From: Methanolobus sp. | GTDB lineage: Archaea; Halobacteriota; Methanosarcinia; Methanosarcinales; Methanosarcinaceae | DNA length: 64,000 nt | Direction: 5' to 3' | Assembly (NCBI RefSeq): GCF_016278385.1 | Contig: NZ_JADQBY010000003.1 | Span: forward strand, 641 to 64,640 | In this document: positions 1 through 64,000 of the stretch, piece by piece | How the letters are laid out: every line of letters starts with the position of its first letter | Numbering within the stretch: position 1 is the stretch's first letter | Notes under the pieces: generated by a model | Database searches by the model: none | Told to the model about the DNA's origin: nothing | What the model saw: the letters and a program-made list of their open reading frames with translations, nothing else | Position numbers and translations under genes: made by a program

Positions 1-1296
1 TATCTGAACCTCTCCTATGCAATATCTGAATTTGTAAAAGCACTGGTAACTGCCCGGGAAAAAAGCTCAGAAGAGTATGAAGATGAGGCAATATCAGAGT
101 TTGCAGCATCCCTTATGCCTGCAATGCATGTTTCACTCCATTGCCATGAATTTGGCGCATTCTACGCACTGGCTCGTCTGAAGAAGTTAGGCATAAGTAT
201 CAAAACTGTGGCAACATACCACGCAACACTTCCTGGAAGGTCATCGGGACACCGTTCTATCCAGAAGATAAGAGACAACGACAGCTCATGGGACAAAGGT
301 GTACCTGTAAATCATGCAAAACTGGAGTCACTTTCAGCATACGCAGATGTTGTAACAGCCGTAGGTGATTCAACACGCAAGGAAATTAAACTTTTCTACG
401 GCATAGATTCCATAATCGTCCGCAATGGAATAGACAAAGATGATGATGAAATAGACTGGGAAAAGAAAATAGAATGCAGGAAGAAGATACAGGAATTCCT
501 TTCTGAAAAAATTAATCAGGTATATGACAACAAGAAACTACCAGCTGACAGAATAATACCTATTTTTTCAATATCCCGCATAGAGATCGAGAACAAAGGT
601 TATCCGGATCTTCTCGATGCCCTTGTAATACTTGACCGGATGGTTAAAACCGAGATCGATGCAGGTCATCTTGATGAAAACTATCGTGTAATATGTTTCC
701 TTATCGCTGCCCAGGGTCCAAAGACAAATCTCCCTGAGAACTTCCCGATCAACCTTCCTGAAGAAGTACTGGTAGGTGAGGAAATACGCCTGCAACAGAT
801 GATAAAAGCCAGGGGACTTGAATGCTCAAAGATACCTGATGGTACCAGGCACGTTTCAGCAGTGTTATACCCACAGTGGATATCTGACCATGATGGTGGG
901 CTTAACATGAGACCTGACGAATTTATGGCAGGGTGTATCGCTGGTATTTTCCCTTCAAAATATGAACCTTTCCTGCTAACAGGACTTGAGGCAGGCAAGG
1001 AATCAACTCCAAGTATTGTCAGTAAGATATGCGGATTCAGTGACGCACTTAAAACCCTTAAACGACTTGTAATGGGTATGGGGGGAGTAATAGTTGTTGA
1101 CAATATCAATATCCCATATCTTGAATCAATTGCGGATTACGCCCTTGCAATGGATTATTTCATTGATACGTATACAGATGATAAAGTAAAGTACAACCTT
1201 CTTTGCCAGGAAGCAAATCTGCTGGCAAGGGACATGAACTGGGAAGTTCCTATAAAAACATACTATGAGCTTCTCACAGGAACAAGAATGGAGTGA
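1..1296 (+). CDS. GT3-family (eukaryote/Bacteroides-type) glycogen synthase-like glycosyltransferase, 5' partial
   Basis: The frame is open from base 1 with no stop before the ATG at 115, so the gene begins upstream of the window. HCHEFGAFYAL...TYHATLPGRS resembles the HxHEW...THATLLGR core of GT3 glycogen synthases. It is the first gene of the alpha-glucan cluster. Confidence 0.65.
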   Translation, partial: YLNLSYAISEFVKALVTAREKSSEEYEDEAISEFAASLMPAMHVSLHCHEFGAFYALARLKKLGISIKTVATYHATLPGRSSGHRSIQKIRDNDSSWDKGVPVNHAKLESLSAYADVVTAVGDSTRKEIKLFYGIDSIIVRNGIDKDDDEIDWEKKIECRKKIQEFLSEKINQVYDNKKLPADRIIPIFSISRIEIENKGYPDLLDALVILDRMVKTEIDAGHLDENYRVICFLIAAQGPKTNLPENFPINLPEEVLVGEEIRLQQMIKARGLECSKIPDGTRHVSAVLYPQWISDHDGGLNMRPDEFMAGCIAGIFPSKYEPFLLTGLEAGKESTPSIVSKICGFSDALKTLKRLVMGMGGVIVVDNINIPYLESIADYALAMDYFIDTYTDDKVKYNLLCQEANLLARDMNWEVPIKTYYELLTGTRME

Positions 1297-1299
1297 AAT

Positions 1300-2277
1300 A
1301 TGTCTGAAATACGCAAACACTATTTCCTTGATGAACATTGTATAATAGCATTTGGAAGGAGCAAACGACCCTCTGCACCTAAAGCCTGTGGCGATGAAAT
1401 ACAATCTACAAGCTGTGTATTCTGCAAGTGCCATGAAGATGAGACCCCTCTTGCAACTGCTGTGTACAAAAAAGGAGAAATCCTGAAGGACACAGATAAG
1501 CAACGTGTTACTGGATGGGATATAAGATGTATTCCAAATCTTTACCCTGCATTGTCTCCTGATGCCCCGGAAGTTGAAGAGGCTGTATTTGAAGCCAAAA
1601 AAGGCTTTGGATTTCATGAAGTGATCATAGAGAATCCTTTGCATGAAAACAGATTACATCTTTTTTCAGACGATGAGATACTTCTATTGATGAAGACTTA
1701 CAGGGACAGGGTACTGCACTACCAGTCACAGAAAGGAATAAAATATGTCTCCCTTTTCAAGAACTGGGGGAAGAAAGCAGGTGCCTCGCTGGAACATACC
1801 CACTCACAACTCATAGCGCTTCCCATAATGCCATCTTCCATCCTAAAAGAAAAGAAAGCAATAGAAGATATGGAAAACTGCCCCTACTGCAGGATAGTTG
1901 AAAAGGAAAATGGAAAAGAAAGACAGGTGTACGAGAATGATGCTTTCATCCTGATAGCACCATACTATTCCAAATCACCTTATGAGATGTGGATGCTTCC
2001 AAAAGAACATGTGAACCACATATCATCCTTCAGCGATAATATGTTACTATCCCTGGGAGACTGCATCAGGAAAGCAGTTTCATTGCTGGATAACACCATA
2101 CCTGAACTTGCATACAACTACATGTTCTTCCAGCTGGAACACGACCAGAGTTACCATTTCAATGTCCGTATAGCTCCTGTAACTTCAATTGCAGCTGGTT
2201 TTGAGAAGAACACGGACATTTATATCAATACTATGCCACCAGAAGTAGCTGTAAAACATCTGCAGGAGAAAGAATAG
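1300..2277 (+). CDS. galT: GalT-type HIT-family hexose-1-phosphate nucleotidyltransferase (Gal-1-P uridylyltransferase / NDP-glucose phosphorylase class)
   Basis: N-terminal Cys cluster CVFCKC. HTHSQ (HxHxQ) nucleotidyl-histidine motif. About 325 aa. The start lies 3 nt after the upstream stop. Confidence 0.75.
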   Translation: MSEIRKHYFLDEHCIIAFGRSKRPSAPKACGDEIQSTSCVFCKCHEDETPLATAVYKKGEILKDTDKQRVTGWDIRCIPNLYPALSPDAPEVEEAVFEAKKGFGFHEVIIENPLHENRLHLFSDDEILLLMKTYRDRVLHYQSQKGIKYVSLFKNWGKKAGASLEHTHSQLIALPIMPSSILKEKKAIEDMENCPYCRIVEKENGKERQVYENDAFILIAPYYSKSPYEMWMLPKEHVNHISSFSDNMLLSLGDCIRKAVSLLDNTIPELAYNYMFFQLEHDQSYHFNVRIAPVTSIAAGFEKNTDIYINTMPPEVAVKHLQEKE

Positions 2278-2303
2278 GAACTTATGTAAAAGGGGGTAAA
2301 CAA

Positions 2304-3470
2304 ATGAAAAAGAAATTGCGAATAGCTATGTTCTCGTGGGAAAGCCTTCATTCTATTAAAGTTGGAGGACTGGCCCCCCATGTTACCGAACTCTCAGAAG
2401 CCCTGGCCACAATGGGGCATGAAGTTCATATATTCACCCGGAACAGGGATATGATTCCCTATGAAATAGTAAACGGAGTGCATTATCATCGGATCTACCA
2501 TGCCCTTGATGGAGGCATAGTACAACAAATGGATAGCATGTGTGATTCCATGCACACAGCCTTTGTTGAAGCCACACGGGATTTTGGAGATTTTGACATT
2601 ACACATGTTCATGACTGGCATCCTGTAACCCTGGTCTGCAGGTTGAAAGAGGAATACGGCATTCCTTTTGCCATAACCTATCACAGTACGGAATGGGGAC
2701 GAAATGGTAATCAACATGGTACCTGGTGGGAGGCCATGGAGATAAGCCACCGCGAATGGAGAGGCGGATACGAGTCTGCCTGTGTGATATCCACATCCAC
2801 GATCCTTACAAATGAGATACAGCACCTTTATCAGATTCCTGATTACAAGATAGCCATCGTACCCAATGGAATACACGAGAATAAAATACAAATGGAAGTG
2901 GACCCCGGCAAGCTAAAGGAAGAATATGGAATACACCCTTTTGCACCAGTTGTCCTTTTTGTGGGAAGGATGAATTACCAAAAAGGACCTGACCTTTTTG
3001 TAAGGGCTATCCCTGATGTGCTTGCAAGCAAGTGGGATGCAAAATTTGTCATAATCGGCGAAGGAGAGATGAGACCTGAATGTGAAAGGATAACTTACGA
3101 GCTGAACATTCAGGACAGCTGCCATTTCCTGGGTTATGTCGATGAATCCGTTAAGAAGAAATGGATGAATGCCTGCAACCTTATATGTGTCCCAAGCCGT
3201 AACGAACCATTTGGAATCGTTTTGCTTGAAGCATGGGATGTTAGCAAGAATATAGTTGCAACAAATGCAATATCCCTTATAGATAATTTCAAGGACGGGG
3301 TTATAGTTTACCAGAATCCGGATTCCATTGCATGGGGAATAAATCATGTTTTTAACAATTATGCTGATGATGAACTTGGAAAGGAAGGAAAGAAGCTCAT
3401 CGGAACGAGATATAATTGGAATAACATAGCCAAAATGACCATTGATGTTTACATGAACATGCTTTCATAA
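2304..3470 (+). CDS. GT-B glycogen/alpha-glucan synthase-like glycosyltransferase (GlgA-like)
   Basis: N-terminus IAMFSWESLHSIKVGGLAPHVTELSEALATMGHEVHIFT. C-terminal PSRNEPFGIVLLEA GT-B motif. It has a paralog at 13420-14586. Confidence 0.7.
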   Translation: MKKKLRIAMFSWESLHSIKVGGLAPHVTELSEALATMGHEVHIFTRNRDMIPYEIVNGVHYHRIYHALDGGIVQQMDSMCDSMHTAFVEATRDFGDFDITHVHDWHPVTLVCRLKEEYGIPFAITYHSTEWGRNGNQHGTWWEAMEISHREWRGGYESACVISTSTILTNEIQHLYQIPDYKIAIVPNGIHENKIQMEVDPGKLKEEYGIHPFAPVVLFVGRMNYQKGPDLFVRAIPDVLASKWDAKFVIIGEGEMRPECERITYELNIQDSCHFLGYVDESVKKKWMNACNLICVPSRNEPFGIVLLEAWDVSKNIVATNAISLIDNFKDGVIVYQNPDSIAWGINHVFNNYADDELGKEGKKLIGTRYNWNNIAKMTIDVYMNMLS

Positions 3471-3515
3471 ACATTCAATATCATATTTATTTCAGGAAAG
3501 TTAAGTTCAAAAGGG

Positions 3516-4589
3516 GTGTTATGTATCAGGAAATTAACTAACCGGGTTTCAAGAAAAGCAGGTCTGTCACCTGGAAGTCTGGTGCATGTGGGAGAAGAGA
3601 GGACTGAGAAACCAAAAATCACCATAATAGACTATGACAGGGACAACTATCAGGAAAGAGTTGTCGAAAACGTAGAGGAATGTTTCCCATTCAAGGATTA
3701 TCCCACAGTGTCATGGATCAATGTTGATGGGATACATCAGGTGGATATAATTGAAAAACTCGGTAAGCACTTTGGCCTGCATCCTCTTGTCATGGAGGAT
3801 ATTGTCCACACAAGCCAGAGACCAAAGATGGAGGATTACGACTCCTACATTTATGTTGTTCTTAAAATGCTCTGGTTTGAAGATGGCGATACCGATGTAA
3901 AGACTGAACAGGTCAGTATAATACTCGGGAAAAACTTTGTACTGTCATTTCAGGAAATGGAAGGCGATACTTTTAATTTTCTAAGGGAACGTATCAGGAA
4001 TTCCAAAGGAAGGGTACGCCTGATGGGTGCTGATTACCTTGCATATGCTCTTCTGGATTCTATAGTTGACAACTATTTTATAATAATTGAAAAGTTTGGA
4101 GATATAATAGAGGATCTTGAAAACAAACTGATACAGAATCCATCGCCTGAAACCCTGCAAAATATCCATGACCTGAAGAAGGAAATGATATACCTGCGCA
4201 AGTCTGTATGGCCTCTTCGGGAAGTTATAAACGGGCTGGAAAGAACCGAATCACCACTGATAGAAGATACGACATTTGTATTTCTTAAAGATGTCTATGA
4301 CCATACGATACAGGTAGCCGAAACTGTGGAAACTTACAGAGATATACTCTCGGGGATACTGGATGTCTATTTATCAAGCGTCAGCAATAAGATGAACGAA
4401 GTTATGAAAACACTTACCATCATAGCGACCATCTTCATACCACTGACATTCCTTGCCGGAATTTATGGGATGAATTTCACTTATATGCCAGAACTTGGAT
4501 GGAAGTGGGGATATCCTGCTGTTTGGACTATCAATATAACAATATTCCTGTCAATGTACATATACTTCCGGAAAAAGAACTGGCTTTAA
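3516..4589 (+). CDS. corA: CorA-family magnesium/cobalt transporter
   Basis: YGMNF (GMN) signature followed by two C-terminal hydrophobic helices. About 357 aa. The called start is GTG, so the exact start is uncertain. Confidence 0.9.
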   Translation: MLCIRKLTNRVSRKAGLSPGSLVHVGEERTEKPKITIIDYDRDNYQERVVENVEECFPFKDYPTVSWINVDGIHQVDIIEKLGKHFGLHPLVMEDIVHTSQRPKMEDYDSYIYVVLKMLWFEDGDTDVKTEQVSIILGKNFVLSFQEMEGDTFNFLRERIRNSKGRVRLMGADYLAYALLDSIVDNYFIIIEKFGDIIEDLENKLIQNPSPETLQNIHDLKKEMIYLRKSVWPLREVINGLERTESPLIEDTTFVFLKDVYDHTIQVAETVETYRDILSGILDVYLSSVSNKMNEVMKTLTIIATIFIPLTFLAGIYGMNFTYMPELGWKWGYPAVWTINITIFLSMYIYFRKKNWL

Positions 4590-4619
4590 TAAAAACTGGA
4601 TAACGGACACCGATAGAAA

Positions 4620-5333
4620 ATGTTTGAGATATATCATCCACCATTTACAGTAGAAATTGAAGATACTGTCATCACAGTTGAGAAACAGGGAAACGACCTT
4701 GTATATAAACGCACGTTGAAGGGAGAAGAAGAGACTGAACTTGTATTGCTAAATAACGATGGTGATATTCTTATAAATCCTATAGAACCAGTAAATCTTC
4801 CAAGCAAGCTCACATCATTCCTGCTCATAGACTTCAAGCGCCCTGCTCTGATACGTCCTGGTGACAGGAGGAATATATATCTTACATTTCCTGTGGAAAT
4901 AGGGGCATTCGTTTCGGACAAGGCAGGGAACCACGAAGTAATTGATATCTTCACATATTCCAGAGTGAAGTTCACACTTTATGGAGGTCACAATAAAGGA
5001 CTCATTTGCAGGCACTGGGAAAGCGATGTATTTAGCGAAATACCCAAAACAAATACACTCTATGAGGGATACATAGAACTTGAGATAATTAATGATTCAA
5101 GCCACCTGATGGAAGTCACAAAAGCTGTTTTCAATGCTTATGGAATGAAGATATACTACGGGGATAAAAGACTTGGCGTGAAAGCGTCAATGAGGATCAT
5201 AAATAAGCTCCTTGCCGAAACCGATTTTAGCACATATCCCACCACTTCAAGATTTAAAAGATCAATGGAACTTTATACTTCACGCAAACTCATAATCAAC
5301 GGAACAAAGGGAATAATGGAGTTCGGTTTATGA
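4620..5333 (+). CDS. conserved archaeal hypothetical protein (DUF432-like by recollection)
   Basis: 237-aa ORF whose stop overlaps the MscS start (ATGA). No catalytic motif was recognised, and the family call comes from memory only. Confidence 0.5.
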   Translation: MFEIYHPPFTVEIEDTVITVEKQGNDLVYKRTLKGEEETELVLLNNDGDILINPIEPVNLPSKLTSFLLIDFKRPALIRPGDRRNIYLTFPVEIGAFVSDKAGNHEVIDIFTYSRVKFTLYGGHNKGLICRHWESDVFSEIPKTNTLYEGYIELEIINDSSHLMEVTKAVFNAYGMKIYYGDKRLGVKASMRIINKLLAETDFSTYPTTSRFKRSMELYTSRKLIINGTKGIMEFGL

Positions 5334-6205
5334 ACAACAGCAGTATAGCAGCATATATCCCTCAACTTTCAGATCCATTCCTAAAGGCAATCACAGTAAT
5401 AGCCATATTAGTTTTTGCTGTTATAATTAGCAAGGGTATAACAATATACCTGCAGCGCTCACTTAAAGACAAGATGGACAAAGAACACCTCAACATCCTG
5501 CTCAAAACCATCTATTACGGAATAGTAATCGTTGCAATCGTAGGATTTATCTTTCCTTTACTTAATATCAACACATCCGGTCTGCTTGTTGCCGGTGGTT
5601 TTGCGGGGATAGTAATCGGTTTTGCCAGCCAGAGCATAGTAGGTAACTTCATCTCCGGCATATTTCTGATGATAGAACGCCCTGTAAAGATAGGTGACCA
5701 GGTAAATATTGATAACAAGATGGGATACGTTGAAGATATAAAAATAATATCGACCATCATCCGTACATTTGACGGACTCTATGTCAGGCTTCCAAATGAG
5801 ACTGTATTCACCACCAGCATCACAAACTATGTGGCAAACCTTGCCAGGAGATTCGAATATGTTGTTGGTATCCGTTACGAAGACGATGCTGATATAGCTA
5901 TAAAGATTATCAAGGACCTTATAGATGAACAGCCATATGCACTTATTAACCCTTCACCTAATGTTTTTGTAGATAATTTAGGAGATAATTCAGTCAACAT
6001 TACTGTAAGAGTATGGGCACCTGCCACTGAATGGTATGATCTGAGAACAAAGCTTCTCTGGATAATAAAAAAGACACTTGAAGAGAACGGTATAGAGATA
6101 GCCTTCCCACAAAGAACAATATGGTTTGCCAGCGAGCTCAATACAAGAAATAGCCGTGCAGGATATGTGGAAAATGGCATGGATAATGGAATTGATGAAT
6201 CATGA
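5330..6205 (+). CDS. MscS-family mechanosensitive ion channel
   Basis: Three N-terminal TM helices, then GNFISGIFLMIERPVKIGDQV, typical of the MscS pore/beta-domain junction. There are ATGA overlaps at both ends. Confidence 0.85.
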   Translation: MNNSSIAAYIPQLSDPFLKAITVIAILVFAVIISKGITIYLQRSLKDKMDKEHLNILLKTIYYGIVIVAIVGFIFPLLNINTSGLLVAGGFAGIVIGFASQSIVGNFISGIFLMIERPVKIGDQVNIDNKMGYVEDIKIISTIIRTFDGLYVRLPNETVFTTSITNYVANLARRFEYVVGIRYEDDADIAIKIIKDLIDEQPYALINPSPNVFVDNLGDNSVNITVRVWAPATEWYDLRTKLLWIIKKTLEENGIEIAFPQRTIWFASELNTRNSRAGYVENGMDNGIDES

Positions 6206-7332
6206 AAGCTGTATGCATTTGTTTTGAAGTACATCTGCCTCTACCCCTGCGCTGGTACTGGCCCAGGGAAGGGTATGGTGAAGTCCATATGGAGAAATAC
6301 TTTGATATGGAGAAAGCATTCCATAATTTCACAAAACTTGCGGAGAATGTGGAAACGCTTAACGATACCCTGGCAGAGTCTATAAATAACGGGGGCAAAT
6401 ATACTCTGGATGTGTCCGGTGTGTTCCTTGAGCAATGCAAATGGGCACCTGAAGTTATAGAAAGCTTCAGAAAACTTGACAAAAAAAAGGTATCTTTTGC
6501 AGCCTCACCTTACTATCACTCTGTCTGTTCAATGTTCCCTGATATGAAAGAATTCAAGGAACAGGTTGAAATGGATGTCAATATTATCAGGGAAATTTTT
6601 GGCAGGGAAGCAAAGACATTTGTGAACACCGAACTTCTTTTTGAAAAAAAGGCACTCAAAGTGCTCAAAGGAATGGGATTCAAGTGTTTTATTTCAGAAG
6701 GTTCCCACAACATAATGAATGGTTATGACCCCATGCATGTTTACAACAATGATATCCCCACACTCCTTCGACATATAAAACTGAGTGAGGACCTTGAGAT
6801 CAAATTTTCTGACATGGCATGGTCCGGATATCCACTTATAGCAGATAAGTTCGCATCATGGATAGCAAGTATGGAAGGAGATGTTATAACTCTCTACATA
6901 AAATATGATGCCATAAACACCCACCTGCAGAACAATAAGGAAATACTCAAATTCCTGAAGGAAATTCCCCTGAGTTTCAAAAAGCACGGGATCAAAATGG
7001 TGTTAGCCGAAGAAGCCGTGGAGATGTTCGAAAAGACAGAACTTTCATCCCTTGATTCAAAGATAACAGCACGCTATGGAATGCATAACCTGCTGGGAAA
7101 CCATGCACAACACCTCTTTATGCATGAGCTTGTAGATATTGGTGAAAAGCTCAAAACGATAAAGTATCCGGAAAACAAAAAGGAAATCAAAAGAATATAT
7201 CGCTACCTACAACAGAGTGAGAACTTCCTGGAAATGAACTCTGAAGAAAGACGCCTTGGGTATGAAAGAGCCGTTAACACCCTTTCAATACTTTCCGACA
7301 TCGAACGTGCCATATTGGAGGTAGAAAAATGA
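6202..7332 (+). CDS. GH57-family protein, probably catalytically degenerate paralog
   Basis: The N-terminus ICFEVHLPLPLRWYWP matches the GH57 start, and NTELLFE is retained. The position aligned to the DYETFGEH block of the neighbour reads KYDAINTH. Confidence 0.65.
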   Translation: MKAVCICFEVHLPLPLRWYWPREGYGEVHMEKYFDMEKAFHNFTKLAENVETLNDTLAESINNGGKYTLDVSGVFLEQCKWAPEVIESFRKLDKKKVSFAASPYYHSVCSMFPDMKEFKEQVEMDVNIIREIFGREAKTFVNTELLFEKKALKVLKGMGFKCFISEGSHNIMNGYDPMHVYNNDIPTLLRHIKLSEDLEIKFSDMAWSGYPLIADKFASWIASMEGDVITLYIKYDAINTHLQNNKEILKFLKEIPLSFKKHGIKMVLAEEAVEMFEKTELSSLDSKITARYGMHNLLGNHAQHLFMHELVDIGEKLKTIKYPENKKEIKRIYRYLQQSENFLEMNSEERRLGYERAVNTLSILSDIERAILEVEK

Positions 7333-8525
7333 ATTCCATCTGTCCCTTTTTTGAGGTCCACCAGCCATACCGGCTCAGGTGGTTCTGGCCTGACAATAAA
7401 CAGGGTTTTAACAGGTACTTTGACGAAGCTGTAAATAAGGAAATATTCTTGAAAGTTGCAGGGAAATGCTACCTTCCTACAAACAGGACCCTGCTCGAAC
7501 TTACAGATAGTACCGATGGTAAATTCAGGGCAAGCATGTCAGTTACCGGCACCCTGCTTGAGCAGTGCCAAGAATGGGGAGAAGATGTACTTGACTCCTT
7601 CCGCGACCTTGCAGAAACAGGATGTATAGAATTCCTGGATGAAACGTGTTATCATTCCCTTGCATCTCTTTTTGAATCAAAGGAAGAGTTCATGGATGAG
7701 GTGAAAGAGCACCGCGACCTCATATCTGAACTACTGGGAATCACTCCGCGTATATTCAGGAATACAGAGATGCTGTATAATAACAGCATTGCGCGCTTCG
7801 CAGATCAGATGGGATATAAGGCAATAATGACAGAGGGTATTGAACGTGTTCTTGCAGGCAGGTCCCCTGACCATGTATATAAGGCAAAAGATGCGAATAT
7901 AGCAGTCCTGCTACGCAATTACAAATTAAGCGATGATATAGGATATCGTTTTTCATCCATATGGTGGGAAGAATATCCGCTTACTGCCAGTAAGTGGGCA
8001 GACTGGGCGTCCGGGAATACAGGTGAAACCCTGAACATCTTCATGGATTACGAAACATTTGGCGAACATCAGTGGGAAGAAACAGGCATCTTTGATTTCC
8101 TCGGGGCACTGCCCGGTGAGGTTATGGATAGAGGGATGCGTTTCCTTACACCGTCACAGACAATTGAAGCCTACAAACCTGCCGGGGAGATAGATGTAGG
8201 TGAATTTTCCACGATATCGTGGGCTGATATTGAAAGGGATACCAGTGCATGGCTTGGAAATGATATGCAACGACGTTGTTTAGAGGAAATGAAAATTCTT
8301 GAAAGCTATGTTAAAAAGACTGGTGATGCAGAACTGCTGAGGATATGGAAACACCTGCTTACATCAGACCACTACTATTACATGAGCACAAAGTGGCTTG
8401 GCGACGGGGATGTACATTCCTATTTCAGCATACACAGCAGCCCTTACGATGCAGCAGTGAACTTCATGGCAGCATTGACAGATTTCAAGGCTCATGTATT
8501 CAGAACCCTCACATTAACAGAATAA
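7329..8525 (+). CDS. GH57-family alpha-amylase/alpha-glucanase
   Basis: CPFFEVHQPYRLRWFWP, FRNTEMLYN (nucleophile Glu region) and NIFMDYETFGEHQWEE (acid/base Asp region). Confidence 0.8.
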   Translation: MNSICPFFEVHQPYRLRWFWPDNKQGFNRYFDEAVNKEIFLKVAGKCYLPTNRTLLELTDSTDGKFRASMSVTGTLLEQCQEWGEDVLDSFRDLAETGCIEFLDETCYHSLASLFESKEEFMDEVKEHRDLISELLGITPRIFRNTEMLYNNSIARFADQMGYKAIMTEGIERVLAGRSPDHVYKAKDANIAVLLRNYKLSDDIGYRFSSIWWEEYPLTASKWADWASGNTGETLNIFMDYETFGEHQWEETGIFDFLGALPGEVMDRGMRFLTPSQTIEAYKPAGEIDVGEFSTISWADIERDTSAWLGNDMQRRCLEEMKILESYVKKTGDAELLRIWKHLLTSDHYYYMSTKWLGDGDVHSYFSIHSSPYDAAVNFMAALTDFKAHVFRTLTLTE

Positions 8526-8571
8526 TAATATATTGTTTAAAGTCTTACTTATTTACCGGGAGTGTTAGTAC

Positions 8572-9381
8572 ATGGTAAGAGACCTTTATACGTTCTCCAA
8601 AGTGGACAAAGAAGCAGATGTAGTCTGGTTCAAAGTCATATATGAGAACACAGTTCATTCTGAAGCAGATATAACATCATTTTTTGCAGAGAAAAACCTT
8701 GACATCAGATTTGCGTACCTTGATAGCTCGGAAGATCCTAGCAAAGGCAAGTATGTTATGTTCACAGAGGCTAAAAAAGGCAGGGATATCAAAAGTATTG
8801 CAGATGAACTGGAACAAATGAATGTAGTACTTGATATAGACTGGGGATTTTCAAAGAACAGAGTGATCCAATCTGTAGAATTCCCCTTGCACTTGCTTGG
8901 TGACAGAGCCATCATTATCAGGGCAAAGACTTTTATAAATTTCCTCGATGTTCTGAATGAACACGTACCACAATCAGAAGGACTGCTAACCATAGTCGGA
9001 CTGAAGAACGGAGAAGGTGCTGCAAAATATCTGCGCGAAATGACAGATCTCAATGACAAAAACTTCCTTGACCTCCTCAGGGAATTACTTATGGCTGCAG
9101 GCTGGGGTATTCTTGATTATGACATTGATACTGTTGAACTTAAAGGAAGCGCAACAATCACTGACTCGTTCATTGCAGGAGAATATAGAGACAGTGATGT
9201 CCCTGTATGCGGATATATCAGTGGTTTTCTTGCAGGATACATTTCTGAATCTTTGAGCAGAACTGTCCAGGTCAGGGAAACAAGATGTAAAAGTATGGGT
9301 GACCCTTTCTGTGAGCACGTAATTTCACCTGCTCCAAAAGGAGTAAAGATAGAGCATTTACTCAGGGGCGAATCATATTGA
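8572..9381 (+). CDS. V4R (4-vinyl-reductase-type) ligand-binding domain protein
   Basis: The C-terminal CGYISGFLAGYISESLSRTVQVRETRCKSMGDPFCEH matches the V4R C...G...G...E..C...GD..C signature. The N-terminal ~120 aa are unassigned. Confidence 0.65.
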   Translation: MVRDLYTFSKVDKEADVVWFKVIYENTVHSEADITSFFAEKNLDIRFAYLDSSEDPSKGKYVMFTEAKKGRDIKSIADELEQMNVVLDIDWGFSKNRVIQSVEFPLHLLGDRAIIIRAKTFINFLDVLNEHVPQSEGLLTIVGLKNGEGAAKYLREMTDLNDKNFLDLLRELLMAAGWGILDYDIDTVELKGSATITDSFIAGEYRDSDVPVCGYISGFLAGYISESLSRTVQVRETRCKSMGDPFCEHVISPAPKGVKIEHLLRGESY

Positions 9382-11342
9382 TACGACAACCCAATGCAAT
9401 ACTGGGCAATGACAGACTTTTGGTAACGATCGGGAAAAAGGGAGAGATCTTCGGGTACTATTATCCCGGAAAGGATTTTGCTCAACATGTTGAAGATTCA
9501 CAGGCCTGCCTGTATGATGGAAAAGAGCTTATATGGTCAAATGCCCGGGAATGGATAGCAGACCAGAAATATATAGACAATACAAATATAGTAAGCACCG
9601 AACTCATCCATCCTTCCGGACTTTCCATGAATATTCTGGATTTTGTTCATCCCACCCTGCCGGTGCTCGTACGCAAATATAAGATAAGTTCAAAGAAAGA
9701 ATTCCATGGGAAGTTGTTCTATTTCTCAAATCTACAGGTTGGTGAAATGAAAAAAAAGAACTCAGCTTTCTGTGACCATGATTCCGGCCTGCTGGCACAA
9801 CACTGGAAGAATTACTATGTGGGTATTAGCTCAAAGCCCGTGTTTGAAGAATGGCAGGTTGGAAAAGCCATGGACACCATCTGGTGGACAAATGCCAAAT
9901 ATGACATGGAAGACGGTGAACTCCAGAAAAACAACGAAGATATAGGTAACCTGAACTGTGCCGTGGGATGGAAACTGGATATTGATGATTCAAAACCTGC
10001 TGAGATTACTGTATTTATTGGTGCAGCATCAAGAAGACCTGCACTTTACAGAAGGATGCGTGAGGTCCAGAAAGAATCTGTTGAAAGTATATACAATGAA
10101 ACACAGGAGAAATGGATCAAATGGCTTTCAAGAAAGAAACTCCTTGAAATGCCTGAATATCCTGGTTTTGAAACTTTCAGGCAGGATCTCTTAAAAGCTT
10201 TCAACCGCTCGTTACTTGCGTTAAGCATATTGAACGATCCGGGAAAAGGTTCATTTATCGCAGCTCCTGAATTTGACCATGAATTTGAGATGAGTGGAGG
10301 ATATGGATATTGCTGGAACAGGGATTCTGCGGAAATTGTAACGTCACTAATGGAAGCGGGCTACCCCGAATATTGTTCACGTTTCTTCAAGTGGTGTAAA
10401 AATACACAGCTTCAGGACGGTTCATGGTTCCAGCGTTACTGGCTTGACGGAAATACTGCACCATCGTGGGGAAATTTCAATTACTCAACCCAAATAGATG
10501 AAACCGGTACCACTATTTTTGCAATGGACAGTTATTATCGTACCCTTGAACAGCCTGTAAAAGCAGAGTTTCTTGACAGCATGTGGGCTACTGTACTGTG
10601 TGCGGCAGAGTATCTTATGAGAAGAACCCCCACTGGCCTGCATGAAACATGTATATGCTTATGGGAAACACATTCCGGGATATTCACCTATACAAATGCT
10701 GCCATTTATGCAGGACTGATAGGAGCTGCAAACATGGCTATGGATTATAATGAAAAAGGACTTGCTGACAGATGGATAGAAAGAGCTGAATTTATCAAGA
10801 GTACGACAATCGAAAAATTCTGGCTTGAAGAAGGTTATTTTGCCAGGGGTATTAAACATGGCAATATTGACACTGTTATTGATGCAAGTATAATTGGTAC
10901 CTTTGTTCCTTTCAATATGCTCTCACCCCACAATGAGAAAGAGAGAAAAATGATCAAATCCATTATCAAAAATATAGAACATTACCTCAGGGTTCCTGTT
11001 AACGATCATTTTGGAATCAAGAGATATGTGGATGATAATTATATCGAAGGCAACCCTTGGATAGTCACAACCCTGTGGCTGTCAAAAGCGTTGCTTGAGC
11101 TGGCAATTACCATTGATGAAAGCAATAGCGAGAAAGATGAGCTAAAAACACTGATCAATGATGCACTCAAGTATATCAGATGGTCATTAAAGGGAACCAC
11201 GGGAGCAGGAATGCTGCCGGAGCAGGTCAATAAATACACAGGCATGCCTGCATGGGCCATACCTCTAAGCTGGAGTTGTGCCCTGATGCTGGACAATGTA
11301 ATGCTATTGGACAAACTCCAGAAGAATCTGGACAACGACTAA
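9378..11342 (+). CDS. GH15 glucoamylase (glucan 1,4-alpha-glucosidase)
   Basis: GYGYCWNRDSAEIV and CLWETHSGIFTYTNA motifs. The N-terminus NAILGNDRLLVTIGKKGEI is typical of archaeal GH15. The TTG start overlaps the upstream stop. Confidence 0.85.
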   Translation: MIRQPNAILGNDRLLVTIGKKGEIFGYYYPGKDFAQHVEDSQACLYDGKELIWSNAREWIADQKYIDNTNIVSTELIHPSGLSMNILDFVHPTLPVLVRKYKISSKKEFHGKLFYFSNLQVGEMKKKNSAFCDHDSGLLAQHWKNYYVGISSKPVFEEWQVGKAMDTIWWTNAKYDMEDGELQKNNEDIGNLNCAVGWKLDIDDSKPAEITVFIGAASRRPALYRRMREVQKESVESIYNETQEKWIKWLSRKKLLEMPEYPGFETFRQDLLKAFNRSLLALSILNDPGKGSFIAAPEFDHEFEMSGGYGYCWNRDSAEIVTSLMEAGYPEYCSRFFKWCKNTQLQDGSWFQRYWLDGNTAPSWGNFNYSTQIDETGTTIFAMDSYYRTLEQPVKAEFLDSMWATVLCAAEYLMRRTPTGLHETCICLWETHSGIFTYTNAAIYAGLIGAANMAMDYNEKGLADRWIERAEFIKSTTIEKFWLEEGYFARGIKHGNIDTVIDASIIGTFVPFNMLSPHNEKERKMIKSIIKNIEHYLRVPVNDHFGIKRYVDDNYIEGNPWIVTTLWLSKALLELAITIDESNSEKDELKTLINDALKYIRWSLKGTTGAGMLPEQVNKYTGMPAWAIPLSWSCALMLDNVMLLDKLQKNLDND

Positions 11343-11376
11343 CATTCATACGATCAAATGCTGAGCCAGATACTTC

Positions 11377-13332
11377 ATGAACTATGCTGATTATGTTTCA
11401 GGAACCAGTAAGGAATGGATCATTACCAATGGTCTTGGAGGATATGCATCCTCCACAGTCATCGGAGCGAATACCAGAAAATATCATGGTTTATTGATAG
11501 CTTCATTGAATCCTCCTGTTGAGAGAAAAGTCCTGCTTTCATCCCTTGACGAGGAACTTATTCTTGGAAAGGATATTTATAAGCTTGCGGTACATAAATA
11601 CCCCGATATTGTTTATCCCAATGGTAATGAATTTCTTGAAAAATTCAACACTGAACCTTATCCTGCTTTCATTTACAATGCCGGCGGAATGAACATTAAA
11701 AAACAGGTTCTGATGATACATGGTGAAAACACCACCATAATGAAGTATGAGATTAGTAACCCATCAGGAAAAAAAGGTGTTTTCAGATTATTGCCACTAG
11801 TCAACAACAGGTCTATACACCATGTCAGCAGTGCGAACCGACTTTTCTTCATACAGGAAGCATCTGCTAAAGGAACTGTACTTAGTAGTCTGGGTACTTC
11901 TTTCAGAATAAATTCCAATATACCGTACGAAGCAGACGAGCACTGGTATCACAATTTTGAATATGAAGTAGAACTTTCAAGAGGTTATCCATACAGGGAA
12001 GATAATTTCAATCCGGGATATTTTGACTTGAAAATAGATGGAACTGATAATTCCTGCTTTTTAATCGCCTCCACAGAACCTGAGAAAAAATGGGATATGC
12101 AAAAAGTAGATGAACTGTTTGCAAATGAAGAAAAACGCAAAAAGGAACTTGTTGATGGAAAACTGATAGATGAAAATGAAGATATATTTTTCCAAAAACT
12201 TCTCATTGCCGGTGATTCTTTTATAGTTAACAGAAGGTCAACTTCATCCAAATCCATTATTGCAGGTTATCACTGGTTCGGGGACTGGGGCAGGGATACC
12301 ATGATCTCACTCCCTGGCCTGACACTTGTAACCGGAAGGTTCAGTGATGCAAGGTCCATATTATCCACTTTTGCCGCTAGCTGCAAAGACGGACTCATAC
12401 CTAATAACTTCCCTGAAAATGCATCTCATTCACCTCTTTATAATACAGTAGATGCATCACTCTGGTTTGTTCACGCTGTTGGAAGATATCTTGATTACAC
12501 GGGAGATGTTGAATTTACTGAAAAACTCTGGCCTACTGTTGAAAACATACTGGATAACTACCGTACAGACACTTCCTTTAGTATCAGAATGGATGATGAC
12601 GGCCTGATAGAACATGCAGGACAGCTTACATGGATGGATGCAAAGATTGGGGACTGGGAGATCACTCCAAGAAGTGGGAAAACATGTGAGATCAATGCTC
12701 TCTGGTACAATGCACTGATGCAAGCAAGCAAAATAGGTGAACACCTTGGAATGGATACTTCCATGTTTCTTGAGATTGCAGGATTAACAAAGGAAAGTTA
12801 CAGGGAGAAATTCTGGAATAAAGAAAATGACTGTATTTATGACTGTATTTCCGGCTCTGCAGAAGAACACTGGAAAGATGCTTCAATCAGACCAAACCAG
12901 ATATTTGCAGTTTCTCTTCCTAATACCATGCTATCACATGAAATGGAAAAAAGTATTGTTGATGTGGTCACGAAAGAATTGCTGACACCTTACGGTTTGC
13001 GGACTCTTTCACCCCTTGATAGTAAATATAAAGGGAAATATGAAGGTAACACAGAAACGAGAGATAGTGCCTATCATAACGGAACCGTTTGGCCCTGGCT
13101 GCTTGGCCCGTATATAACAGCTTACAGAAAAGTATACCAGGACATACCTGGCCTTAAAGACAATCTCAAGACTTTCCTTAATGGAATAAAGGAACACATT
13201 GATGAAGCAGGAATCGGTTCTATATCAGAGGTGTTTGATGGTGACAAACCACACAATCCTGGTGGATGTGTCTCACAGGCCTGGAGTGTGGCTGAGATAA
13301 CACGCTCTTATATAGAAGATATCTTATTATAA
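11377..13332 (+). CDS. glycogen debranching enzyme (amylo-alpha-1,6-glucosidase, GDE_C type)
   Basis: AGYHWFGDWGRDTMISLPGL, AYHNGTVWPWLLGPY and CVSQAWSVAEI motifs. 651 aa. Confidence 0.85.
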   Translation: MNYADYVSGTSKEWIITNGLGGYASSTVIGANTRKYHGLLIASLNPPVERKVLLSSLDEELILGKDIYKLAVHKYPDIVYPNGNEFLEKFNTEPYPAFIYNAGGMNIKKQVLMIHGENTTIMKYEISNPSGKKGVFRLLPLVNNRSIHHVSSANRLFFIQEASAKGTVLSSLGTSFRINSNIPYEADEHWYHNFEYEVELSRGYPYREDNFNPGYFDLKIDGTDNSCFLIASTEPEKKWDMQKVDELFANEEKRKKELVDGKLIDENEDIFFQKLLIAGDSFIVNRRSTSSKSIIAGYHWFGDWGRDTMISLPGLTLVTGRFSDARSILSTFAASCKDGLIPNNFPENASHSPLYNTVDASLWFVHAVGRYLDYTGDVEFTEKLWPTVENILDNYRTDTSFSIRMDDDGLIEHAGQLTWMDAKIGDWEITPRSGKTCEINALWYNALMQASKIGEHLGMDTSMFLEIAGLTKESYREKFWNKENDCIYDCISGSAEEHWKDASIRPNQIFAVSLPNTMLSHEMEKSIVDVVTKELLTPYGLRTLSPLDSKYKGKYEGNTETRDSAYHNGTVWPWLLGPYITAYRKVYQDIPGLKDNLKTFLNGIKEHIDEAGIGSISEVFDGDKPHNPGGCVSQAWSVAEITRSYIEDILL

Positions 13333-13419
13333 ATTTTTAACTCTGTACGCAAAGTATATTATATTTAAAGCATGTTTTTATTATTGGTTTTGGGGATTTA
13401 CTTACTTGAGTGTGGGAAT

Positions 13420-14586
13420 ATGGAATCAATGAGAATTGCAATGTTCTCATGGGAGAGTCTTCATTCTGCTAAGGTAGGAGGATTAGCTCCCCATGTGACT
13501 GAGTTATCAGAGCAGCTGGTAAAGCTAGGACATGAAGTTCATATATTCACCCGGAGCGGGTGGTATAGAGATTATGATGAAATAAACGGAGTACATTACC
13601 AGAGATGCAGCTTCGACCAATCCGGGGGCATATTGACCCAAATGGATAAAATGTGCGATGCAATGTATTCAAGGTTTGTACAGGTATCAAGAGAACACGG
13701 GGATTTTGATATTGTACACGGACATGACTGGCATCCTGTAAATGTACTTAACAGAATAAAGTACAAATGTGGAAAACCTTATGTAATGACGTATCATAGT
13801 ACTGAATGGGGACGTAATGGGAACATCAACCTGAATTCTCCGACAGCCAATGAAGTTTCCCACCGGGAATGGCTTGGAGGATATGAAAGTTCAGAAGTGA
13901 TAATCACGTCGGATAATTTCAAAAGGGAAGTTCAGAATATCTATGGAATTCCGGATTATAAAATATCTGTAATACCTAACGGGATATCTCCGGGAAAAAT
14001 GGAGAAAGATGTGGATTCAGGATTAATTAAGACAAATTATGGCATCCATCCGTTTGCACCTGTAGTACTATTCACCGGAAGAATGAACTACCAGAAAGGA
14101 CCTGATTTACTTATAAGGGCTATTCCGAAAGTACTTGACGGGAATTGGGGGGCACATTTCGTATTCATAGGTGAAGGGGAAATGAGGCCATTTTGCCAGA
14201 ATCTTGCCAACGATCTAAACATTGGCCATGCATGCCATTTCCTGGGTTATTCGCCTGATGAAGTACTTAAGGACTGGGCAAACGCATGTGATATGACATG
14301 TGTTCCAAGCAGGAATGAGCCTTTTGGAATTGTGGTACTTGAATCATGGGATGCAAACAAGGCAGTGATTGCAACGGATGCAGTAAATATAGTTGATAAT
14401 TTCCAGAATGGGCTGATAAGCTACAGGACGCCTGAATCCATAGCATGGGGACTTAATTATGCACTTGGTGGACTGGATTCTGAAACGCCCCTTATGGGAA
14501 ACAATGGTAAAGAACTGGTAAATACAAAGTTCTGCTGGGAAAACATTGCCAGAAACACGATTGATGTTTATAATAAAAATACATGA
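13420..14586 (+). CDS. GT-B glycogen/alpha-glucan synthase-like glycosyltransferase, paralog of 2304-3470
   Basis: MESMRIAMFSWESLHSAKVGGLAPHVTELSEQLVKLGHEVHIFT and PSRNEPFGIVVLES. The ORF-track start at 13372 adds a non-homologous leader, so the ATG at 13420 (or 13429) fits the paralog alignment better. Confidence 0.7.
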   Translation: MESMRIAMFSWESLHSAKVGGLAPHVTELSEQLVKLGHEVHIFTRSGWYRDYDEINGVHYQRCSFDQSGGILTQMDKMCDAMYSRFVQVSREHGDFDIVHGHDWHPVNVLNRIKYKCGKPYVMTYHSTEWGRNGNINLNSPTANEVSHREWLGGYESSEVIITSDNFKREVQNIYGIPDYKISVIPNGISPGKMEKDVDSGLIKTNYGIHPFAPVVLFTGRMNYQKGPDLLIRAIPKVLDGNWGAHFVFIGEGEMRPFCQNLANDLNIGHACHFLGYSPDEVLKDWANACDMTCVPSRNEPFGIVVLESWDANKAVIATDAVNIVDNFQNGLISYRTPESIAWGLNYALGGLDSETPLMGNNGKELVNTKFCWENIARNTIDVYNKNT

Positions 14587-14596
14587 AGTGATATAC

Positions 14597-14809
14597 ATGG
14601 ATGAAATGTGTTTGAACATAGGTGAGGCAGCAGGATATGTGTACAAACTGCTTGAAAGTGGAGAATCGAACATGGCAAAGCTGAAAAACCACCTCAAAGA
14701 GAATGGTTTTGACAACCAGTCAACATTTATGGCAATCGGATGGCTTGCAAGGGAAGACAAAATATGCATAGAAAAGAACGGGAATTCCTGGTCCCTAAAA
14801 TTGAAGTGA
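14597..14809 (+). CDS. small winged-helix protein (DUF2582-like)
   Basis: About 70 aa from the ATG at 14597, which avoids overlap with the upstream gene. IGEAAGYVYKLLESGESNMAKLKNHL...WLAREDKI has the pattern of small archaeal wHTH proteins. Confidence 0.5.
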   Translation: MDEMCLNIGEAAGYVYKLLESGESNMAKLKNHLKENGFDNQSTFMAIGWLAREDKICIEKNGNSWSLKLK

Positions 14810-14907
14810 CCAGGATAAACAATTGTTTATCCTGAATACACCTGCAAAGTTAGCATTAATCTTTCAGATCAAATCTTGCACTTTAAGAACATCGACACTG
14901 AGATTGT

Positions 14908-14990
14908 TTTATATAATATTGTAATATATTATAAGAATTGAATTATATGATTATTTTTTTCTCACAAAAAAGAAAACAAATTAAGGGGAG
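14908..14990 (+). promoter_or_regulatory. putative strong promoter/leader of the S-layer gene
   Basis: TATA-like TTTATATAA at 14908-14916 in a very AT-rich spacer. AAGGGGAG Shine-Dalgarno at 14983-14990, 5 nt before the ATG at 14996. Confidence 0.35.
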
Positions 14991-14995
14991 ATAAT

Positions 14996-17602
14996 ATGAT
15001 AAATGAACGTAAATATTATTTATCTGTTGTTACAGTGGCCGTATTGGTCATGCTTTCATGCACAGCCATGGCTGCAACAAACAACAGCACAGGAAATCGT
15101 ATATGGGATGCAAGTGAGAATTTGTCCCTCGAATATACATGGACTGCACTGACTTATTCCGGCTTCTATTATGACTTAGATTCAGGAGAAGGATCAGAAA
15201 CACTAACAATAACACTGGACAGCGACAGTGACAGAAGTATAAATGATGGAGACCTCGAATATTCAACAACTCCTATTAATACTGATTTTGAACAGGGTGA
15301 CTGGGGTTCATATCAGGTAATAGGATTTATGGCAGAAAGATATTTTGCAGGTTACACCGACGATACAGAATTTGCTAAGGACGATATAAGCTTGATATCT
15401 GATGGCATACTTACAAAAGTCCTGGTCGATGATGATGAAGAAGTCTCATTTTATTCCGGCTCTTCCCTTGTACTTGAAGAAGGATACGAACTGAACCTGG
15501 AAGAGGTTGACGTAAACGGAAACAGTGTTCTTGTCACCCTTGAAAAGGATGGAAAGAAACTAGATACGGATATTGTTTCATCAGATGATGACTACGTCTA
15601 TGAGATAGAACTCGGAAACAATGATGTACCAATTATAGCAGTTCATTTAAACAATATATTCCAGGGAACTGAAACAAATGCAGTATTTGTAGAGGGTATA
15701 TTCCAGATATCTGAGGATTATGTGGAAATTGTATCTGGAGACAAATTCGGGAAGATGGAAGTTAATGCACTGGGTTCAGACATAATTACAATGGAAAATT
15801 CAGATTCTATCAGCCTGGGAAGAGGAAATACAATAACTATTATGGGTAAATTGAAATTCATAGTTGCTGATGACAGTATATTGAGGTTCGGCCCTGTAGT
15901 AGACATGTCAGATCCAGGTACTTATGAACTCAGAGGTACGGTTGCAGAGAACGATAAACTTGAATGGACACCACTGAACTTTGAAGGATTCTATTACAAC
16001 ATTGATGAAGGTGTGGGAACCGAATCACTTGAAATTAAGGACCTTAGTGGCAGGAGCATCGATGATGGTGACCTTGTTTACAGAAGTGTGCCGCTGGATG
16101 TCAGTTTTGATCATAGTGGCTGGGGAGAGTTCCAGGTTATCGGATTTATGGCAGAAAAGTACTTTGCGGGATATCCTGACAATGAGTTTACAGATCATGT
16201 AAGCCTTCTTTCTGATGGCCAGCTCTCAAAGGTGCTCATCGACGACGACAGTAAGACATCACTATACTCCGGTTCCTCGCTGGTATTGGAAGACGGGTAT
16301 GAGCTTTACATAGTTGAAGTTGACCTTGATGGTAGTAGTGTTATGGTAAACCTCGTCAAGGATGGCGATGACATTGATACAGGAATTGTTTCCTCTAATG
16401 ATGACTATATCTACGAGATGGACATTGGTTCAACAGATGATGTTCCTACTATAGTAGTACATTTTGACGAAATATTCCAGGGAACTGAATCAAATGCTGT
16501 GTTCATCGAAGGTATCTTCCAGATTTCAGAAGATGTTGTAGAGATAGCAGACAATGAGAAATTCGGAGAGATGGAAGTAAAGAGTTTCGCATCAGATGAA
16601 ATTGTCCTTGAAAATGGAGATTCACTATCACTTTCAAGAGGAAAGACAATCGATGTAATGGGAGATATCTCATTTAAAGTTGCAGACTCCGGTGATGTAC
16701 GCTACTATCCGTTTGTAGAAGTATCAACTTTGCCTTCAAAATCACTTTCTATGGACGTACCTTCTGTAATTCAACAAGGCGATGAAGTTAAAATTATGGT
16801 AACATCAAGAGGTGCCGCAGTTAAAGATGCACTTGTTATGTTTGGTAATGAAGAAATAGGAGAAACTGCAACTGATGGTACAATAAGCTACACTCCTAAA
16901 ACAGCAGGCACTTTCACAGTTACTGCTGAAAAGGAAGGGTACGTTTCGGCAAGCGAGAAAGTAGAAGTGGTCTCAGCTGATGATGCAAGCAGAAAGCTTG
17001 TCATTGAAGTGTCACCTGAAAAGGTTGTTCCGGAAGATACTATAACAATCTCTGTAACCAAAGCTATTGGCGGAGAAGCTGTTAAAGATGTGCAGGTATA
17101 CTACGATGGCAAACTCATAGGAAGCACTAGTTCTAATGGTATACTTACATACACAGTGAAAGAAACAGGTCTGCACAAACTGACAACCATGGCAGATGAA
17201 TACCTTGAAGCAGAACTGAATCTTGATGTACTTGCACTGGAAGCAAAGCTTACTTATTCTAACCTGCAGGTCACACCTATTTTGGTAAAGACCGGGGAAG
17301 AAGCTACTGTCACAGTCGATGTAATGAACTCAGGTACCGTTAAAGGTAATGAGGATGTGGATCTGCTCGTCAACGGAACTATTGTAGACACACAGAGCAT
17401 ATCACTTGATGCAGGAGAAGAAACTACTTTGACCTTCACTGTTTCACAGGAAGAGGCAGGTACTTATGAGATACAGATTGGCAGCTCTACTGCAATCCTT
17501 GAAGTTGAAAAGAGTTCTATTCCGGCACCAGGTATTATTGTATCAATGATTGCAGTGATTGCTATTGCAATGCTGATACGCAGGAATGAAAAGAAGAAAT
17601 AA
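14996..17602 (+). CDS. S-layer protein with two tandem DUF1608-type domains, Ig-like repeats and a C-terminal membrane anchor
   Basis: Signal peptide. Two ~280-aa internal repeats (YSGFYYDLDSGEGSETL...QVIGFMAERYFAGY versus FEGFYYNIDEGVGTESL...QVIGFMAEKYFAGY). C-terminus PAPGIIVSMIAVIAIAMLIRRNEKKK. Confidence 0.8.
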   Translation: MINERKYYLSVVTVAVLVMLSCTAMAATNNSTGNRIWDASENLSLEYTWTALTYSGFYYDLDSGEGSETLTITLDSDSDRSINDGDLEYSTTPINTDFEQGDWGSYQVIGFMAERYFAGYTDDTEFAKDDISLISDGILTKVLVDDDEEVSFYSGSSLVLEEGYELNLEEVDVNGNSVLVTLEKDGKKLDTDIVSSDDDYVYEIELGNNDVPIIAVHLNNIFQGTETNAVFVEGIFQISEDYVEIVSGDKFGKMEVNALGSDIITMENSDSISLGRGNTITIMGKLKFIVADDSILRFGPVVDMSDPGTYELRGTVAENDKLEWTPLNFEGFYYNIDEGVGTESLEIKDLSGRSIDDGDLVYRSVPLDVSFDHSGWGEFQVIGFMAEKYFAGYPDNEFTDHVSLLSDGQLSKVLIDDDSKTSLYSGSSLVLEDGYELYIVEVDLDGSSVMVNLVKDGDDIDTGIVSSNDDYIYEMDIGSTDDVPTIVVHFDEIFQGTESNAVFIEGIFQISEDVVEIADNEKFGEMEVKSFASDEIVLENGDSLSLSRGKTIDVMGDISFKVADSGDVRYYPFVEVSTLPSKSLSMDVPSVIQQGDEVKIMVTSRGAAVKDALVMFGNEEIGETATDGTISYTPKTAGTFTVTAEKEGYVSASEKVEVVSADDASRKLVIEVSPEKVVPEDTITISVTKAIGGEAVKDVQVYYDGKLIGSTSSNGILTYTVKETGLHKLTTMADEYLEAELNLDVLALEAKLTYSNLQVTPILVKTGEEATVTVDVMNSGTVKGNEDVDLLVNGTIVDTQSISLDAGEETTLTFTVSQEEAGTYEIQIGSSTAILEVEKSSIPAPGIIVSMIAVIAIAMLIRRNEKKK

Positions 17603-17629
17603 GACCGAAAAGACAATTGAGTAACAGAT

Positions 17630-17663
17630 GTGCCTGCCATGTGCAGGCGCAACTTCCTTTTTT
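17630..17663 (+). terminator. hairpin plus T-tract after the S-layer gene
   Basis: GTGCCTGC-catgt-GCAGGCGC stem (17630-17650) followed by TTTTTT at 17658-17663. Confidence 0.5.
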
Positions 17664-18325
17664 CGATTACCTCATATATACAGGATCAATATTCTCTTTC
17701 TGAAAGAATGGGTAGCAAATTTACCAAACAGAATATAGATTAACTTTCAGCATCAATTTTAAGTGCTTATCCCTAAGTAGAAGCCATATAAAGTAGGTCC
17801 CTGAAAGAAACCCACATTAATCAACTTTTGAAATTACTGACATTATTAATTGTCATACAAATAAAGAGAATCATTCCATTCTCAAGAATACAGTATTCGT
17901 GGCAGACATGACTCATAATATCGACCTGATGGAAATAACCAGATAAAATACATAAGTTTCTTCCTGTATCCCCTGAAAAAACTCAAGCATTAAGACCTGC
18001 AACAGAAAAAAACAATCGTGTAAGTAGGCTCATCCCCAACAATTAATTCCATTCATATTGATGGCACCCTTGTAAACACTATTAATGGACTCAAACACTA
18101 CAATTGATTCTATAACACCACATTTACAGGCATTAATTCCCTAAAATCGCTTTTATCGCTTATCTGTGTCCCATAATATGCTTTTAATGTAAATAAACGG
18201 AAAGATAAATATTATGTCAACCACAATATTTTTATAACTACTTGATAAATCAAAGTAAGTTATTTTTAAAAAAATAATATGGATTCTAAGTGTTTATATC
18301 TGACACACAAAAGAGGACATTAAAA

Positions 18326-18949
18326 ATGGATACAACTTCGTATATATTCAGCATTCTTTACACATTCTCATCTGCATTACTTTACCCGGTAGTAATCACA
18401 CTGATAATGCTGGCTGTTTATTCTCTGATGCTCATAGGAGAATTTGCATCAGAATTTGCAAAGAGACAGCGCGATGTACCCAACCTTGAACTTTGCTGTA
18501 ACAGTACACGGCAATATATTAAAAATAGAGATTTTAGAAAAGCTGCAGGTTCATTGAAATTTTTGAGACAGAACTATATTGTTATGTGTTTTGCCAGGGA
18601 CGCCGCGAAACATATTCAAATGGAGAGTATATCTTCACTGGAATGGCTTGCACAAGATTATGAGATCAAAATGTCAAAAAGACTTGAGCAGACACGGATT
18701 GTTGCAACTATCTCACCAATGGTAGGTCTTATGGGAACCCTTATACCACTGGGTCCTGCACTCATTGGACTCTCTCAGGGAGATATCGAGCAGCTTGCAA
18801 ACAATCTGATGATAGCTTTTGCCACTACGGTAATAGGCCTTTTCGCCGGAAGTATCGGCTATGTGCTGACACAGGTTAGAAAAAGATGGTACTGGCAGGA
18901 CATGACTGACATTGACTATATCCTTGATATCCTGGAGGAAAGGGATTGA
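18326..18949 (+). CDS. MotA/TolQ/ExbB-family proton channel protein
   Basis: MVGLMGTLIPLGPALIGLSQGD...LMIAFATTVIGLFAGSIGYVL. The ATG at 18326 is preceded by AAGAGGA. The ORF-track GTG at 18290 is less likely. Confidence 0.8.
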   Translation: MDTTSYIFSILYTFSSALLYPVVITLIMLAVYSLMLIGEFASEFAKRQRDVPNLELCCNSTRQYIKNRDFRKAAGSLKFLRQNYIVMCFARDAAKHIQMESISSLEWLAQDYEIKMSKRLEQTRIVATISPMVGLMGTLIPLGPALIGLSQGDIEQLANNLMIAFATTVIGLFAGSIGYVLTQVRKRWYWQDMTDIDYILDILEERD

Positions 18950-19311
18950 ACAGGAGAGGAAGATCGAGCCGAAGAAGGCATATAGGTGATGACGATGAGC
19001 AAAACCCACTTACAGGTGTGGCTAACCTCTTTGACATTGCAATGGTATTCTCTGTAGCACTGCTGGTTGCACTTGTTATGTCATACCAGTTGCCTGAACT
19101 CTTAAGTCCCACTGAAAATATAACGATCGTAAAAAATCCGGGACAGAAGGATATGCAGATAATCATCAAGGAAGAAGGCAAACCAATCGAAATACTGAAC
19201 ATGACTAATGAACTTGGCAGCGGAAGCGGAGAAGCTCTTGGTACCGCTTACAGACTAGCTGATGGCAGTATAATTTATGTGCCGTTTGGGGAAAATGAAA
19301 CTTCAATTTAG
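18946..19311 (+). CDS. DUF2149-like single-TM partner of MotA/ExbB (ExbD-position protein)
   Basis: The start overlaps the upstream stop. NPLTGVANLFDIAMVFSVALLVALV TM segment. The family name comes from recollection. Confidence 0.55.
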   Translation: MNRRGRSSRRRHIGDDDEQNPLTGVANLFDIAMVFSVALLVALVMSYQLPELLSPTENITIVKNPGQKDMQIIIKEEGKPIEILNMTNELGSGSGEALGTAYRLADGSIIYVPFGENETSI

Positions 19312-19469
19312 AGAATATTAAATTTGCTTGATACCTAATCTATTTTCTTTTTGATTTTACTGTGTTTATGCCAACGATTATCTGCTCATGCATAAACATC
19401 CATTCGTTTTTTACCAGATGATGCACAAAAATAAAATGAAGTAATATTAATTGGAATGGAGATAAAACT

Positions 19470-19736
19470 ATGAACAGGAAATACATGAATTTCTGCCAGA
19501 GTTGCGGAATGCCTCAGCAGAATAATGGAGATTTCGGGACAAATGCAGATGGTTCAAAGAATTATGATTACTGTGCTTATTGCTACCAGGATGGTACATT
19601 CATCGAACCTGATATCTCCATGCAGGAAATGGTGGACAAATGCACCCACATTATGTCTGAGATGAAACAGATACCTGAAAGTGAGGCAAGGGCAATGAAT
19701 ATGCAATTCATACCCTACCTTAAAAGATGGAAGTAA
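19470..19736 (+). CDS. zinc-ribbon domain protein
   Basis: CQSCGMP...GTNADGSKNYDYCAYCYQDGTF matches the putative zinc-ribbon (Zn_ribbon_2-like) pattern. Confidence 0.6.
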   Translation: MNRKYMNFCQSCGMPQQNNGDFGTNADGSKNYDYCAYCYQDGTFIEPDISMQEMVDKCTHIMSEMKQIPESEARAMNMQFIPYLKRWK

Positions 19737-19762
19737 AAAGGGGATTAAACATCCCCTTTTTC
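19737..19762 (+). terminator. hairpin plus T-tract
   Basis: AAAGGGGAT-taaac-ATCCCCTTT immediately after the stop codon, followed by TTT. Confidence 0.55.
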
Positions 19763-19830
19763 ATAATAGGACTATTGAAGAGATTATTGTATATTCCCTA
19801 GATTGATACTTCCAAATACAATCTACGGTT

Positions 19831-20055
19831 TCATTTCTTTGCGGTACTAAAGCCCATAAGAGAGTATGGCGTGCAGTGGCGCAAAATAGATGAGAAAAGT
19901 CCCACAAAAGCAATAATGGCAATTACCCATTGCCATATGCCCGGAGCTACCAAATCCATTGCAAGGACAATTATTGCTGCTGTCCCAAAAAGTGCTCTGA
20001 AAATAAGATCAAACCCACCTACATTCTCCTTGAAGAATAATTCATTCATATCCAT
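19831..20055 (-). CDS. DUF2892-like small membrane protein
   Basis: Two TM helices and a C-terminal RHCTPYSLMGFST motif (CPxYxLxGxxT-like). Confidence 0.6.
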   Translation of the reverse strand: MDMNELFFKENVGGFDLIFRALFGTAAIIVLAMDLVAPGIWQWVIAIIAFVGLFSSILRHCTPYSLMGFSTAKK

Positions 20056-20247
20056 ATTTTGACCCCCATTATTAAATTATCCAGAAGCGATTAAAATCAA
20101 TGCTTCATAAGTAATTAATATGAAGGAATGAACAGATAAATGAATTTCTTGAGTAAAAGGATTTTGAAACAAAATCAAAATAATGAAAGATAAAATAGTG
20201 GATCTATAATTTCAGGTCTACGTCCAAAATTCAGTTCTCTTTTGGTT

Positions 20248-21612
20248 TCAGACCTGAGATATTGATGCCTTGAGTTTGGTAACTTCCCTTTTCATTAAGA
20301 TCACCGCTACGACAAACCCCAAAAAATCAGATATCGGGAACGATACCCATATACCTGTCAGGTCCATGAACAATGGAAGTATAAATACAAGGGGTGGCAA
20401 AAAGAAGATCTGCCTTGAGAGTGTGATCATCAGTGATTCTTTAGACTTGCCAAGAGACTGAAGTAGGGCCATTGCCACGACCTGAGTTCCTATGAACGGC
20501 ATCATCAGGAAACTTATCTTTATTGCCGGCACCCCCATCTCTATAAGTCCGGAATCACTGCTGAAAACACGGAATATCTGTTCAAGGATGAGGAAAACAC
20601 TAATTACACTCAGTGTACACATGCCAAATACAATATAATTTGAAATGGAGACGGTTTCCCAGACCCTCCCAAAATTGCCGGCACCGTAGTTAAAACCAAT
20701 AATCGGCTGGATCCCATGCTTGATACCTATTATAGGCATAAGAGTGAGCATGAAGACCTTGATGATTATTCCGAATACAGCGATTGCCATATCCCCTCCA
20801 TATATCAGGAGGCTCTGATTCAGCAGAATGAAGACCAGACTTTCAACTGAATTGAAAATGAACTCTGACATCCCTATACTTATGGTCTCCCAGGAAAGAG
20901 CAATATCAGGCACCATATATGCAAGCTTCAATGGGATTATGCTGATGTTGCTTGTATAATAGTGAACTACCAATACACAGCCAACTATCTGGGATATGAC
21001 CGTTGCAACAGCTGCCCCCATTATTCCCATGTTGAACTCAAAGATGAAGAGCGGGTCAAGTATGATGTTCACAACACTTGAGATCAACATGACGGACATT
21101 GCAAACTTTGCATGTCCTTCTGCTCTTATGGTATTGCTCAATGCTGCGGAGAATGCAAAGAATATGGTTCCCATGAGTATGTACTTCGTATACTCCCTTG
21201 CAAAAGGAAGTATGCTCTGCGATGCTCCGAATACTTTCAGCACAGGGTCAATGAATGCCAGTCCCAGAATAGTGAAGATCACACTGGATATGATGACCAG
21301 CATAACCATATTCCCCAGGGTCCTTTCAGCCTTTTTGTGATCACCCATGCCAAGAGCTCTTGAGATGAGTGATGCTCCTCCAATACCCAGCCCCATGGAA
21401 ATGCCCATCATGAGCATCTGTACAGGGAATGCAACAGAGATCCCGGCAATTCCAAAGGCACTATCTGCCCCCAGTCCCCTGCCCACAAAGATGGTATCCA
21501 CAAGATTGTAGAATGCCTGAACGAGCAACCCTACGATTGCAGGAGTTGACATCCTGTAGATGAGCTTTTTTATGTTCTCATTGGCAAGTATGTCATATCT
21601 TTCGTTTTTCAT
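20248..21612 (-). CDS. MATE-family efflux transporter
   Basis: 454 aa with about 12 TM helices. The N-terminus PAIVGLLVQAFYNLVDTIFVGRGLG is typical of MATE/NorM. Confidence 0.9.
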   Translation of the reverse strand: MKNERYDILANENIKKLIYRMSTPAIVGLLVQAFYNLVDTIFVGRGLGADSAFGIAGISVAFPVQMLMMGISMGLGIGGASLISRALGMGDHKKAERTLGNMVMLVIISSVIFTILGLAFIDPVLKVFGASQSILPFAREYTKYILMGTIFFAFSAALSNTIRAEGHAKFAMSVMLISSVVNIILDPLFIFEFNMGIMGAAVATVISQIVGCVLVVHYYTSNISIIPLKLAYMVPDIALSWETISIGMSEFIFNSVESLVFILLNQSLLIYGGDMAIAVFGIIIKVFMLTLMPIIGIKHGIQPIIGFNYGAGNFGRVWETVSISNYIVFGMCTLSVISVFLILEQIFRVFSSDSGLIEMGVPAIKISFLMMPFIGTQVVAMALLQSLGKSKESLMITLSRQIFFLPPLVFILPLFMDLTGIWVSFPISDFLGFVVAVILMKREVTKLKASISQV

Positions 21613-21792
21613 ACAATGGACCCCGGATGATTAGGGACTGTTGAGACTCATAATACAAATCTTTTCCATATAAGTACCTGTCATTCAGAGCCTGCTGGCT
21701 CGACCGGATTGTAAGCCACATTGACTTATTTTTTGGTTATCCCTTAATTGCAAAAAATCAAAAAAATAAGATTCTGTATAGAAGCATGATAA

Positions 21793-21921
21793 TCATTGAA
21801 CAAAATACCATATCATTCCAATCAAAACTCCTATTAGTATCCATACTTTAAACATACTAAAACCACAGGAACCACCACGACAGCATGAATTATGTTGTGC
21901 ATCAGCTTTTTCTTTTGACAT
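21793..21921 (-). CDS. candidate 42-aa Cys-rich single-TM micro-protein (not in ORF track)
   Basis: Own translation: MSKEKADAQHNSCCRGGSCGFSMFKVWILIGVLIGMIWYFVQ*. GAGGA lies about 9 nt upstream of the ATG. No homology was recognised. Confidence 0.3.
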   Translation of the reverse strand: MSKEKADAQHNSCCRGGSCGFSMFKVWILIGVLIGMIWYFVQ

Positions 21922-22048
21922 TGAATATCACATCCTCAGGATCATTGAATTATCTGTTAATATGTTTGATACCGCCTTTTTATCTATGGAAGTAAAAAAC
22001 TAATCGATATTGTAATTTAATGGATGTTGAATGAATAAAAAGAAGTAA

Positions 22049-22063
22049 AGTACATCAGCCGGG
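22049..22063. repeat. attL core AGTACATCAGCCGGG
   Basis: Identical to 34148-34162. It lies 48 nt upstream of the integrase ATG. Confidence 0.8.
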
Positions 22064-22110
22064 TGTATATAACGAAAGTTTATACACCTAAACCACATAT
22101 TAAAGAATAT

Positions 22111-23310
22111 ATGACTCGCAATGTGGACGATGTACACGCTTTTGATACTGGTTTTTTAAAAGCAATGGAAAGGTTGGACGAACTCGATACCTCCGAAGAA
22201 AACAAGGCCATTGTTAAGAAGTTCATCAAAAGCTGCAGGCTGGACGGCCTGGCAAAAAGTACCCTTACCCACTACACCAACCAGTTGAAGAGAATGATTC
22301 AAAGGCTCCCGGAAAGTGGTTTTGAAGGCACAATTGACAAACTCGATGAAGATGCTTTCTACGACTTCATCATATACCTGGAAGATAAGGCGCAACTGTC
22401 ACACAATGAGATCCGGAATTACAAGAAGGTCGTGAGGAAGCTCTACAGACACATATATGGCGACAATGTGCCCAGGTGGGTAGAGAAGATCAAATTAGGG
22501 ACCGTAGAAACACATGTGCAGCCTCAGGACCTGCCTGAAAAGGATATGATAGACAAGATGATCAAGGTCTGCACGAATGCCCGAAATAGGGCCCTTGTGG
22601 CAACCTTCTATGACGGTGGGTTCCGTCCTGGGGCACTAATCTCCTGCAGGGTTGGAAATGTCGAGTCAAATGATTACGGATCAATCGTATATCTCTCAAA
22701 AACATCGAGATCAAAGAAAACCACACCGGCAAAGGGAATACCTCTCACATGGTCTTCAGGTTACCTGCAGCAATGGTTAGCCGTGCATCCTCTCCGGGAC
22801 GACCCCGAAGCGCCTCTGTGGGTTACTCTTGACAAGAACCATACTGCAATGAGTTACAAGACGTTCCGCGTAACCATACAGAAGATAGCAAAGGACGCAG
22901 GTATCAAGGACTTCTATCCTTACCTGTTGCGGCACAAGGCAATAACCGATTGGATCCTGCAGGGGTTCAATGAACAGACAATTAACCACCGTGCAGGATG
23001 GTCAAAGGGCAGCACACAGATGTATAAGGTCTATGGCAATTTTACGGACCAGGAAATGAATGATGTGGTCTATGAGAAGTATGGCCTTAAGAAGGATGAT
23101 AAGAAGCAGGTAACATTGAGCAATTGCCCACGTTGTCACAACATTCTCCGGCCCGAGGATAAGTTCTGCTCACAGTGTTCCCTTGTCTTGGACCACCAAG
23201 CACTCGATGAGATCGGCAAATATGAGGCCAGGATTCCGGAGATCTTGCAGTTGGTGATGAGGTCGGAAGAGGCAAGAAAACTGCTAGCTAAGATGGGTGA
23301 AAAAGAGTAA
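22111..23310 (+). CDS. int: tyrosine recombinase/integrase with a C-terminal zinc ribbon
   Basis: N-terminal SAM-like domain. Catalytic region ARNRALVATFYDGGFRPGAL...YLLRHKAITDW...GWSKGSTQMYKVYGNF. C-terminal CPRCHNILRPEDKFCSQC. The ORF-track GTG at 22063 sits inside att, so the ATG at 22111 is more likely. Confidence 0.9.
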   Translation: MTRNVDDVHAFDTGFLKAMERLDELDTSEENKAIVKKFIKSCRLDGLAKSTLTHYTNQLKRMIQRLPESGFEGTIDKLDEDAFYDFIIYLEDKAQLSHNEIRNYKKVVRKLYRHIYGDNVPRWVEKIKLGTVETHVQPQDLPEKDMIDKMIKVCTNARNRALVATFYDGGFRPGALISCRVGNVESNDYGSIVYLSKTSRSKKTTPAKGIPLTWSSGYLQQWLAVHPLRDDPEAPLWVTLDKNHTAMSYKTFRVTIQKIAKDAGIKDFYPYLLRHKAITDWILQGFNEQTINHRAGWSKGSTQMYKVYGNFTDQEMNDVVYEKYGLKKDDKKQVTLSNCPRCHNILRPEDKFCSQCSLVLDHQALDEIGKYEARIPEILQLVMRSEEARKLLAKMGEKE

Positions 23311-23329
23311 AGTAAAAATGATGCAGGCA

Positions 23330-23710
23330 TCAGGCAACTACAGCTAAAGATTCAGACCCTACCGGCAAGTTCATGGAGTTGAGTGCAGAGGCCTGTATAA
23401 CATGTGGAGTGGGGGCATTCCTTTTCAAGACACTAAAAACTAGTTCCACTCTAATCATCTTTTTAGAAATTTTAACATTCATATTTAGTGCTTTATAGTT
23501 TTTAACATCATATTTACTGATGCCGAATTTATCAGATACTTCGAGAATTTCCACACCCATTATAGAATTCTCTTCAGAGATATCTATGACAATCCCATCT
23601 AAGTCGATAGATGATTTATACTTCATCCCTTTAGAATACGCAAAGAAGCTATCATTTTGCATATCATAGTCAGCAGCATCTCCTTTTATTTTAATTCTGG
23701 TCTTGCCCAT
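23330..23710 (-). CDS. DUF2283-like protein (antitoxin-position partner)
   Basis: DYDMQNDSFFAY...DLDGIVIDISEENSIMGVEILEVS matches the DUF2283 YD..D...lD.d..G.lvGIEIl.aS pattern. It overlaps the upstream gene by 20 nt. Confidence 0.55.
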   Translation of the reverse strand: MGKTRIKIKGDAADYDMQNDSFFAYSKGMKYKSSIDLDGIVIDISEENSIMGVEILEVSDKFGISKYDVKNYKALNMNVKISKKMIRVELVFSVLKRNAPTPHVIQASALNSMNLPVGSESLAVVA

Positions 23711-24026
23711 CTGCTCTCACCCTCTTTCTTGATGCTTCTTTAAAACATGTTACCAACGAGAATTCTATAGGATTAACTTTTTTTATGCCAATGATTATGG
23801 TAAGGTCGTAGTCTTCATTATAGCGATACAAGACTTTAAACTTTCCCGTGAATTGCTCTAATATTCCAACTGGAGTACAATCGAATATTTTGGTGTATAC
23901 TTCTTTAATAAAATCTTCACCAAATCGGACTTTCATCCTCTCACGAAAGTGTTGTGTTTCATAGATATTATCTACCTTGATAGTAGATAGATATTGTCCA
24001 AAGGTGTAGATATCCATTTTTTCCAT
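23691..24026 (-). CDS. DUF4258-like small protein (toxin-position partner)
   Basis: ETQHFRERMKVRFG fits the H..eRm..R motif. About 110 aa, placed upstream of and overlapping a DUF2283 gene. The ATG at 24026 is preferred over the TTG at 24041. Confidence 0.45.
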   Translation of the reverse strand: MEKMDIYTFGQYLSTIKVDNIYETQHFRERMKVRFGEDFIKEVYTKIFDCTPVGILEQFTGKFKVLYRYNEDYDLTIIIGIKKVNPIEFSLVTCFKEASRKRVRADGQDQN

Positions 24027-24284
24027 ATAGTAACACCACAATACTCTCAGCGATTAGAAACATCTAAATCCGCCATACTATAAAAATTTAGTAGAATAAG
24101 TTAAAGACCTCAAAGAATATCTGTGGGGAAGGCGGTAGAGATGTGTGATTCGTGGGGTTGGTTGGGGGTGGATAAAAAAGGAATCACACACCTATATTTT
24201 ATTAATAATATTAAAATATAAAAATGTAGGTATTTTTACGGACCATAGAAGCTCTTTTATGGGAATTAAATCAAACGGGAGTGG

Positions 24285-25040
24285 TTATTTATCTAATTCA
24301 GCATCATCAAAGAAGACCACATATCTGCATCGACACCATCCGGATGGACCATCTCTTGTCTTGGTGGTGCAATCTGGATTAGGGATGGGCATTGTCTCGA
24401 GGGCCTCGTCAATCGTTAATACCTTACCATTGTTCTTGGCACATGCTTCACATGGACCAGGGGAGGAGATCTTGACCATTTCGACCCCCTCTTTGCGATA
24501 TTTAACCAATCGCATCTTTTCCGATTCTTGCTTTAGTCGAATGAAGTCTCTTCCTTCCCGGTACAATATTAATGACATTATCCATAACGTGTTTCTAATA
24601 GTGTCGATATCCTTTTTCTCGATGGCATTGTCATTTAGATTCTTGACCATCGTCCAAAGAACATCGACTGGCCCTGTCTTCTCTCCGTGCTCCTCTTTCA
24701 GATGTTTCCGCGTATTAACGTAATCATCTTGTGTGATGTTATAATATTCCAATCCTTTCAGTTGCTCGGCGACGAAGGCCACATCATCGGCTTCTTCTTC
24801 GGTCATTAACACCTTTTCTTCACCGATCATTGGCTTTCTAACGCGAATATAATTACTACAGTGGGGACACTTTTTCTTACCCTTTGGCATCTGTTCAAGT
24901 TCTGTATTACAGTAAGGACAGATAGGTGAGGGGCTTTCTTGGTCACCCGTGTGTTCGGGCAATTCGTCTTTAATGATCTCGGCTATTACCTGGCTACTCT
25001 CTTTTGAAGAAGGCCGTTTCAAGAAGTCAAACATCCCCAT
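24285..25040 (-). CDS. zinc-ribbon protein of unknown function
   Basis: N-terminal CPYCNTELEQMPKGKKKCPHC ribbon, a central helical region, and C-terminal CEACAKNNGKVLTIDEA...PIPNPDC...GWCRCRY. The C-terminal part weakly recalls the C..C..GK....P.HPNCRC end of Mu-F/SPP1-gp7-type proteins. Confidence 0.55.
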   Translation of the reverse strand: MGMFDFLKRPSSKESSQVIAEIIKDELPEHTGDQESPSPICPYCNTELEQMPKGKKKCPHCSNYIRVRKPMIGEEKVLMTEEEADDVAFVAEQLKGLEYYNITQDDYVNTRKHLKEEHGEKTGPVDVLWTMVKNLNDNAIEKKDIDTIRNTLWIMSLILYREGRDFIRLKQESEKMRLVKYRKEGVEMVKISSPGPCEACAKNNGKVLTIDEALETMPIPNPDCTTKTRDGPSGWCRCRYVVFFDDAELDK

Positions 25041-25171
25041 ATTTTAACGTCAAATCTAATTAGATTTCAACTTTGTTATTTGTTGCTGGGAAAAGGAAAT
25101 TGTTCAATGGTGTCCTGGAAAATCCACAAGGCCACAATGGCCCGAACCGGATACCATTGTAACCACAGCTC

Positions 25172-25501
25172 CTACTTCTTTTCGGATTGGCTAGTTGTTT
25201 CTTTTTGGCGTGCTTCCCACGAGTTGTTAATAATGTACGCCAGCGCGTCGTTTACCGTTTTGAGATTGAGCTGTTGCATAATGTATTCCATTTTTTTAAA
25301 TGCTTGATCAGTCAGGAAGATTGGTTCTTTCCTTCCGTCTCCATAGTTCAGCATGACTATATTTTCTATTCCGAAATTAGATAGCTGTTTGACACAGAAT
25401 TCTAAAGCGTGGCTGCGGCTTGAAAATATTTTTTCATCGACCATCCTGTCAAGCCATTTGACAAGATCATCGTCCATAGATACACTGAATCGTTCTTTCA
25501 T
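25172..25501 (-). CDS. ribbon-helix-helix (CopG/NikR-N-like) regulator with a C-terminal extension
   Basis: MKERFSVSMDDDLVKWLDRMVDEKIFSSRSHALEFCVKQL has the RHH pattern. It is divergent from the + strand operon. Confidence 0.65.
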   Translation of the reverse strand: MKERFSVSMDDDLVKWLDRMVDEKIFSSRSHALEFCVKQLSNFGIENIVMLNYGDGRKEPIFLTDQAFKKMEYIMQQLNLKTVNDALAYIINNSWEARQKETTSQSEKK

Positions 25502-25589
25502 GAAGTGAATACAATTCGACCAATGATAAACAATTCGATGATAATTTCACCAAACGTAATACTTAAATATAATGCCTGCTTAGATTGGT
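25502..25589. promoter_or_regulatory. divergent promoter/operator region of the element
   Basis: Direct repeats ACAATTCGA at 25511-25519 and 25530-25538. TATA-like TTAAATATAA at 25563-25572. RHH genes flank it on both sides. Confidence 0.4.
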
Positions 25590-25745
25590 ATGATGATTAC
25601 ACCAAATGTAACACACCGAATGACAGTTTCGCTCACAGAGGATGTACACGACGCCTTGAAAAGGGTAATCGATGCGCGAGAATGTGATAATTATTCACAG
25701 GCGATACGCAAAGCTGTGAGGGTAGCGTTTATAGAAAAGAAGTAA
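25590..25745 (+). CDS. small RHH protein (51 aa, not in ORF track)
   Basis: Own translation: MMITPNVTHRMTVSLTEDVHDALKRVIDARECDNYSQAIRKAVRVAFIEKK*. The beta-strand/helix/helix pattern is typical of Arc/CopG. An internal start at 25620 is possible. Confidence 0.55.
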   Translation: MMITPNVTHRMTVSLTEDVHDALKRVIDARECDNYSQAIRKAVRVAFIEKK

Positions 25746-25865
25746 TGCATTAAGGGACCCCAGGACCAAGGCCCCAGAGATCCACGTAATGACTCGCAAT
25801 CAATTATTGTGTTTCTCTGGCTTTAAAGGTTCTGGTCTCGGGTGTCCCTCCGGAGATCAGAGAAC

Positions 25866-25988
25866 ATGAGAAACCAATGGATATGTATGGATTGTGGAAA
25901 GATGGTATTCTTCCCAAGTGTAGACCCGGAAACAAGGCTTGTCGTGTGCACCTTCTGCAGACAACCAGCTCTTGAGGAGATCCCCTAG
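25866..25988 (+). CDS. 40-aa zinc-ribbon micro-protein (not in ORF track)
   Basis: Own translation: MRNQWICMDCGKMVFFPSVDPETRLVVCTFCRQPALEEIP*, with CxxC...CxxC. Confidence 0.45.
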   Translation: MRNQWICMDCGKMVFFPSVDPETRLVVCTFCRQPALEEIP

Positions 25989-26023
25989 GAACAGATCAGA
26001 GCTCAGGCGGTGATGGCGTGAAG

Positions 26024-26194
26024 ATGATTCTTGTGCCGTCCTGCAGGCGGTGTTTCTATCTTTCTAGCAATGATAGGGGAGAGTATTGTGATAATGAGGA
26101 TATCCAAGGAAGTCCCTTCATATCGAAAGATGATTATCTCAAATGCGGGATTCTCCCAAACTGTCCATTGAAAAACGCTCCGGAGGAAATCTAA
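26024..26194 (+). CDS. 56-aa Cys-rich micro-protein (not in ORF track)
   Basis: Own translation: MILVPSCRRCFYLSSNDRGEYCDNEDIQGSPFISKDDYLKCGILPNCPLKNAPEEI*. Its stop abuts the GTG of the next ORF. Confidence 0.35.
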   Translation: MILVPSCRRCFYLSSNDRGEYCDNEDIQGSPFISKDDYLKCGILPNCPLKNAPEEI

Positions 26195-26491
26195 GTGTAC
26201 ACCTGCATTAAGGATCCTGAAACCGGCAAGAGACTCTACGCGGATATTGTTGTGGGAGCACCCGCTGTAGAAAAATTTAGGTTGGAATATGCAGTCGCCC
26301 GGGATGTCGCTACTGAGGACCAATTCGTGGAGGATATCATCCGAGAGCTCCGAGGCGTCAAAATCAGGGACCGCGCTCTGCTCTCTGCCATACTCAAAGA
26401 TGCCTTCGGGGTATCGGCAGATGAGTGCCTTGAGCTCGTCCAGGCAGTTGAGGAAAGAATGATGGGAAGAATGCCAGGGGTGGGGATATGA
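26195..26491 (+). CDS. hypothetical protein
   Basis: 98 aa with balanced composition and an ATGA overlap with the next ORF. Preferred over the antisense 177-aa ORF 26003-26536. Confidence 0.5.
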   Translation: MYTCIKDPETGKRLYADIVVGAPAVEKFRLEYAVARDVATEDQFVEDIIRELRGVKIRDRALLSAILKDAFGVSADECLELVQAVEERMMGRMPGVGI

Positions 26492-26814
26492 CCCCTCGTC
26501 CACGTGCCCACTGTCCGGAATGTGATTCACTGACAATCAATCACGTGGTAAAGGAAGAGAAGTGGAAGTGTCACCAATGCGGATGGGCTGGCTCTGAGCC
26601 GGTGATGAGGTTGCAGGAGTCCTGGGAGATCTCCCGGGGTGAAAGCCACCACTGGCTTAAGCAACTCTATGATCTTCACAGAGAACATCCTGAGTATACC
26701 AGGAAGGACCTCCGGAAGTATGGCATGGTCGGTCAGGGTACAGTTGATCGATACTGGAACAGGTTCGTGGCCGGCAAGGTCCACGTGATAAGGCCATGGG
26801 GTGATGTGATATGA
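26488..26814 (+). CDS. zinc-ribbon plus helical (HTH-like) protein
   Basis: CPECDS...KCHQCGW ribbon followed by a basic helical C-terminus. Overlapping starts and stops at both ends. Confidence 0.55.
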   Translation: MTPRPRAHCPECDSLTINHVVKEEKWKCHQCGWAGSEPVMRLQESWEISRGESHHWLKQLYDLHREHPEYTRKDLRKYGMVGQGTVDRYWNRFVAGKVHVIRPWGDVI

Positions 26815-26897
26815 AGATGAAGCAAAGATGCCCTGTGTGCGGGAGGATCCTTCCGCATAACCTGCAGTGTCGCAGTTGTGGGAGGAGGAGAACGTGA
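26811..26897 (+). CDS. 28-aa zinc-ribbon micro-protein (not in ORF track)
   Basis: Own translation: MKMKQRCPVCGRILPHNLQCRSCGRRRT*. The ATG overlaps the upstream TGA. Confidence 0.35.
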   Translation: MKMKQRCPVCGRILPHNLQCRSCGRRRT

Positions 26898-27145
26898 ACA
26901 TGCCAGGCGCCTGTATCCATGGGACGGGGGTCCTTATGAACTCAGATACGACGAATACGCAGGAGTGTTCACAGAGGATGAGCTGCAGGTCATTACAGTA
27001 GACTATTCAAAAAGAAGGAGGTAGCTAACCAGAGACCGATTATTTATAAATCATGAGCTCGACAATAGAATTGTGAAGAAAAATTCAACTTTTCTTTATA
27101 TACTAGTAGTGAAAAAGTGAACATTACCAGATAAGGAGGCAGTAA

Positions 27146-27277
27146 ATGGCAGCCAAAGGATGGACGAGTATCCTTGTCAAAGAATCCACCAGAGATAAGA
27201 TCAAGCGAGAAGCCGATGTCGCGGGGATGAAGATGTATGCTCTGATAGATCAGAGATTCCCGGAGAAAACCAATTGA
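27146..27277 (+). CDS. 43-aa RHH-like micro-protein (not in ORF track)
   Basis: Own translation: MAAKGWTSILVKESTRDKIKREADVAGMKMYALIDQRFPEKTN*. AAGGAGG at 27133-27139 sits 6 nt upstream, with TATA-like boxes at 27041 and 27096. Confidence 0.45.
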   Translation: MAAKGWTSILVKESTRDKIKREADVAGMKMYALIDQRFPEKTN

Positions 27278-27629
27278 TAACAGAAGCGGGCATTTCATTA
27301 CCAATTCTGATAGCAGAAACAGTATTAAACTAAAGGAATTATATTAACAAAACGATAAGAAGGAAGCCACAGGTGTGCGCTAACACGCCTGCAGCTCGAA
27401 ACATGATTATACTCCAAGTATAACCCACATTTCAGACCATGTGGTATTACGCGGTAGGATATTATAATACTTTTTGTATGAACATTTGTTCTAACAAAAG
27501 GTATGCTGTTTTGAGCTTGTGGCCTTCCGGGAAGCGCCGCATGAATTTACCCGAAAACAGAAACACAATAGAAGTTGGGGGCAGTGCCCCCCTGAATTGC
27601 TATATGACCACCTGCACCACTAGGAGGCC

Positions 27630-27836
27630 ATGTTATACATGAACTCCATGGGTTATATTCAAAGCGGTGGTTCAAGCTCTGACGCTGATCTTCAGAGCCT
27701 GCGTGAGCATCCCACTATAAGGGATTTTGCCTCGATGCCGGAGGATATTTACCGTTTAGTGACGGCGACTAATCCGACGTTGAAGCTTTTTGTGGACCTG
27801 GCCAAGGAGATCTGCGCGGGGGGTGTTGAAGAATAA
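27630..27836 (+). CDS. hypothetical protein
   Basis: 68-aa ORF. GGAGG at 27623-27627 favours the second ATG at 27639. No motif was recognised. Confidence 0.4.
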   Translation: MLYMNSMGYIQSGGSSSDADLQSLREHPTIRDFASMPEDIYRLVTATNPTLKLFVDLAKEICAGGVEE

Positions 27837-27895
27837 CCCCTCCTGTTAATATCGACAACATTCCTGCAGAACTTAAGGAATGTCCACAGTGGGTC

Positions 27896-30580
27896 ATGTG
27901 GAAATTTGTGCAGAAACCAGGTAAGAAAAAACCAGATAAAGTTTTATTCACGGTTGAAAACAAACCAGCAGACTCCACAGCCCCCGGGACCTGGAACATA
28001 TTTGAAGCTTGCATTGAAGCTTTCGACCCAAAGATATTCAATGGTATCGGTTTTGTTTTCTCCTATTATGACCCATATATGGGAGTTGATTGGGATAATA
28101 TCAGGAACCCCGAAACCGGAGAATGGGAGAACGGAACACTTGAAGAGATCAAGCGGTTTGCAAGCTATGCGGAGATCTCCCAGAGTGGAACGGGTGCACA
28201 TGTTATTTGCAAGGGAGAGAAACCGGGGAGCAAGTGCAGGCGTGGAAACTATGAGATGTACACACACGATCGCTTCTTTGTGGTTACAGGAAACCACCTA
28301 GAAGGAACGCCAGATACCATAAACGAAGCACCGCCTGAAGCTATCAAGGCTGTTTATGATAAGATAGATCCACACCGTGAGGCATGCAAGTCCCCGCGAA
28401 ATGGGAGTAAGGAGAGCTGTAACCAGGAGGATGAAAAGGTCATTTCTCTGTTGATGGGCTCATCTATTGCAGATACATTCGAATCTCTGTGGGATGGAAG
28501 CACAGCCGGATATCCTTCAAACAGCGAGGCAGATTATGAACTTGCTAAACTGATAGCCTTCTACACTCAAGATGAAGTCCGGATTGAAAGACTCATGAGA
28601 CAGTCGGGCCTTGCTCGCAGCAAGTGGGATACTCACCCGACTTATCTTAAGGCTACCATTGGGAACGCCATAAGCAGTTTGACAAAAAGATATACACCCC
28701 CCTCAGTGGAAGGAAGAGAGCAAAGCGAACAACAAGCCACGAACGATGAAGAAACCGACCCGCTGATTAAAGAGGCTGCCGACATGATAGCCAGCCGAGA
28801 GAATCCTGTTCAGTTCATTCTTGATACTCACCAGTCTCTGCATGTGGGGGACCTCGAACTTGCTAAGACCTTACTTGTATCCGTTGGCGTTCAGTCGGTT
28901 CTAAACGCGGACGGCATCCAGCCCAAGGTGAGCGGGGAGTCTGGTAAAGGAAAGACACACTGCTGTAAAGCCATGGCTCACCTTGTGCCACCTAAATGGA
29001 TTTTTGAAACAACACTATCAGACAAGGCTATTTTTTACATGAAGGGGCTGAAGGATGGCAGTATCATCTTCTGTGATGATATTGATCTATCTGAAACACT
29101 GGAAGGCGTGATCAAGCGTGCGACCTCCAACTTTCAGACGGGGACCACATACACCACCTTGGACATTAAGCGAAGAGAAGAAACAAAGAGGATACCCTCC
29201 AGGATATCTTGGTGGCTCACTTCGGTGGACGATGACCAAAGCCTGCAGCTGTTAAACAGACAGTTCGGCGGGGGCGTGGACGAGTCAGAGGAACAGGATA
29301 GAAAGGTTGTGGAGTTCCTGTCAAAAAAGGCCGCATCTGGTGAAGTTGGCCTACCCCTGAACGATAGCGTACTGATCTGCAGAGAGATCCTCCAGGACAT
29401 AAAGTCAAGCAATTTCATTGTGAAAATCCCCTTTGTAGAAAGGATTACATGGAGAGATACCAGGAATCGCAGAAACTATTCTATCTTCCTGGATATCTTG
29501 AGGGGATATACAGTTCTTCGACATAGACAAAGGCAGAAAGACCAGGAAGGCGCCCTAATAGCAGAAGTCCAAGACTTCAACGATGCTAAGGCACTGTATA
29601 CTAGGAGGGCGGAGAACCAGGGACTAAAGCTAAGTGATGCGGAGATGCGGCTATGTATAGTACTTGCTGGCAGGGGAGAAGCTACCCGGGAAGAAATTGC
29701 CAAGGCTCTGGGTAAATCCGTGGGCAGAGTATCACATCTAATTTATGGAAAGGATAGAAACAAAGATGCGGGCCTCCTCCATAAAGTTGAGGGATTCTAT
29801 GTTGAAAAAAGAACAGTTGAGAATTCTGTAGGCCACAAAACACAGAAGACATATCTAAAACTCGATGGATTCGACGCCCTTGGAATGTTTGGCTCGGTTG
29901 TGTCTCTTGATGTGGGTGATACGCACTGTTACACGACTGATACACACACTGATACTCCAATAATCAGTAACAATACATACACTGATACCACTGATACCAA
30001 TATAGATAGAGTACAGCAAAAAAAACCCAATTGTGTGAAAAATGAGAAATCTGATTCTTTACTTACACAAAAGTCAAACCAGTGTATCAATGGTATCAGT
30101 AGTTCGCAAGATAGTGAAAAGCTAGGTAACAGTGGTAGTAATATTGCTGGTAACAGTGCATCAGCACCCCCGCTAGATATCGGTAATACCGGAAACACCG
30201 CTATGCAGGAACACTTGTTGGCTTGGGCTCCGCGGTGGGAATCTTCCCATAAAAAGAGCATCAATCGCCTCAACGTGACCCATGTAGCAATGGAATACTG
30301 CAAGAGGTATAGTGTGCCTTCTGACAAGTTCACTGAAGTTACTGATACCATTAGACGGTATGCTAAGATACCCACCGAAAGACCGATGTCTGGTCCATTG
30401 AATGTAGAAGGTGAACAAACACAAGCCTATTGTGCCGACTGTGGATCCACCAGTGCCCCTAACACTTCCACTCTCATAAATGGCCAGGTAGAGCATCGTT
30501 GCCATACCTGCTATCAAAAGTATATCAACCGGGCATCTGAACACCCGAATCAGCCTGAACCTGTGGAGGCCCCGCTATGA
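27896..30580 (+). CDS. replication protein: PrimPol-type primase-polymerase + PriCT-like domain + P-loop (SF3-like) helicase + wHTH/Zn-binding tail
   Basis: PQWVMWKF...KKKPDKVLF...STAPGTWNIFEAC...SQSGTGAHVICKG...YEMYTHDRFFVVTGN (primase-polymerase). ADYELAKLIAFYT...SKWDTHPTYLKATI (PriCT-like). SGESGKGKTH Walker A with IIFCDDID Walker B. C-terminal CADCGS...HRCHTC. Confidence 0.85.
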   Translation: MWKFVQKPGKKKPDKVLFTVENKPADSTAPGTWNIFEACIEAFDPKIFNGIGFVFSYYDPYMGVDWDNIRNPETGEWENGTLEEIKRFASYAEISQSGTGAHVICKGEKPGSKCRRGNYEMYTHDRFFVVTGNHLEGTPDTINEAPPEAIKAVYDKIDPHREACKSPRNGSKESCNQEDEKVISLLMGSSIADTFESLWDGSTAGYPSNSEADYELAKLIAFYTQDEVRIERLMRQSGLARSKWDTHPTYLKATIGNAISSLTKRYTPPSVEGREQSEQQATNDEETDPLIKEAADMIASRENPVQFILDTHQSLHVGDLELAKTLLVSVGVQSVLNADGIQPKVSGESGKGKTHCCKAMAHLVPPKWIFETTLSDKAIFYMKGLKDGSIIFCDDIDLSETLEGVIKRATSNFQTGTTYTTLDIKRREETKRIPSRISWWLTSVDDDQSLQLLNRQFGGGVDESEEQDRKVVEFLSKKAASGEVGLPLNDSVLICREILQDIKSSNFIVKIPFVERITWRDTRNRRNYSIFLDILRGYTVLRHRQRQKDQEGALIAEVQDFNDAKALYTRRAENQGLKLSDAEMRLCIVLAGRGEATREEIAKALGKSVGRVSHLIYGKDRNKDAGLLHKVEGFYVEKRTVENSVGHKTQKTYLKLDGFDALGMFGSVVSLDVGDTHCYTTDTHTDTPIISNNTYTDTTDTNIDRVQQKKPNCVKNEKSDSLLTQKSNQCINGISSSQDSEKLGNSGSNIAGNSASAPPLDIGNTGNTAMQEHLLAWAPRWESSHKKSINRLNVTHVAMEYCKRYSVPSDKFTEVTDTIRRYAKIPTERPMSGPLNVEGEQTQAYCADCGSTSAPNTSTLINGQVEHRCHTCYQKYINRASEHPNQPEPVEAPL

Positions 30581-30966
30581 TACCTTCCTGCCTCTACAGT
30601 TCTCCCAGTGAAGCTGGTGGCCCAGAACTCTTGGAAATCAATGCACATTTCATTGTATACTGTGTAGCTTCCCCTGAAGAGCAGGCCATCCTTCTCTACA
30701 AGGTAGACGTGACAGAAAAGGATGTTCTGGGCTTCTATACCTTGGCCGATGTTCCGGATGAGGATCTTGTGCTCGTCCAGATACTGAACGCGGATCTCAA
30801 GTATTGGCTCATATTCTATGGAGTTCCAGAGCCCGGTGGCCTGGAATGGTGGACAGTAGTGGTGAATCACCGTGCAAGACCAATCAAGGAGAAATGTGCA
30901 GCCATGTACTACCGGTACGCTGCGATCAGTGAGGAACTGTTCCCGGGGGAAACGGTGGTATTGTGA
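30577..30966 (+). CDS. hypothetical protein
   Basis: 129 aa with an ATGA overlap with the primase gene and a GTGA overlap downstream. Confidence 0.5.
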   Translation: MIPSCLYSSPSEAGGPELLEINAHFIVYCVASPEEQAILLYKVDVTEKDVLGFYTLADVPDEDLVLVQILNADLKYWLIFYGVPEPGGLEWWTVVVNHRARPIKEKCAAMYYRYAAISEELFPGETVVL

Positions 30967-31202
30967 GAAACGTCCAAGACCTCTCCGCCGAAGAACGTGA
31001 GAAGATCCTGCAGGAAGCAAACCTCAGGTGTTACGGTGAGATAGCCGAGGAGCTGGATATCCCGGTCGGTACAATCAAACGAGTGATTCGAACTCACAAT
31101 GGCAGGATGAAGAGGTATCAATATAGTGATAACTACCCTACTCAGAATAAGCCGTTAAGAACCGAATCACACAAAAAAGAAGCACTAAGAGGCATTAGAT
31201 GA
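30963..31202 (+). CDS. small HTH protein (sigma-70 region-4/LuxR-like helix-turn-helix)
   Basis: LSAEEREKILQEANLRCYGEIAEELDIPVGTIKRVIRTH. Confidence 0.55.
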   Translation: MRNVQDLSAEEREKILQEANLRCYGEIAEELDIPVGTIKRVIRTHNGRMKRYQYSDNYPTQNKPLRTESHKKEALRGIR

Positions 31203-31471
31203 CCGAAAAAGACGACATTGACACCCAAACTTTAAAAAAAATGTCAAGAGAACAGCTCCTTGAAGTTTCAACCAGGATGATAACGGATATTGAGCAGCGC
31301 GTGAGAGGTGACCGCTTCCGGGTCAGAGAAGGAGATGAGACTAAACTGAAATTCTTAAGAGTGTTGGTTTCAGCTATTCAAGCACATTCATCCATTCTTA
31401 AAGATGACGATCTCGAAGACATTAAGCGCAGACTCGAACACATCGAAGCAGCCCAGGGGGGACAGATATGA
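31199..31471 (+). CDS. hypothetical helical protein
   Basis: 90 aa, charged and helical, with overlapping start and stop on both sides. Confidence 0.5.
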   Translation: MTEKDDIDTQTLKKMSREQLLEVSTRMITDIEQRVRGDRFRVREGDETKLKFLRVLVSAIQAHSSILKDDDLEDIKRRLEHIEAAQGGQI

Positions 31472-32112
31472 GCACAGTAACACTTAGCAAACAACTCGAT
31501 AAAGTAGTATCAAACCTCACAGTTGAGGATCAAGCAGTTTATACCAGGAAAGTAGGAATCGATCTATTTAAAGAGATGAAAGCAGGCAACATCCCAGAGG
31601 ATGAACTTGAACATCGTTTTGATGTGGTTTTATCCAAGATCACTGATACGATGGAGTACGTTGATGCGGTTCGTTTTATCGAGGCCCTGCACAAAGATGC
31701 TATCCGAGTAGCCATCGAAGCATACAAGGAAATGGACCGTAATCACAAGATAGCAGTGATCTGTGGCATAGATGCCACTCGCCGTTTCCTTGAGGAGATA
31801 CTCAACCACGAGGCCACACAGAGCGCATGGCATGAGGACAGGCTATATCATGCTTATCCTGCCGACAAGGCCGTGAGACTCGTAGAAGAAGATATCAAAG
31901 AACGCAAGGAGGCAATGCTCCCAATATTCCAGGGACTTAAGCAATCTGAACAAGAAAGGAATGAACTGCTTAACCCTAAATTATGGGAAGGTCTGGGCGG
32001 AGTCCCTGAAATAGAACCATATCAGACCTTGCTTACTAAGAGAGTTCGGCGGATATGCCCCGATTCTCGGTTATTGCCTGCCAGTTTTGCAGATGCCGAT
32101 GTAAGTGTGTGA
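31468..32112 (+). CDS. hypothetical protein
   Basis: 214 aa, translationally coupled to the upstream ORF. No motif was recognised. Confidence 0.5.
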   Translation: MSTVTLSKQLDKVVSNLTVEDQAVYTRKVGIDLFKEMKAGNIPEDELEHRFDVVLSKITDTMEYVDAVRFIEALHKDAIRVAIEAYKEMDRNHKIAVICGIDATRRFLEEILNHEATQSAWHEDRLYHAYPADKAVRLVEEDIKERKEAMLPIFQGLKQSEQERNELLNPKLWEGLGGVPEIEPYQTLLTKRVRRICPDSRLLPASFADADVSV

Positions 32113-32169
32113 GCTCAATTCCTGGGCTCTCTGACTTTTTAAGAGCCATGTTCACTGGGAGGCAAAAAC

Positions 32170-32682
32170 ATGTTTCTCTGTCATTCCTATCATGAAGACA
32201 GCTACGGTGTCATTTGCACCAACAAATGTGAACATCGCTTGACCTGTCAAAAGCCAAAGAGGTCTCTTATGATCCCCGCGGTGAGCATCGTGTGCGGGTC
32301 AAAGGGAACGGGCGAGGAAGCCGGTGTTAAGGCCGAGTGTTTCAGCATCGAGGAAACACAACCAGATGCCTATATCAATGATCTCATATTTTACGGCCAT
32401 GATTCTTCTGATGTGCTTGAGATCACCTGTGCAAAACCGGGGTGTAATAACCGATTCCACATGACGGAATCACAGTGGAACAAGTTCAACGATGTGTATT
32501 ATCGGAAGTACGGCCGGTTCATGCTTCCTTACTGTTCTAAACAATGCCAAGAAGAACACCTTCGCCTGTTGCTGCCTGGTAAGAAAATTGTGTTAGTTTT
32601 TGTGGATATCGGGAAGGACAGAAAGTGCAACACATCGGTTGTTTTCGATGACCCACTGCATCACGCGGTGGTAACCCAATAA
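32170..32682 (+). CDS. Cys-rich hypothetical protein
   Basis: 170 aa with several Cys pairs (CTNKCEHRLTC, CAKPGCNN, YCSKQC). Confidence 0.45.
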   Translation: MFLCHSYHEDSYGVICTNKCEHRLTCQKPKRSLMIPAVSIVCGSKGTGEEAGVKAECFSIEETQPDAYINDLIFYGHDSSDVLEITCAKPGCNNRFHMTESQWNKFNDVYYRKYGRFMLPYCSKQCQEEHLRLLLPGKKIVLVFVDIGKDRKCNTSVVFDDPLHHAVVTQ

Positions 32683-32725
32683 TTTCAACCTTCCTTTATA
32701 TAGGTGGTACGTACCACACGTAGGT

Positions 32726-32878
32726 ATGTATGACCGAAACCAGTGGGCTCAGGTCTTGCTTCCCAAGTCCATCCGTAGAGACATACGCGAGATCGCACGC
32801 TCCCAGAAGATGAAAAACTGGGAAGTCGTCGGTCTTGCCCTCCAGGAACTAAAATCAAAGCAGGTGACCACCGTATGA
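32726..32878 (+). CDS. 50-aa RHH-like micro-protein (not in ORF track)
   Basis: Own translation: MYDRNQWAQVLLPKSIRRDIREIARSQKMKNWEVVGLALQELKSKQVTTV*. The stop overlaps the ATG at 32875. Confidence 0.45.
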   Translation: MYDRNQWAQVLLPKSIRRDIREIARSQKMKNWEVVGLALQELKSKQVTTV

Positions 32879-33288
32879 ATATGAACGCAAAAGCACAGCC
32901 CGTCCTCGAAAGGATCAACCAGTTTACACAAGACTTCAACGTCCTGTTCAAAGAAGCAGTTGAAAGCACTCGCCAAGAGATCCGGGGCCAGGAACACAGA
33001 GAGGCTATGGAAAGGCTCTATGGTCCACGTGGCATTCTCTCGAGTTACCAGACACTCAAAGTCAACAGAGAGAACGCCCGGTTTGTTTCAAAGATTTTCA
33101 AATTAATGGAATCTCTCGATGATGTGAAGGCCGACAGCACAGAGACAATCCATTCACGTGGAAAAGAGCACGGGTTCACTGTGGAAGAAAGCATGTGTAT
33201 ATACAACATGAACCTGTATGCCAAGGCCCTCAGCAATCTCGGTGCACAGAAAGACAAGATGGTCGAGATCATCTTGGCAGAGGAGTGA
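32875..33288 (+). CDS. hypothetical protein, paralog of 33328-33744
   Basis: The shared C-terminal block GKEHGF(x)...Y(x)YAKA appears in both proteins. Confidence 0.5.
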   Translation: MNMNAKAQPVLERINQFTQDFNVLFKEAVESTRQEIRGQEHREAMERLYGPRGILSSYQTLKVNRENARFVSKIFKLMESLDDVKADSTETIHSRGKEHGFTVEESMCIYNMNLYAKALSNLGAQKDKMVEIILAEE

Positions 33289-33327
33289 ACAGGGACATCC
33301 CTACTGATTTCAATTCGAGGAATTACA

Positions 33328-33744
33328 ATGAAAACCAACACCAAAACACTTGAATCAAAGTTCGAGGACTTCAAGAAGGATGTCCTGGCAGAGTATCAGG
33401 AAACTACCCACAAATTCCAGGAAGAGGTCAAAGAAAAAGAATTTATGAAAGGCCTTAAATCTCTCGCGGACACCCTTCCAGACATCGAGAATCTGCCGAT
33501 CACAAAGACCAATGCGGATACTGTTGTTAACGTGTTCAAGCTCCTGGACCGTTTCCAGAAGAATCCCGACACCTACACTACGAAATGGGATGAGCTTGCA
33601 GTTGAGCTTGCTGGAAAGGAGCACGGCTTTGACAAGAAGATGTCGTACTCACTGTTTTACATGGCCAGGTATGCCAAGGCTCACGAGAGGCTGACATCCA
33701 AGAAGACAGAACTCTACCAGGTCATTACCGGGGTGAATCTGTGA
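33328..33744 (+). CDS. hypothetical protein, paralog of 32875-33288
   Basis: ELAGKEHGFDKKMSYSLFYMARYAKAHERL compared with SRGKEHGFTVEESMCIYNMNLYAKALSNL. Confidence 0.5.
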   Translation: MKTNTKTLESKFEDFKKDVLAEYQETTHKFQEEVKEKEFMKGLKSLADTLPDIENLPITKTNADTVVNVFKLLDRFQKNPDTYTTKWDELAVELAGKEHGFDKKMSYSLFYMARYAKAHERLTSKKTELYQVITGVNL

Positions 33745-33920
33745 GCAACGACGAAATCATCCAGCGAGCCGTCAAAAATGCTCTTGATGACTTCCACCAG
33801 CAGAAGGGGGAAGCGCCTATAAGGTCCGAGGTGTCAAAGCACTTAAGAACCGATGAATACGTAGCTCCCGAAGGACTCGGTGTGTCTGGGATCACCGTGA
33901 CTGTGGATAAAAAACACTGA
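33741..33920 (+). CDS. 59-aa hypothetical protein (just below the ORF-track cutoff)
   Basis: The GTG overlaps the upstream TGA. Own translation: VSNDEIIQRAVKNALDDFHQQKGEAPIRSEVSKHLRTDEYVAPEGLGVSGITVTVDKKH*. Confidence 0.35.
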   Translation: MSNDEIIQRAVKNALDDFHQQKGEAPIRSEVSKHLRTDEYVAPEGLGVSGITVTVDKKH

Positions 33921-33932
33921 ACCAAGGCAGCG

Positions 33933-33967
33933 GAGGCACCCGAAAGCGTGGTGGCAGGGGGTGCCTC
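33933..33967 (+). terminator. 9-bp GC-rich hairpin closing the element's + strand operon
   Basis: GAGGCACCC-(17 nt)-GGGTGCCTC, 13 nt after the last stop codon. The downstream T-tract is weak. Confidence 0.4.
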
Positions 33968-34147
33968 AAAACTATTTCTTAACTGTTTTTCAGGTAATTG
34001 TGATATAATGGGTCTATATCCTGCCGGTTCTATATTTAATTCTACATCTGCTCGACAAGTATCGAGAAAACTATAGTACCCTCTTTTCGGATCTTAAAAA
34101 ATAAGGAAAATCACCATCCATAAAGGACGGTGTATAAAAAATTTATT

Positions 34148-34162
34148 AGTACATCAGCCGGG
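34148..34162. repeat. attR core AGTACATCAGCCGGG
   Basis: Identical to 22049-22063. It is the reverse complement of the tRNA-Gly 3' end (…CCCGGCTGATGTA). Confidence 0.8.
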
Positions 34163-34221
34163 ATTCGAACCCGGGTTCGAGCGTTGGCAACGCCCGGTGA
34201 TGACCGCTACACTACTGATGT
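34150..34221 (-). tRNA. tRNA-Gly(GCC)
   Basis: Manual cloverleaf on the reverse complement: ACATCAG/CTGATGT acceptor, anticodon loop TTGCCAA, T-arm CCGGG-TTCGAAT-CCCGG. 72 nt with no encoded CCA. Confidence 0.8.
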
Positions 34222-34233
34222 TCTTAGATTAGG

Positions 34234-34307
34234 TGCCCAGACCCGGACTCGAACCGGGGACAACTGCCTCTTCAGGGCAGCGCTCTCCCAAACTGAGCTA
34301 CCTGGGC
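34234..34307 (-). tRNA. tRNA-Phe(GAA)
   Basis: Reverse complement GCCCAGGTAGCTCAGTTTGGGAGAGCGCTGCCCTGAAGAGGCAGTTGTCCCCGGTTCGAGTCCGGGTCTGGGCA. Anticodon loop CTGAAGA. Confidence 0.9.
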
Positions 34308-34371
34308 ATAATGACCCGAAGCACCTAAATGTTGCTTTTAGATTTAAATTTATCTGTTACTGAACTGCTTG

Positions 34372-34448
<77 letters not shown>

Positions 34449-35015
34449 ATTGAACAGTTAGCTAATGTCTGTAAACACCTTGCTGCATAACGGCACTTAA
34501 GTGCTATTATCGCATGCCTTGGCGCTTACCAGCACCCCACATAATGCATAATAGATAATAAACCTTTTGGGTAAACAGACACAACATGGTCATTTACCAT
34601 ATAAAGAACAATCTTTCTTGTAATTATCAAGCAATATTTCCTTTACTGCGACAGCAAGATATTAGATGGCCAGAGATGAAAAACCATTTGTACCAACACA
34701 TAGGACGCGTGACAATAAAAATTTATTATATCCAATCTCACCATTTGCCTTTAAAGCACAAGATGATAGCATCCCCCCTCCTCTGCACATCGGTTAATCC
34801 TTTATTCATAAAACCATTTTATTTGATAATCTTGAATGTATTTAAATTTCTATTCAATGATGAGGCATAATTATCGAACATAGATACATTCCATACCATG
34901 AATATCTTAACACTCAATCACATGGGGCCATGACCAATCCATTACAAAATAGATTCATGTGCAGAGACATGAATATAAAAAATGAACATAATAAGTGATG
35001 AATAAATTAAATAAT

Positions 35016-35462
35016 TCAGCCACTGTAGAAAGTATCGGGTGTGGCACTGGCGCCAGAAATAGTTCGCGTAGAACCATCCGGGTAAACTAGTGTCAGCACC
35101 TTTACAGTGGTACCAAGTTTATGAGAATCATGGAGATAGAATTCATCATTTTGACGAGAGACATTGTTAACTAAAATGACCGCCTGATCGTTTCTAAGCT
35201 CAATTACCTCAATATCCCCAAAATCAAAGAAAAGGTCGTCAATAGCAGGTTCCAGATTATGTGCACCCAGCAGGAATACATACATACCGGAGAACATATC
35301 CAGGCCATAGGACACTGAAATAACTGCATCTGTGCCCTGAAATCTCATTGAAACGTGATTAACTTTTATATATTCCTCACCATTTGAAATGATATCATAA
35401 TTAGCTGAGAACGATAAAAGAGAGAGAATCAATGCAAATATCAGAAAAACTGTCAGCTTCAT
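35016..35462 (-). CDS. secreted hypothetical protein
   Basis: N-terminal signal peptide MKLTVFLIFALILSLLSFSA. 148 aa. No motif was recognised. Confidence 0.55.
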   Translation of the reverse strand: MKLTVFLIFALILSLLSFSANYDIISNGEEYIKVNHVSMRFQGTDAVISVSYGLDMFSGMYVFLLGAHNLEPAIDDLFFDFGDIEVIELRNDQAVILVNNVSRQNDEFYLHDSHKLGTTVKVLTLVYPDGSTRTISGASATPDTFYSG

Positions 35463-35612
35463 TTCATATCATATCCAGGGGCAAAAAATGCATAGTTTCT
35501 TATATCCTGATACCACTATATTCATATTAACTTTACTCACAAGTTAAATATAAAATAAATTTGATTTACATAATTATAAAAACCGCCAAGTATATATTTT
35601 GTACGTACAACT

Positions 35613-37547
35613 GTGAATAACCACAAACCTTGTGAGAAGACTATGGAAAAAGAGATTACTACTCCTAGCGAAGAGATTGAACTATACGAGGACAATTTCG
35701 AAACCACAGACTCCATAGATGTTCCCGAACTTCTGATAGACCAGATAATAGGACAGGAACATGCAGTGGAAGTGGTCAAAAAAGCAGCAAGTCAGAGACG
35801 CCATGTCATGATGATAGGTAGCCCAGGTACTGGAAAATCCCTTCTGGCAAAAGCTATGGCTGAGCTTCTTCCAAAGGAAGAGTTACAAGACATAATGGCC
35901 TACCCCAACCCTGAGGATAATAATAATCCAAAGATACGTTCGGTTCCCGCCGGTAAGGGCAGGGAAATTGTCATGGCCCACAAATTGGAAGCTCAGAAGA
36001 AGATCCAGTCACGTAATATGCTGATGATGATACTTGTATTTGGTATCATAATATATTCATTCTACGTCGGCCAGCTCCTATGGGGTATCATAGCTGCAAT
36101 AATGATCTTGCTCCTGACACGACAGTTCTTGCCAAAAGAAGAAATGATGATTCCGAAACTTATAGTTTCAAACTACCAGAAGGAACATGCACCATTTTTG
36201 GATGCTACCGGCACTCACGCAGGTGCACTTCTTGGTGATGTCAGGCATGATCCGTTCCAGTCCGGAGGACTTGAGACACCTGCACATGACAGAGTCGAGA
36301 GTGGGGACATCCACAAATCACACAAAGGTGTGCTCTTCTTAGATGAGATTAACACATTGAGCCTTGAGTCTCAGCAAAGTATGCTAACAGCACTTCAGGA
36401 AAAGGAATACCCCATCACTGGGCAGTCAGAAAGGAGTTCCGGTGCACTGGTGAAAACAGAACCTGTGCCATGTGACTTCATCATGGTAGCTGCAGGTAAC
36501 CTTGATGCAGTGGAAAAGATGCATCCGGCACTCAGGTCCCGTATAAAGGGTTACGGATATGAGCTGTTCATGAGAGATTCCATGGAGGATACACCTGAAA
36601 ACCGTAAGAATCTGGTTAGATTCGTAGCACAGGAAATTCAAAGAGATGGCCACCTACCACCTTTTGACAAGGAAGCCGTGGATGAGGTAATCCGAGAAGC
36701 CCAGAGAAGAGCAGGGAGAAAAGGACACCTTACACTGAAACTCCGTGACCTTGGAGGTCTGGTACGAGTCGCAGGCGATATCGCACATTCCGAAGATGCG
36801 GCAATTACAACTGCAAAACACGTACTTGCGGCAAAGAAGATGGCAAGGTCCATAGAACAGCAACTTGCTGACAATTACCTTGAACGTAAGAATGATTACC
36901 AGCTGTTCAAGAAAACAGGCAGTGCTGTTGGAAGGGTTAATGGTCTTGCAGTAATGGGAGGAGATTCAGGTATCGTACTGCCCATAATGGCAGGAGTGAC
37001 ACCATCACTTTCCAACTCAGAAGGAAAAGTAATTGCCACAGGGATGTTAAAAGATATAGCAAAGGAAGCAGTTCAGAACGTGTCTGCTGTTATCAAGAAC
37101 GTCACAGGTAAGAGCATACCAAACCATGACATCCACATACAGTTCATCGGAACTTATGAAGGAGTGGAAGGAGACAGTGCATCCATATCTATAGCAACTG
37201 CAGTCATATCTGCTCTTGAGAATATTCCTATCGACCAATCTGTAGCAATGACAGGCTCGTTGTCCGTAAGAGGAGATGTACTTCCAATCGGAGGAGCAAC
37301 CTATAAGATAGAGGCTGCAGCCAGAGCAGGAATAAAGAAAGTAATTATTCCAAAATCCAATGAGGCTGATGTGCTGATAGAGGAAGCATATAAAGATAAG
37401 ATAGAGATCGTTCCGGTAACTAATATTATTGAAGTTATCGAACACAGTCTTGTTGATGGCCCTGATAAGGACAGAATCGTTGAGAAGTTAAAGAGCCTGA
37501 GCAGTCTCAAAACCAACGCAGAAATGCCGGAAATTGTCCCTGTTTGA
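35613..37547 (+). CDS. lonB: archaeal membrane-bound ATP-dependent protease LonB
   Basis: IIGQEHAVEVVKKAA...MMIGSPGTGKSLLAKAMA Walker A. Two TM helices are inserted in the AAA module. C-terminal Lon protease domain (DSASISIATAVISAL...AMTGSLSVRGDVLPIGG). An alternative ATG start lies at 35643. Confidence 0.9.
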   Translation: MNNHKPCEKTMEKEITTPSEEIELYEDNFETTDSIDVPELLIDQIIGQEHAVEVVKKAASQRRHVMMIGSPGTGKSLLAKAMAELLPKEELQDIMAYPNPEDNNNPKIRSVPAGKGREIVMAHKLEAQKKIQSRNMLMMILVFGIIIYSFYVGQLLWGIIAAIMILLLTRQFLPKEEMMIPKLIVSNYQKEHAPFLDATGTHAGALLGDVRHDPFQSGGLETPAHDRVESGDIHKSHKGVLFLDEINTLSLESQQSMLTALQEKEYPITGQSERSSGALVKTEPVPCDFIMVAAGNLDAVEKMHPALRSRIKGYGYELFMRDSMEDTPENRKNLVRFVAQEIQRDGHLPPFDKEAVDEVIREAQRRAGRKGHLTLKLRDLGGLVRVAGDIAHSEDAAITTAKHVLAAKKMARSIEQQLADNYLERKNDYQLFKKTGSAVGRVNGLAVMGGDSGIVLPIMAGVTPSLSNSEGKVIATGMLKDIAKEAVQNVSAVIKNVTGKSIPNHDIHIQFIGTYEGVEGDSASISIATAVISALENIPIDQSVAMTGSLSVRGDVLPIGGATYKIEAAARAGIKKVIIPKSNEADVLIEEAYKDKIEIVPVTNIIEVIEHSLVDGPDKDRIVEKLKSLSSLKTNAEMPEIVPV

Positions 37548-37604
37548 ACAGGGAATTTTTATTTATTAAACTTGTATTCCATTTATACAGGGAGAAGTGA
37601 AATT

Positions 37605-38936
37605 ATGCATAGTGTAGACTTTTTTGATACAAGGATCATAGAGGGAACAACCACCTCCATTGTACTTGATAATGATAAGATCGAACAGATATCTGTCAAT
37701 TTTACAAAAGGTGCTGCAGTACGTGCTTTAAAAAGAGGTTCATGGGGATTCACATCCGCCGACGGGGACTTCGATATTGAGAAGGCCATACGTGCAGCTA
37801 CAGAGCTTGCTATTAGTATGGATGAGAAATCACCTAAAGAAAAAGTGCAGATAAAGGAAATAGCAAAGCCAATTGTTTCCAACCTCCCAAAAATAAAAAA
37901 GAACCCATTGGACATATCCCTTGAAGAGAAGGTCAAAAACCTTAAGGAATTTGGCAAACATGCCAAAATGGACGGAATCAGCAGTACCAGCGCTGTATAC
38001 AGTGAATCCTCCTACAAGATAATGTATACTGATTCTACCGGTATCGAAGGAGAATATGATATCGTACGAACCGGTTTTGCCATTAGTGCGGTAGCATCAA
38101 TGGGCGGAATATACCAGGCAGGAAGAGAGAGCCGTTTTGGTGTTACAGGCTACGAGATATTTGATAAATATAATGCATCAGAGCTTGCAGAAGAAGCAGC
38201 AAAAAGCGCATTGCAATTACTTGATGCAAAGCCAGCCAAAGGTGGGAATATGCCAGTCATTCTTGATCCTGAGCTTGCAGGCGTGTTTGCTCATGAGGCA
38301 GTCGGACATGCATCTGAAGCGGACCTTGTGCTTGAAGGAAGTTCAGTCCTTGAGAACCGTATAGGAGAGGACATTGCATCCCCTCTTATCACAATTATTG
38401 ATGACCCCACACTACATGAATATGGCTACTTCCCCTTTGACGACGAAGGTTCACAGTCAGAGAAAACAACCCTCATAGAAAATGGCGTACTTAAGTCATA
38501 TCTTCATTCAAGGGAAACCGCCGCTAAACTTGGAGGAACACCTGGACACTGCCGGGCACAGGGACATTCCAGACCAATTATCCGTATGAGTAACACTTAT
38601 ATTGATAATGGAAATTCCAAATTAGAGGAAATGTTTGAGGAAATAGGAAATGGAATGTATCTGATAGGTTCCAGAGGAGGGCAGGTAAACACCGGAGAAG
38701 GTGTTTTCCAGTTCAATGCTGAGAAAGGATACCTCATAGAAGATGGAAAACTCACAACCCTTATCAGGGATGTTTCACTCTCCGGAAAGATACTTGAGAT
38801 ACTGAATAATGTAAAAATGGTTGGTAATGACCTTAAAATGAACTCGGGAAGATGTGGAAAAGGTGGTCAACTCGTACCTGTCACTGATGGTTCTCCGCAC
38901 CTTATGATAACAAAAGCCATGGTAGGAGGAGCATAA
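37605..38936 (+). CDS. tldD: TldD-family metalloprotease
   Basis: HEAVGHASEADL (HExxxH) motif and a C-terminal GGQV...G.F block. The ATG at 37605 has GGAG upstream. The ORF-track TTG is at 37572. Confidence 0.85.
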   Translation: MHSVDFFDTRIIEGTTTSIVLDNDKIEQISVNFTKGAAVRALKRGSWGFTSADGDFDIEKAIRAATELAISMDEKSPKEKVQIKEIAKPIVSNLPKIKKNPLDISLEEKVKNLKEFGKHAKMDGISSTSAVYSESSYKIMYTDSTGIEGEYDIVRTGFAISAVASMGGIYQAGRESRFGVTGYEIFDKYNASELAEEAAKSALQLLDAKPAKGGNMPVILDPELAGVFAHEAVGHASEADLVLEGSSVLENRIGEDIASPLITIIDDPTLHEYGYFPFDDEGSQSEKTTLIENGVLKSYLHSRETAAKLGGTPGHCRAQGHSRPIIRMSNTYIDNGNSKLEEMFEEIGNGMYLIGSRGGQVNTGEGVFQFNAEKGYLIEDGKLTTLIRDVSLSGKILEILNNVKMVGNDLKMNSGRCGKGGQLVPVTDGSPHLMITKAMVGGA

Positions 38937-38937
38937 T

Positions 38938-40248
38938 ATGTACGAACTTGCTGAAAAGGCCTTAAAGGCAGCAACAAAATATGGTGCTAAAGAAGCAGAA
39001 GTATACATTATGGAAAGTCAGAAAACTTCAGTGAACATCCAGAAAGATGTAATAGAAGGAGCAAAGGAAAGTATCACAACCGGCATCGGAATCCGTGCTG
39101 TTATAAATGGTGCAATCGGTTTTGCAAGCACTAACATGATGAGTCATATTGATGAGGCTGCTAAGAATGCAGTCGTATCTGCTAAGACACAGGATTCTGA
39201 CACAAAATGGAAAGCATTGCCATCAAACCAGAAATATCCTGATGTTTCCGGAATTATGGATATGCAACTCCAAAACATGGAGCTCGATGATTGCATTGGC
39301 CATACCATGGAAATGATAGAAGGGGCAAAAACAATACCAGGCATAATAGTCACTTCCGGGAGCTTTGGACGCAGCCACGGTAAAAGAATAATCATGAACA
39401 CAAACGGAGTGGAAGTATCAGAAGAAGGAACGGGAGTATCTGGATTTGTAGATGTGATCACAGATTCAGGAGAAACTTCTACAGCTTATGATTTTGCAAT
39501 ATCCCGCAAAAATGACATCGATTTCAATTTAATTGGAAAGAATGCAGCTGAACTTGCAAAAATGTCTCAAGACACCATTTCGGTTGAACCCCATAGAACA
39601 GAGGTAATTCTGCACCCCTTCGCATTCTCAGACCTTGTTGAAAATGCATTTATACCGTCAATTGATGCTGACAACGTCCAGAAAGGACGTTCAAATCTCA
39701 TTGGAAGGAAAGATGAGATCATAGCAAACGAGAAACTTTCAATATACGATGACGGTTTACTTGAAGGTGGTATCGAAACAGGCATTGCTGATGATGAAGG
39801 AGTTGCATCACAAAAGACAACTGTAATAGAGAAGGGAACATTCATATCTTACCTTTATGACACCTATACGGCAGGCAAAGATGATGTAGAAAGCACAGGC
39901 AATGCGTCCCGCAATTCATACCTGTCAACACCTTCTGTAGGATCAAGGAATTTCATAATAGATTTCCCTAAATGTGATGTTATAGCCGACACAGACATTG
40001 GTGTTTACGTTAACACAGTGATAGGTGCCCACACAGCAAATGGAATATCGGGAGATTTTTCAGTAGAAGCCAGAAATGCTTTTACTATAAAGGACGGGAA
40101 ACTGGATAAGCCCATAAAATCACTCATGATATCAGGTAATATATTTGACATGCTTAAGAAAATCAATGGAGCAGGCACTGATGTCAGGAAAGTTGGCGGC
40201 ACTATTACGCCGTCCATAAGGGTTTCGGACATGAGTGTCATAGGTTAA
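38938..40248 (+). CDS. pmbA: PmbA/TldE-family protein (TldD partner)
   Basis: Same fold family without HExxxH. It starts 1 nt after the tldD stop. C-terminal GDFSVEARNAFTIKDGKL. Confidence 0.8.
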   Translation: MYELAEKALKAATKYGAKEAEVYIMESQKTSVNIQKDVIEGAKESITTGIGIRAVINGAIGFASTNMMSHIDEAAKNAVVSAKTQDSDTKWKALPSNQKYPDVSGIMDMQLQNMELDDCIGHTMEMIEGAKTIPGIIVTSGSFGRSHGKRIIMNTNGVEVSEEGTGVSGFVDVITDSGETSTAYDFAISRKNDIDFNLIGKNAAELAKMSQDTISVEPHRTEVILHPFAFSDLVENAFIPSIDADNVQKGRSNLIGRKDEIIANEKLSIYDDGLLEGGIETGIADDEGVASQKTTVIEKGTFISYLYDTYTAGKDDVESTGNASRNSYLSTPSVGSRNFIIDFPKCDVIADTDIGVYVNTVIGAHTANGISGDFSVEARNAFTIKDGKLDKPIKSLMISGNIFDMLKKINGAGTDVRKVGGTITPSIRVSDMSVIG

Positions 40249-40516
40249 GTTTGATAAATAATTATGGGAACATAATTCTATTGTTCTCATTAATTTTACT
40301 TCTTTTTTTTAATCTTTCTCTCATACTATACTTTGCGCAGATGTCCTATTGCCCGACAAAAGGGAATCTTTTTAACAATCTGCGCCAGTTCAAAATGCAT
40401 AATATTTGCAAATGTGCGCATAATTCAGAAACAATTATATAGGCATATAAATTATATGAATGTTATATAACGTAAAAACCAATGATGATTTTTTATGAGA
40501 TGTTAAAAGATAATAA

Positions 40517-42559
40517 ATGGCAACATTACACAACAAAATATTAGGCATCATTGGTGCAACTCTTATTGGTATGATTTTCATCATATACCTGAGTTCACAC
40601 TTTATTATAATGGACAGTTTTGATAAACTGGAAGAGAAAGAAGCCAGGGAAAATGCCATTCGCCTGGAAAATATCATGTCATCTGAAATCCAGAGCCTTG
40701 AAAACAAAGCTGCTGACTGGTCTGTATGGGATGAAACATACGAATTCGTCCAAAGTAATGATACCCAGTATGTTGATAAATATCTAATGGATGAGACTTT
40801 TTTTAACCAGAGACTCGATTTTATGCTTTTCTATAATGCAAATGGAAAACTGGTATTTAAGAAAGAATTATTGACAACAGAAGCAAATAACCAGTCGATC
40901 AAGGGATTGGAAGAACATTTAAAGCAGAGAAGCGATCTTCTGGAACATGAGGATAATAGCAGCAGGAAGACAGGCTTTCTGGTATTTGCAGGTCAGCCAA
41001 TTTTAGTCAGTTCTCAGCCGATTGTGAAAAGCGATAAAAGCGGACCAATTAAAGGGACAATACTTATGGGTCGAGTCATTGATGACGATGAATTTACACG
41101 CTTGCATGAAATAACATATCTGGAACTTGATGTTAAAAACATCAGCAATTACAATGAGAATAATGCCAGCAATGCCGTCTATGCTGGCAATAATGAAGAG
41201 AAGATAATTACACATATCCTTAATGATGACATTCATATTTATTCATATGCACAGTTCAATAACATCTACGGAGCAGATGCATTTTCCCTGGAAATCAGTA
41301 TGCTTCGGAACATACACCAACGTGGGGTTAATACTATTAACTATTTCCTTGCTATTCTACTGCTTATTGGCATTGTTTTTGGGGTTACTATAGCAGCCGT
41401 GCTAGAAAAATCCCATATTTCCCGCCTTAAGAGACTTGAGAACGAAATCAGGAATATTGGAGACAAAGGGGACTTTTCAAGAAGAGTGAACTATGAAGGT
41501 AACGATGAAATTGCCAGCTTAGGAGAGTCAATAAACAATATGCTGGAATCGCTTGAAAAATCACAGGATCTAATTATAAAGAGAGATATCACCATAAATG
41601 CAATTTTACAGGCATTGCCTGATATGATGTTCCAGATTAAAAAAGATGGAACTATACGCAATTATAAACTCTCAACAGATAATTGCATTTATGAATCCCC
41701 CGAAGCAGAACTCAGTATATGCCTTGATGATGTTCTTCCAGCTCATATCGCAAAGAAAGAACTTGAAATCATAGAACAAGCACTCAGGACAAATCAAATG
41801 CAGACTATGCAATACACAATGCCTGTAAAGGGAGAAATGAGGGACTTTGAAGTGAGAGTAGTTGCCAGTGGAAAGGATGAAGTTATGGCTGTTGTAAAAG
41901 ACATAACCGAAATAAAACAGATAGATGAGATGCGTAGAAAAGATATTCTCTTAAAAGAGATACATCACCGTGTCAAGAATAATCTCCAAATAATATCTAG
42001 TCTTTTAAGGCTCCAATCACGGAAATTTACTGATAAGGATACAATAGAGGCTTTCCGTAAAAGCCAGAATCGTGCAAAATCAATGGCCATAGCACATGAA
42101 AAATTATACCAATCACAAGATCTTGAAAACATAGAGCTTGAAGCTTACATCAAAACACTAACAAAATATTTACTCAATAACTATGGTTACAAACAGGAAG
42201 ATATCAAAATTGATATAAAGATTAAAAACGTAACACAAGGCATTGATATGGCCATCCCGCTCGGATTGATCATAACTGAAATAGTTTCAAATACCCTTAA
42301 ACATGCATTTAAAAGCAATAAAGGACAAATACAAATAGAATTGCTTCCTGAAAACGACGGATTTTATTTACTTGTAATCAGGGATAACGGAATAGGATTC
42401 CCGGAAGATATTGATTTCACGAACACGGATTCGCTGGGGATGAGACTTGTTGTCTCGCTTGTAGAACAAATAGAGGGAAAAATAGAACTCTGGAGAGACA
42501 ATGGTACAGAATTCAGAATTACGTTTAAAGAACTATCCTACAACAGAAGGGACTATTGA
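40517..42559 (+). CDS. sensor histidine kinase (CHASE4-like periplasmic domain, HAMP, PAS, HisKA_2, HATPase)
   Basis: N-terminal TM followed by WSVWDETYEFV (CHASE4-like). Second TM plus HAMP. HHRVKNNLQIISSLLRLQS phospho-acceptor box. DNGIGFP...GMRLV ATPase boxes. Confidence 0.85.
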   Translation: MATLHNKILGIIGATLIGMIFIIYLSSHFIIMDSFDKLEEKEARENAIRLENIMSSEIQSLENKAADWSVWDETYEFVQSNDTQYVDKYLMDETFFNQRLDFMLFYNANGKLVFKKELLTTEANNQSIKGLEEHLKQRSDLLEHEDNSSRKTGFLVFAGQPILVSSQPIVKSDKSGPIKGTILMGRVIDDDEFTRLHEITYLELDVKNISNYNENNASNAVYAGNNEEKIITHILNDDIHIYSYAQFNNIYGADAFSLEISMLRNIHQRGVNTINYFLAILLLIGIVFGVTIAAVLEKSHISRLKRLENEIRNIGDKGDFSRRVNYEGNDEIASLGESINNMLESLEKSQDLIIKRDITINAILQALPDMMFQIKKDGTIRNYKLSTDNCIYESPEAELSICLDDVLPAHIAKKELEIIEQALRTNQMQTMQYTMPVKGEMRDFEVRVVASGKDEVMAVVKDITEIKQIDEMRRKDILLKEIHHRVKNNLQIISSLLRLQSRKFTDKDTIEAFRKSQNRAKSMAIAHEKLYQSQDLENIELEAYIKTLTKYLLNNYGYKQEDIKIDIKIKNVTQGIDMAIPLGLIITEIVSNTLKHAFKSNKGQIQIELLPENDGFYLLVIRDNGIGFPEDIDFTNTDSLGMRLVVSLVEQIEGKIELWRDNGTEFRITFKELSYNRRDY

Positions 42560-43367
42560 TGACTAAAGAAAGGATAATGATAGTCGAAGATGAAAAAATT
42601 GTAGCTCTAGATATAAAAGATAGTTTGGAACATTTTGGATACTCTGTACCCTGCATGGCATCAAGTGGAGAGGAGGCCATCAGATCTGTCAATGAATGCA
42701 AGCCCGACCTCATACTGATGGACATTGTTCTCAAAGGAAAAATAGACGGTATAGATGCCGCAAGAGCAATCCATAAAAACTGCGATATACCTGTATCTAT
42801 CTCACCGCATACTCAGATGAAAAAACACTACAAAGAGCAAAACTCACCGAACCGTTTGGACATATCCTGAAACCTTTTGATGAAAGAGAGCTACGGACAA
42901 ATATTGAAATTGCACTTTACAAAAAGGAAAGAGAAAAAGAGAAAAATTTCGATCATGAAAAATGGATCACTTCTCTGCTTAATAATTTTGGTGACGCCAT
43001 CATATCCACCGATGATAATGGCATAATTAAATACATGAACCCTCTTGCTCAGGCACTTACCGGATATACCAAGGAAGAAGCGCTTGGTAAAGGGATGAAC
43101 AGCATATTCAAAGTCATCTGTGGGGACAGTAATAAATGTGCGGAAGATCCAACAAAAAAAGTCCTTCGGGAAGGTGCATTCTTTGGTCTTGAAGAGAATA
43201 CAACACTCATTTCCAGAAGTGGTGCGCATATACCACTGGATATAATAGGTTCTCCCATCACCAATAAGAAAAATGAGATAATTGGTACCGTTATTATTTT
43301 CTATGACATAACTGACAGGAAGAAGATTGAAAAGTCCTTCAGGAGTTTTGAAGTAGCCTACAGCTGA
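42556..43367 (+). pseudogene. response regulator receiver + PAS protein interrupted by a 1-nt frameshift near 42795
   Basis: Frame 1 reads IMIVEDE...DLILMDIVL...CDIPV and then turns to nonsense up to the TGA at 42868-42870. The -1 frame continues IYLTAYSDEKTLQRAKLTEPFGHILKPFDERELRTNIEIALYKK and a PAS domain through to 43367. Confidence 0.7.
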
Positions 43368-43376
43368 CGATATTTC

Positions 43377-44591
43377 TTATTCTGCTTTAAGGGTCATTGG
43401 GTCTTTAATGCCACCCAGCACAAGCAACAATGATAGCAGTAACATAATTGCACACAGGTAGAATGGCAACTCAAACGAGATATAACCTGCAAGCAGCCCA
43501 CCTATTATGGGTCCCAGAGCCATTCCAGCTGCCTGGGAAGCTGTTATGGAACTTACCTTAGAACTTACCGAAGCACCTGCAAGATCAACTGCCAGAGCCA
43601 TTATAGGTGTTTCCACAGCAGCCATTGATATGCCCTGTACTGCACGCAACACTATAAGCTGATTGACGTTTTCAACATGCCCAAGACCAATTACAATTGG
43701 TATATTAAGAAGCAGACCCAGAGCTATTATGTTTTTTCTGCCTAAGCGGTCAGATATGAAACCCATTGGAGTCTGGAACAATACCCTTACAATCACATAT
43801 GCAGAAACTGCGATACTAAGGGATACCTGACCAGTGTTGAGCCTTGTTTCATATTCAGGCAAAAAAGCAAATATGATCATAATTCCTGCCATCATCATAA
43901 ACATAGCAGTTGCAAGAATAGCGAACTGAAATCCTTGACCTGGCTCTGATATTTTTTGCTTGGCAGGCGCACCATTATGAGTTTCAGATACAAAAAAGGA
44001 TATTAATACTAAGCTTGCAAAACCCAGCAAGGAACATACATAGAATGCTGTGGCAAAGCTGTAATAGCTGGCAATCACACCACCTATAATGGAACCCATA
44101 CCAAAGCCAAAACCTCTTACAGTAGAATATATACCAATGGCAACGCCTCTTGTACCTGATGTTGACATATGAGTCACCATTGCAACAATTGCAGGTACAG
44201 TTGCACCTACTGTGATACCCTGAACAATACGCAGTATAACCAGGTAGTCGAAATTACTTGTATTGGCATATGTGAAGGATATAATGGTGAATCCTGCCAT
44301 GCCTATAACAACAAAAGGCTTCCTCCTGTTAAGAGAATCTGAAAGCCTCCCAATAAATGGCTGTGATATGGCATTTGACAATCCAAAAACAGTAGCTATA
44401 ATACCTGCCCGGACTACAATAGGAGTACCTGAAAATACATCAGTATCCAGACCAACTATATACAGGGGAAGCAAAAATGCAAGCATCCCGGTACCAAGGT
44501 CCTTGAATAACTTGGAAAGAGAGAGTACATAAAGTGCAGGATCCAATTTCTGCCTGTCATTCTGAAGTGCCTTATAATTGGATTTCATCAT
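43377..44591 (-). CDS. MFS transporter
   Basis: 404 aa with about 12 TM helices. GRLSDSLNRRKP loop 2-3 motif, repeated as DRLGRKN in the second half. Confidence 0.85.
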   Translation of the reverse strand: MMKSNYKALQNDRQKLDPALYVLSLSKLFKDLGTGMLAFLLPLYIVGLDTDVFSGTPIVVRAGIIATVFGLSNAISQPFIGRLSDSLNRRKPFVVIGMAGFTIISFTYANTSNFDYLVILRIVQGITVGATVPAIVAMVTHMSTSGTRGVAIGIYSTVRGFGFGMGSIIGGVIASYYSFATAFYVCSLLGFASLVLISFFVSETHNGAPAKQKISEPGQGFQFAILATAMFMMMAGIMIIFAFLPEYETRLNTGQVSLSIAVSAYVIVRVLFQTPMGFISDRLGRKNIIALGLLLNIPIVIGLGHVENVNQLIVLRAVQGISMAAVETPIMALAVDLAGASVSSKVSSITASQAAGMALGPIIGGLLAGYISFELPFYLCAIMLLLSLLLVLGGIKDPMTLKAE

Positions 44592-44741
44592 ATGACCTTA
44601 TAGTGGATTATTCTCAAAGTATAAAAGCATAGGAAACAACAATGTATCCTGAAATTGACAGGGCATTAAACGTTCAGAAAAAAGAAAAAGCAATCAAAAT
44701 GATCAAAGATGCAGGACTTAAGGATGTCCTGCTTTAAAAGA

Positions 44742-45107
44742 TCACTCTACAACAATTTGTCCACCCTTTGTCCATGGATGGGTTACAAGCTCATATTTGT
44801 AAGTACCTATATCTTCAAATGTATAGGTAAATGTGTCATTTTTCCTGAGGGTAGGAGACTGGAAACTGTTACCACCAACAAGATTACCTTTTATGATAAA
44901 AGCTACAGAGTCATTATTGATCCACTTTACAGTGTCACCAGAGGATATGCTGGTTGAGTAAGGATGGAATTCATACTGATCAATATATACAATAGCATCA
45001 GCCTCGATATCTTGGGCCTCTGAAGTTTGGTCATCCACACAACCTGAAAAAGATAATGCAAATATGGATATTAGCATGGTAAGGAATACAAGGCTTCTTA
45101 ATCTCAT
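44742..45107 (-). CDS. cupredoxin-fold lipobox protein lacking the type-1 copper ligands
   Basis: Signal peptide with FSGC lipobox. ISSGDTVKWINNDS and GTYKYELVTHPWTKGGQIVV align to the plastocyanin/amicyanin pattern, but the Cys position is Leu and there is no Met. Confidence 0.55.
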   Translation of the reverse strand: MRLRSLVFLTMLISIFALSFSGCVDDQTSEAQDIEADAIVYIDQYEFHPYSTSISSGDTVKWINNDSVAFIIKGNLVGGNSFQSPTLRKNDTFTYTFEDIGTYKYELVTHPWTKGGQIVVE

Positions 45108-45152
45108 ATTTTACAACAATTACTATTTACTAATAACACTTTTGATAAGAAC

Positions 45153-46844
45153 TCAGTTCCTTTCACGCTGCACAAGGTACATTTCCTCAAGGCGGCCTAT
45201 TGTCTCAACATCTTCAATGGATTTGTCAGACCGTACGTTGACAAGTCTTGGGAAACGAAGTGCATAACCGGATTCATAGTTGACACTTTTCTGGATTTCC
45301 TCAAAGGCTACCTCAAAAATAACTTCCGGTTTGATCTCGACTTCTGTTCCGGACTCAACTACAATAAGATCAGAGAATATTTCCGTGAGTTCAGCAAGCT
45401 GTTCGTCGGAAAAACCTGTTGCCACACGTCCAACTGGCAGGAAACGACCTGTATCAGGATCATGACATGCAAGTGCATAGGAACCAAGGAAACTGGTACG
45501 ACGTCCGTATCCCCATTCAGCCCCGATGACAACAAGGTCAAGTGTCTCCATGACCGGCTTTTTCTTAAGCCAGTTCTTGCCCCGTTTTCCAGGAGAATAA
45601 GGTGATTCAGGGTTCTTTATCATCACGCCCTCATGACCTGCTTTTAGTGCTTCATTGTATATCTCAAGGATCTTTTCGAGATCATCTGTCAGGTACTGAG
45701 TATCAACGCTGATCTTATCTCCGTTTTTGACACAGCCCTCAAGTTTTGCCCTTCTCTGGACAAGTGGAAGATTGAGTAATCCCTCACCATTGAGATACAT
45801 TATATCAAAAAGGTTGAGTATGAGAGGAATTTCGCGTGCTGTGGACTGAACATCATATTTTCTCCTGAAACGTTTCAATATGTCCTGGAATGCCCTGGGC
45901 CTTCCATTCTCATCAATTGCCACAGCCTCACCGTCAAGTATTGCAGACTCAGCACTTACGTTTTCCTTTACAGCTTCCACAATATCCGGAAGTGATTCGG
46001 TGATATTTTCAAGCCTGCGGGAGAAAAGCGTAATGTTGTTTCCGTCCTTGTGTATCTGGACCCTGGCCCCATCAAATTTCCACTCTATTGCAGCGGTACC
46101 TAAATCTGAAATCGCTGCATCAAGACTTGGAGTAATCTGGGCCAGCATCATACGTATGGGACGATTTAGTTCAAGTCCAAGAGATAGTACTGCATCTCTT
46201 CCTCCTTCCATTGCAGTGACCGCAACAAGTCCAAGATCATTGGTAAGCATGAACGCACGCTCAACCTCTTCTGACGGTACATCAGACGCCCTGGAAATAG
46301 CATCCCTTACAATGCCCTCGCCAACTCCGATCCGCAGTTCTGCAACTGCAATACGAGCAATATAGCCAACTTCCTCCGGTGAAACTGAATTAAAAAGATA
46401 TTGAAGGTTTTTTATTTTGGATGCCTGAGAACCTTTACCCGATGATTTTGATATGGATTTGAACCTGTCAAATACCTCAAGAATAGAAATATCACTGGAT
46501 TCCTCAAGGAAAGAAGAGAATGTTGCCTGACCACTGGATACTTTCTTTAGAGCCCTGACAGCAGTTTCGCCTATGTCACCGGTTTCCCTTACAAGTTCCT
46601 TTACATCAGAAATTGAAATACCTGCTGACTTTGCGAGTGCATTGTAGAGAATACCGGCACCTACACCTATTTCCTCACTGCTCCATGCAGGAAAGATCTC
46701 ACCCATTACAAAATGAGTTATGATCGGGAGTTCCTCAGGAGTTACTTTTTCAAGCAATTCTGCGACCTGAGCAGTCATATCTAGCGAACCGGGAGTGCTT
46801 TCAATAACCTTGCAGGCCTGAGCAAATTCTCTGAAACTTGTCAT
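45153..46844 (-). CDS. lig: ATP-dependent DNA ligase
   Basis: Adenylation motif [38 protein letters not shown] motifs. 563 aa. Confidence 0.9.
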
Positions 46845-46885
46845 AATACGTCTTTATCCTGAAAATATGGATATGTAGGAATCTT

Positions 46886-47884
46886 TCAGTCCCTGTAAAT
46901 AGAAATCATATCACTGAGGATTGCACTTGCAGTTTCAATTGACCCTGCTCCGCGTCCTGTTACAGTAATAGGACCGGAAAGGTCGGTCTGCATGGATGCA
47001 ACATTAAGAGAACCGCCAACTGCCAGTGGATGATCGATTGGAACCAGTTTAGGAGCCACATTTATCCTGCTGTCGTTGACCTCACCTATCAGTTTGATAA
47101 CATAACCATCATTCTGGGCCAGCATAAGTGCTTCAGGTGTTATCTTGGTTATACCTGTAACGGTAACATCTTCATGAGTAGCATTCATTCCAAACACGCA
47201 ATTTGCAAGTATCACAAGTTTGCAGGCTGTATCAATACCCTCAACATCATATGTAGGGTCTGTTTCGGCATATCCGAGTTCCTGTGCCTCTGCAAGCATC
47301 TGTTCATAAGGGGCATGCTCCTCCATCATACGGGTAAGAATATAATTACAGGTACCATTGAATATACCTTCAACATTGGTGATCTTGTTACCTGCAAGCA
47401 CATCCCTTGCAAGATTTAACACAGGCATAGCACCACCTACAGTTGCTTCGAACAGGAATTTGGAACCACTTGCTTCGGCAGCTGCTATGAGCTCACCATA
47501 TTTCATTGCCAGAGGGCCTTTATTAGAGGTAACCAGATCTCTGCCATGCTTAAAAGCCATAAACATGTTCCCAAGACCTGCACCACCTGTTACTATGTTG
47601 GTTGGAGTTGTTTCCACCACCAATTCATGGTCAATGGTTTCTATGATTTCAAGTCCTGTGAGCTTTTCAGAGCCAACGGTTCCTTCTGTCTTTTTTCTGG
47701 AGATTACTGCAGCAAGATCCACACCATCTTCGTCAATGACAGCAGTCCTTGAATCTGCAATCGCAACAACTTTAAAATCAATTCCGATTTTTTCAAGATA
47801 CACTTGCTTATCAAGAATAACTTTTGCAACACCCTGACCCACTGCACCAAAGCCTATAATAGAGAGACGAATAGTTTTCATCAA
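46886..47884 (-). CDS. hom: homoserine dehydrogenase
   Basis: LSIIGFGAVGQGV Rossmann motif. FEATVGGAMPV and GIFNGTCNYILT catalytic-domain motifs. Confidence 0.85.
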   Translation of the reverse strand: MMKTIRLSIIGFGAVGQGVAKVILDKQVYLEKIGIDFKVVAIADSRTAVIDEDGVDLAAVISRKKTEGTVGSEKLTGLEIIETIDHELVVETTPTNIVTGGAGLGNMFMAFKHGRDLVTSNKGPLAMKYGELIAAAEASGSKFLFEATVGGAMPVLNLARDVLAGNKITNVEGIFNGTCNYILTRMMEEHAPYEQMLAEAQELGYAETDPTYDVEGIDTACKLVILANCVFGMNATHEDVTVTGITKITPEALMLAQNDGYVIKLIGEVNDSRINVAPKLVPIDHPLAVGGSLNVASMQTDLSGPITVTGRGAGSIETASAILSDMISIYRD

Positions 47885-48414
47885 ACTGCCCCCAATTCAC
47901 TTTTAATAGGTTCGATGACCAGAAGGTCTTTCTTTTTGGCAATCTCTTTTAGAAGCTCAATAGCTGATGCAAGGTGTTCCTTGCTTACTGCATCTATTTT
48001 TAAGGATGCAGAAGATGGTTTTTTTATCTTTGGCATAGAAAGGTTAAGATCAACAACCTCTGCGTATCCGGTATTGTCAATTGTATCAATGGTGTCCTGG
48101 ATATCAGTATGAACTATATGTCCGATAAGAATTACTGCACCGTGCTCAAAGTATCTCTTTTCATCAATACGTGCAATACCTATATCGCTATCTTCAAGAC
48201 TGGAAATGATACTGTTAAGATTGTCCGGTTTTGTCTCAAAAACGACATTAACCGGGATAGTACCGCGGGGAGTTCTTTTTTCATGATGATGAACCACCGA
48301 TATCAAATTACCTTTGAATTCGGATACCGGCCTTAAAGCAAGAAGTAACTGCCCGGGGATATCTTTTAACTCAATGTCCATAGAAACTCGCATGTATACC
48401 CTCGTAAATGTCAT
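47881..48414 (-). CDS. ACT-domain protein coupled to homoserine dehydrogenase
   Basis: Its stop overlaps the hom start. DIPGQLLLALRPVSEFKGNLISVVH is ACT-like. The start codon is uncertain. Confidence 0.55.
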   Translation of the reverse strand: MTFTRVYMRVSMDIELKDIPGQLLLALRPVSEFKGNLISVVHHHEKRTPRGTIPVNVVFETKPDNLNSIISSLEDSDIGIARIDEKRYFEHGAVILIGHIVHTDIQDTIDTIDNTGYAEVVDLNLSMPKIKKPSSASLKIDAVSKEHLASAIELLKEIAKKKDLLVIEPIKSELGAV

Positions 48415-48673
48415 AAATATAGCAAATAGAACTATTTCTGAATGCTTAAACCCATATACATTAAATGTAGATATATTCTACGTACAAACTTTTTGCTTGT
48501 TTGCTACAAATTTGTTCACATTCGGTTGCAAATCATTACTAGATACACTTAAATAGTACTTAAATTGATACATTTGTCAATAATTGTAAATGATAGACGG
48601 AATATTAGTTCAGTGCTGTAAGAGCAAAGCATACAATACTAATTAACAATCTCTAAAAATATAGCAGAGAGTG

Positions 48674-48804
48674 GGCTCTATAGAAATCCTCACTGTTCGG
48701 ACAACAATTTGATTTCAAAATGTCATCTAATGTGTTGCACGATATTGTATTACAATCTCAACTCCAGTTTATGAATGTTGATTTTGATAGATTTCTACAG
48801 AGCC
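48674..48804. repeat. 15-bp inverted repeat pair enclosing ~100 nt of intergenic DNA
   Basis: GGCTCTATAGAAATC (48674-48688) and GATTTCTACAGAGCC (48790-48804). 14 of 15 positions are complementary. Confidence 0.5.
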
Positions 48805-48818
48805 ATTTTGTGTGTATA

Positions 48819-49052
48819 TTATATTTTGGCGCGACGTGCAAAGGCATTTGTTAGTGCTGTATACATATATATTGCAACTCCAGCCCATATAAGGATTGAT
48901 GCAACCTGATTTTGTCCAAGAAACATTAGCATCAATCCTATACCGAGTATGAATATATTTATTCTATTGATCTTCCTGTTTCTAACAAGAATACTGCGAG
49001 ACTTATGTTTTCTGATTATTCTTTCCTTTTTCTCTAGTTTCAAGATGTTCAC
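48819..49052 (-). CDS. small basic two-TM protein, hypothetical
   Basis: 77 aa with a GTG start, a basic N-terminus and two hydrophobic helices. It lies 28 nt downstream of the CarA-N-like gene. Confidence 0.35.
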   Translation of the reverse strand: MNILKLEKKERIIRKHKSRSILVRNRKINRINIFILGIGLMLMFLGQNQVASILIWAGVAIYMYTALTNAFARRAKI

Positions 49053-49080
49053 CTTATTTTCATATCATTTTACTACTTGT

Positions 49081-49566
49081 TCATGTTAGCACCCTATCAA
49101 GGCATCCCATGTCCCGTGCCTTTTTAATCTCATTTGCTATCCTTCGACCTGTGGATAATTCAGGCTGGATGAACTCAGAGTATGGTGAACCATTAATGTA
49201 CGGATTTGTCCCTGCAACTATTCTGGTATCTACTCCTTCTATTCCTGGAGTACCATTCTTTTTCATGAATGTGTCAAGATCCATCTGTGATCTCCAGTTA
49301 CTAGGAGTTCTACAGAGTTCTTTCACCACAAAGCCACTTGCTTTTATACTGTCTGACTCATAGTCTTCATTACAAACCCCGTAATTTCCGACCAATGGAT
49401 AGGTCGACATGAGTATCTGTCCTGTATAGGAAGGATCGGTAAGTGATTCCACATAACCCGTCATTGCTGTATTAAATACTAACTCCCCATATGTTTCACC
49501 TACTGCTCCGAAACCTTTCCCAAATATTGTAGTACCGTCTTCGAGTACTAATATTGCTTTTTTCAT
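49081..49566 (-). CDS. stand-alone carbamoyl-phosphate synthase small-subunit N-terminal domain protein (no glutaminase domain)
   Basis: [61 protein letters not shown]...GFVVKE...GIEGVDTR matches the CarA N-domain. After DTR the sequence diverges and ends at 161 aa. Confidence 0.7.
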
Positions 49567-49568
49567 GA

Positions 49569-51149
49569 TTATCCCAGTGATTTTCGAATTTTTCCCATTT
49601 TGAAAAATGTTGACTGTATGAGCTGTAATAAATCCTTATCCATATCAATGGAACTACTATTTGCCAATAAGACTCCCGCCGGCACCATCTCAAGCAGAAT
49701 TTCATAGGATGGGTCACATTCATTGTCCAGATCAAATATCTCTCTTAGAATATCGACATCTTGTGAAACACAGTTCATGAAATCTTTTGATAGGAATTTA
49801 GATGCTGCACTCATGTTTAAGTAATCAAAAGCAAATTTAAAATCAGATTGCAGGGTAGGGAAATACTTTGTAAGCAATCGCTCACAAACATTTTCACCCA
49901 TTTTATCCCTTACATCTGCTATAGCACATCCTGTTCCGATGATCTCAGGAGGCAAGCCTATTGAATAAAATGCGCCTGTAAACTTTATTGCCCTTGGTAG
50001 ATTCAGATTTCTTACTGGCATGCTAGATTCTAGTTCTTGCTTTATATCACTGCGACAAAAACCAGATATCTGTGTTACATCGGGTGCATCTCTCGAGTAT
50101 CCAGTTTTTCCACCACGTGTAAGACGATCACGCTGCTGAGGCAGAAAATCAGATATACTGTTTACAACTGGTGATATACTTTGTATTGCTCTGTTGTACC
50201 GAGCACCGAATATTGCTATGATGTTGATGAGCTCTTCTTTTTCATCATCAGAGAATTCATCAGGAGATCTTGACAGTTTGTTTTTAGCATGTTTTACAAA
50301 ATTCTCTGCGTCTCCTTTCTTGTGGTCGTATCTTATTCCGGACTGAAGTGTTATAGTATCTATCCCTCGGTATTCTTCGAAAAAACTATCAGCATTTTTG
50401 AGGGTCACGTGTCCTCTAAAAGGAAGAGCACCACCTCCAAATATGATTCCTATTTTTGTATCAATGCCAGCTTCTAATTCATGAAGACTGCTTATGGCAT
50501 ATTTACACGAGAGAGTACTCGCGACATGACCAAATGTCAATGCAGAATCGGATTTTCCAATAAATATTCTGTATCTTTCAAACGTATCATTTAGCTGATT
50601 TTGGCAGCCAAGGATAGTATTGGAAATTATATTTTTTGCATTCAGGAGACCAGGCACATCTTCAATTAAAGGTATTATTCGTGGAGGTTCCATTTCGAAA
50701 TTGAACTCTTTTTTGGCCAATTTACTCACATCTATCATGTGTTGCTGCGCCTCTACGATTTCTTCAAAGGTACTTGTCATGGGATGTACCAATTCTGAGA
50801 TTGCCTGAAAATCTGAATATTCATAGGCGTTGTAGTTGGCTTCAGCAACAGACATCATAACCATAAGTTGTCTGAATCTGTTTTCGTGAGCTGCACTTGG
50901 TGCTCTTGGAGTGATGAATACATCTTTACCAGGAATAAGTCCGGTTTCTTCGATAATCTTTGATACGATCTGGACATTTTGATGATAAGGTGTGGTCTTC
51001 CCTTCATAATCAGGCATGTATTCATCGCAGTCATATTTTGTGATCGCTTCAATGGCTTCTATAATCTCTTCCTGAGTAGAGATGTACTTTGACACTGAAT
51101 CTGGGTGCTGTGTACACATCACGTTTGGAAATTTGATATTTGATGTCAT
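49569..51149 (-). CDS. ppcA: archaeal-type phosphoenolpyruvate carboxylase
   Basis: [18 protein letters not shown]...[11 protein letters not shown]...[23 protein letters not shown] matches the PepcA (atPEPC) N-terminus. 526 aa. Confidence 0.85.
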
Positions 51150-51313
51150 ATTTGAGTCACGCTTGATATGACTAATTATGATAACTTATTTAAAGTTATT
51201 GTAACATATGAGTTTTTAAGATAATTTATTATAAATGAGGACAACCATATGTTTAAATATATTATCATATATTTGCATATGTTCTCATATTATTAAATGA
51301 AAAAGGTGAACCA

Positions 51314-51793
51314 ATGACTGATGTAATAGTAATACTCGGAAGCAAATCAGATAGAGATGTAGCAAAAAAAACGATTGATATTTTCAATCAATTCGATGTT
51401 GAATATGAAATTACAGTCGCATCAGCACATAGAACACCCAGTAGAGTAATTGAGATAATCCAAGAAGCTCATAAAAATGATGTAAAAGTCTTCATAGCTG
51501 TCGCAGGGCTCGCAGCACATCTTCCTGGTGTTGTGGCGGCACACACGATAAAACCAGTTATTGGAGTTCCTGTAAATGCTGAACTTGACGGAAATGATTC
51601 TCTGCTCTCTATTGTTCAGATGCCTCCAGGTATTCCAGTTGCATGTGTGGGGATTGGAAGAGGAGATAACGCAGGAATTCTAGCCGTTCAAATAATGGCA
51701 ACTAATAACAAAGAATTGGAGACAAAATTGACAGATTATAGAAGAGAACTTGCCGAAAAAGTAGAAAGGGATGCTCTAAGCTTATTTGAATAA
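51314..51793 (+). CDS. purE: PurE (AIR carboxylase / N5-CAIR mutase)
   Basis: VILGSKSD...ASAHRTP...[15 protein letters not shown]...PVIGVP motifs. 159 aa. Confidence 0.9.
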
Positions 51794-51852
51794 ATTCAAG
51801 TAAAGTTTTAGTGAAATATTATCTGCATAAACTTGAGCAGTAAATTCATTCC

Positions 51853-51877
51853 ATGCTTCAATGCAACATTGAAGCAT
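51853..51877 (+). terminator. perfect 10-bp hairpin downstream of purE
   Basis: ATGCTTCAAT-gcaac-ATTGAAGCAT, then TTCTATTC. Confidence 0.4.
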
Positions 51878-51921
51878 TTCTATTCATAGATACCAGCGTC
51901 TTCTAAGAAAGAAATCTGGGT

Positions 51922-52190
51922 GTGCAGGGTGATGCGAGAGATAGTAAAATACTAAAGAAAGTAAACACCACTAATGCTAAATATATAGTCAGTACTACAG
52001 ATCAAGACAACACAAAAATACTTGTCTGTCAGATAAAAAAACTAAGTTAGGATTCTAAAAAGAACAAATCGTTGCCAAAGTCAACAATATAGAAAAATAT
52101 TATGCATTCTGGGATCTTGAGATTCGTGCTATGAATCCTGCAATGAGTTCAGCTGTTATTCTTGTCAATATGACAGGAAGGCGTTGGTAA
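51922..52190 (+). pseudogene. remnant of a TrkA-N/KTN (NAD-binding) domain gene
   Basis: VQGDARDSKILKKVNTTNAKYIVSTTDQDNTKILVCQIKKL, then, after a frameshift and stop, KEQIVAKVNNIEKYYAFWDLEIRAMNPAMSSAVIL. The GxGxxG N-terminus is absent. It ends at the IS boundary. Confidence 0.55.
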
Positions 52191-52920
52191 GTAAACACTG
52201 TTACATGAAATGAGGACTTATAGTTCTGCATGAATTGCCCCCGGTGTAAAAGTTCCCATCATAAAAAGAACGGAAAAATAAGTGAACACCAACGCTATAA
52301 ATGCCATGATTGCGGATATAGCTATTCGGCAGGGGGATAAAATCAACTGCTAGTCCCTTATCTGTTAAACGACGGGCTTTACAGCTTTGTCTTGAAGAAT
52401 TGGGATTTCGTTCAATCGGACGTTTTTTAGAAGTAAGTCATGTTTCTGTTCAAAAATGGATAAAGACATTTGGCTAGGAATTAGAGGATTTGAAAAGCGA
52501 AAATGAGATCATGATCGTTGAATTAGAGGAGATGCACACTTACATCGGGAACACAAAAAATATTGCTGAATCTGGATTTCTGTTGATAGAGTTGGAAAAA
52601 AGTTCATAGACTGTTCTTTTGGTAGTAGGGGGACAGAAACAGGACAAAAACTCTGGAACAAATTGAAGGAGATTGGGGAAGTGATAACTGACCACTGGAG
52701 GGCATATGCAGAGTTTCTCCCAAGCAGTATTCATACTCGATCCAAAGCTGAAACATATACCATTGAAGGATACAACAGCATACTTAGGCATTTTCTGCCA
52801 AGATTAAGGAGAAAGTCAAAATGTTATACATAGAGTCTTGAAATCTTGAAGTACTCTGTTCTTCTTTTGATGAAATACAGAAATAAAGATAGGACTATGT
52901 TTAGTTAACAATGCCCAATA
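52190..52920 (+). mobile_element. decayed IS1-family insertion sequence (boundaries approximate)
   Basis: InsA-like Zn-finger/HTH and InsB-like DDE reading frames. Imperfect terminal inverted repeats around CACTGTTAC (52195-52203) and GTTAACAATG (52904-52913). Confidence 0.5.
52230..52908 (+). pseudogene. IS1-family transposase (InsA/InsB), multiply disrupted
   Basis: MNCPRCKSSHHKKNGKISEHQRYKCHDCGYSY, then an HTH in another frame. MHTYIGN..YC*IWISVDRVGKKFIDCSFGSRGTETGQKLW...TDHWRAYAEF...TIEGYNSILRHFLPRLRRKSKCYT*SLEILKYSVLLL. There are at least two frameshifts, an in-frame TGA and an in-frame TAG. Confidence 0.75.
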
Positions 52921-52969
52921 TTTTTCTGTTCCATTTCTAGTTATTATTCCCCAATATTATACTGTAGCT

Positions 52970-55024
52970 TTAGCGATTAAGGAAAAGATTGTGATTAGTT
53001 TTATCATCAAATCTTTCTTCAGATGCTGGATAAGTTATTATAAGGTTGCTTTTGAACAATGTAGTAATACGCTTTGGTAGTACCTGCAATACCGAATGCC
53101 ACCCTGGAGTATCTCGGTGAGTACTTGCAATTATTATTAGATCATTTTGACATTCGCCTCTTGCATTCAGAGAGTCTATGAGCATATCCCATCCTTCTAT
53201 ACCTTCAAACACTATAGAAATATCAGATCCTGAACTATCGAAAAATTCCTTATATTTCATAGGATCATCATCGACCACCATAGCTTTTACAGGTGCTGAT
53301 GTATGTTCAGCGATCCTTTTTATGGAATCCACTACGGAACAAAAACCTGGATTGTGATCCATACCTTGAGGGATTATAAGAGTGATTCCCTGCGTATTGC
53401 ACAAAGGAGTCCTAATCATTGAAACGAGCACAAGTTTCTTAGTTTTCCTTATTACCTGATCAATGACCGGACCAATAATACTTTCTTTTAGAGAATGAAC
53501 ACCATTCCAGCCTATTACGATGGTTGAGATCCTGTTCTCAAGTACTGCTCCCATTATACCTGAAGCTACATTGTAGCGAAGTCGCACATGAGTTTTTACG
53601 GGAACTTCAGCGCATGCTGCATAATTAATGGTCTCAAAAAGCATTTTCTCAGCTTCTGCAACCTTTTTTTCAGAGTTATCGGAATCTTGTTTTACAACAG
53701 AAAGTACATGCAGTGGTTCACTGGATTTTTTCTCCCGAATCATCAGGGCCAGATCCATTAAAAGTTGCTTGTACGTAGATTGCGCCGAAAAAGAAACCAG
53801 TATACGAGAGTCTGATTCCAGAGTATTGCATGTGACACTATTATCTGCAAGGGAAACTCTTTTACCATATATTTCAACAATCTGAGGACTTATTACCCCG
53901 ACAATAAGTATCATCATTATTACGGCGTTTATCATGCTCTCATTGAAAAGACCCGCTTCAAAACCAACGAGCACAATTGCAAGTGCTGCTGCAGCATGCC
54001 CTATAGACAAGCCGAACATGGTCATTATTTGGTCCTTACTATAATGGTACATTTTTCCTGCAAGCCATGCAGCTCCAAACTTGGCACTGATCATAACGCC
54101 TATCATCAAGAATCCCAAGGTGAGCTGATTTCCTCCTCCAAAAAAAGAATGAACATTTGTAAGCATTCCCACTGAAAGAAGGAAGAAAGGTATGAACAGT
54201 ACGTTTCCGGCAAACTCTATTCTGTTCATGAGGGGACTGGTATTTGGAATTAGACGGTTAAGCAAAAGACCGGCAAGAAAAGATCCAATAATAGGTTCGA
54301 TTCCAGCAATTTCTGCAAGATATGCAAGTATAAATGCTATAGCCAACACAAAAAGAAATTCAAAATAACTCTCATCTGTAAGTTTACTGAAAAACCATCG
54401 TGCAATGCGTGGTACAATGAACAACGAACCTACAAAGAAAACAACCAAACCGAAAAGCAACTTGATCCAGAAGAGCATATCAAGGCTTCCCTCTAGGGAA
54501 GAGACCACAACAGCCAGGATCATCAGGGTCAGTGTATCAGTAAGTAAAGTAGCCCCAATTGCAGCAGTAATGCCTTCATTGTTGACGATACCCAGCTTCT
54601 TGATAACAGGATATGCAAGCAAGGTTTGTGAAGCAAACACGGAAGCAAAAAGGAGGGCTTCAGTGAAAGACAGACCCAATACATAATATCCTGCAGCGGT
54701 CCCTGCAACCTGTGGAATTAAAAATGATAATATGCCAAAGACCAAGCTCCGATCTATCTTCTCAATGAACTTGTTAATATTAATCTCAAGTCCTGCTATG
54801 AACATCAGGTAGACAAGACCAATTTCACCAAGAAGCACAATGGTCTCATCTCTCTCCAGTATATGCAAAGCATTGGGACCGATTAATGCACCAGCAAGAA
54901 TAACACCGATCATCCCCGGTAATCTTAATGATTTGAATAGAAGAGGTGCTATAAGGAAAACAAGCATCGACAACGCAAAGATCAATACAGGCTCATGTAT
55001 GGGGATTGATGGGAACATGTTCAT
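52970..55024 (-). CDS. CPA2-family cation:proton antiporter with a C-terminal USP-like tandem domain
   Basis: About 12 TM helices (LPGMIGVILAGALIGPN..., Kef/NapA-like), then a ~270-aa soluble C-terminus of alpha/beta character. Confidence 0.8.
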   Translation of the reverse strand: MNMFPSIPIHEPVLIFALSMLVFLIAPLLFKSLRLPGMIGVILAGALIGPNALHILERDETIVLLGEIGLVYLMFIAGLEININKFIEKIDRSLVFGILSFLIPQVAGTAAGYYVLGLSFTEALLFASVFASQTLLAYPVIKKLGIVNNEGITAAIGATLLTDTLTLMILAVVVSSLEGSLDMLFWIKLLFGLVVFFVGSLFIVPRIARWFFSKLTDESYFEFLFVLAIAFILAYLAEIAGIEPIIGSFLAGLLLNRLIPNTSPLMNRIEFAGNVLFIPFFLLSVGMLTNVHSFFGGGNQLTLGFLMIGVMISAKFGAAWLAGKMYHYSKDQIMTMFGLSIGHAAAALAIVLVGFEAGLFNESMINAVIMMILIVGVISPQIVEIYGKRVSLADNSVTCNTLESDSRILVSFSAQSTYKQLLMDLALMIREKKSSEPLHVLSVVKQDSDNSEKKVAEAEKMLFETINYAACAEVPVKTHVRLRYNVASGIMGAVLENRISTIVIGWNGVHSLKESIIGPVIDQVIRKTKKLVLVSMIRTPLCNTQGITLIIPQGMDHNPGFCSVVDSIKRIAEHTSAPVKAMVVDDDPMKYKEFFDSSGSDISIVFEGIEGWDMLIDSLNARGECQNDLIIIASTHRDTPGWHSVLQVLPKRITTLFKSNLIITYPASEERFDDKTNHNLFLNR

Positions 55025-55057
55025 TCTCTATAATTAATAATCAACGCATATTTGCGA

Positions 55058-55345
55058 TTACAAATATGTATCTTCCATTTTCTGCAATACTTTCTTCCCG
55101 AGACCTGTTAAAATATATTTTTTCCATGTCGACTTATCGGGGGTTAAACACATAATTAAATTATTAGATTCCAGTTCTCTCAAAGCACGGCTGATATTTT
55201 GAGTTGACCTGTTCGTTTCACGAGCAATATCTGAAGCTGTGATAACATTATGGCTTCGCATAGATTTCATAAGAATAAGGCGTCTATCAACAGTTATGAC
55301 CCATATAAGCAGCTCATCAATTGAATTCTCGTTCTGATCTTCCAT
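55058..55345 (-). CDS. winged-helix transcriptional regulator
   Basis: ITASDIARETNRSTQNISRALRELESNNLIMC. 95 aa. Confidence 0.65.
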   Translation of the reverse strand: MEDQNENSIDELLIWVITVDRRLILMKSMRSHNVITASDIARETNRSTQNISRALRELESNNLIMCLTPDKSTWKKYILTGLGKKVLQKMEDTYL

Positions 55346-55375
55346 TGTGATACCTTCAAATGTGAGTTTCCAATA

Positions 55376-56143
55376 TCATATATTAGTCTTTTGGATTTTG
55401 TTAAAAATTTCCCTATATGCAAGGCTCAAATCACCAGTACTCTTTCTGAACACATCTTTATCGAGGCTTTTTATAACTCCTTTTTCAAATTCTTCCATTT
55501 TCCAGAAGCGACATCCATCTGGAGTTCCCACTTCATCTGCAAGAATTATTTCGCCACTAGAAGTCCGTCCATACTCCACTTTAAAGTCTGCTAATATTAT
55601 GTTACTATTAGCCAGTTCCTGGCCCAATATTTCATTTATCTTTTTTGTTATGTTAGTTATAGTTTCTATTTCTTCTTTGTTTAGCCAGCCATTGGATATT
55701 ATTTCATCTATATTAATAGGCCTGTCCACAGCTTCAAATTTTGTCGTGAATTCAATCATTCCATCAGGTATTGCGGAACCTTCGATTGGTTCGGCACCTT
55801 CTGGAAGCACTGTGTCTCCTACTTCATAGCGCCGTAAGAGGGATCCTGCCACGTAATTCCTCCAAATTACTTCTACAGGTATTATGTCCAAGCGTTTAAC
55901 AATCATACTTGTTGATGTTGGACATTCAATGTAATGCGTAGGTATGCCATTATGATCTAATACCTTAAACCAATATTCTGCCAACTTACAAGTAATTTCA
56001 CCTTTTTCTTGATACTCTGATTTCTTTTTACCGTCAAAGGCAGTTACCCTATCAGTAAACTCAAAAAGAAGGGTGTCTATTGAACATTCATAAACATCCT
56101 TAGCTTTTCCAGAAAAAATATATGTTGACTTTTTTTGCTGCAT
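55376..56143 (-). CDS. purC: SAICAR synthase
   Basis: IFSGKAKDVY...FEFTDRVTAFDGKK...IILADFKVEYG...ILADEVGTPDGCRFW. Confidence 0.9.
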   Translation of the reverse strand: MQQKKSTYIFSGKAKDVYECSIDTLLFEFTDRVTAFDGKKKSEYQEKGEITCKLAEYWFKVLDHNGIPTHYIECPTSTSMIVKRLDIIPVEVIWRNYVAGSLLRRYEVGDTVLPEGAEPIEGSAIPDGMIEFTTKFEAVDRPINIDEIISNGWLNKEEIETITNITKKINEILGQELANSNIILADFKVEYGRTSSGEIILADEVGTPDGCRFWKMEEFEKGVIKSLDKDVFRKSTGDLSLAYREIFNKIQKTNI

Positions 56144-56512
56144 ATATTATTAAATCAGACTCATAACTTAAATATCTTATCATATTTTCTCATATACTTG
56201 AACAGAAGGCATTTTCATAATTATTTATAGATTACTACAATGTTTCTGTAAGCACACGTACTTTTTCCTTATGCACATATAAATTATTAATCCAGATATC
56301 AGACAAAAGTGAACTACTTCAAAAAGCTTCTTGAACCTTTTTCCAACACATTAGAAAGCATACAATATCCAGGAATCCCCTTGAAAACAACATTATGCCC
56401 TCATACCTACTTGCTATTTTTCTAAATCCCATCTTCAATCATGCAAAGAAATGTCCCATGTCACTCTTTTACGATATGACCCATACTCGAATCTTGTGGA
56501 TCTTCCTCTTTT

Positions 56513-57304
56513 TTATGTTTCTGATTCCGAATCTTCAAGAATGATCACATTACCCCGGCCTTTCTTAAATTTCCGGACAATACCACGACTCTCAAGATCC
56601 GACACCATAAGACTGACCTTTGCTTCGGAATGCTTTACTTTTGTACGCAGATCTTTCTGAGTAATCCGGCCATCACTTTTCACAATGATATTTATGACCT
56701 GCCGAAGATCATCAGGTAAATCCTGCCATTTATCATCAGGCAATATTAATCCTAACTCACCTTCATCGATATATTCGTCCTCATTTACCAGGACTGATTT
56801 CGCACTGCGCTGTTTTACAAAATAATATCCACCTGCAATAAAGCCTATAAGAAGTATGAAAACAAACACAATCACATAAGGTGAAATTGTCCCCTGGTCA
56901 TCATCTGAAAAACTGGCGATCACATCAAGCTCTGAAAACTCACTTTCATTAAATGAAGCATCATAGTAGATAGGAAGCAGTATCATATCCATAACATAAT
57001 CGCCATCATCTGTGATGGTAATCTGTTCTTCAGTATATGAAACCAGATTGGTACCGCTATAATAACTGGCTGATAGTGTGTAATTCCCAGGTGTCAGATT
57101 AAATGAATAGATACCATAGTTGGCAAGCATCGATTGGGGAGGAGTGGAATTTATCTCAACGATAGCATGCTCCAGTGGATCAAAAGAGTCCCACTCGTAC
57201 ACTGCACCATGAATAGTTGCTGTTTCAGCAGCACTTGAAAACTGTACACCTATAAATAGCAGGATGCAGATAATACTGAAGAGAGTTCTTTTTTTCATTA
57301 GCAC
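56513..57304 (-). CDS. membrane-spanning regulator: extracellular carboxypeptidase-regulatory-like domain, one TM, cytoplasmic winged helix
   Basis: Signal peptide. IHGAVYEWDSFDPLEHAIVEINS...GIYSFNLTPGNYTLSASY. TM segment YVIVFVFILLIGFIAGGYYFV. C-terminal ITQKDLRTKVKHSEAKVSLMVSDLESRGIVRKFKKGRGNVI. Confidence 0.65.
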   Translation of the reverse strand: MLMKKRTLFSIICILLFIGVQFSSAAETATIHGAVYEWDSFDPLEHAIVEINSTPPQSMLANYGIYSFNLTPGNYTLSASYYSGTNLVSYTEEQITITDDGDYVMDMILLPIYYDASFNESEFSELDVIASFSDDDQGTISPYVIVFVFILLIGFIAGGYYFVKQRSAKSVLVNEDEYIDEGELGLILPDDKWQDLPDDLRQVINIIVKSDGRITQKDLRTKVKHSEAKVSLMVSDLESRGIVRKFKKGRGNVIILEDSESET

Positions 57305-57587
57305 AGGATGTATATTTAGTTAGTACACCCATATAAAATTTACTTAAAAGTGAAAACTGAGAGCAAATTAAGTGTTATCAAGCAATTAAAGCACATATAA
57401 GGCTTAAATAGTGACATGAGCAGCAAAATTTAAGAGTCCATGCGATAACGTTATATGCACAAGCTGCATATATGTAAATGCATGTTTGACTAAAAAACGA
57501 CAGGTTTTATGATTTATATTGAGACATCCTATAAATAATTAGAACCAATGACCGCCTGCACCCTTAAAAACAAAATAGTGGAGATGA

Positions 57588-57995
57588 ATGTTAGTGTTAA
57601 AACGAAAATATATCGTTGTGCTGGCTGTTCTGATTCTTGGACTCGTAGTATCAGGATGTGCTGATAATACAAACCAGGAAATTGTGACAGACCAGGAAAT
57701 TGCGACAGACCAGGAAATTGTGACAGCATCCGAAGAACCAGTTGTGATACAGGAACTAGAAGACGATACAACCGTTACTGAGGATTCCCTTAACAATGAA
57801 ACAGTGGGGGTTACTAACCCAGATAACCAATACATTGAAGATATCAATGAAGTGGAAGAAATAGAGAATGAGATCAACAGTGAAGACGAGCTGATCGATC
57901 AAACAGACATTGATGATGAGCTGAATGATGAATCAAGCAGTGAAGATGAACTGACAAATGAATCGGACAGTGAAGAGGTTGAACTCTTATATTAA
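57588..57995 (+). CDS. small acidic lipobox protein, family copy 1
   Basis: KRKYIVVLAVLILGLVVSGC followed by a highly acidic tail. It contains the QEIVTD x3 repeat. The start may be the GTG at 57594, by alignment with copy 2. Confidence 0.65.
   Translation: MLVLKRKYIVVLAVLILGLVVSGCADNTNQEIVTDQEIATDQEIVTASEEPVVIQELEDDTTVTEDSLNNETVGVTNPDNQYIEDINEVEEIENEINSEDELIDQTDIDDELNDESSSEDELTNESDSEEVELLY
57675..57728 (+). repeat. 18-bp tandem repeat x3 inside the coding sequence
   Basis: CAGGAAATTGTGACAGAC / CAGGAAATTGCGACAGAC / CAGGAAATTGTGACAGCA. Confidence 0.9.
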
Positions 57996-57999
57996 AGAG

Positions 58000-58028
58000 A
58001 TATGAATGGTTGTCATTCATATTTTTTT
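58000..58028 (+). terminator. hairpin plus T7 (family-conserved)
   Basis: ATATGAATG-gttgt-CATTCATAT followed by TTTTTTT. Confidence 0.6.
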
Positions 58029-58362
58029 CTTTTTTCTAGATTTTTGTGCACCCACAAAGATATATGGAAATTATATAATATACACTCATCGTTTATTTAG
58101 TGGAACGTTAAATGTTTGATTAACTATGTGATACTCATTGTTAATTATTAATTAAAAAATGCCACAGCAATAAATAGCTTATAGGGAAAAATAAACGATG
58201 ATAAAAGGTTATCAAGTAATTAAAGCAACAATAATGTCTGAATTCCATAAAAGGTTGCTTCATATTTAAATAAAATAAAGTATATATATATACTCCCTGA
58301 CAATCGCATAATTGCAGGTGCAATTGCCATAAAATCAAACTTAATAATCATGTTCTTGTTGA

Positions 58363-58948
58363 GCAGGCGAATACCAGAAACAGGCTGAGAATTCATGCAC
58401 CAACGGCAATGAAAATGGTGAGACATTCAGATACATAAAACGGTCAGGACAGAGTATCAGACAGACTAATACCATACTTGAAGAAATGTTCAGGGAGCTA
58501 AAGTAGTACCGTGAAGGACTTGTAACCCTTGACGGACAAGGAACATTTACAGCTAAAGGAGATGGAATTGCAGTCGTCTCCGGAGAATTCACTATGAGCT
58601 TTACTGCAAGTAATGCAACACTTGTGATCAAGGATATGGAAGGAGATGCACAAGTAAACACTGAAGGTGCAAAATACGAATGTTCAAATGCAAAGACAGG
58701 AAACAGTGACGTGGATAACCGTGCATTCGTCTACCACAATCTTACAGGAGATGTCACTATTGAAGGAAAACGCCTTCTGTTACACTGCATGGAACGGATA
58801 TATCCCTTGATCTCGATAGAACAGGTAATGTAGTGCTTAACGGTGATGGAACCTACGAAGTAAACTATGAGGAAAACACATGGCAGCACCTGATGTAGAC
58901 GACAATGAGATAGAAGAAGTTGTCTCTGAAAATGAGACTAAAATTTAA
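58363..58948 (+). pseudogene. 5'-truncated, frameshifted paralog of the 61194-62705 secreted acidic protein
   Basis: YQKQAENSCTNGNENGETFRYIKRSGQSIRQTNTILEEMFRELK*YREGLVTLDGQGTF...DNRAFVYHNLTGDVTIEGKRL aligns to residues ~265-460 of the intact copy. In-frame TAG at 58504, and two frameshifts near 58775 and 58890. Confidence 0.75.
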
Positions 58949-59015
58949 TTGAAATATTATATTAACATATAACATCACTGTAACTACACCAAAAAATATG
59001 AGGAGATGAATATTA

Positions 59016-59303
59016 GTGTTTAAACGAAAATACCTAGTAGTACTGGGAATCCTTGTCCTTGGGCTTGTAGTGTCAGGATGTACTGACAACGCACCTCAGG
59101 AAACTGAAGCTATACCAGAGGATTTAGCCGTAGTACAGGAATTAGAAGACGATAATACATCCATTGCAGATGAAACACTTAGCGATGAAATGGTTGGAAT
59201 CACGGATACAGAGATCCAGGATATTGAAGAAGAAGTAAGTGAACTTGAAGAGTTTATCAATGACACGGACAGTGAAGACGAAATTGTTGTTGAAGAAATA
59301 TGA
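59016..59303 (+). CDS. small acidic lipobox protein, family copy 2
   Basis: FKRKYLVVLGILVLGLVVSGC...DEMVGITDTEIQDIEEE...DEIVVEEI. GTG start with GGAGATGA upstream. Confidence 0.65.
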   Translation: MFKRKYLVVLGILVLGLVVSGCTDNAPQETEAIPEDLAVVQELEDDNTSIADETLSDEMVGITDTEIQDIEEEVSELEEFINDTDSEDEIVVEEI

Positions 59304-59326
59304 ATGACCTTCTTTCATATTTTTTA
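59297..59326 (+). terminator. hairpin plus T-tract overlapping the stop codon (family-conserved)
   Basis: AAATATGAA-(9 nt)-TTCATATTT running into TTTT. Confidence 0.5.
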
Positions 59327-59502
59327 CTTCCTTTTTGTATTTTCGGATTTTGTTAACACTTATGTATTTTGACATCTTTGTGCTTTTTTACTCTTTTTAG
59401 TGGTTTGAAATTTAGCAGAATAAATCAATTAATCAATCAATAGAGATTTCTACAAAATAATACCGGAATAAAATATTAGTACACAGTGAGCAATCAATAT
59501 AT

Positions 59503-60075
59503 ATGGATGATAAGCTCTTGATTCTGGATCTTGATGAAACACTGATACATTCAAGAGCTACCAGACTGGCGTATCAACATGATTTTCAATGCTCGGATTA
59601 TTATGTATATAAGCGTCCATATCTGGATGAGTTCTTGAGTTTCATAGCTTCATCATTTGAAATAGCAATTTGGACCTCCGCAAATTCAGAATATGCAAAA
59701 TGTATTATTTCGAATATTTTTCCAGCAAACTACCCAATAACGTTCATCTGGTCCAGGGAAAGATGTACTCCATTGTATTTTCATCCTTCAGAAAGTATTG
59801 ATATGGATTCTCATATTTACATAAAGGACTTGAAGAAAATTAAAAACCGAGGCTATGACCTGACCAGAGTACTGGTAATAGATGATTCTCCTAAGCAATT
59901 ACAGCGCAGTTATGGCAATCTGGTTCCTGTTAATCCATTTTTGGGAGACAGAGATGATGACGACTTAGAACTTCTTAAAACATACCTTACCTTTCTAAAT
60001 GAGTCTGATGATGTAAGGGTTATTGAGAAACGAGGATGGCAAAGTTCCTTCAGAAAAGAATTGTCCAGATATTAA
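59503..60075 (+). CDS. FCP1/SCP-type (NIF family) HAD phosphatase
   Basis: LILDLDETLIHS (DxDxT). VYKRPYLDEFLSFIASSFEIAIWTSANSEYA. YIKDLKKI...DLTRVLVIDDSP. LVPVNPFLGDRDDDDLELLKTYL. It is collinear with the CTD small-phosphatase catalytic domain. Confidence 0.75.
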   Translation: MDDKLLILDLDETLIHSRATRLAYQHDFQCSDYYVYKRPYLDEFLSFIASSFEIAIWTSANSEYAKCIISNIFPANYPITFIWSRERCTPLYFHPSESIDMDSHIYIKDLKKIKNRGYDLTRVLVIDDSPKQLQRSYGNLVPVNPFLGDRDDDDLELLKTYLTFLNESDDVRVIEKRGWQSSFRKELSRY

Positions 60076-60534
60076 TTCTAGTTACCAGTTATTGTTTAGT
60101 TATCTGAACTTATTCAAATTATGATCATAGAAATCCTGATTTCACTATTAGCAGGTGCTATCTTTGCTTATAGGATATTATTGAAATTTGTAGATAATAT
60201 ATATCATTATAATGTATTCATATTCTGCTTAAAGGAGGAGTACAGTCTTAAATTATACACATGTTATATTTTTATAGTTACCAACTAAAAGACTAAAACA
60301 TATTTGTATAAAATCACATCTAAAGCATCATAAAGTATTATCAAGTAAAAAAAACAATTATATGTCGTCTTTTTCATGTAAAGCATTCCGAAAGTTTGTA
60401 TGAAGTAAAGTATGTTTATATCCGACTCTGCAAATCTGGAATATGTAAGCGGAAGTTCAAATTGGTTTTATCCTAGCAACCTCTTGAACTGCCACTTACA
60501 TCAAAAACGGGAAAATAATGCAGAGGTAAATAAA

Positions 60535-60801
60535 ATGAAAATAAGAACATTGACATTGGTTGCTCTGGCAATCATGATGGTAAGCATGTTTACTGTGACC
60601 GCTATGGCTAAAGATCAGCTTAAAACCCAGGATCAGTTGAAAGATGGAACATGCCTGGACTCAACAACTTTTGTAGATGCTGACGGTAACGGCGTATGCG
60701 ACAACTACGCAGATGCAATCTGCGATGGCAGCAACTGCAAGGGAACTGGCGACCGTGACGGAAACCAGGACAGAGCAAGAGACGGTTCATGCCAGGCATA
60801 A
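60535..60801 (+). CDS. small secreted Cys/Asp-rich protein
   Basis: The internal ATG gives MKIRTLTLVALAIMMVSMFTVTAMA (signal peptide), then ...CLDSTTFVDADGNGVCDNYADAICDGSNCKGTGDRDGNQDRARDGSC. The ORF-track start at 60412 adds an implausible leader. Confidence 0.55.
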   Translation: MKIRTLTLVALAIMMVSMFTVTAMAKDQLKTQDQLKDGTCLDSTTFVDADGNGVCDNYADAICDGSNCKGTGDRDGNQDRARDGSCQA

Positions 60802-61030
60802 ACTAATTTAAATGGAGTATGAGTGGGGAATAAATATCAATGTACCGATGTGCCTGACTTTACACTAAAAGAACAAAATAGTCCGGGCATCGGTCTGACA
60901 TCACAGCATCTGAAGTCACAGAAATAGAGAACAGTATCTGTGATAGAAGCAACTGACGGGGAGATAGAAATTGTGATGCAGAAAAACTAAAGAGATGAAT
61001 CCAGTCAGGATTTAACGTGGGGATAAAAAT

Positions 61031-61077
61031 AAACCCGAAAGGGTTTCGAAAAACGGAAATCCGGCTGTAAGCCGGAT
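61031..61077 (+). other. two adjacent perfect hairpins in a long intergenic region
   Basis: AAACCC-GAAA-GGGTTT (61031-61046) and ATCCGGCT-gta-AGCCGGAT (61059-61077). An 11-bp tandem ATAACTAAATC x2 follows at about 61090-61111. Confidence 0.5.
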
Positions 61078-61193
61078 CAATTTACTTATAACTAAATCAT
61101 AACTAAATCATAATCTTTATCAGATTCATTTATTATACTACTAAGTAAGAGATTTACAAATAAACAGAGATATTGGAATTGGAGGGTTGTACT

Positions 61194-62705
61194 ATGAAAA
61201 AACAAGGTTTGAGGATATTTGCATATTTTGCCGTGGTGCTGATGCTGGTAAGCATTCTTCCGGCAGGGGCACTTGCAGCATCAGATAATGGACAGAACAG
61301 CGACAATGGAATGTCAGAAGACAATGGTCGGGACAACAGTAATGCTGACGACAACAGTGCTGACGACTCAGATAATACAGAAGAAGATAATGAGCCGCCT
61401 GGTATCCAGCAACATGACAGGGACCGGGATATGGTAAATGCAAATGAAGATGCAACAAGAGAAATGGCAGCTAACAAGGAAATAAATAAAGCAGAACATA
61501 TCAAGGAATCAAAAGCAGGCTACCAGTCAGCAAAGAACAATTTTGCCAGCATAAAATCCAAGAATCCAAACCTTGATACTGAAGAAGCTATTGAAGCTAC
61601 CAAGGAATACCTTGTGGGTTCCATTGATTACATGACCTCACTCCTTGAAGATGATGAATATATCATTGAACTTGAAGATGAAAGGGAGAATGTAAAAGCT
61701 GCAACCACAAGACAGGAACTTGCAGATTCTGCAAAGAACATCAGAAATATATGGAATGATGCCCGCAAAGATCGCGTTATGTCTGCAGGAAAAACAATTG
61801 ACAACAAGATCAATGCTGTTGTTAAAACATCTGAATCCCTTATAGTGCGCCTTGAGAATGAAATTGCCACCATGAAAGAAAATGGTGAAGATGTGGAAGA
61901 CCTTGAAGCCATGCTTGAGGAATATAAGGAATATATTGCTGATGCAAAGGAAAATCAGGAGCAGGCAAGAAATACCTATATGAATGGAAATGGCAACTAT
62001 GGTGAAAATGTCCGCGAAGCCAACAGATATGTGGCCCAGGCTGGCAAGGATATCAGGGATTCCAACGCAATCCTCAGGAACATGCTCCAGGAACTAAAGG
62101 AGCAGAGAGAAGGAGTTATTGTACTCAGCGGTGAAGGCACACTTGAAGCAACCGGAAATGGCACAGTTGTGATTTCCGGCGATGTTGTAATAGATCTTAC
62201 TGTAACAGACGCAAAGCTTGTTGTTAAGGATCTTGCAGGTGATGCAGTGATAAATGTTGATGATGCGGAATATGAAACATCAAACATCGATTCAGGCAAC
62301 AGCACAGACAATAACAGAGCATTTGTTTACCACAATATCACAGGGGATGTGACTATTGAAGGAAGCCGCCTTACCGTCATGATCCGCGGAGACGATATAG
62401 ACCTAACAGCTGAGGGAACCGGTACTGCGGTACTTGCAGGTACAGGCTCCTATACAGTTGATGGAGAATCAGGTGACTGGGCAAGCCGTTACGTTGATGA
62501 TTCATCAGAGAACGAGGATGAATCAGAGAACGAAATAGAAGAGGAAACAGAGGACGAGGTAGAAACAACCGGTGACGATGGAACTGAGGAGGAGTCAGAC
62601 GAAAGTTCTGAAGAAGATATCTCCGAAGAGGAAAGCACATCCGAAAATGATGAAGAAGACACCTCTGGAGACGATGTAGAAGATGAGAATGAAACCACAG
62701 TCTGA
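61194..62705 (+). CDS. large secreted acidic protein (signal peptide, helical region, beta-rich module, poly-acidic tail)
   Basis: GGAGGG lies 7 nt before the ATG at 61194. MKKQGLRIFAYFAVVLMLVSILPAGALA. Charged helical middle region. VVISGDVVIDLTVTDAKLVVKDLAGDA...DNNRAFVYHNITGDVTIEGSRL. E/D-rich C-terminus. Confidence 0.7.
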   Translation: MKKQGLRIFAYFAVVLMLVSILPAGALAASDNGQNSDNGMSEDNGRDNSNADDNSADDSDNTEEDNEPPGIQQHDRDRDMVNANEDATREMAANKEINKAEHIKESKAGYQSAKNNFASIKSKNPNLDTEEAIEATKEYLVGSIDYMTSLLEDDEYIIELEDERENVKAATTRQELADSAKNIRNIWNDARKDRVMSAGKTIDNKINAVVKTSESLIVRLENEIATMKENGEDVEDLEAMLEEYKEYIADAKENQEQARNTYMNGNGNYGENVREANRYVAQAGKDIRDSNAILRNMLQELKEQREGVIVLSGEGTLEATGNGTVVISGDVVIDLTVTDAKLVVKDLAGDAVINVDDAEYETSNIDSGNSTDNNRAFVYHNITGDVTIEGSRLTVMIRGDDIDLTAEGTGTAVLAGTGSYTVDGESGDWASRYVDDSSENEDESENEIEEETEDEVETTGDDGTEEESDESSEEDISEEESTSENDEEDTSGDDVEDENETTV

Positions 62706-62735
62706 GAGAGAATACGATATAGGAGTTGATATGGA

Positions 62736-63002
62736 ATGACCAGATTAAGAAATATCGCCATCATCGCTGTTCTTGTCTTCGGTGTTGTGATTTCAGGATG
62801 TGCCGATAAAGGAACCACTGAAGAGGAAGCAGCAACAATCGATGCAAGCCAGGAATTAAGTATTGCGGATGAAGTTCTGAATGAAGAAATGGTTGGCGTT
62901 ACAGACACTGAGATCCAGGATCTTGAAGCTGAACTTGCAGAGCTTGAAGCACTCATCAATGAAATGGGACTTGAAGAAGACATTATTGTTGAAGAAATAT
63001 GA
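62736..63002 (+). CDS. small acidic lipobox protein, family copy 3
   Basis: IAIIAVLVFGVVISGC...EEMVGVTDTEIQDLEAE...EDIIVEEI. It starts 30 nt after the large acidic protein. Confidence 0.65.
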   Translation: MTRLRNIAIIAVLVFGVVISGCADKGTTEEEAATIDASQELSIADEVLNEEMVGVTDTEIQDLEAELAELEALINEMGLEEDIIVEEI

Positions 63003-63027
63003 ATGAATAACATTCATATTCTTTTTT
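62996..63027 (+). terminator. hairpin plus T-tract overlapping the stop codon (family-conserved)
   Basis: AATATGAATG-aataa-CATTCATATT followed by CTTTTTTC. Confidence 0.6.
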
Positions 63028-63170
63028 CTTTTGATTTATGCAGAAATATTGCATGAATGCACATGCATCCTTTTAATGTTAATTTGCAGGAAACTTGTAA
63101 TTTGAACCAGATATCAGGTCCATGATTAAAATGGTTTTGTAGTTTTAAAAAAAGAAAAAAGGTAAGGACT

Positions 63171-64000
63171 TTAAAGTCCTCCTTCGCCCTTCTGTTTCTG
63201 AATTAACACATAACCAATACCTGTTATAGCTGCAATACCAAGTATCAGGTAGATGAATCCGAAACCACTCTCTTCTTCAACAGGCATTTCCTCTTCTTCA
63301 ACAGGAACTGGTGAGCCTGCAGGAACCTGTGATGTTTCAATTGGAGTTCCAAGCTGGTCACCTACAACCTCAAAGATGGAGAATCCAGGGGTTTCAGCAT
63401 AGAAGTAAATGTACTCATCATCTTCACTTTCCTGATATGTTGGCAGGTCATTCCAATGCTCATCATGATACCTTGTCATGCGGATAGTGGAGACATCGAT
63501 GTTGTTTTCTTCTATCCATTGCCTGCTCACCTTGAAGTGAATCCTGAGATTTTCAGCATTGTCAGAAGAGATAGTACCTTCATTTCCAACATCAATGCTC
63601 ATCACCTGATAGCAATTACCCGATTGAGCAGGAACACCTTCAGATACATCTGAAAGTACCTGTACCCTGGCAACAACAAGACCTTCATCGTCCTTTGCGT
63701 CAAAGCTTACACCAATAACAGGAATACCACTATCTGAGAAATCATAGTAAACTTCTGAACCACCAGTGACACGTATTACAGATGAGGCAGAGTTTGAAAC
63801 GATCTCCTGGTTCTGACCCTGACTGACTGATGCACGGGAGCCGGAACTGCTTGACCTTGAACTATCCGTACTTGGTGCTGTTGTTACGGTTATGGTCATA
63901 TTACTGCTTAGATTGCTTCCGGCAAGATTACTTGCATTCAGGCTTACGTTATAGATTCCTGTGACACTGTAGGTGTGAGTGGGGTTCTGCTGAGTTGAAT
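63171..64000 (-). CDS. surface protein with PKD domain, PGF-pre-PGF domain and a PGF-CTERM-like anchor, 5' partial
   Basis: The frame stays open upstream of the ATG at 63899 to the window edge (…NPTHTYSVTGIYNVSLNASNLAGSN, PKD-like). ...RYHDEHWNDLPT...YIYFYAETPGFSIFEVVG (PGF-pre-PGF). C-terminal SGFGFIYLILGIAAITGIGYVLIQKQK. Confidence 0.7.
   Translation of the reverse strand, partial: STQQNPTHTYSVTGIYNVSLNASNLAGSNLSSNMTITVTTAPSTDSSRSSSSGSRASVSQGQNQEIVSNSASSVIRVTGGSEVYYDFSDSGIPVIGVSFDAKDDEGLVVARVQVLSDVSEGVPAQSGNCYQVMSIDVGNEGTISSDNAENLRIHFKVSRQWIEENNIDVSTIRMTRYHDEHWNDLPTYQESEDDEYIYFYAETPGFSIFEVVGDQLGTPIETSQVPAGSPVPVEEEEMPVEEESGFGFIYLILGIAAITGIGYVLIQKQKGEGGL

Follow-up and report, generated by a model that had tools for sequence, protein, structure and literature searches.

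The 64,000-nucleotide stretch of Methanolobus sp. DNA analysed here (the window) carries an insertion that raises a simple question: is it an integrative plasmid, or a virus with uncharacterised structural proteins? A preliminary description had left this choice open. Both readings still stand, and the evidence now leans to the plasmid-like one. The insertion is a 12,099-bp mobile element integrated site-specifically in the 3' end of tRNA-Gly(GCC). With moderate confidence, it is read as a plasmid-like "cryptic integrated element" and not a virus. Its limits are set by four features:

22049–22063: attL core, 15-bp direct repeat AGTACATCAGCCGGG (exact repeat, at the breakpoint of the empty-site alignments)
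22062–22088: integrase-proximal att arm GGTGTATATAACGAAAGTTTATACACC (read from the sequence)
34148–34162: attR core, second copy of AGTACATCAGCCGGG, forming the tRNA-Gly 3' end (exact repeat and empty-site alignments)
34149–34221, minus strand: tRNA-Gly(GCC), the integration target, intact despite the insertion (ARAGORN; Rfam tRNA, 58 bits)

Both copies of AGTACATCAGCCGGG are exact, as had been claimed, and they are the only ones in the window, with no third at up to 1 mismatch (0 expected from shuffles); between 18 and 38 kb this is the sole exact repeat of such kind. The right copy is indeed the 3' end of tRNA-Gly(GCC), after which come tRNA-Phe and tRNA-Val. Since the gene lies on the minus strand, the attR core runs from the 3' half of the T-stem through the 3' acceptor strand and the discriminator base to 1–2 nt beyond. 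A chance repeat is excluded by the comparison with empty sites, not by statistics. Three conspecific metagenome contigs (L171, L172 and L175), 99.6–99.7% identical to the window, match it from 41462 to 34148 and then run on into 22063 to 21790, the two alignments overlapping by precisely the 15-bp core. Methanolobus tindarius DSM 2278 also has an empty site, and the element-deleted window aligns with it collinearly across the junction. In the empty sites the tRNA is joined directly to the left flank of the window, with the breakpoints on the 15-mer, so that the proposed integration into tRNA-Gly is borne out both among strains (3 samples) and between species. The element is a discrete insertion flanked by a 15-bp duplication, present in some conspecific strains and missing from others. 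A metagenome scan for the circular attP form gave zero returns, as it also did for the window's own junctions.

The att arm contains an 8-bp inverted repeat (GGTGTATA / TATACACC), and a third copy of GGTGTATA is on the other arm, at 34129–34136; the integrase-proximal arm may serve as an integrase-binding site or as the int promoter. The higher interior G+C described earlier holds for the integrase gene and for 25.7–34.1 kb (0.43–0.55, against ~0.37–0.41 in the flanks), but not for the leftward module at 23.3–25.7 kb, which is host-like (0.34–0.42). The integrase and this module comprise:

22111–23310, plus strand: tyrosine integrase, 399 aa (Pfam PF00589 Phage_integrase 4e-13, PF13495 SAM_4 6e-8)
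23330–23710, minus strand: DUF2283 protein, 126 aa (Pfam PF10049, 5e-9)
23691–24041, minus strand: MJ0788-family protein, 111–116 aa, overlapping the DUF2283 gene (precomputed PF27370)
24285–25040, minus strand: zinc-ribbon protein, 251 aa, with a C-terminal CxxC...P...CxC domain (variable cargo)
25172–25501, minus strand: ribbon-helix-helix (CopG-like) regulator, 109 aa (weak: Pfam RHH_1 8.5e-4, PHROG transcriptional repressor 4e-3)

The integrase adjoins the left repeat and reads inward, as stated before, with its ATG 47 nt past the repeat. The catalytic domain lies between a SAM-like N-terminal domain and a zinc ribbon at the C-terminus, and the protein matches the PHROG 1 integrase (2e-23). 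Alignment to P. abyssi XerA (4A8E) shows the catalytic Arg, (Y)xxRH, W and Tyr all in place, and the gene stays intact after integration. The protein is 66% identical to the integrase of a sister element (L003) and 53% to that of L007. The DUF2283 protein has a syntenic counterpart in L003 (68% identical), and the MJ0788-family protein is 61% identical to its own; these two are putative antitoxin-like and toxin-like partners, respectively, with a possible toxin-antitoxin role. The ribbon-helix-helix gene is divergent from the rightward operon, which fills the rest of the element:

25745–25855, plus strand: conserved structured non-coding motif, nested inverted repeats CCAGAGA...TCTCTGG around CGCAATCAATTATTGTG
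25866–25988, plus strand: zinc-ribbon ORF (CxxC...CxxC), 40 aa, opening the operon (from the sequence; 82% nucleotide identity in L003)
26018–26194, plus strand: Cys-rich ORF, 58 aa (ORF list; family searches negative)
26195–26491, plus strand: core ORF, 98 aa (48% identical in L003; no Pfam or PHROG family)
26488–26814, plus strand: core ORF with N-terminal zinc ribbon, 108 aa (81% identical in L003; weak zinc-ribbon matches to TFS and PriA)
27146–27277, plus strand: ORF, 43 aa, with an AAGGAGG ribosome-binding site (45% identical to an L007 ORF)
27630–27836, plus strand: acidic ORF, 68 aa, always directly upstream of Rep
27830–30580, plus strand: Rep (PF22763 8e-16; PHROG DNA primase 1e-67; precomputed PF27228)
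30577–30966, plus strand: acidic core ORF, 129 aa, with an ATGA overlap with Rep (translational coupling; 73% identical in L003)
30963–31202, plus strand: basic helix-turn-helix protein, 79 aa (weak HTH_38 and sigma-70 region 4 matches)
31199–31471, plus strand: DUF8136 protein, 90 aa (precomputed PF26457; 55% identical in L003, 43% in L017)
31468–32112, plus strand: ORF, 214 aa, variable cargo (family searches negative)
32170–32682, plus strand: Cys-rich ORF (11 Cys), 170 aa, variable cargo (family searches negative)
32726–32878, plus strand: basic ORF, 50 aa, ATGA-coupled to the downstream gene (ORF list; family searches negative)
32875–33744, plus strand: pair of all-alpha paralogues, 137 aa (32875–33288) and 138 aa (33328–33744), with a common GKEHGF motif
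33741–33920, plus strand: ORF, 59 aa, closing the operon (ORF list; family searches negative)

The ORFs do not exceed 214 aa except for Rep, the integrase and the 251-aa protein. The GGAGG sites reported at 27133–27139 and 27623–27627 are present, and the ATGA/GTGA overlaps are real 4-nt overlaps in the ORF coordinates. The structured motif is 79–82% identical to L003 and to a virus (L090) discussed below; its predicted RNA fold has an energy of -45 kcal/mol (z = -3.9), with 25 consensus pairs, 3 of them carrying compensatory changes in an alignment of only 3 sequences. Rfam has no family for this motif, which is a candidate replication origin or operon leader. Homologues of the 68-aa acidic ORF lie just 5' of Rep in L003, L007, L016 and L090 (48–68% identity). 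Nothing resembling the 129-aa ORF was found in family, PDB or IMG/VR searches, nor did the 214-aa ORF match Pfam, PHROGs, NCBIfam, PADLOC, PDB or IMG/VR.

Rep had been described as an 894-aa primase-polymerase/helicase. The primase-polymerase and ATPase parts are upheld, the helicase is a diverged MCM-like AAA+ and not a classical SF3 enzyme, and the ORF is probably longer: its canonical ATG is at 27896, and the conservation of upstream codons points to an ATA at 27830, 66 nt upstream, as the probable start. An NrS-1-type primase-polymerase with its helix-bundle domain takes up residues 1 to ~300 of the 894-aa form; the other parts are the ATPase of MCM-like AAA+ type (Walker A GESGKGKT, Walker B IIFCDD, Arg finger LLNRQF), a winged helix and a tail of low complexity that carries a zinc finger at the C-terminus. 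In the PDB profile search only the N-terminal 300 aa, including the helix bundle PF22763, matched the primase-polymerase of the deep-sea vent phage NrS-1 (PDB 6K9A, 6A9W, 7RR3; 1e-46 for 6K9A, 5e-53 for 7OLA); unlike in the phage, an MCM-like ATPase is joined to this part, and the whole is encoded by an archaeal non-viral element. Pfam MCM does not match Rep. However, the AlphaFold model of residues 281–745 (pLDDT 83) gave MCM proteins for all of the top 50 Foldseek matches (E ~1e-8, probability 1.0, ~13% identity), that is, the fold of an MCM AAA+ domain plus winged helix, and an assignment to SF3 was rejected on this basis.

Judged by sequence, a distant relative of the ATPase module is the Rep that Methanothermobacter marburgensis carries on plasmid pME2001/pMTBMA4 (NC_014409, CP006848). 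Both share the PF27228 domain, which in that archaeon serves a small, non-mobilisable plasmid of 4.4 kb as its replication protein; the identity of the two Reps is just 25.6% over 242 aa (tblastn against pMTBMA4, 4e-6). Other proteins combine PF27228 with DnaG-type or other AEP primases, a pattern to be expected of a modular replicase of mobile elements. An AEP primase-MCM fusion, BcMCM, is known from a Bacillus cereus prophage (PMC2715239, PMC3273815), and it is likewise encoded by an integrated mobile element. In contrast to BcMCM, Rep resembles MCM at the fold level only, its primase is of the NrS-1 type with a helix bundle, and its host is an archaeon.

The helicase part of Rep and the neighbouring genes are ~90% DNA-identical to a tailed virus, which links the element to the virus world. 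This Methanolobus virus (L090/L091 in IMG/VR, contig of at least 27.4 kb) encodes TerL, MuF, a cement protein and an HK97-like capsid protein; over residues 271–892 of the element's Rep, the two Rep proteins are 87% identical and their DNA 90.5%, and the 68-aa ORF, the helix-turn-helix protein (71% identical, against 58% in L003) and the structured motif are also common to both. The element might thus be a satellite that excises, replicates via its own Rep upon infection or induction of such a virus and is packaged in its capsids. Like the phage satellites P4, PICI and PICMI and the archaeal pSSVx/pSSVi, it has an integrase, a primase-helicase and many small regulators and lacks structural genes, and its 12.1 kb are less than half of the virus contig. 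But the one module in common is the replicon, which satellite and helper normally do not share, whereas cos/pac-like DNA, a small terminase, a capsid or scaffold gene or any other packaging determinant or morphogenesis gene is not common to them; plasmids and viruses often trade replication modules, and such a trade is no proof of dependence. The 251-aa protein does match PHROG "minor head protein" families weakly (6e-4 and 2e-3), yet it bears no similarity to the viral MuF, has no homologue in L003 and comes from a family that is large and for the most part not of phages (1,610 representatives; weak Phage_Mu_F match in only 4 of 49 members). With no helper provirus within the window, a satellite is considered unlikely. 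Known archaeal satellites rely on spindle-shaped, not tailed, viruses (bioRxiv 10.1101/2025.02.15.638363). A tailed provirus left defective and immobile by the loss of its structural module would also account for the nearly identical replication module. It is a very unlikely origin for an element with perfect repeats, an integrase with its catalytic residues, uninterrupted and tightly coupled ORFs throughout, an equally compact sister with the same order in another tRNA, and a presence that differs between 99.6%-identical strains.

A provirus of an undescribed archaeal family would hide its capsid among the small unannotated ORFs, ~15 of which are orphans with undetectable homologues. Archaeal viruses integrating in tRNA genes can be as small as 10–17 kb, and a good many of the cryptic integrated elements may be viruses that have escaped recognition, as PMC6563490 notes. 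The best capsid candidate was the duplicated 137/138-aa protein, which could be imagined as a rod-type nucleoprotein; its family is tiny, the paralogues being 25% identical to each other and 48% and 29% to the single copy of L003. The AlphaFold model of the 137-aa protein, of low confidence (pLDDT 68), is all-helical, with a small helical bundle after a long N-terminal helix, but it found no significant structural match in PDB, which includes the capsid proteins of rod-shaped viruses, or in BFVD (best E-values 1.7 and 1.3). Searches of Pfam, PHROGs and NCBIfam were negative for capsid, portal and terminase proteins and for a packaging ATPase; adding PADLOC, no conjugation or defence gene was detected, and no second P-loop protein is present. 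In the hydrophobicity scan the 19-mers of all ORFs stayed within 1.3, so that no transmembrane protein is encoded, and architectures of the spindle-shaped, pleomorphic, droplet-shaped and internal-membrane icosahedral kinds are thereby ruled out. IMG/VR has no counterpart of any of the small ORFs compared with it, and the Rep ATPase is related to that of a plasmid. The absence of virion genes noted at the outset is hence supported by every search, including the one structure-based test, and an undescribed virus appears quite unlikely. The non-viral reading leans on these negative results, and its structure test covers one orphan ORF.

The gene content fits the class of cryptic integrated elements or integrative plasmids set out for Thaumarchaeota (PMC6563490): a tyrosine integrase, flanking att repeats at a tRNA 3' end, a size below 20 kb, a primpol-helicase replication protein of mobile-element type with the remaining genes all unknown, and missing virus and conjugation hallmarks. 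It differs in its Methanosarcinales host, in a helicase that is an MCM-like AAA+ of pME2001 type and not SF3, and in the very short att core of the family (13–15 bp). None of the described elements has a sequence relationship to it. As such a plasmid-like element, it would integrate when the intact recombinase acts on a 15-bp core in attP and on its identical counterpart at the tRNA 3' end, rebuilding the tRNA. Once excised, the 12.1-kb circle would be replicated by its own Rep, the NrS-1-type primase-polymerase laying the primer and the MCM-like ring with the winged helix recognising and unwinding the origin, probably the motif at 25745–25855 upstream of the replication operon. The divergent ribbon-helix-helix protein and several small zinc-ribbon and helix-turn-helix proteins are likely regulators, and the DUF2283/MJ0788 pair a likely addiction module. 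No transfer or virion machinery is encoded; to spread horizontally, the element would need an outside route, for example vesicles, DNA uptake or a virus in the same cell.

A search of PLSDB at the DNA level gave no free plasmid relative. Integrated relatives do exist: a sister element of ~11.2 kb lies in tRNA-Arg(CCG) with a 13-bp repeat, the same gene order, homologous att arms and a Rep 68% identical. L003 and L007 have different cores, yet in both of them the att arms and the start of the integrase are conserved. On these sequence comparisons, the tRNA-Gly element belongs to a small family with homologous att arms and integrases and differing tRNA cores, and a third related element was found in M. 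chelungpuianus.

The element is a precise 12,099-bp insertion in tRNA-Gly(GCC) that is polymorphic within one species, as revealed by the alignment of its flanks with empty sites. The preliminary description, which read this DNA as an integrated element, was correct in that the element is real and is precisely delimited by its repeat and by the empty sites. Its landmarks, in window positions, are:

22049-22063: attL core, left copy of the 15-mer AGTACATCAGCCGGG
22111-23310: integrase gene, reading inward
25745-25855: conserved non-coding motif
27896-30580: gene of the replication protein Rep (894 aa from ATG 27896)
34148-34162: attR core, right copy of the 15-mer
34149-34221, minus strand: tRNA-Gly(GCC), followed by tRNA-Phe and tRNA-Val (ARAGORN, Rfam)

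The 15-mer, described before as the flanking repeat, is found exactly twice in the window; no third copy occurs there at one mismatch or fewer, and none is expected from shuffled sequences. The placement of tRNA-Gly confirmed that the right copy forms this gene's 3' end, and since CCA is not encoded in any of the three tRNA genes, this copy comprises the 3' half of the T-stem, the 3' acceptor strand, the discriminator and 1-2 further nucleotides. The left copy ends 47 nt 5' of the integrase ATG (22111), upstream of an inward-reading integrase as had been claimed. Empty sites, the check proposed in the preliminary description, were seen in Methanolobus tindarius DSM 2278 and in three conspecific metagenome contigs (L171, L172 and L175). 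In M. tindarius, LonB, a 148-aa protein, tRNA-Val/Phe/Gly and MatE are contiguous and the window without the element aligns collinearly across the junction; the core differs at one base, which belongs to a compensated acceptor-stem variant. The three contigs, which come from other samples and provide the stronger evidence for insertion, follow window 41462..34148 at 99.6-99.7% identity and then pass straight into window 22063..21790, the overlap of the two alignments being exactly the 15-bp core. Of 12 contigs with the flanking 148-aa gene, four are occupied, three distinct contigs (from five samples) are empty and the others are truncated in the tRNA cluster; the empty-site samples include JGI 3300042902, 3300042534 and 3300044482. 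The window itself is a Methanolobus metagenome contig (ENA ERZ27277067 k141_19620; JGI 3300032098). The attP junction of the excised circle is predicted to read TTTATT-AGTACATCAGCCGGG-TGTATATAAC. A degenerate attL/attR/attB/attP pattern, which matches the window, gave 0 matches in the metagenome_contigs collection and missed even the window's own attL and attR, so that these samples are absent from that collection.

The two sides of the site have had different recent histories. The attB-proximal flank (window 21950-22048 against L171:7316-7420) is 93% identical, differing by some substitutions and a short TTATAATATCAAA-like insertion, whereas the tRNA side is 99.6% identical. The conspecific strain without the element (L171, JGI 3300042902 Ga0455840_0000053; also the contig L008) carries a different segment of ~14 kb between the tRNA-Gly flank and MatE, with genes for a PAS/GAF histidine kinase, FilR1, corrinoid methyltransferases, a RACo-like activase and a thermosome subunit. 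Its breakpoint corresponds to window ~21669, placed 380 bp from attL, and the segment is a further indel, unrelated to the element, at this tRNA-proximal hotspot.

Inside the element, the Shine-Dalgarno sites and 4-nt gene overlaps described before are present in the sequence. The higher interior G+C could be seen in the integrase gene and at 25.7-34.1 kb (0.43-0.55), but not in the leftward module at 23.3-25.7 kb (0.34-0.42), which is similar to the flanks. The integrase is a 399-aa tyrosine recombinase (Pfam Phage_integrase PF00589, 4e-13; SAM_4, 6e-8) in which the catalytic Arg, RH, W and Tyr are all in place upon alignment with P. abyssi XerA (4A8E). Its ORF remains whole after integration and starts outside the core, with attP not inside the gene, unlike the partitioning SSV-type integrases, in which attP lies within the gene and integration splits it. 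We take the enzyme to be of the non-partitioning (pNOB8-like) type. At its C-terminus the enzyme has an additional zinc ribbon (residues 334-356, CPRCHNILRPEDKFCSQC) and then a helical tail, an arrangement unusual among tyrosine recombinases.

A sister element of ~11.2 kb, with a Rep 68% identical, is placed in tRNA-Arg(CCG) on contig L003 between 13-bp exact repeats (CGGACCTGCCGGG). Both elements show the same gene order (att, Int, DUF2283, MJ0788, ..., 68-aa ORF, Rep, 129-aa ORF, HTH, ..., DUF8136). In M. chelungpuianus, a third family member (locus L007) has a type I restriction-modification system as its cargo. The core-adjacent att arms are homologous in the three elements, while the cores differ between them. 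The shared arms and the comparison of gene content with the sister element are as follows:

Integrase-side arm, consensus: core-T[G/C]TAT...AAAGT.TATA..CCTA...ATGACTCGCAATGT, the last ATG being the integrase start codon
Other-side arm, consensus: AGGAC..TGTA.A
Core genes in common with the sister element: Int, DUF2283, MJ0788, 98-aa, 108-aa and 68-aa ORFs, Rep, 129-aa ORF, 79-aa HTH, DUF8136, 137-aa protein
Genes variable with respect to the sister element: 251-aa, RHH, 214-aa, 170-aa and 59-aa ORFs

A small family that keeps homologous att arms while targeting different tRNA genes offers a useful system in which to follow changes in integrase specificity. The element belongs to a well-known kind of archaeal mobile element, of which it is a new family member not described before, and what is noteworthy in it is this retargeting of tRNA genes within the family, together with a PrimPol-MCM-like replicase that has undergone a recent domain swap.

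This replicase, Rep, is named 'hypothetical protein' in the database. Residues 1 to ~300 correspond to an NrS-1-type primase-polymerase with a helix-bundle domain (PF22763, 8e-16; PHROG DNA primase, 1e-67), and the profile search of the PDB returned 6K9A (NrS-1 primase-polymerase, 1e-46) and 7OLA (5e-53) for this part, in which D65, D67 and H102 are conserved. Beyond residue ~300 the same kind of search gave no match among PDB sequences, and Pfam MCM does not match Rep at the sequence level; the remainder of the protein is covered by the precomputed Pfam family PF27228 ('MTBMA_p00010_2nd'). In database relatives this domain is paired with DnaG/Toprim, PF09250 or PF22548 primase domains, which indicates that the replicase is modular. 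It could also be aligned with the Rep encoded by pMTBMA4/pME2001, a 4.4-kb plasmid from Methanothermobacter marburgensis (25.6% identity, E 4e-6, tblastn). A closer look at the fold was provided by an AlphaFold model of residues 281-745 (pLDDT 83, pTM 0.79, from a 66-sequence alignment), whose best 50 matches in the PDB are all MCM helicases (E ~1e-8, probability 1.0), with 313-370 aligned columns, TM values of 0.41-0.46 and the C-terminal winged helix included. Conservation across 66 relatives extends to the Walker A (GESGKGKT) and Walker B (IIFCDD) motifs and, within LLNRQF, to an invariant Arg; this last motif resembles the SRFD arginine finger of MCM proteins. The earlier label 'PrimPol-helicase' therefore stands for the PrimPol domain, recognized by profile, while the helicase part is MCM-like rather than SF3 according to the fold match, its helicase activity being a prediction. 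The closest described architecture is that of BcMCM, an AEP-MCM fusion protein from a Bacillus cereus prophage (PMC2715239, PMC3273815), the likeness of Rep to MCM being at the level of the fold. Rep is a documented case in which a primase-polymerase is joined to an MCM-like AAA+ domain of pME2001 type.

Regarding its start, Rep would begin at ATA 27830, which overlaps the TAA stop of the 68-aa ORF (ATAA), rather than at ATG 27896. The 22 codons upstream of this ATG encode (I)TPPVNIDNIPAELKECPQWV, show seven synonymous and two non-synonymous changes with respect to the sister element, and have homology to the N-termini of P0012 and P0032 as well as to MTAPVN, the ATGA-coupled start found in the virus Rep described below. 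A non-canonical ATA codon used through translational coupling is probably the start.

A related Rep was found in two IMG/VR contigs, L090 and L091 (IMGVR_UViG_3300034521_000267 and 3300034759_000237), which are 99.99% identical to each other and encode RecT, the large terminase (TerL), MuF, a cement protein, an HK97/encapsulin-like capsid protein and a Prim-Pol-MCM-like Rep; they represent a head-tailed virus, presumably of Methanolobus. The Rep region that they share with the element has no match in the GenBank phage collection. Over its helicase, winged-helix and C-terminal part their Rep (924 aa) matches window 28766-30580 at 87% identity in protein and 90.5% in DNA, but the N-terminal primase domains differ and belong to different AEP families (PF09250 in L090, the NrS-1 type PF22763 in the element). 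The comparison of window 27896-30580 with L090:7967-10741 shows a recent internal swap of the primase module, a concrete example of how replication modules pass between viruses and plasmid-like elements of methanogens.

The element and L090 also have in common the 68-aa ORF that precedes Rep (68% identity), the 79-aa HTH protein encoded after it (71%) and a non-coding motif of ~110 nt. This motif (25745-25855), conserved in the sister element as well, folds into nested hairpins (z = -3.9) with 25 consensus pairs kept in the three sequences, covariation being thin at n = 3, and it has no match in Rfam. Its co-occurrence with the helicase/winged-helix part of Rep makes it a probable origin or operon leader. 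No convincing iteron array could be seen at 25.5-27.9 kb. The viral scan for further copies returned the same virus alone, and the single metagenome hit (L180) was discarded as a chance match inside an oxidoreductase gene.

The lack of recognizable virion genes noted in the preliminary description was maintained: searches with Pfam, PHROGs and NCBIfam revealed no capsid, portal, terminase or packaging ATPase, a negative and hence provisional result, and no conjugation genes; PADLOC returned nothing credible as defence cargo. Rep is the sole P-loop protein. The highest Kyte-Doolittle 19-mer score among the ORFs is 1.29, with no transmembrane-grade segment, which excludes spindle-shaped, pleomorphic and membrane-containing virions. 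The element DNA has no blastn match in PLSDB or INPHARED, IMG/VR contains no relative of the 214-aa, 129-aa or 137-aa ORF, and a search of phage records did not recover the ATPase domain. The 251-aa protein was considered as a MuF-like head protein on account of weak PHROG 'minor head protein' matches and was discarded; its family is a large one of ~220-aa zinc-ribbon proteins, 4 out of 49 of which weakly match Phage_Mu_F. The duplicated 137/138-aa proteins, members of a tiny family, gave no significant match in PDB or BFVD, and their all-alpha model is weak (pLDDT 68). This pair would provide the only plausible candidates for a rod-type nucleoprotein, a capsid role not being supported by the model. 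The 10-13-kb contigs with related Reps, examined as possible free circles, turned out to be fragments or integrated copies; terminal overlaps were confined to two distant contigs from IMG/VR with the PrimPol domain in common.

With an integrase, att repeats in a tRNA gene, a primase-helicase of the MGE type and other genes of unknown function, the element fits the cryptic integrated elements (CIE) or integrative plasmids of archaea (PMC6563490), and it agrees with the absence of virus hallmark and conjugation genes that defines CIE, provisionally since these are negative searches. It is probably a plasmid-like CIE. A different reading makes it a satellite of the L090-like tailed virus, that is, a tRNA-integrated hitchhiker of the PICI/P4 kind packaged in the capsids of the virus. 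The combination of an integrase and its own replicon with no full virion module is that of P4, PICI, PICMI or pSSVx-like satellites, and the link with this particular virus is the shared replicon alone, namely the probable origin and the helicase part of Rep. However, no packaging or morphogenesis determinant is shared with L090: beyond the replication module there is no k-mer or protein match, structural gene, small terminase or cos/pac-like word, and the 251-aa protein does not match the MuF of L090. No helper provirus was found in the window. We regard a satellite as unlikely. Every archaeal satellite known or proposed to date relies on a spindle-shaped virus (bioRxiv 10.1101/2025.02.15.638363). 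A satellite of a head-tailed virus would be the first in archaea and would extend satellite-helper parasitism to archaeal tailed viruses, but it is doubtful that the element is one.

There is likewise only a small chance that the element is a provirus of unknown type. A provirus of a known archaeal family is opposed by the lack of any profile match to a major capsid protein, of a fold match for the 137-aa candidate and of hydrophobic virion proteins, a packaging ATPase or a terminase in the searches described. Integration and mobility of the element are shown, and it is very improbable that we are looking at an immobile remnant.

Taking the element as a plasmid-like CIE, we infer as the most likely working model that the integrase would recombine the 15-bp attP core with the 3' end of tRNA-Gly, and that the PrimPol-MCM-like Rep would replicate the episome from an origin located near 25.75-25.85 kb. 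Regulators may be found in the RHH protein, transcribed divergently, and in the small proteins of zinc-ribbon and HTH type, and the DUF2283/MJ0788 pair may stabilize the element, which by its gene content appears to be without transfer machinery of its own. Its boundaries are clear, its mobility is recent, and the att sites, integrase, candidate origin and replicase of this 12.1-kb replicon from a methylotrophic methanogen are all mapped. Small integrative replicons are raw material for genetic tools (shuttle or integration vectors), as has been proposed for small integrated elements in Thaumarchaeota (PMC6563490).

The PF27228 ATPase domain is widespread in Methanomicrobia (genome_contigs loci L010-L089), with at least seven copies in Methanospirillum lacunae Ki8-1. 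In Methanospirillum, Methanoregula and Methanolinea it is often placed 2-3 kb from a related integrase adjoining tRNA-Thr or tRNA-Leu, and these loci point to a large undescribed superfamily of integrative elements.
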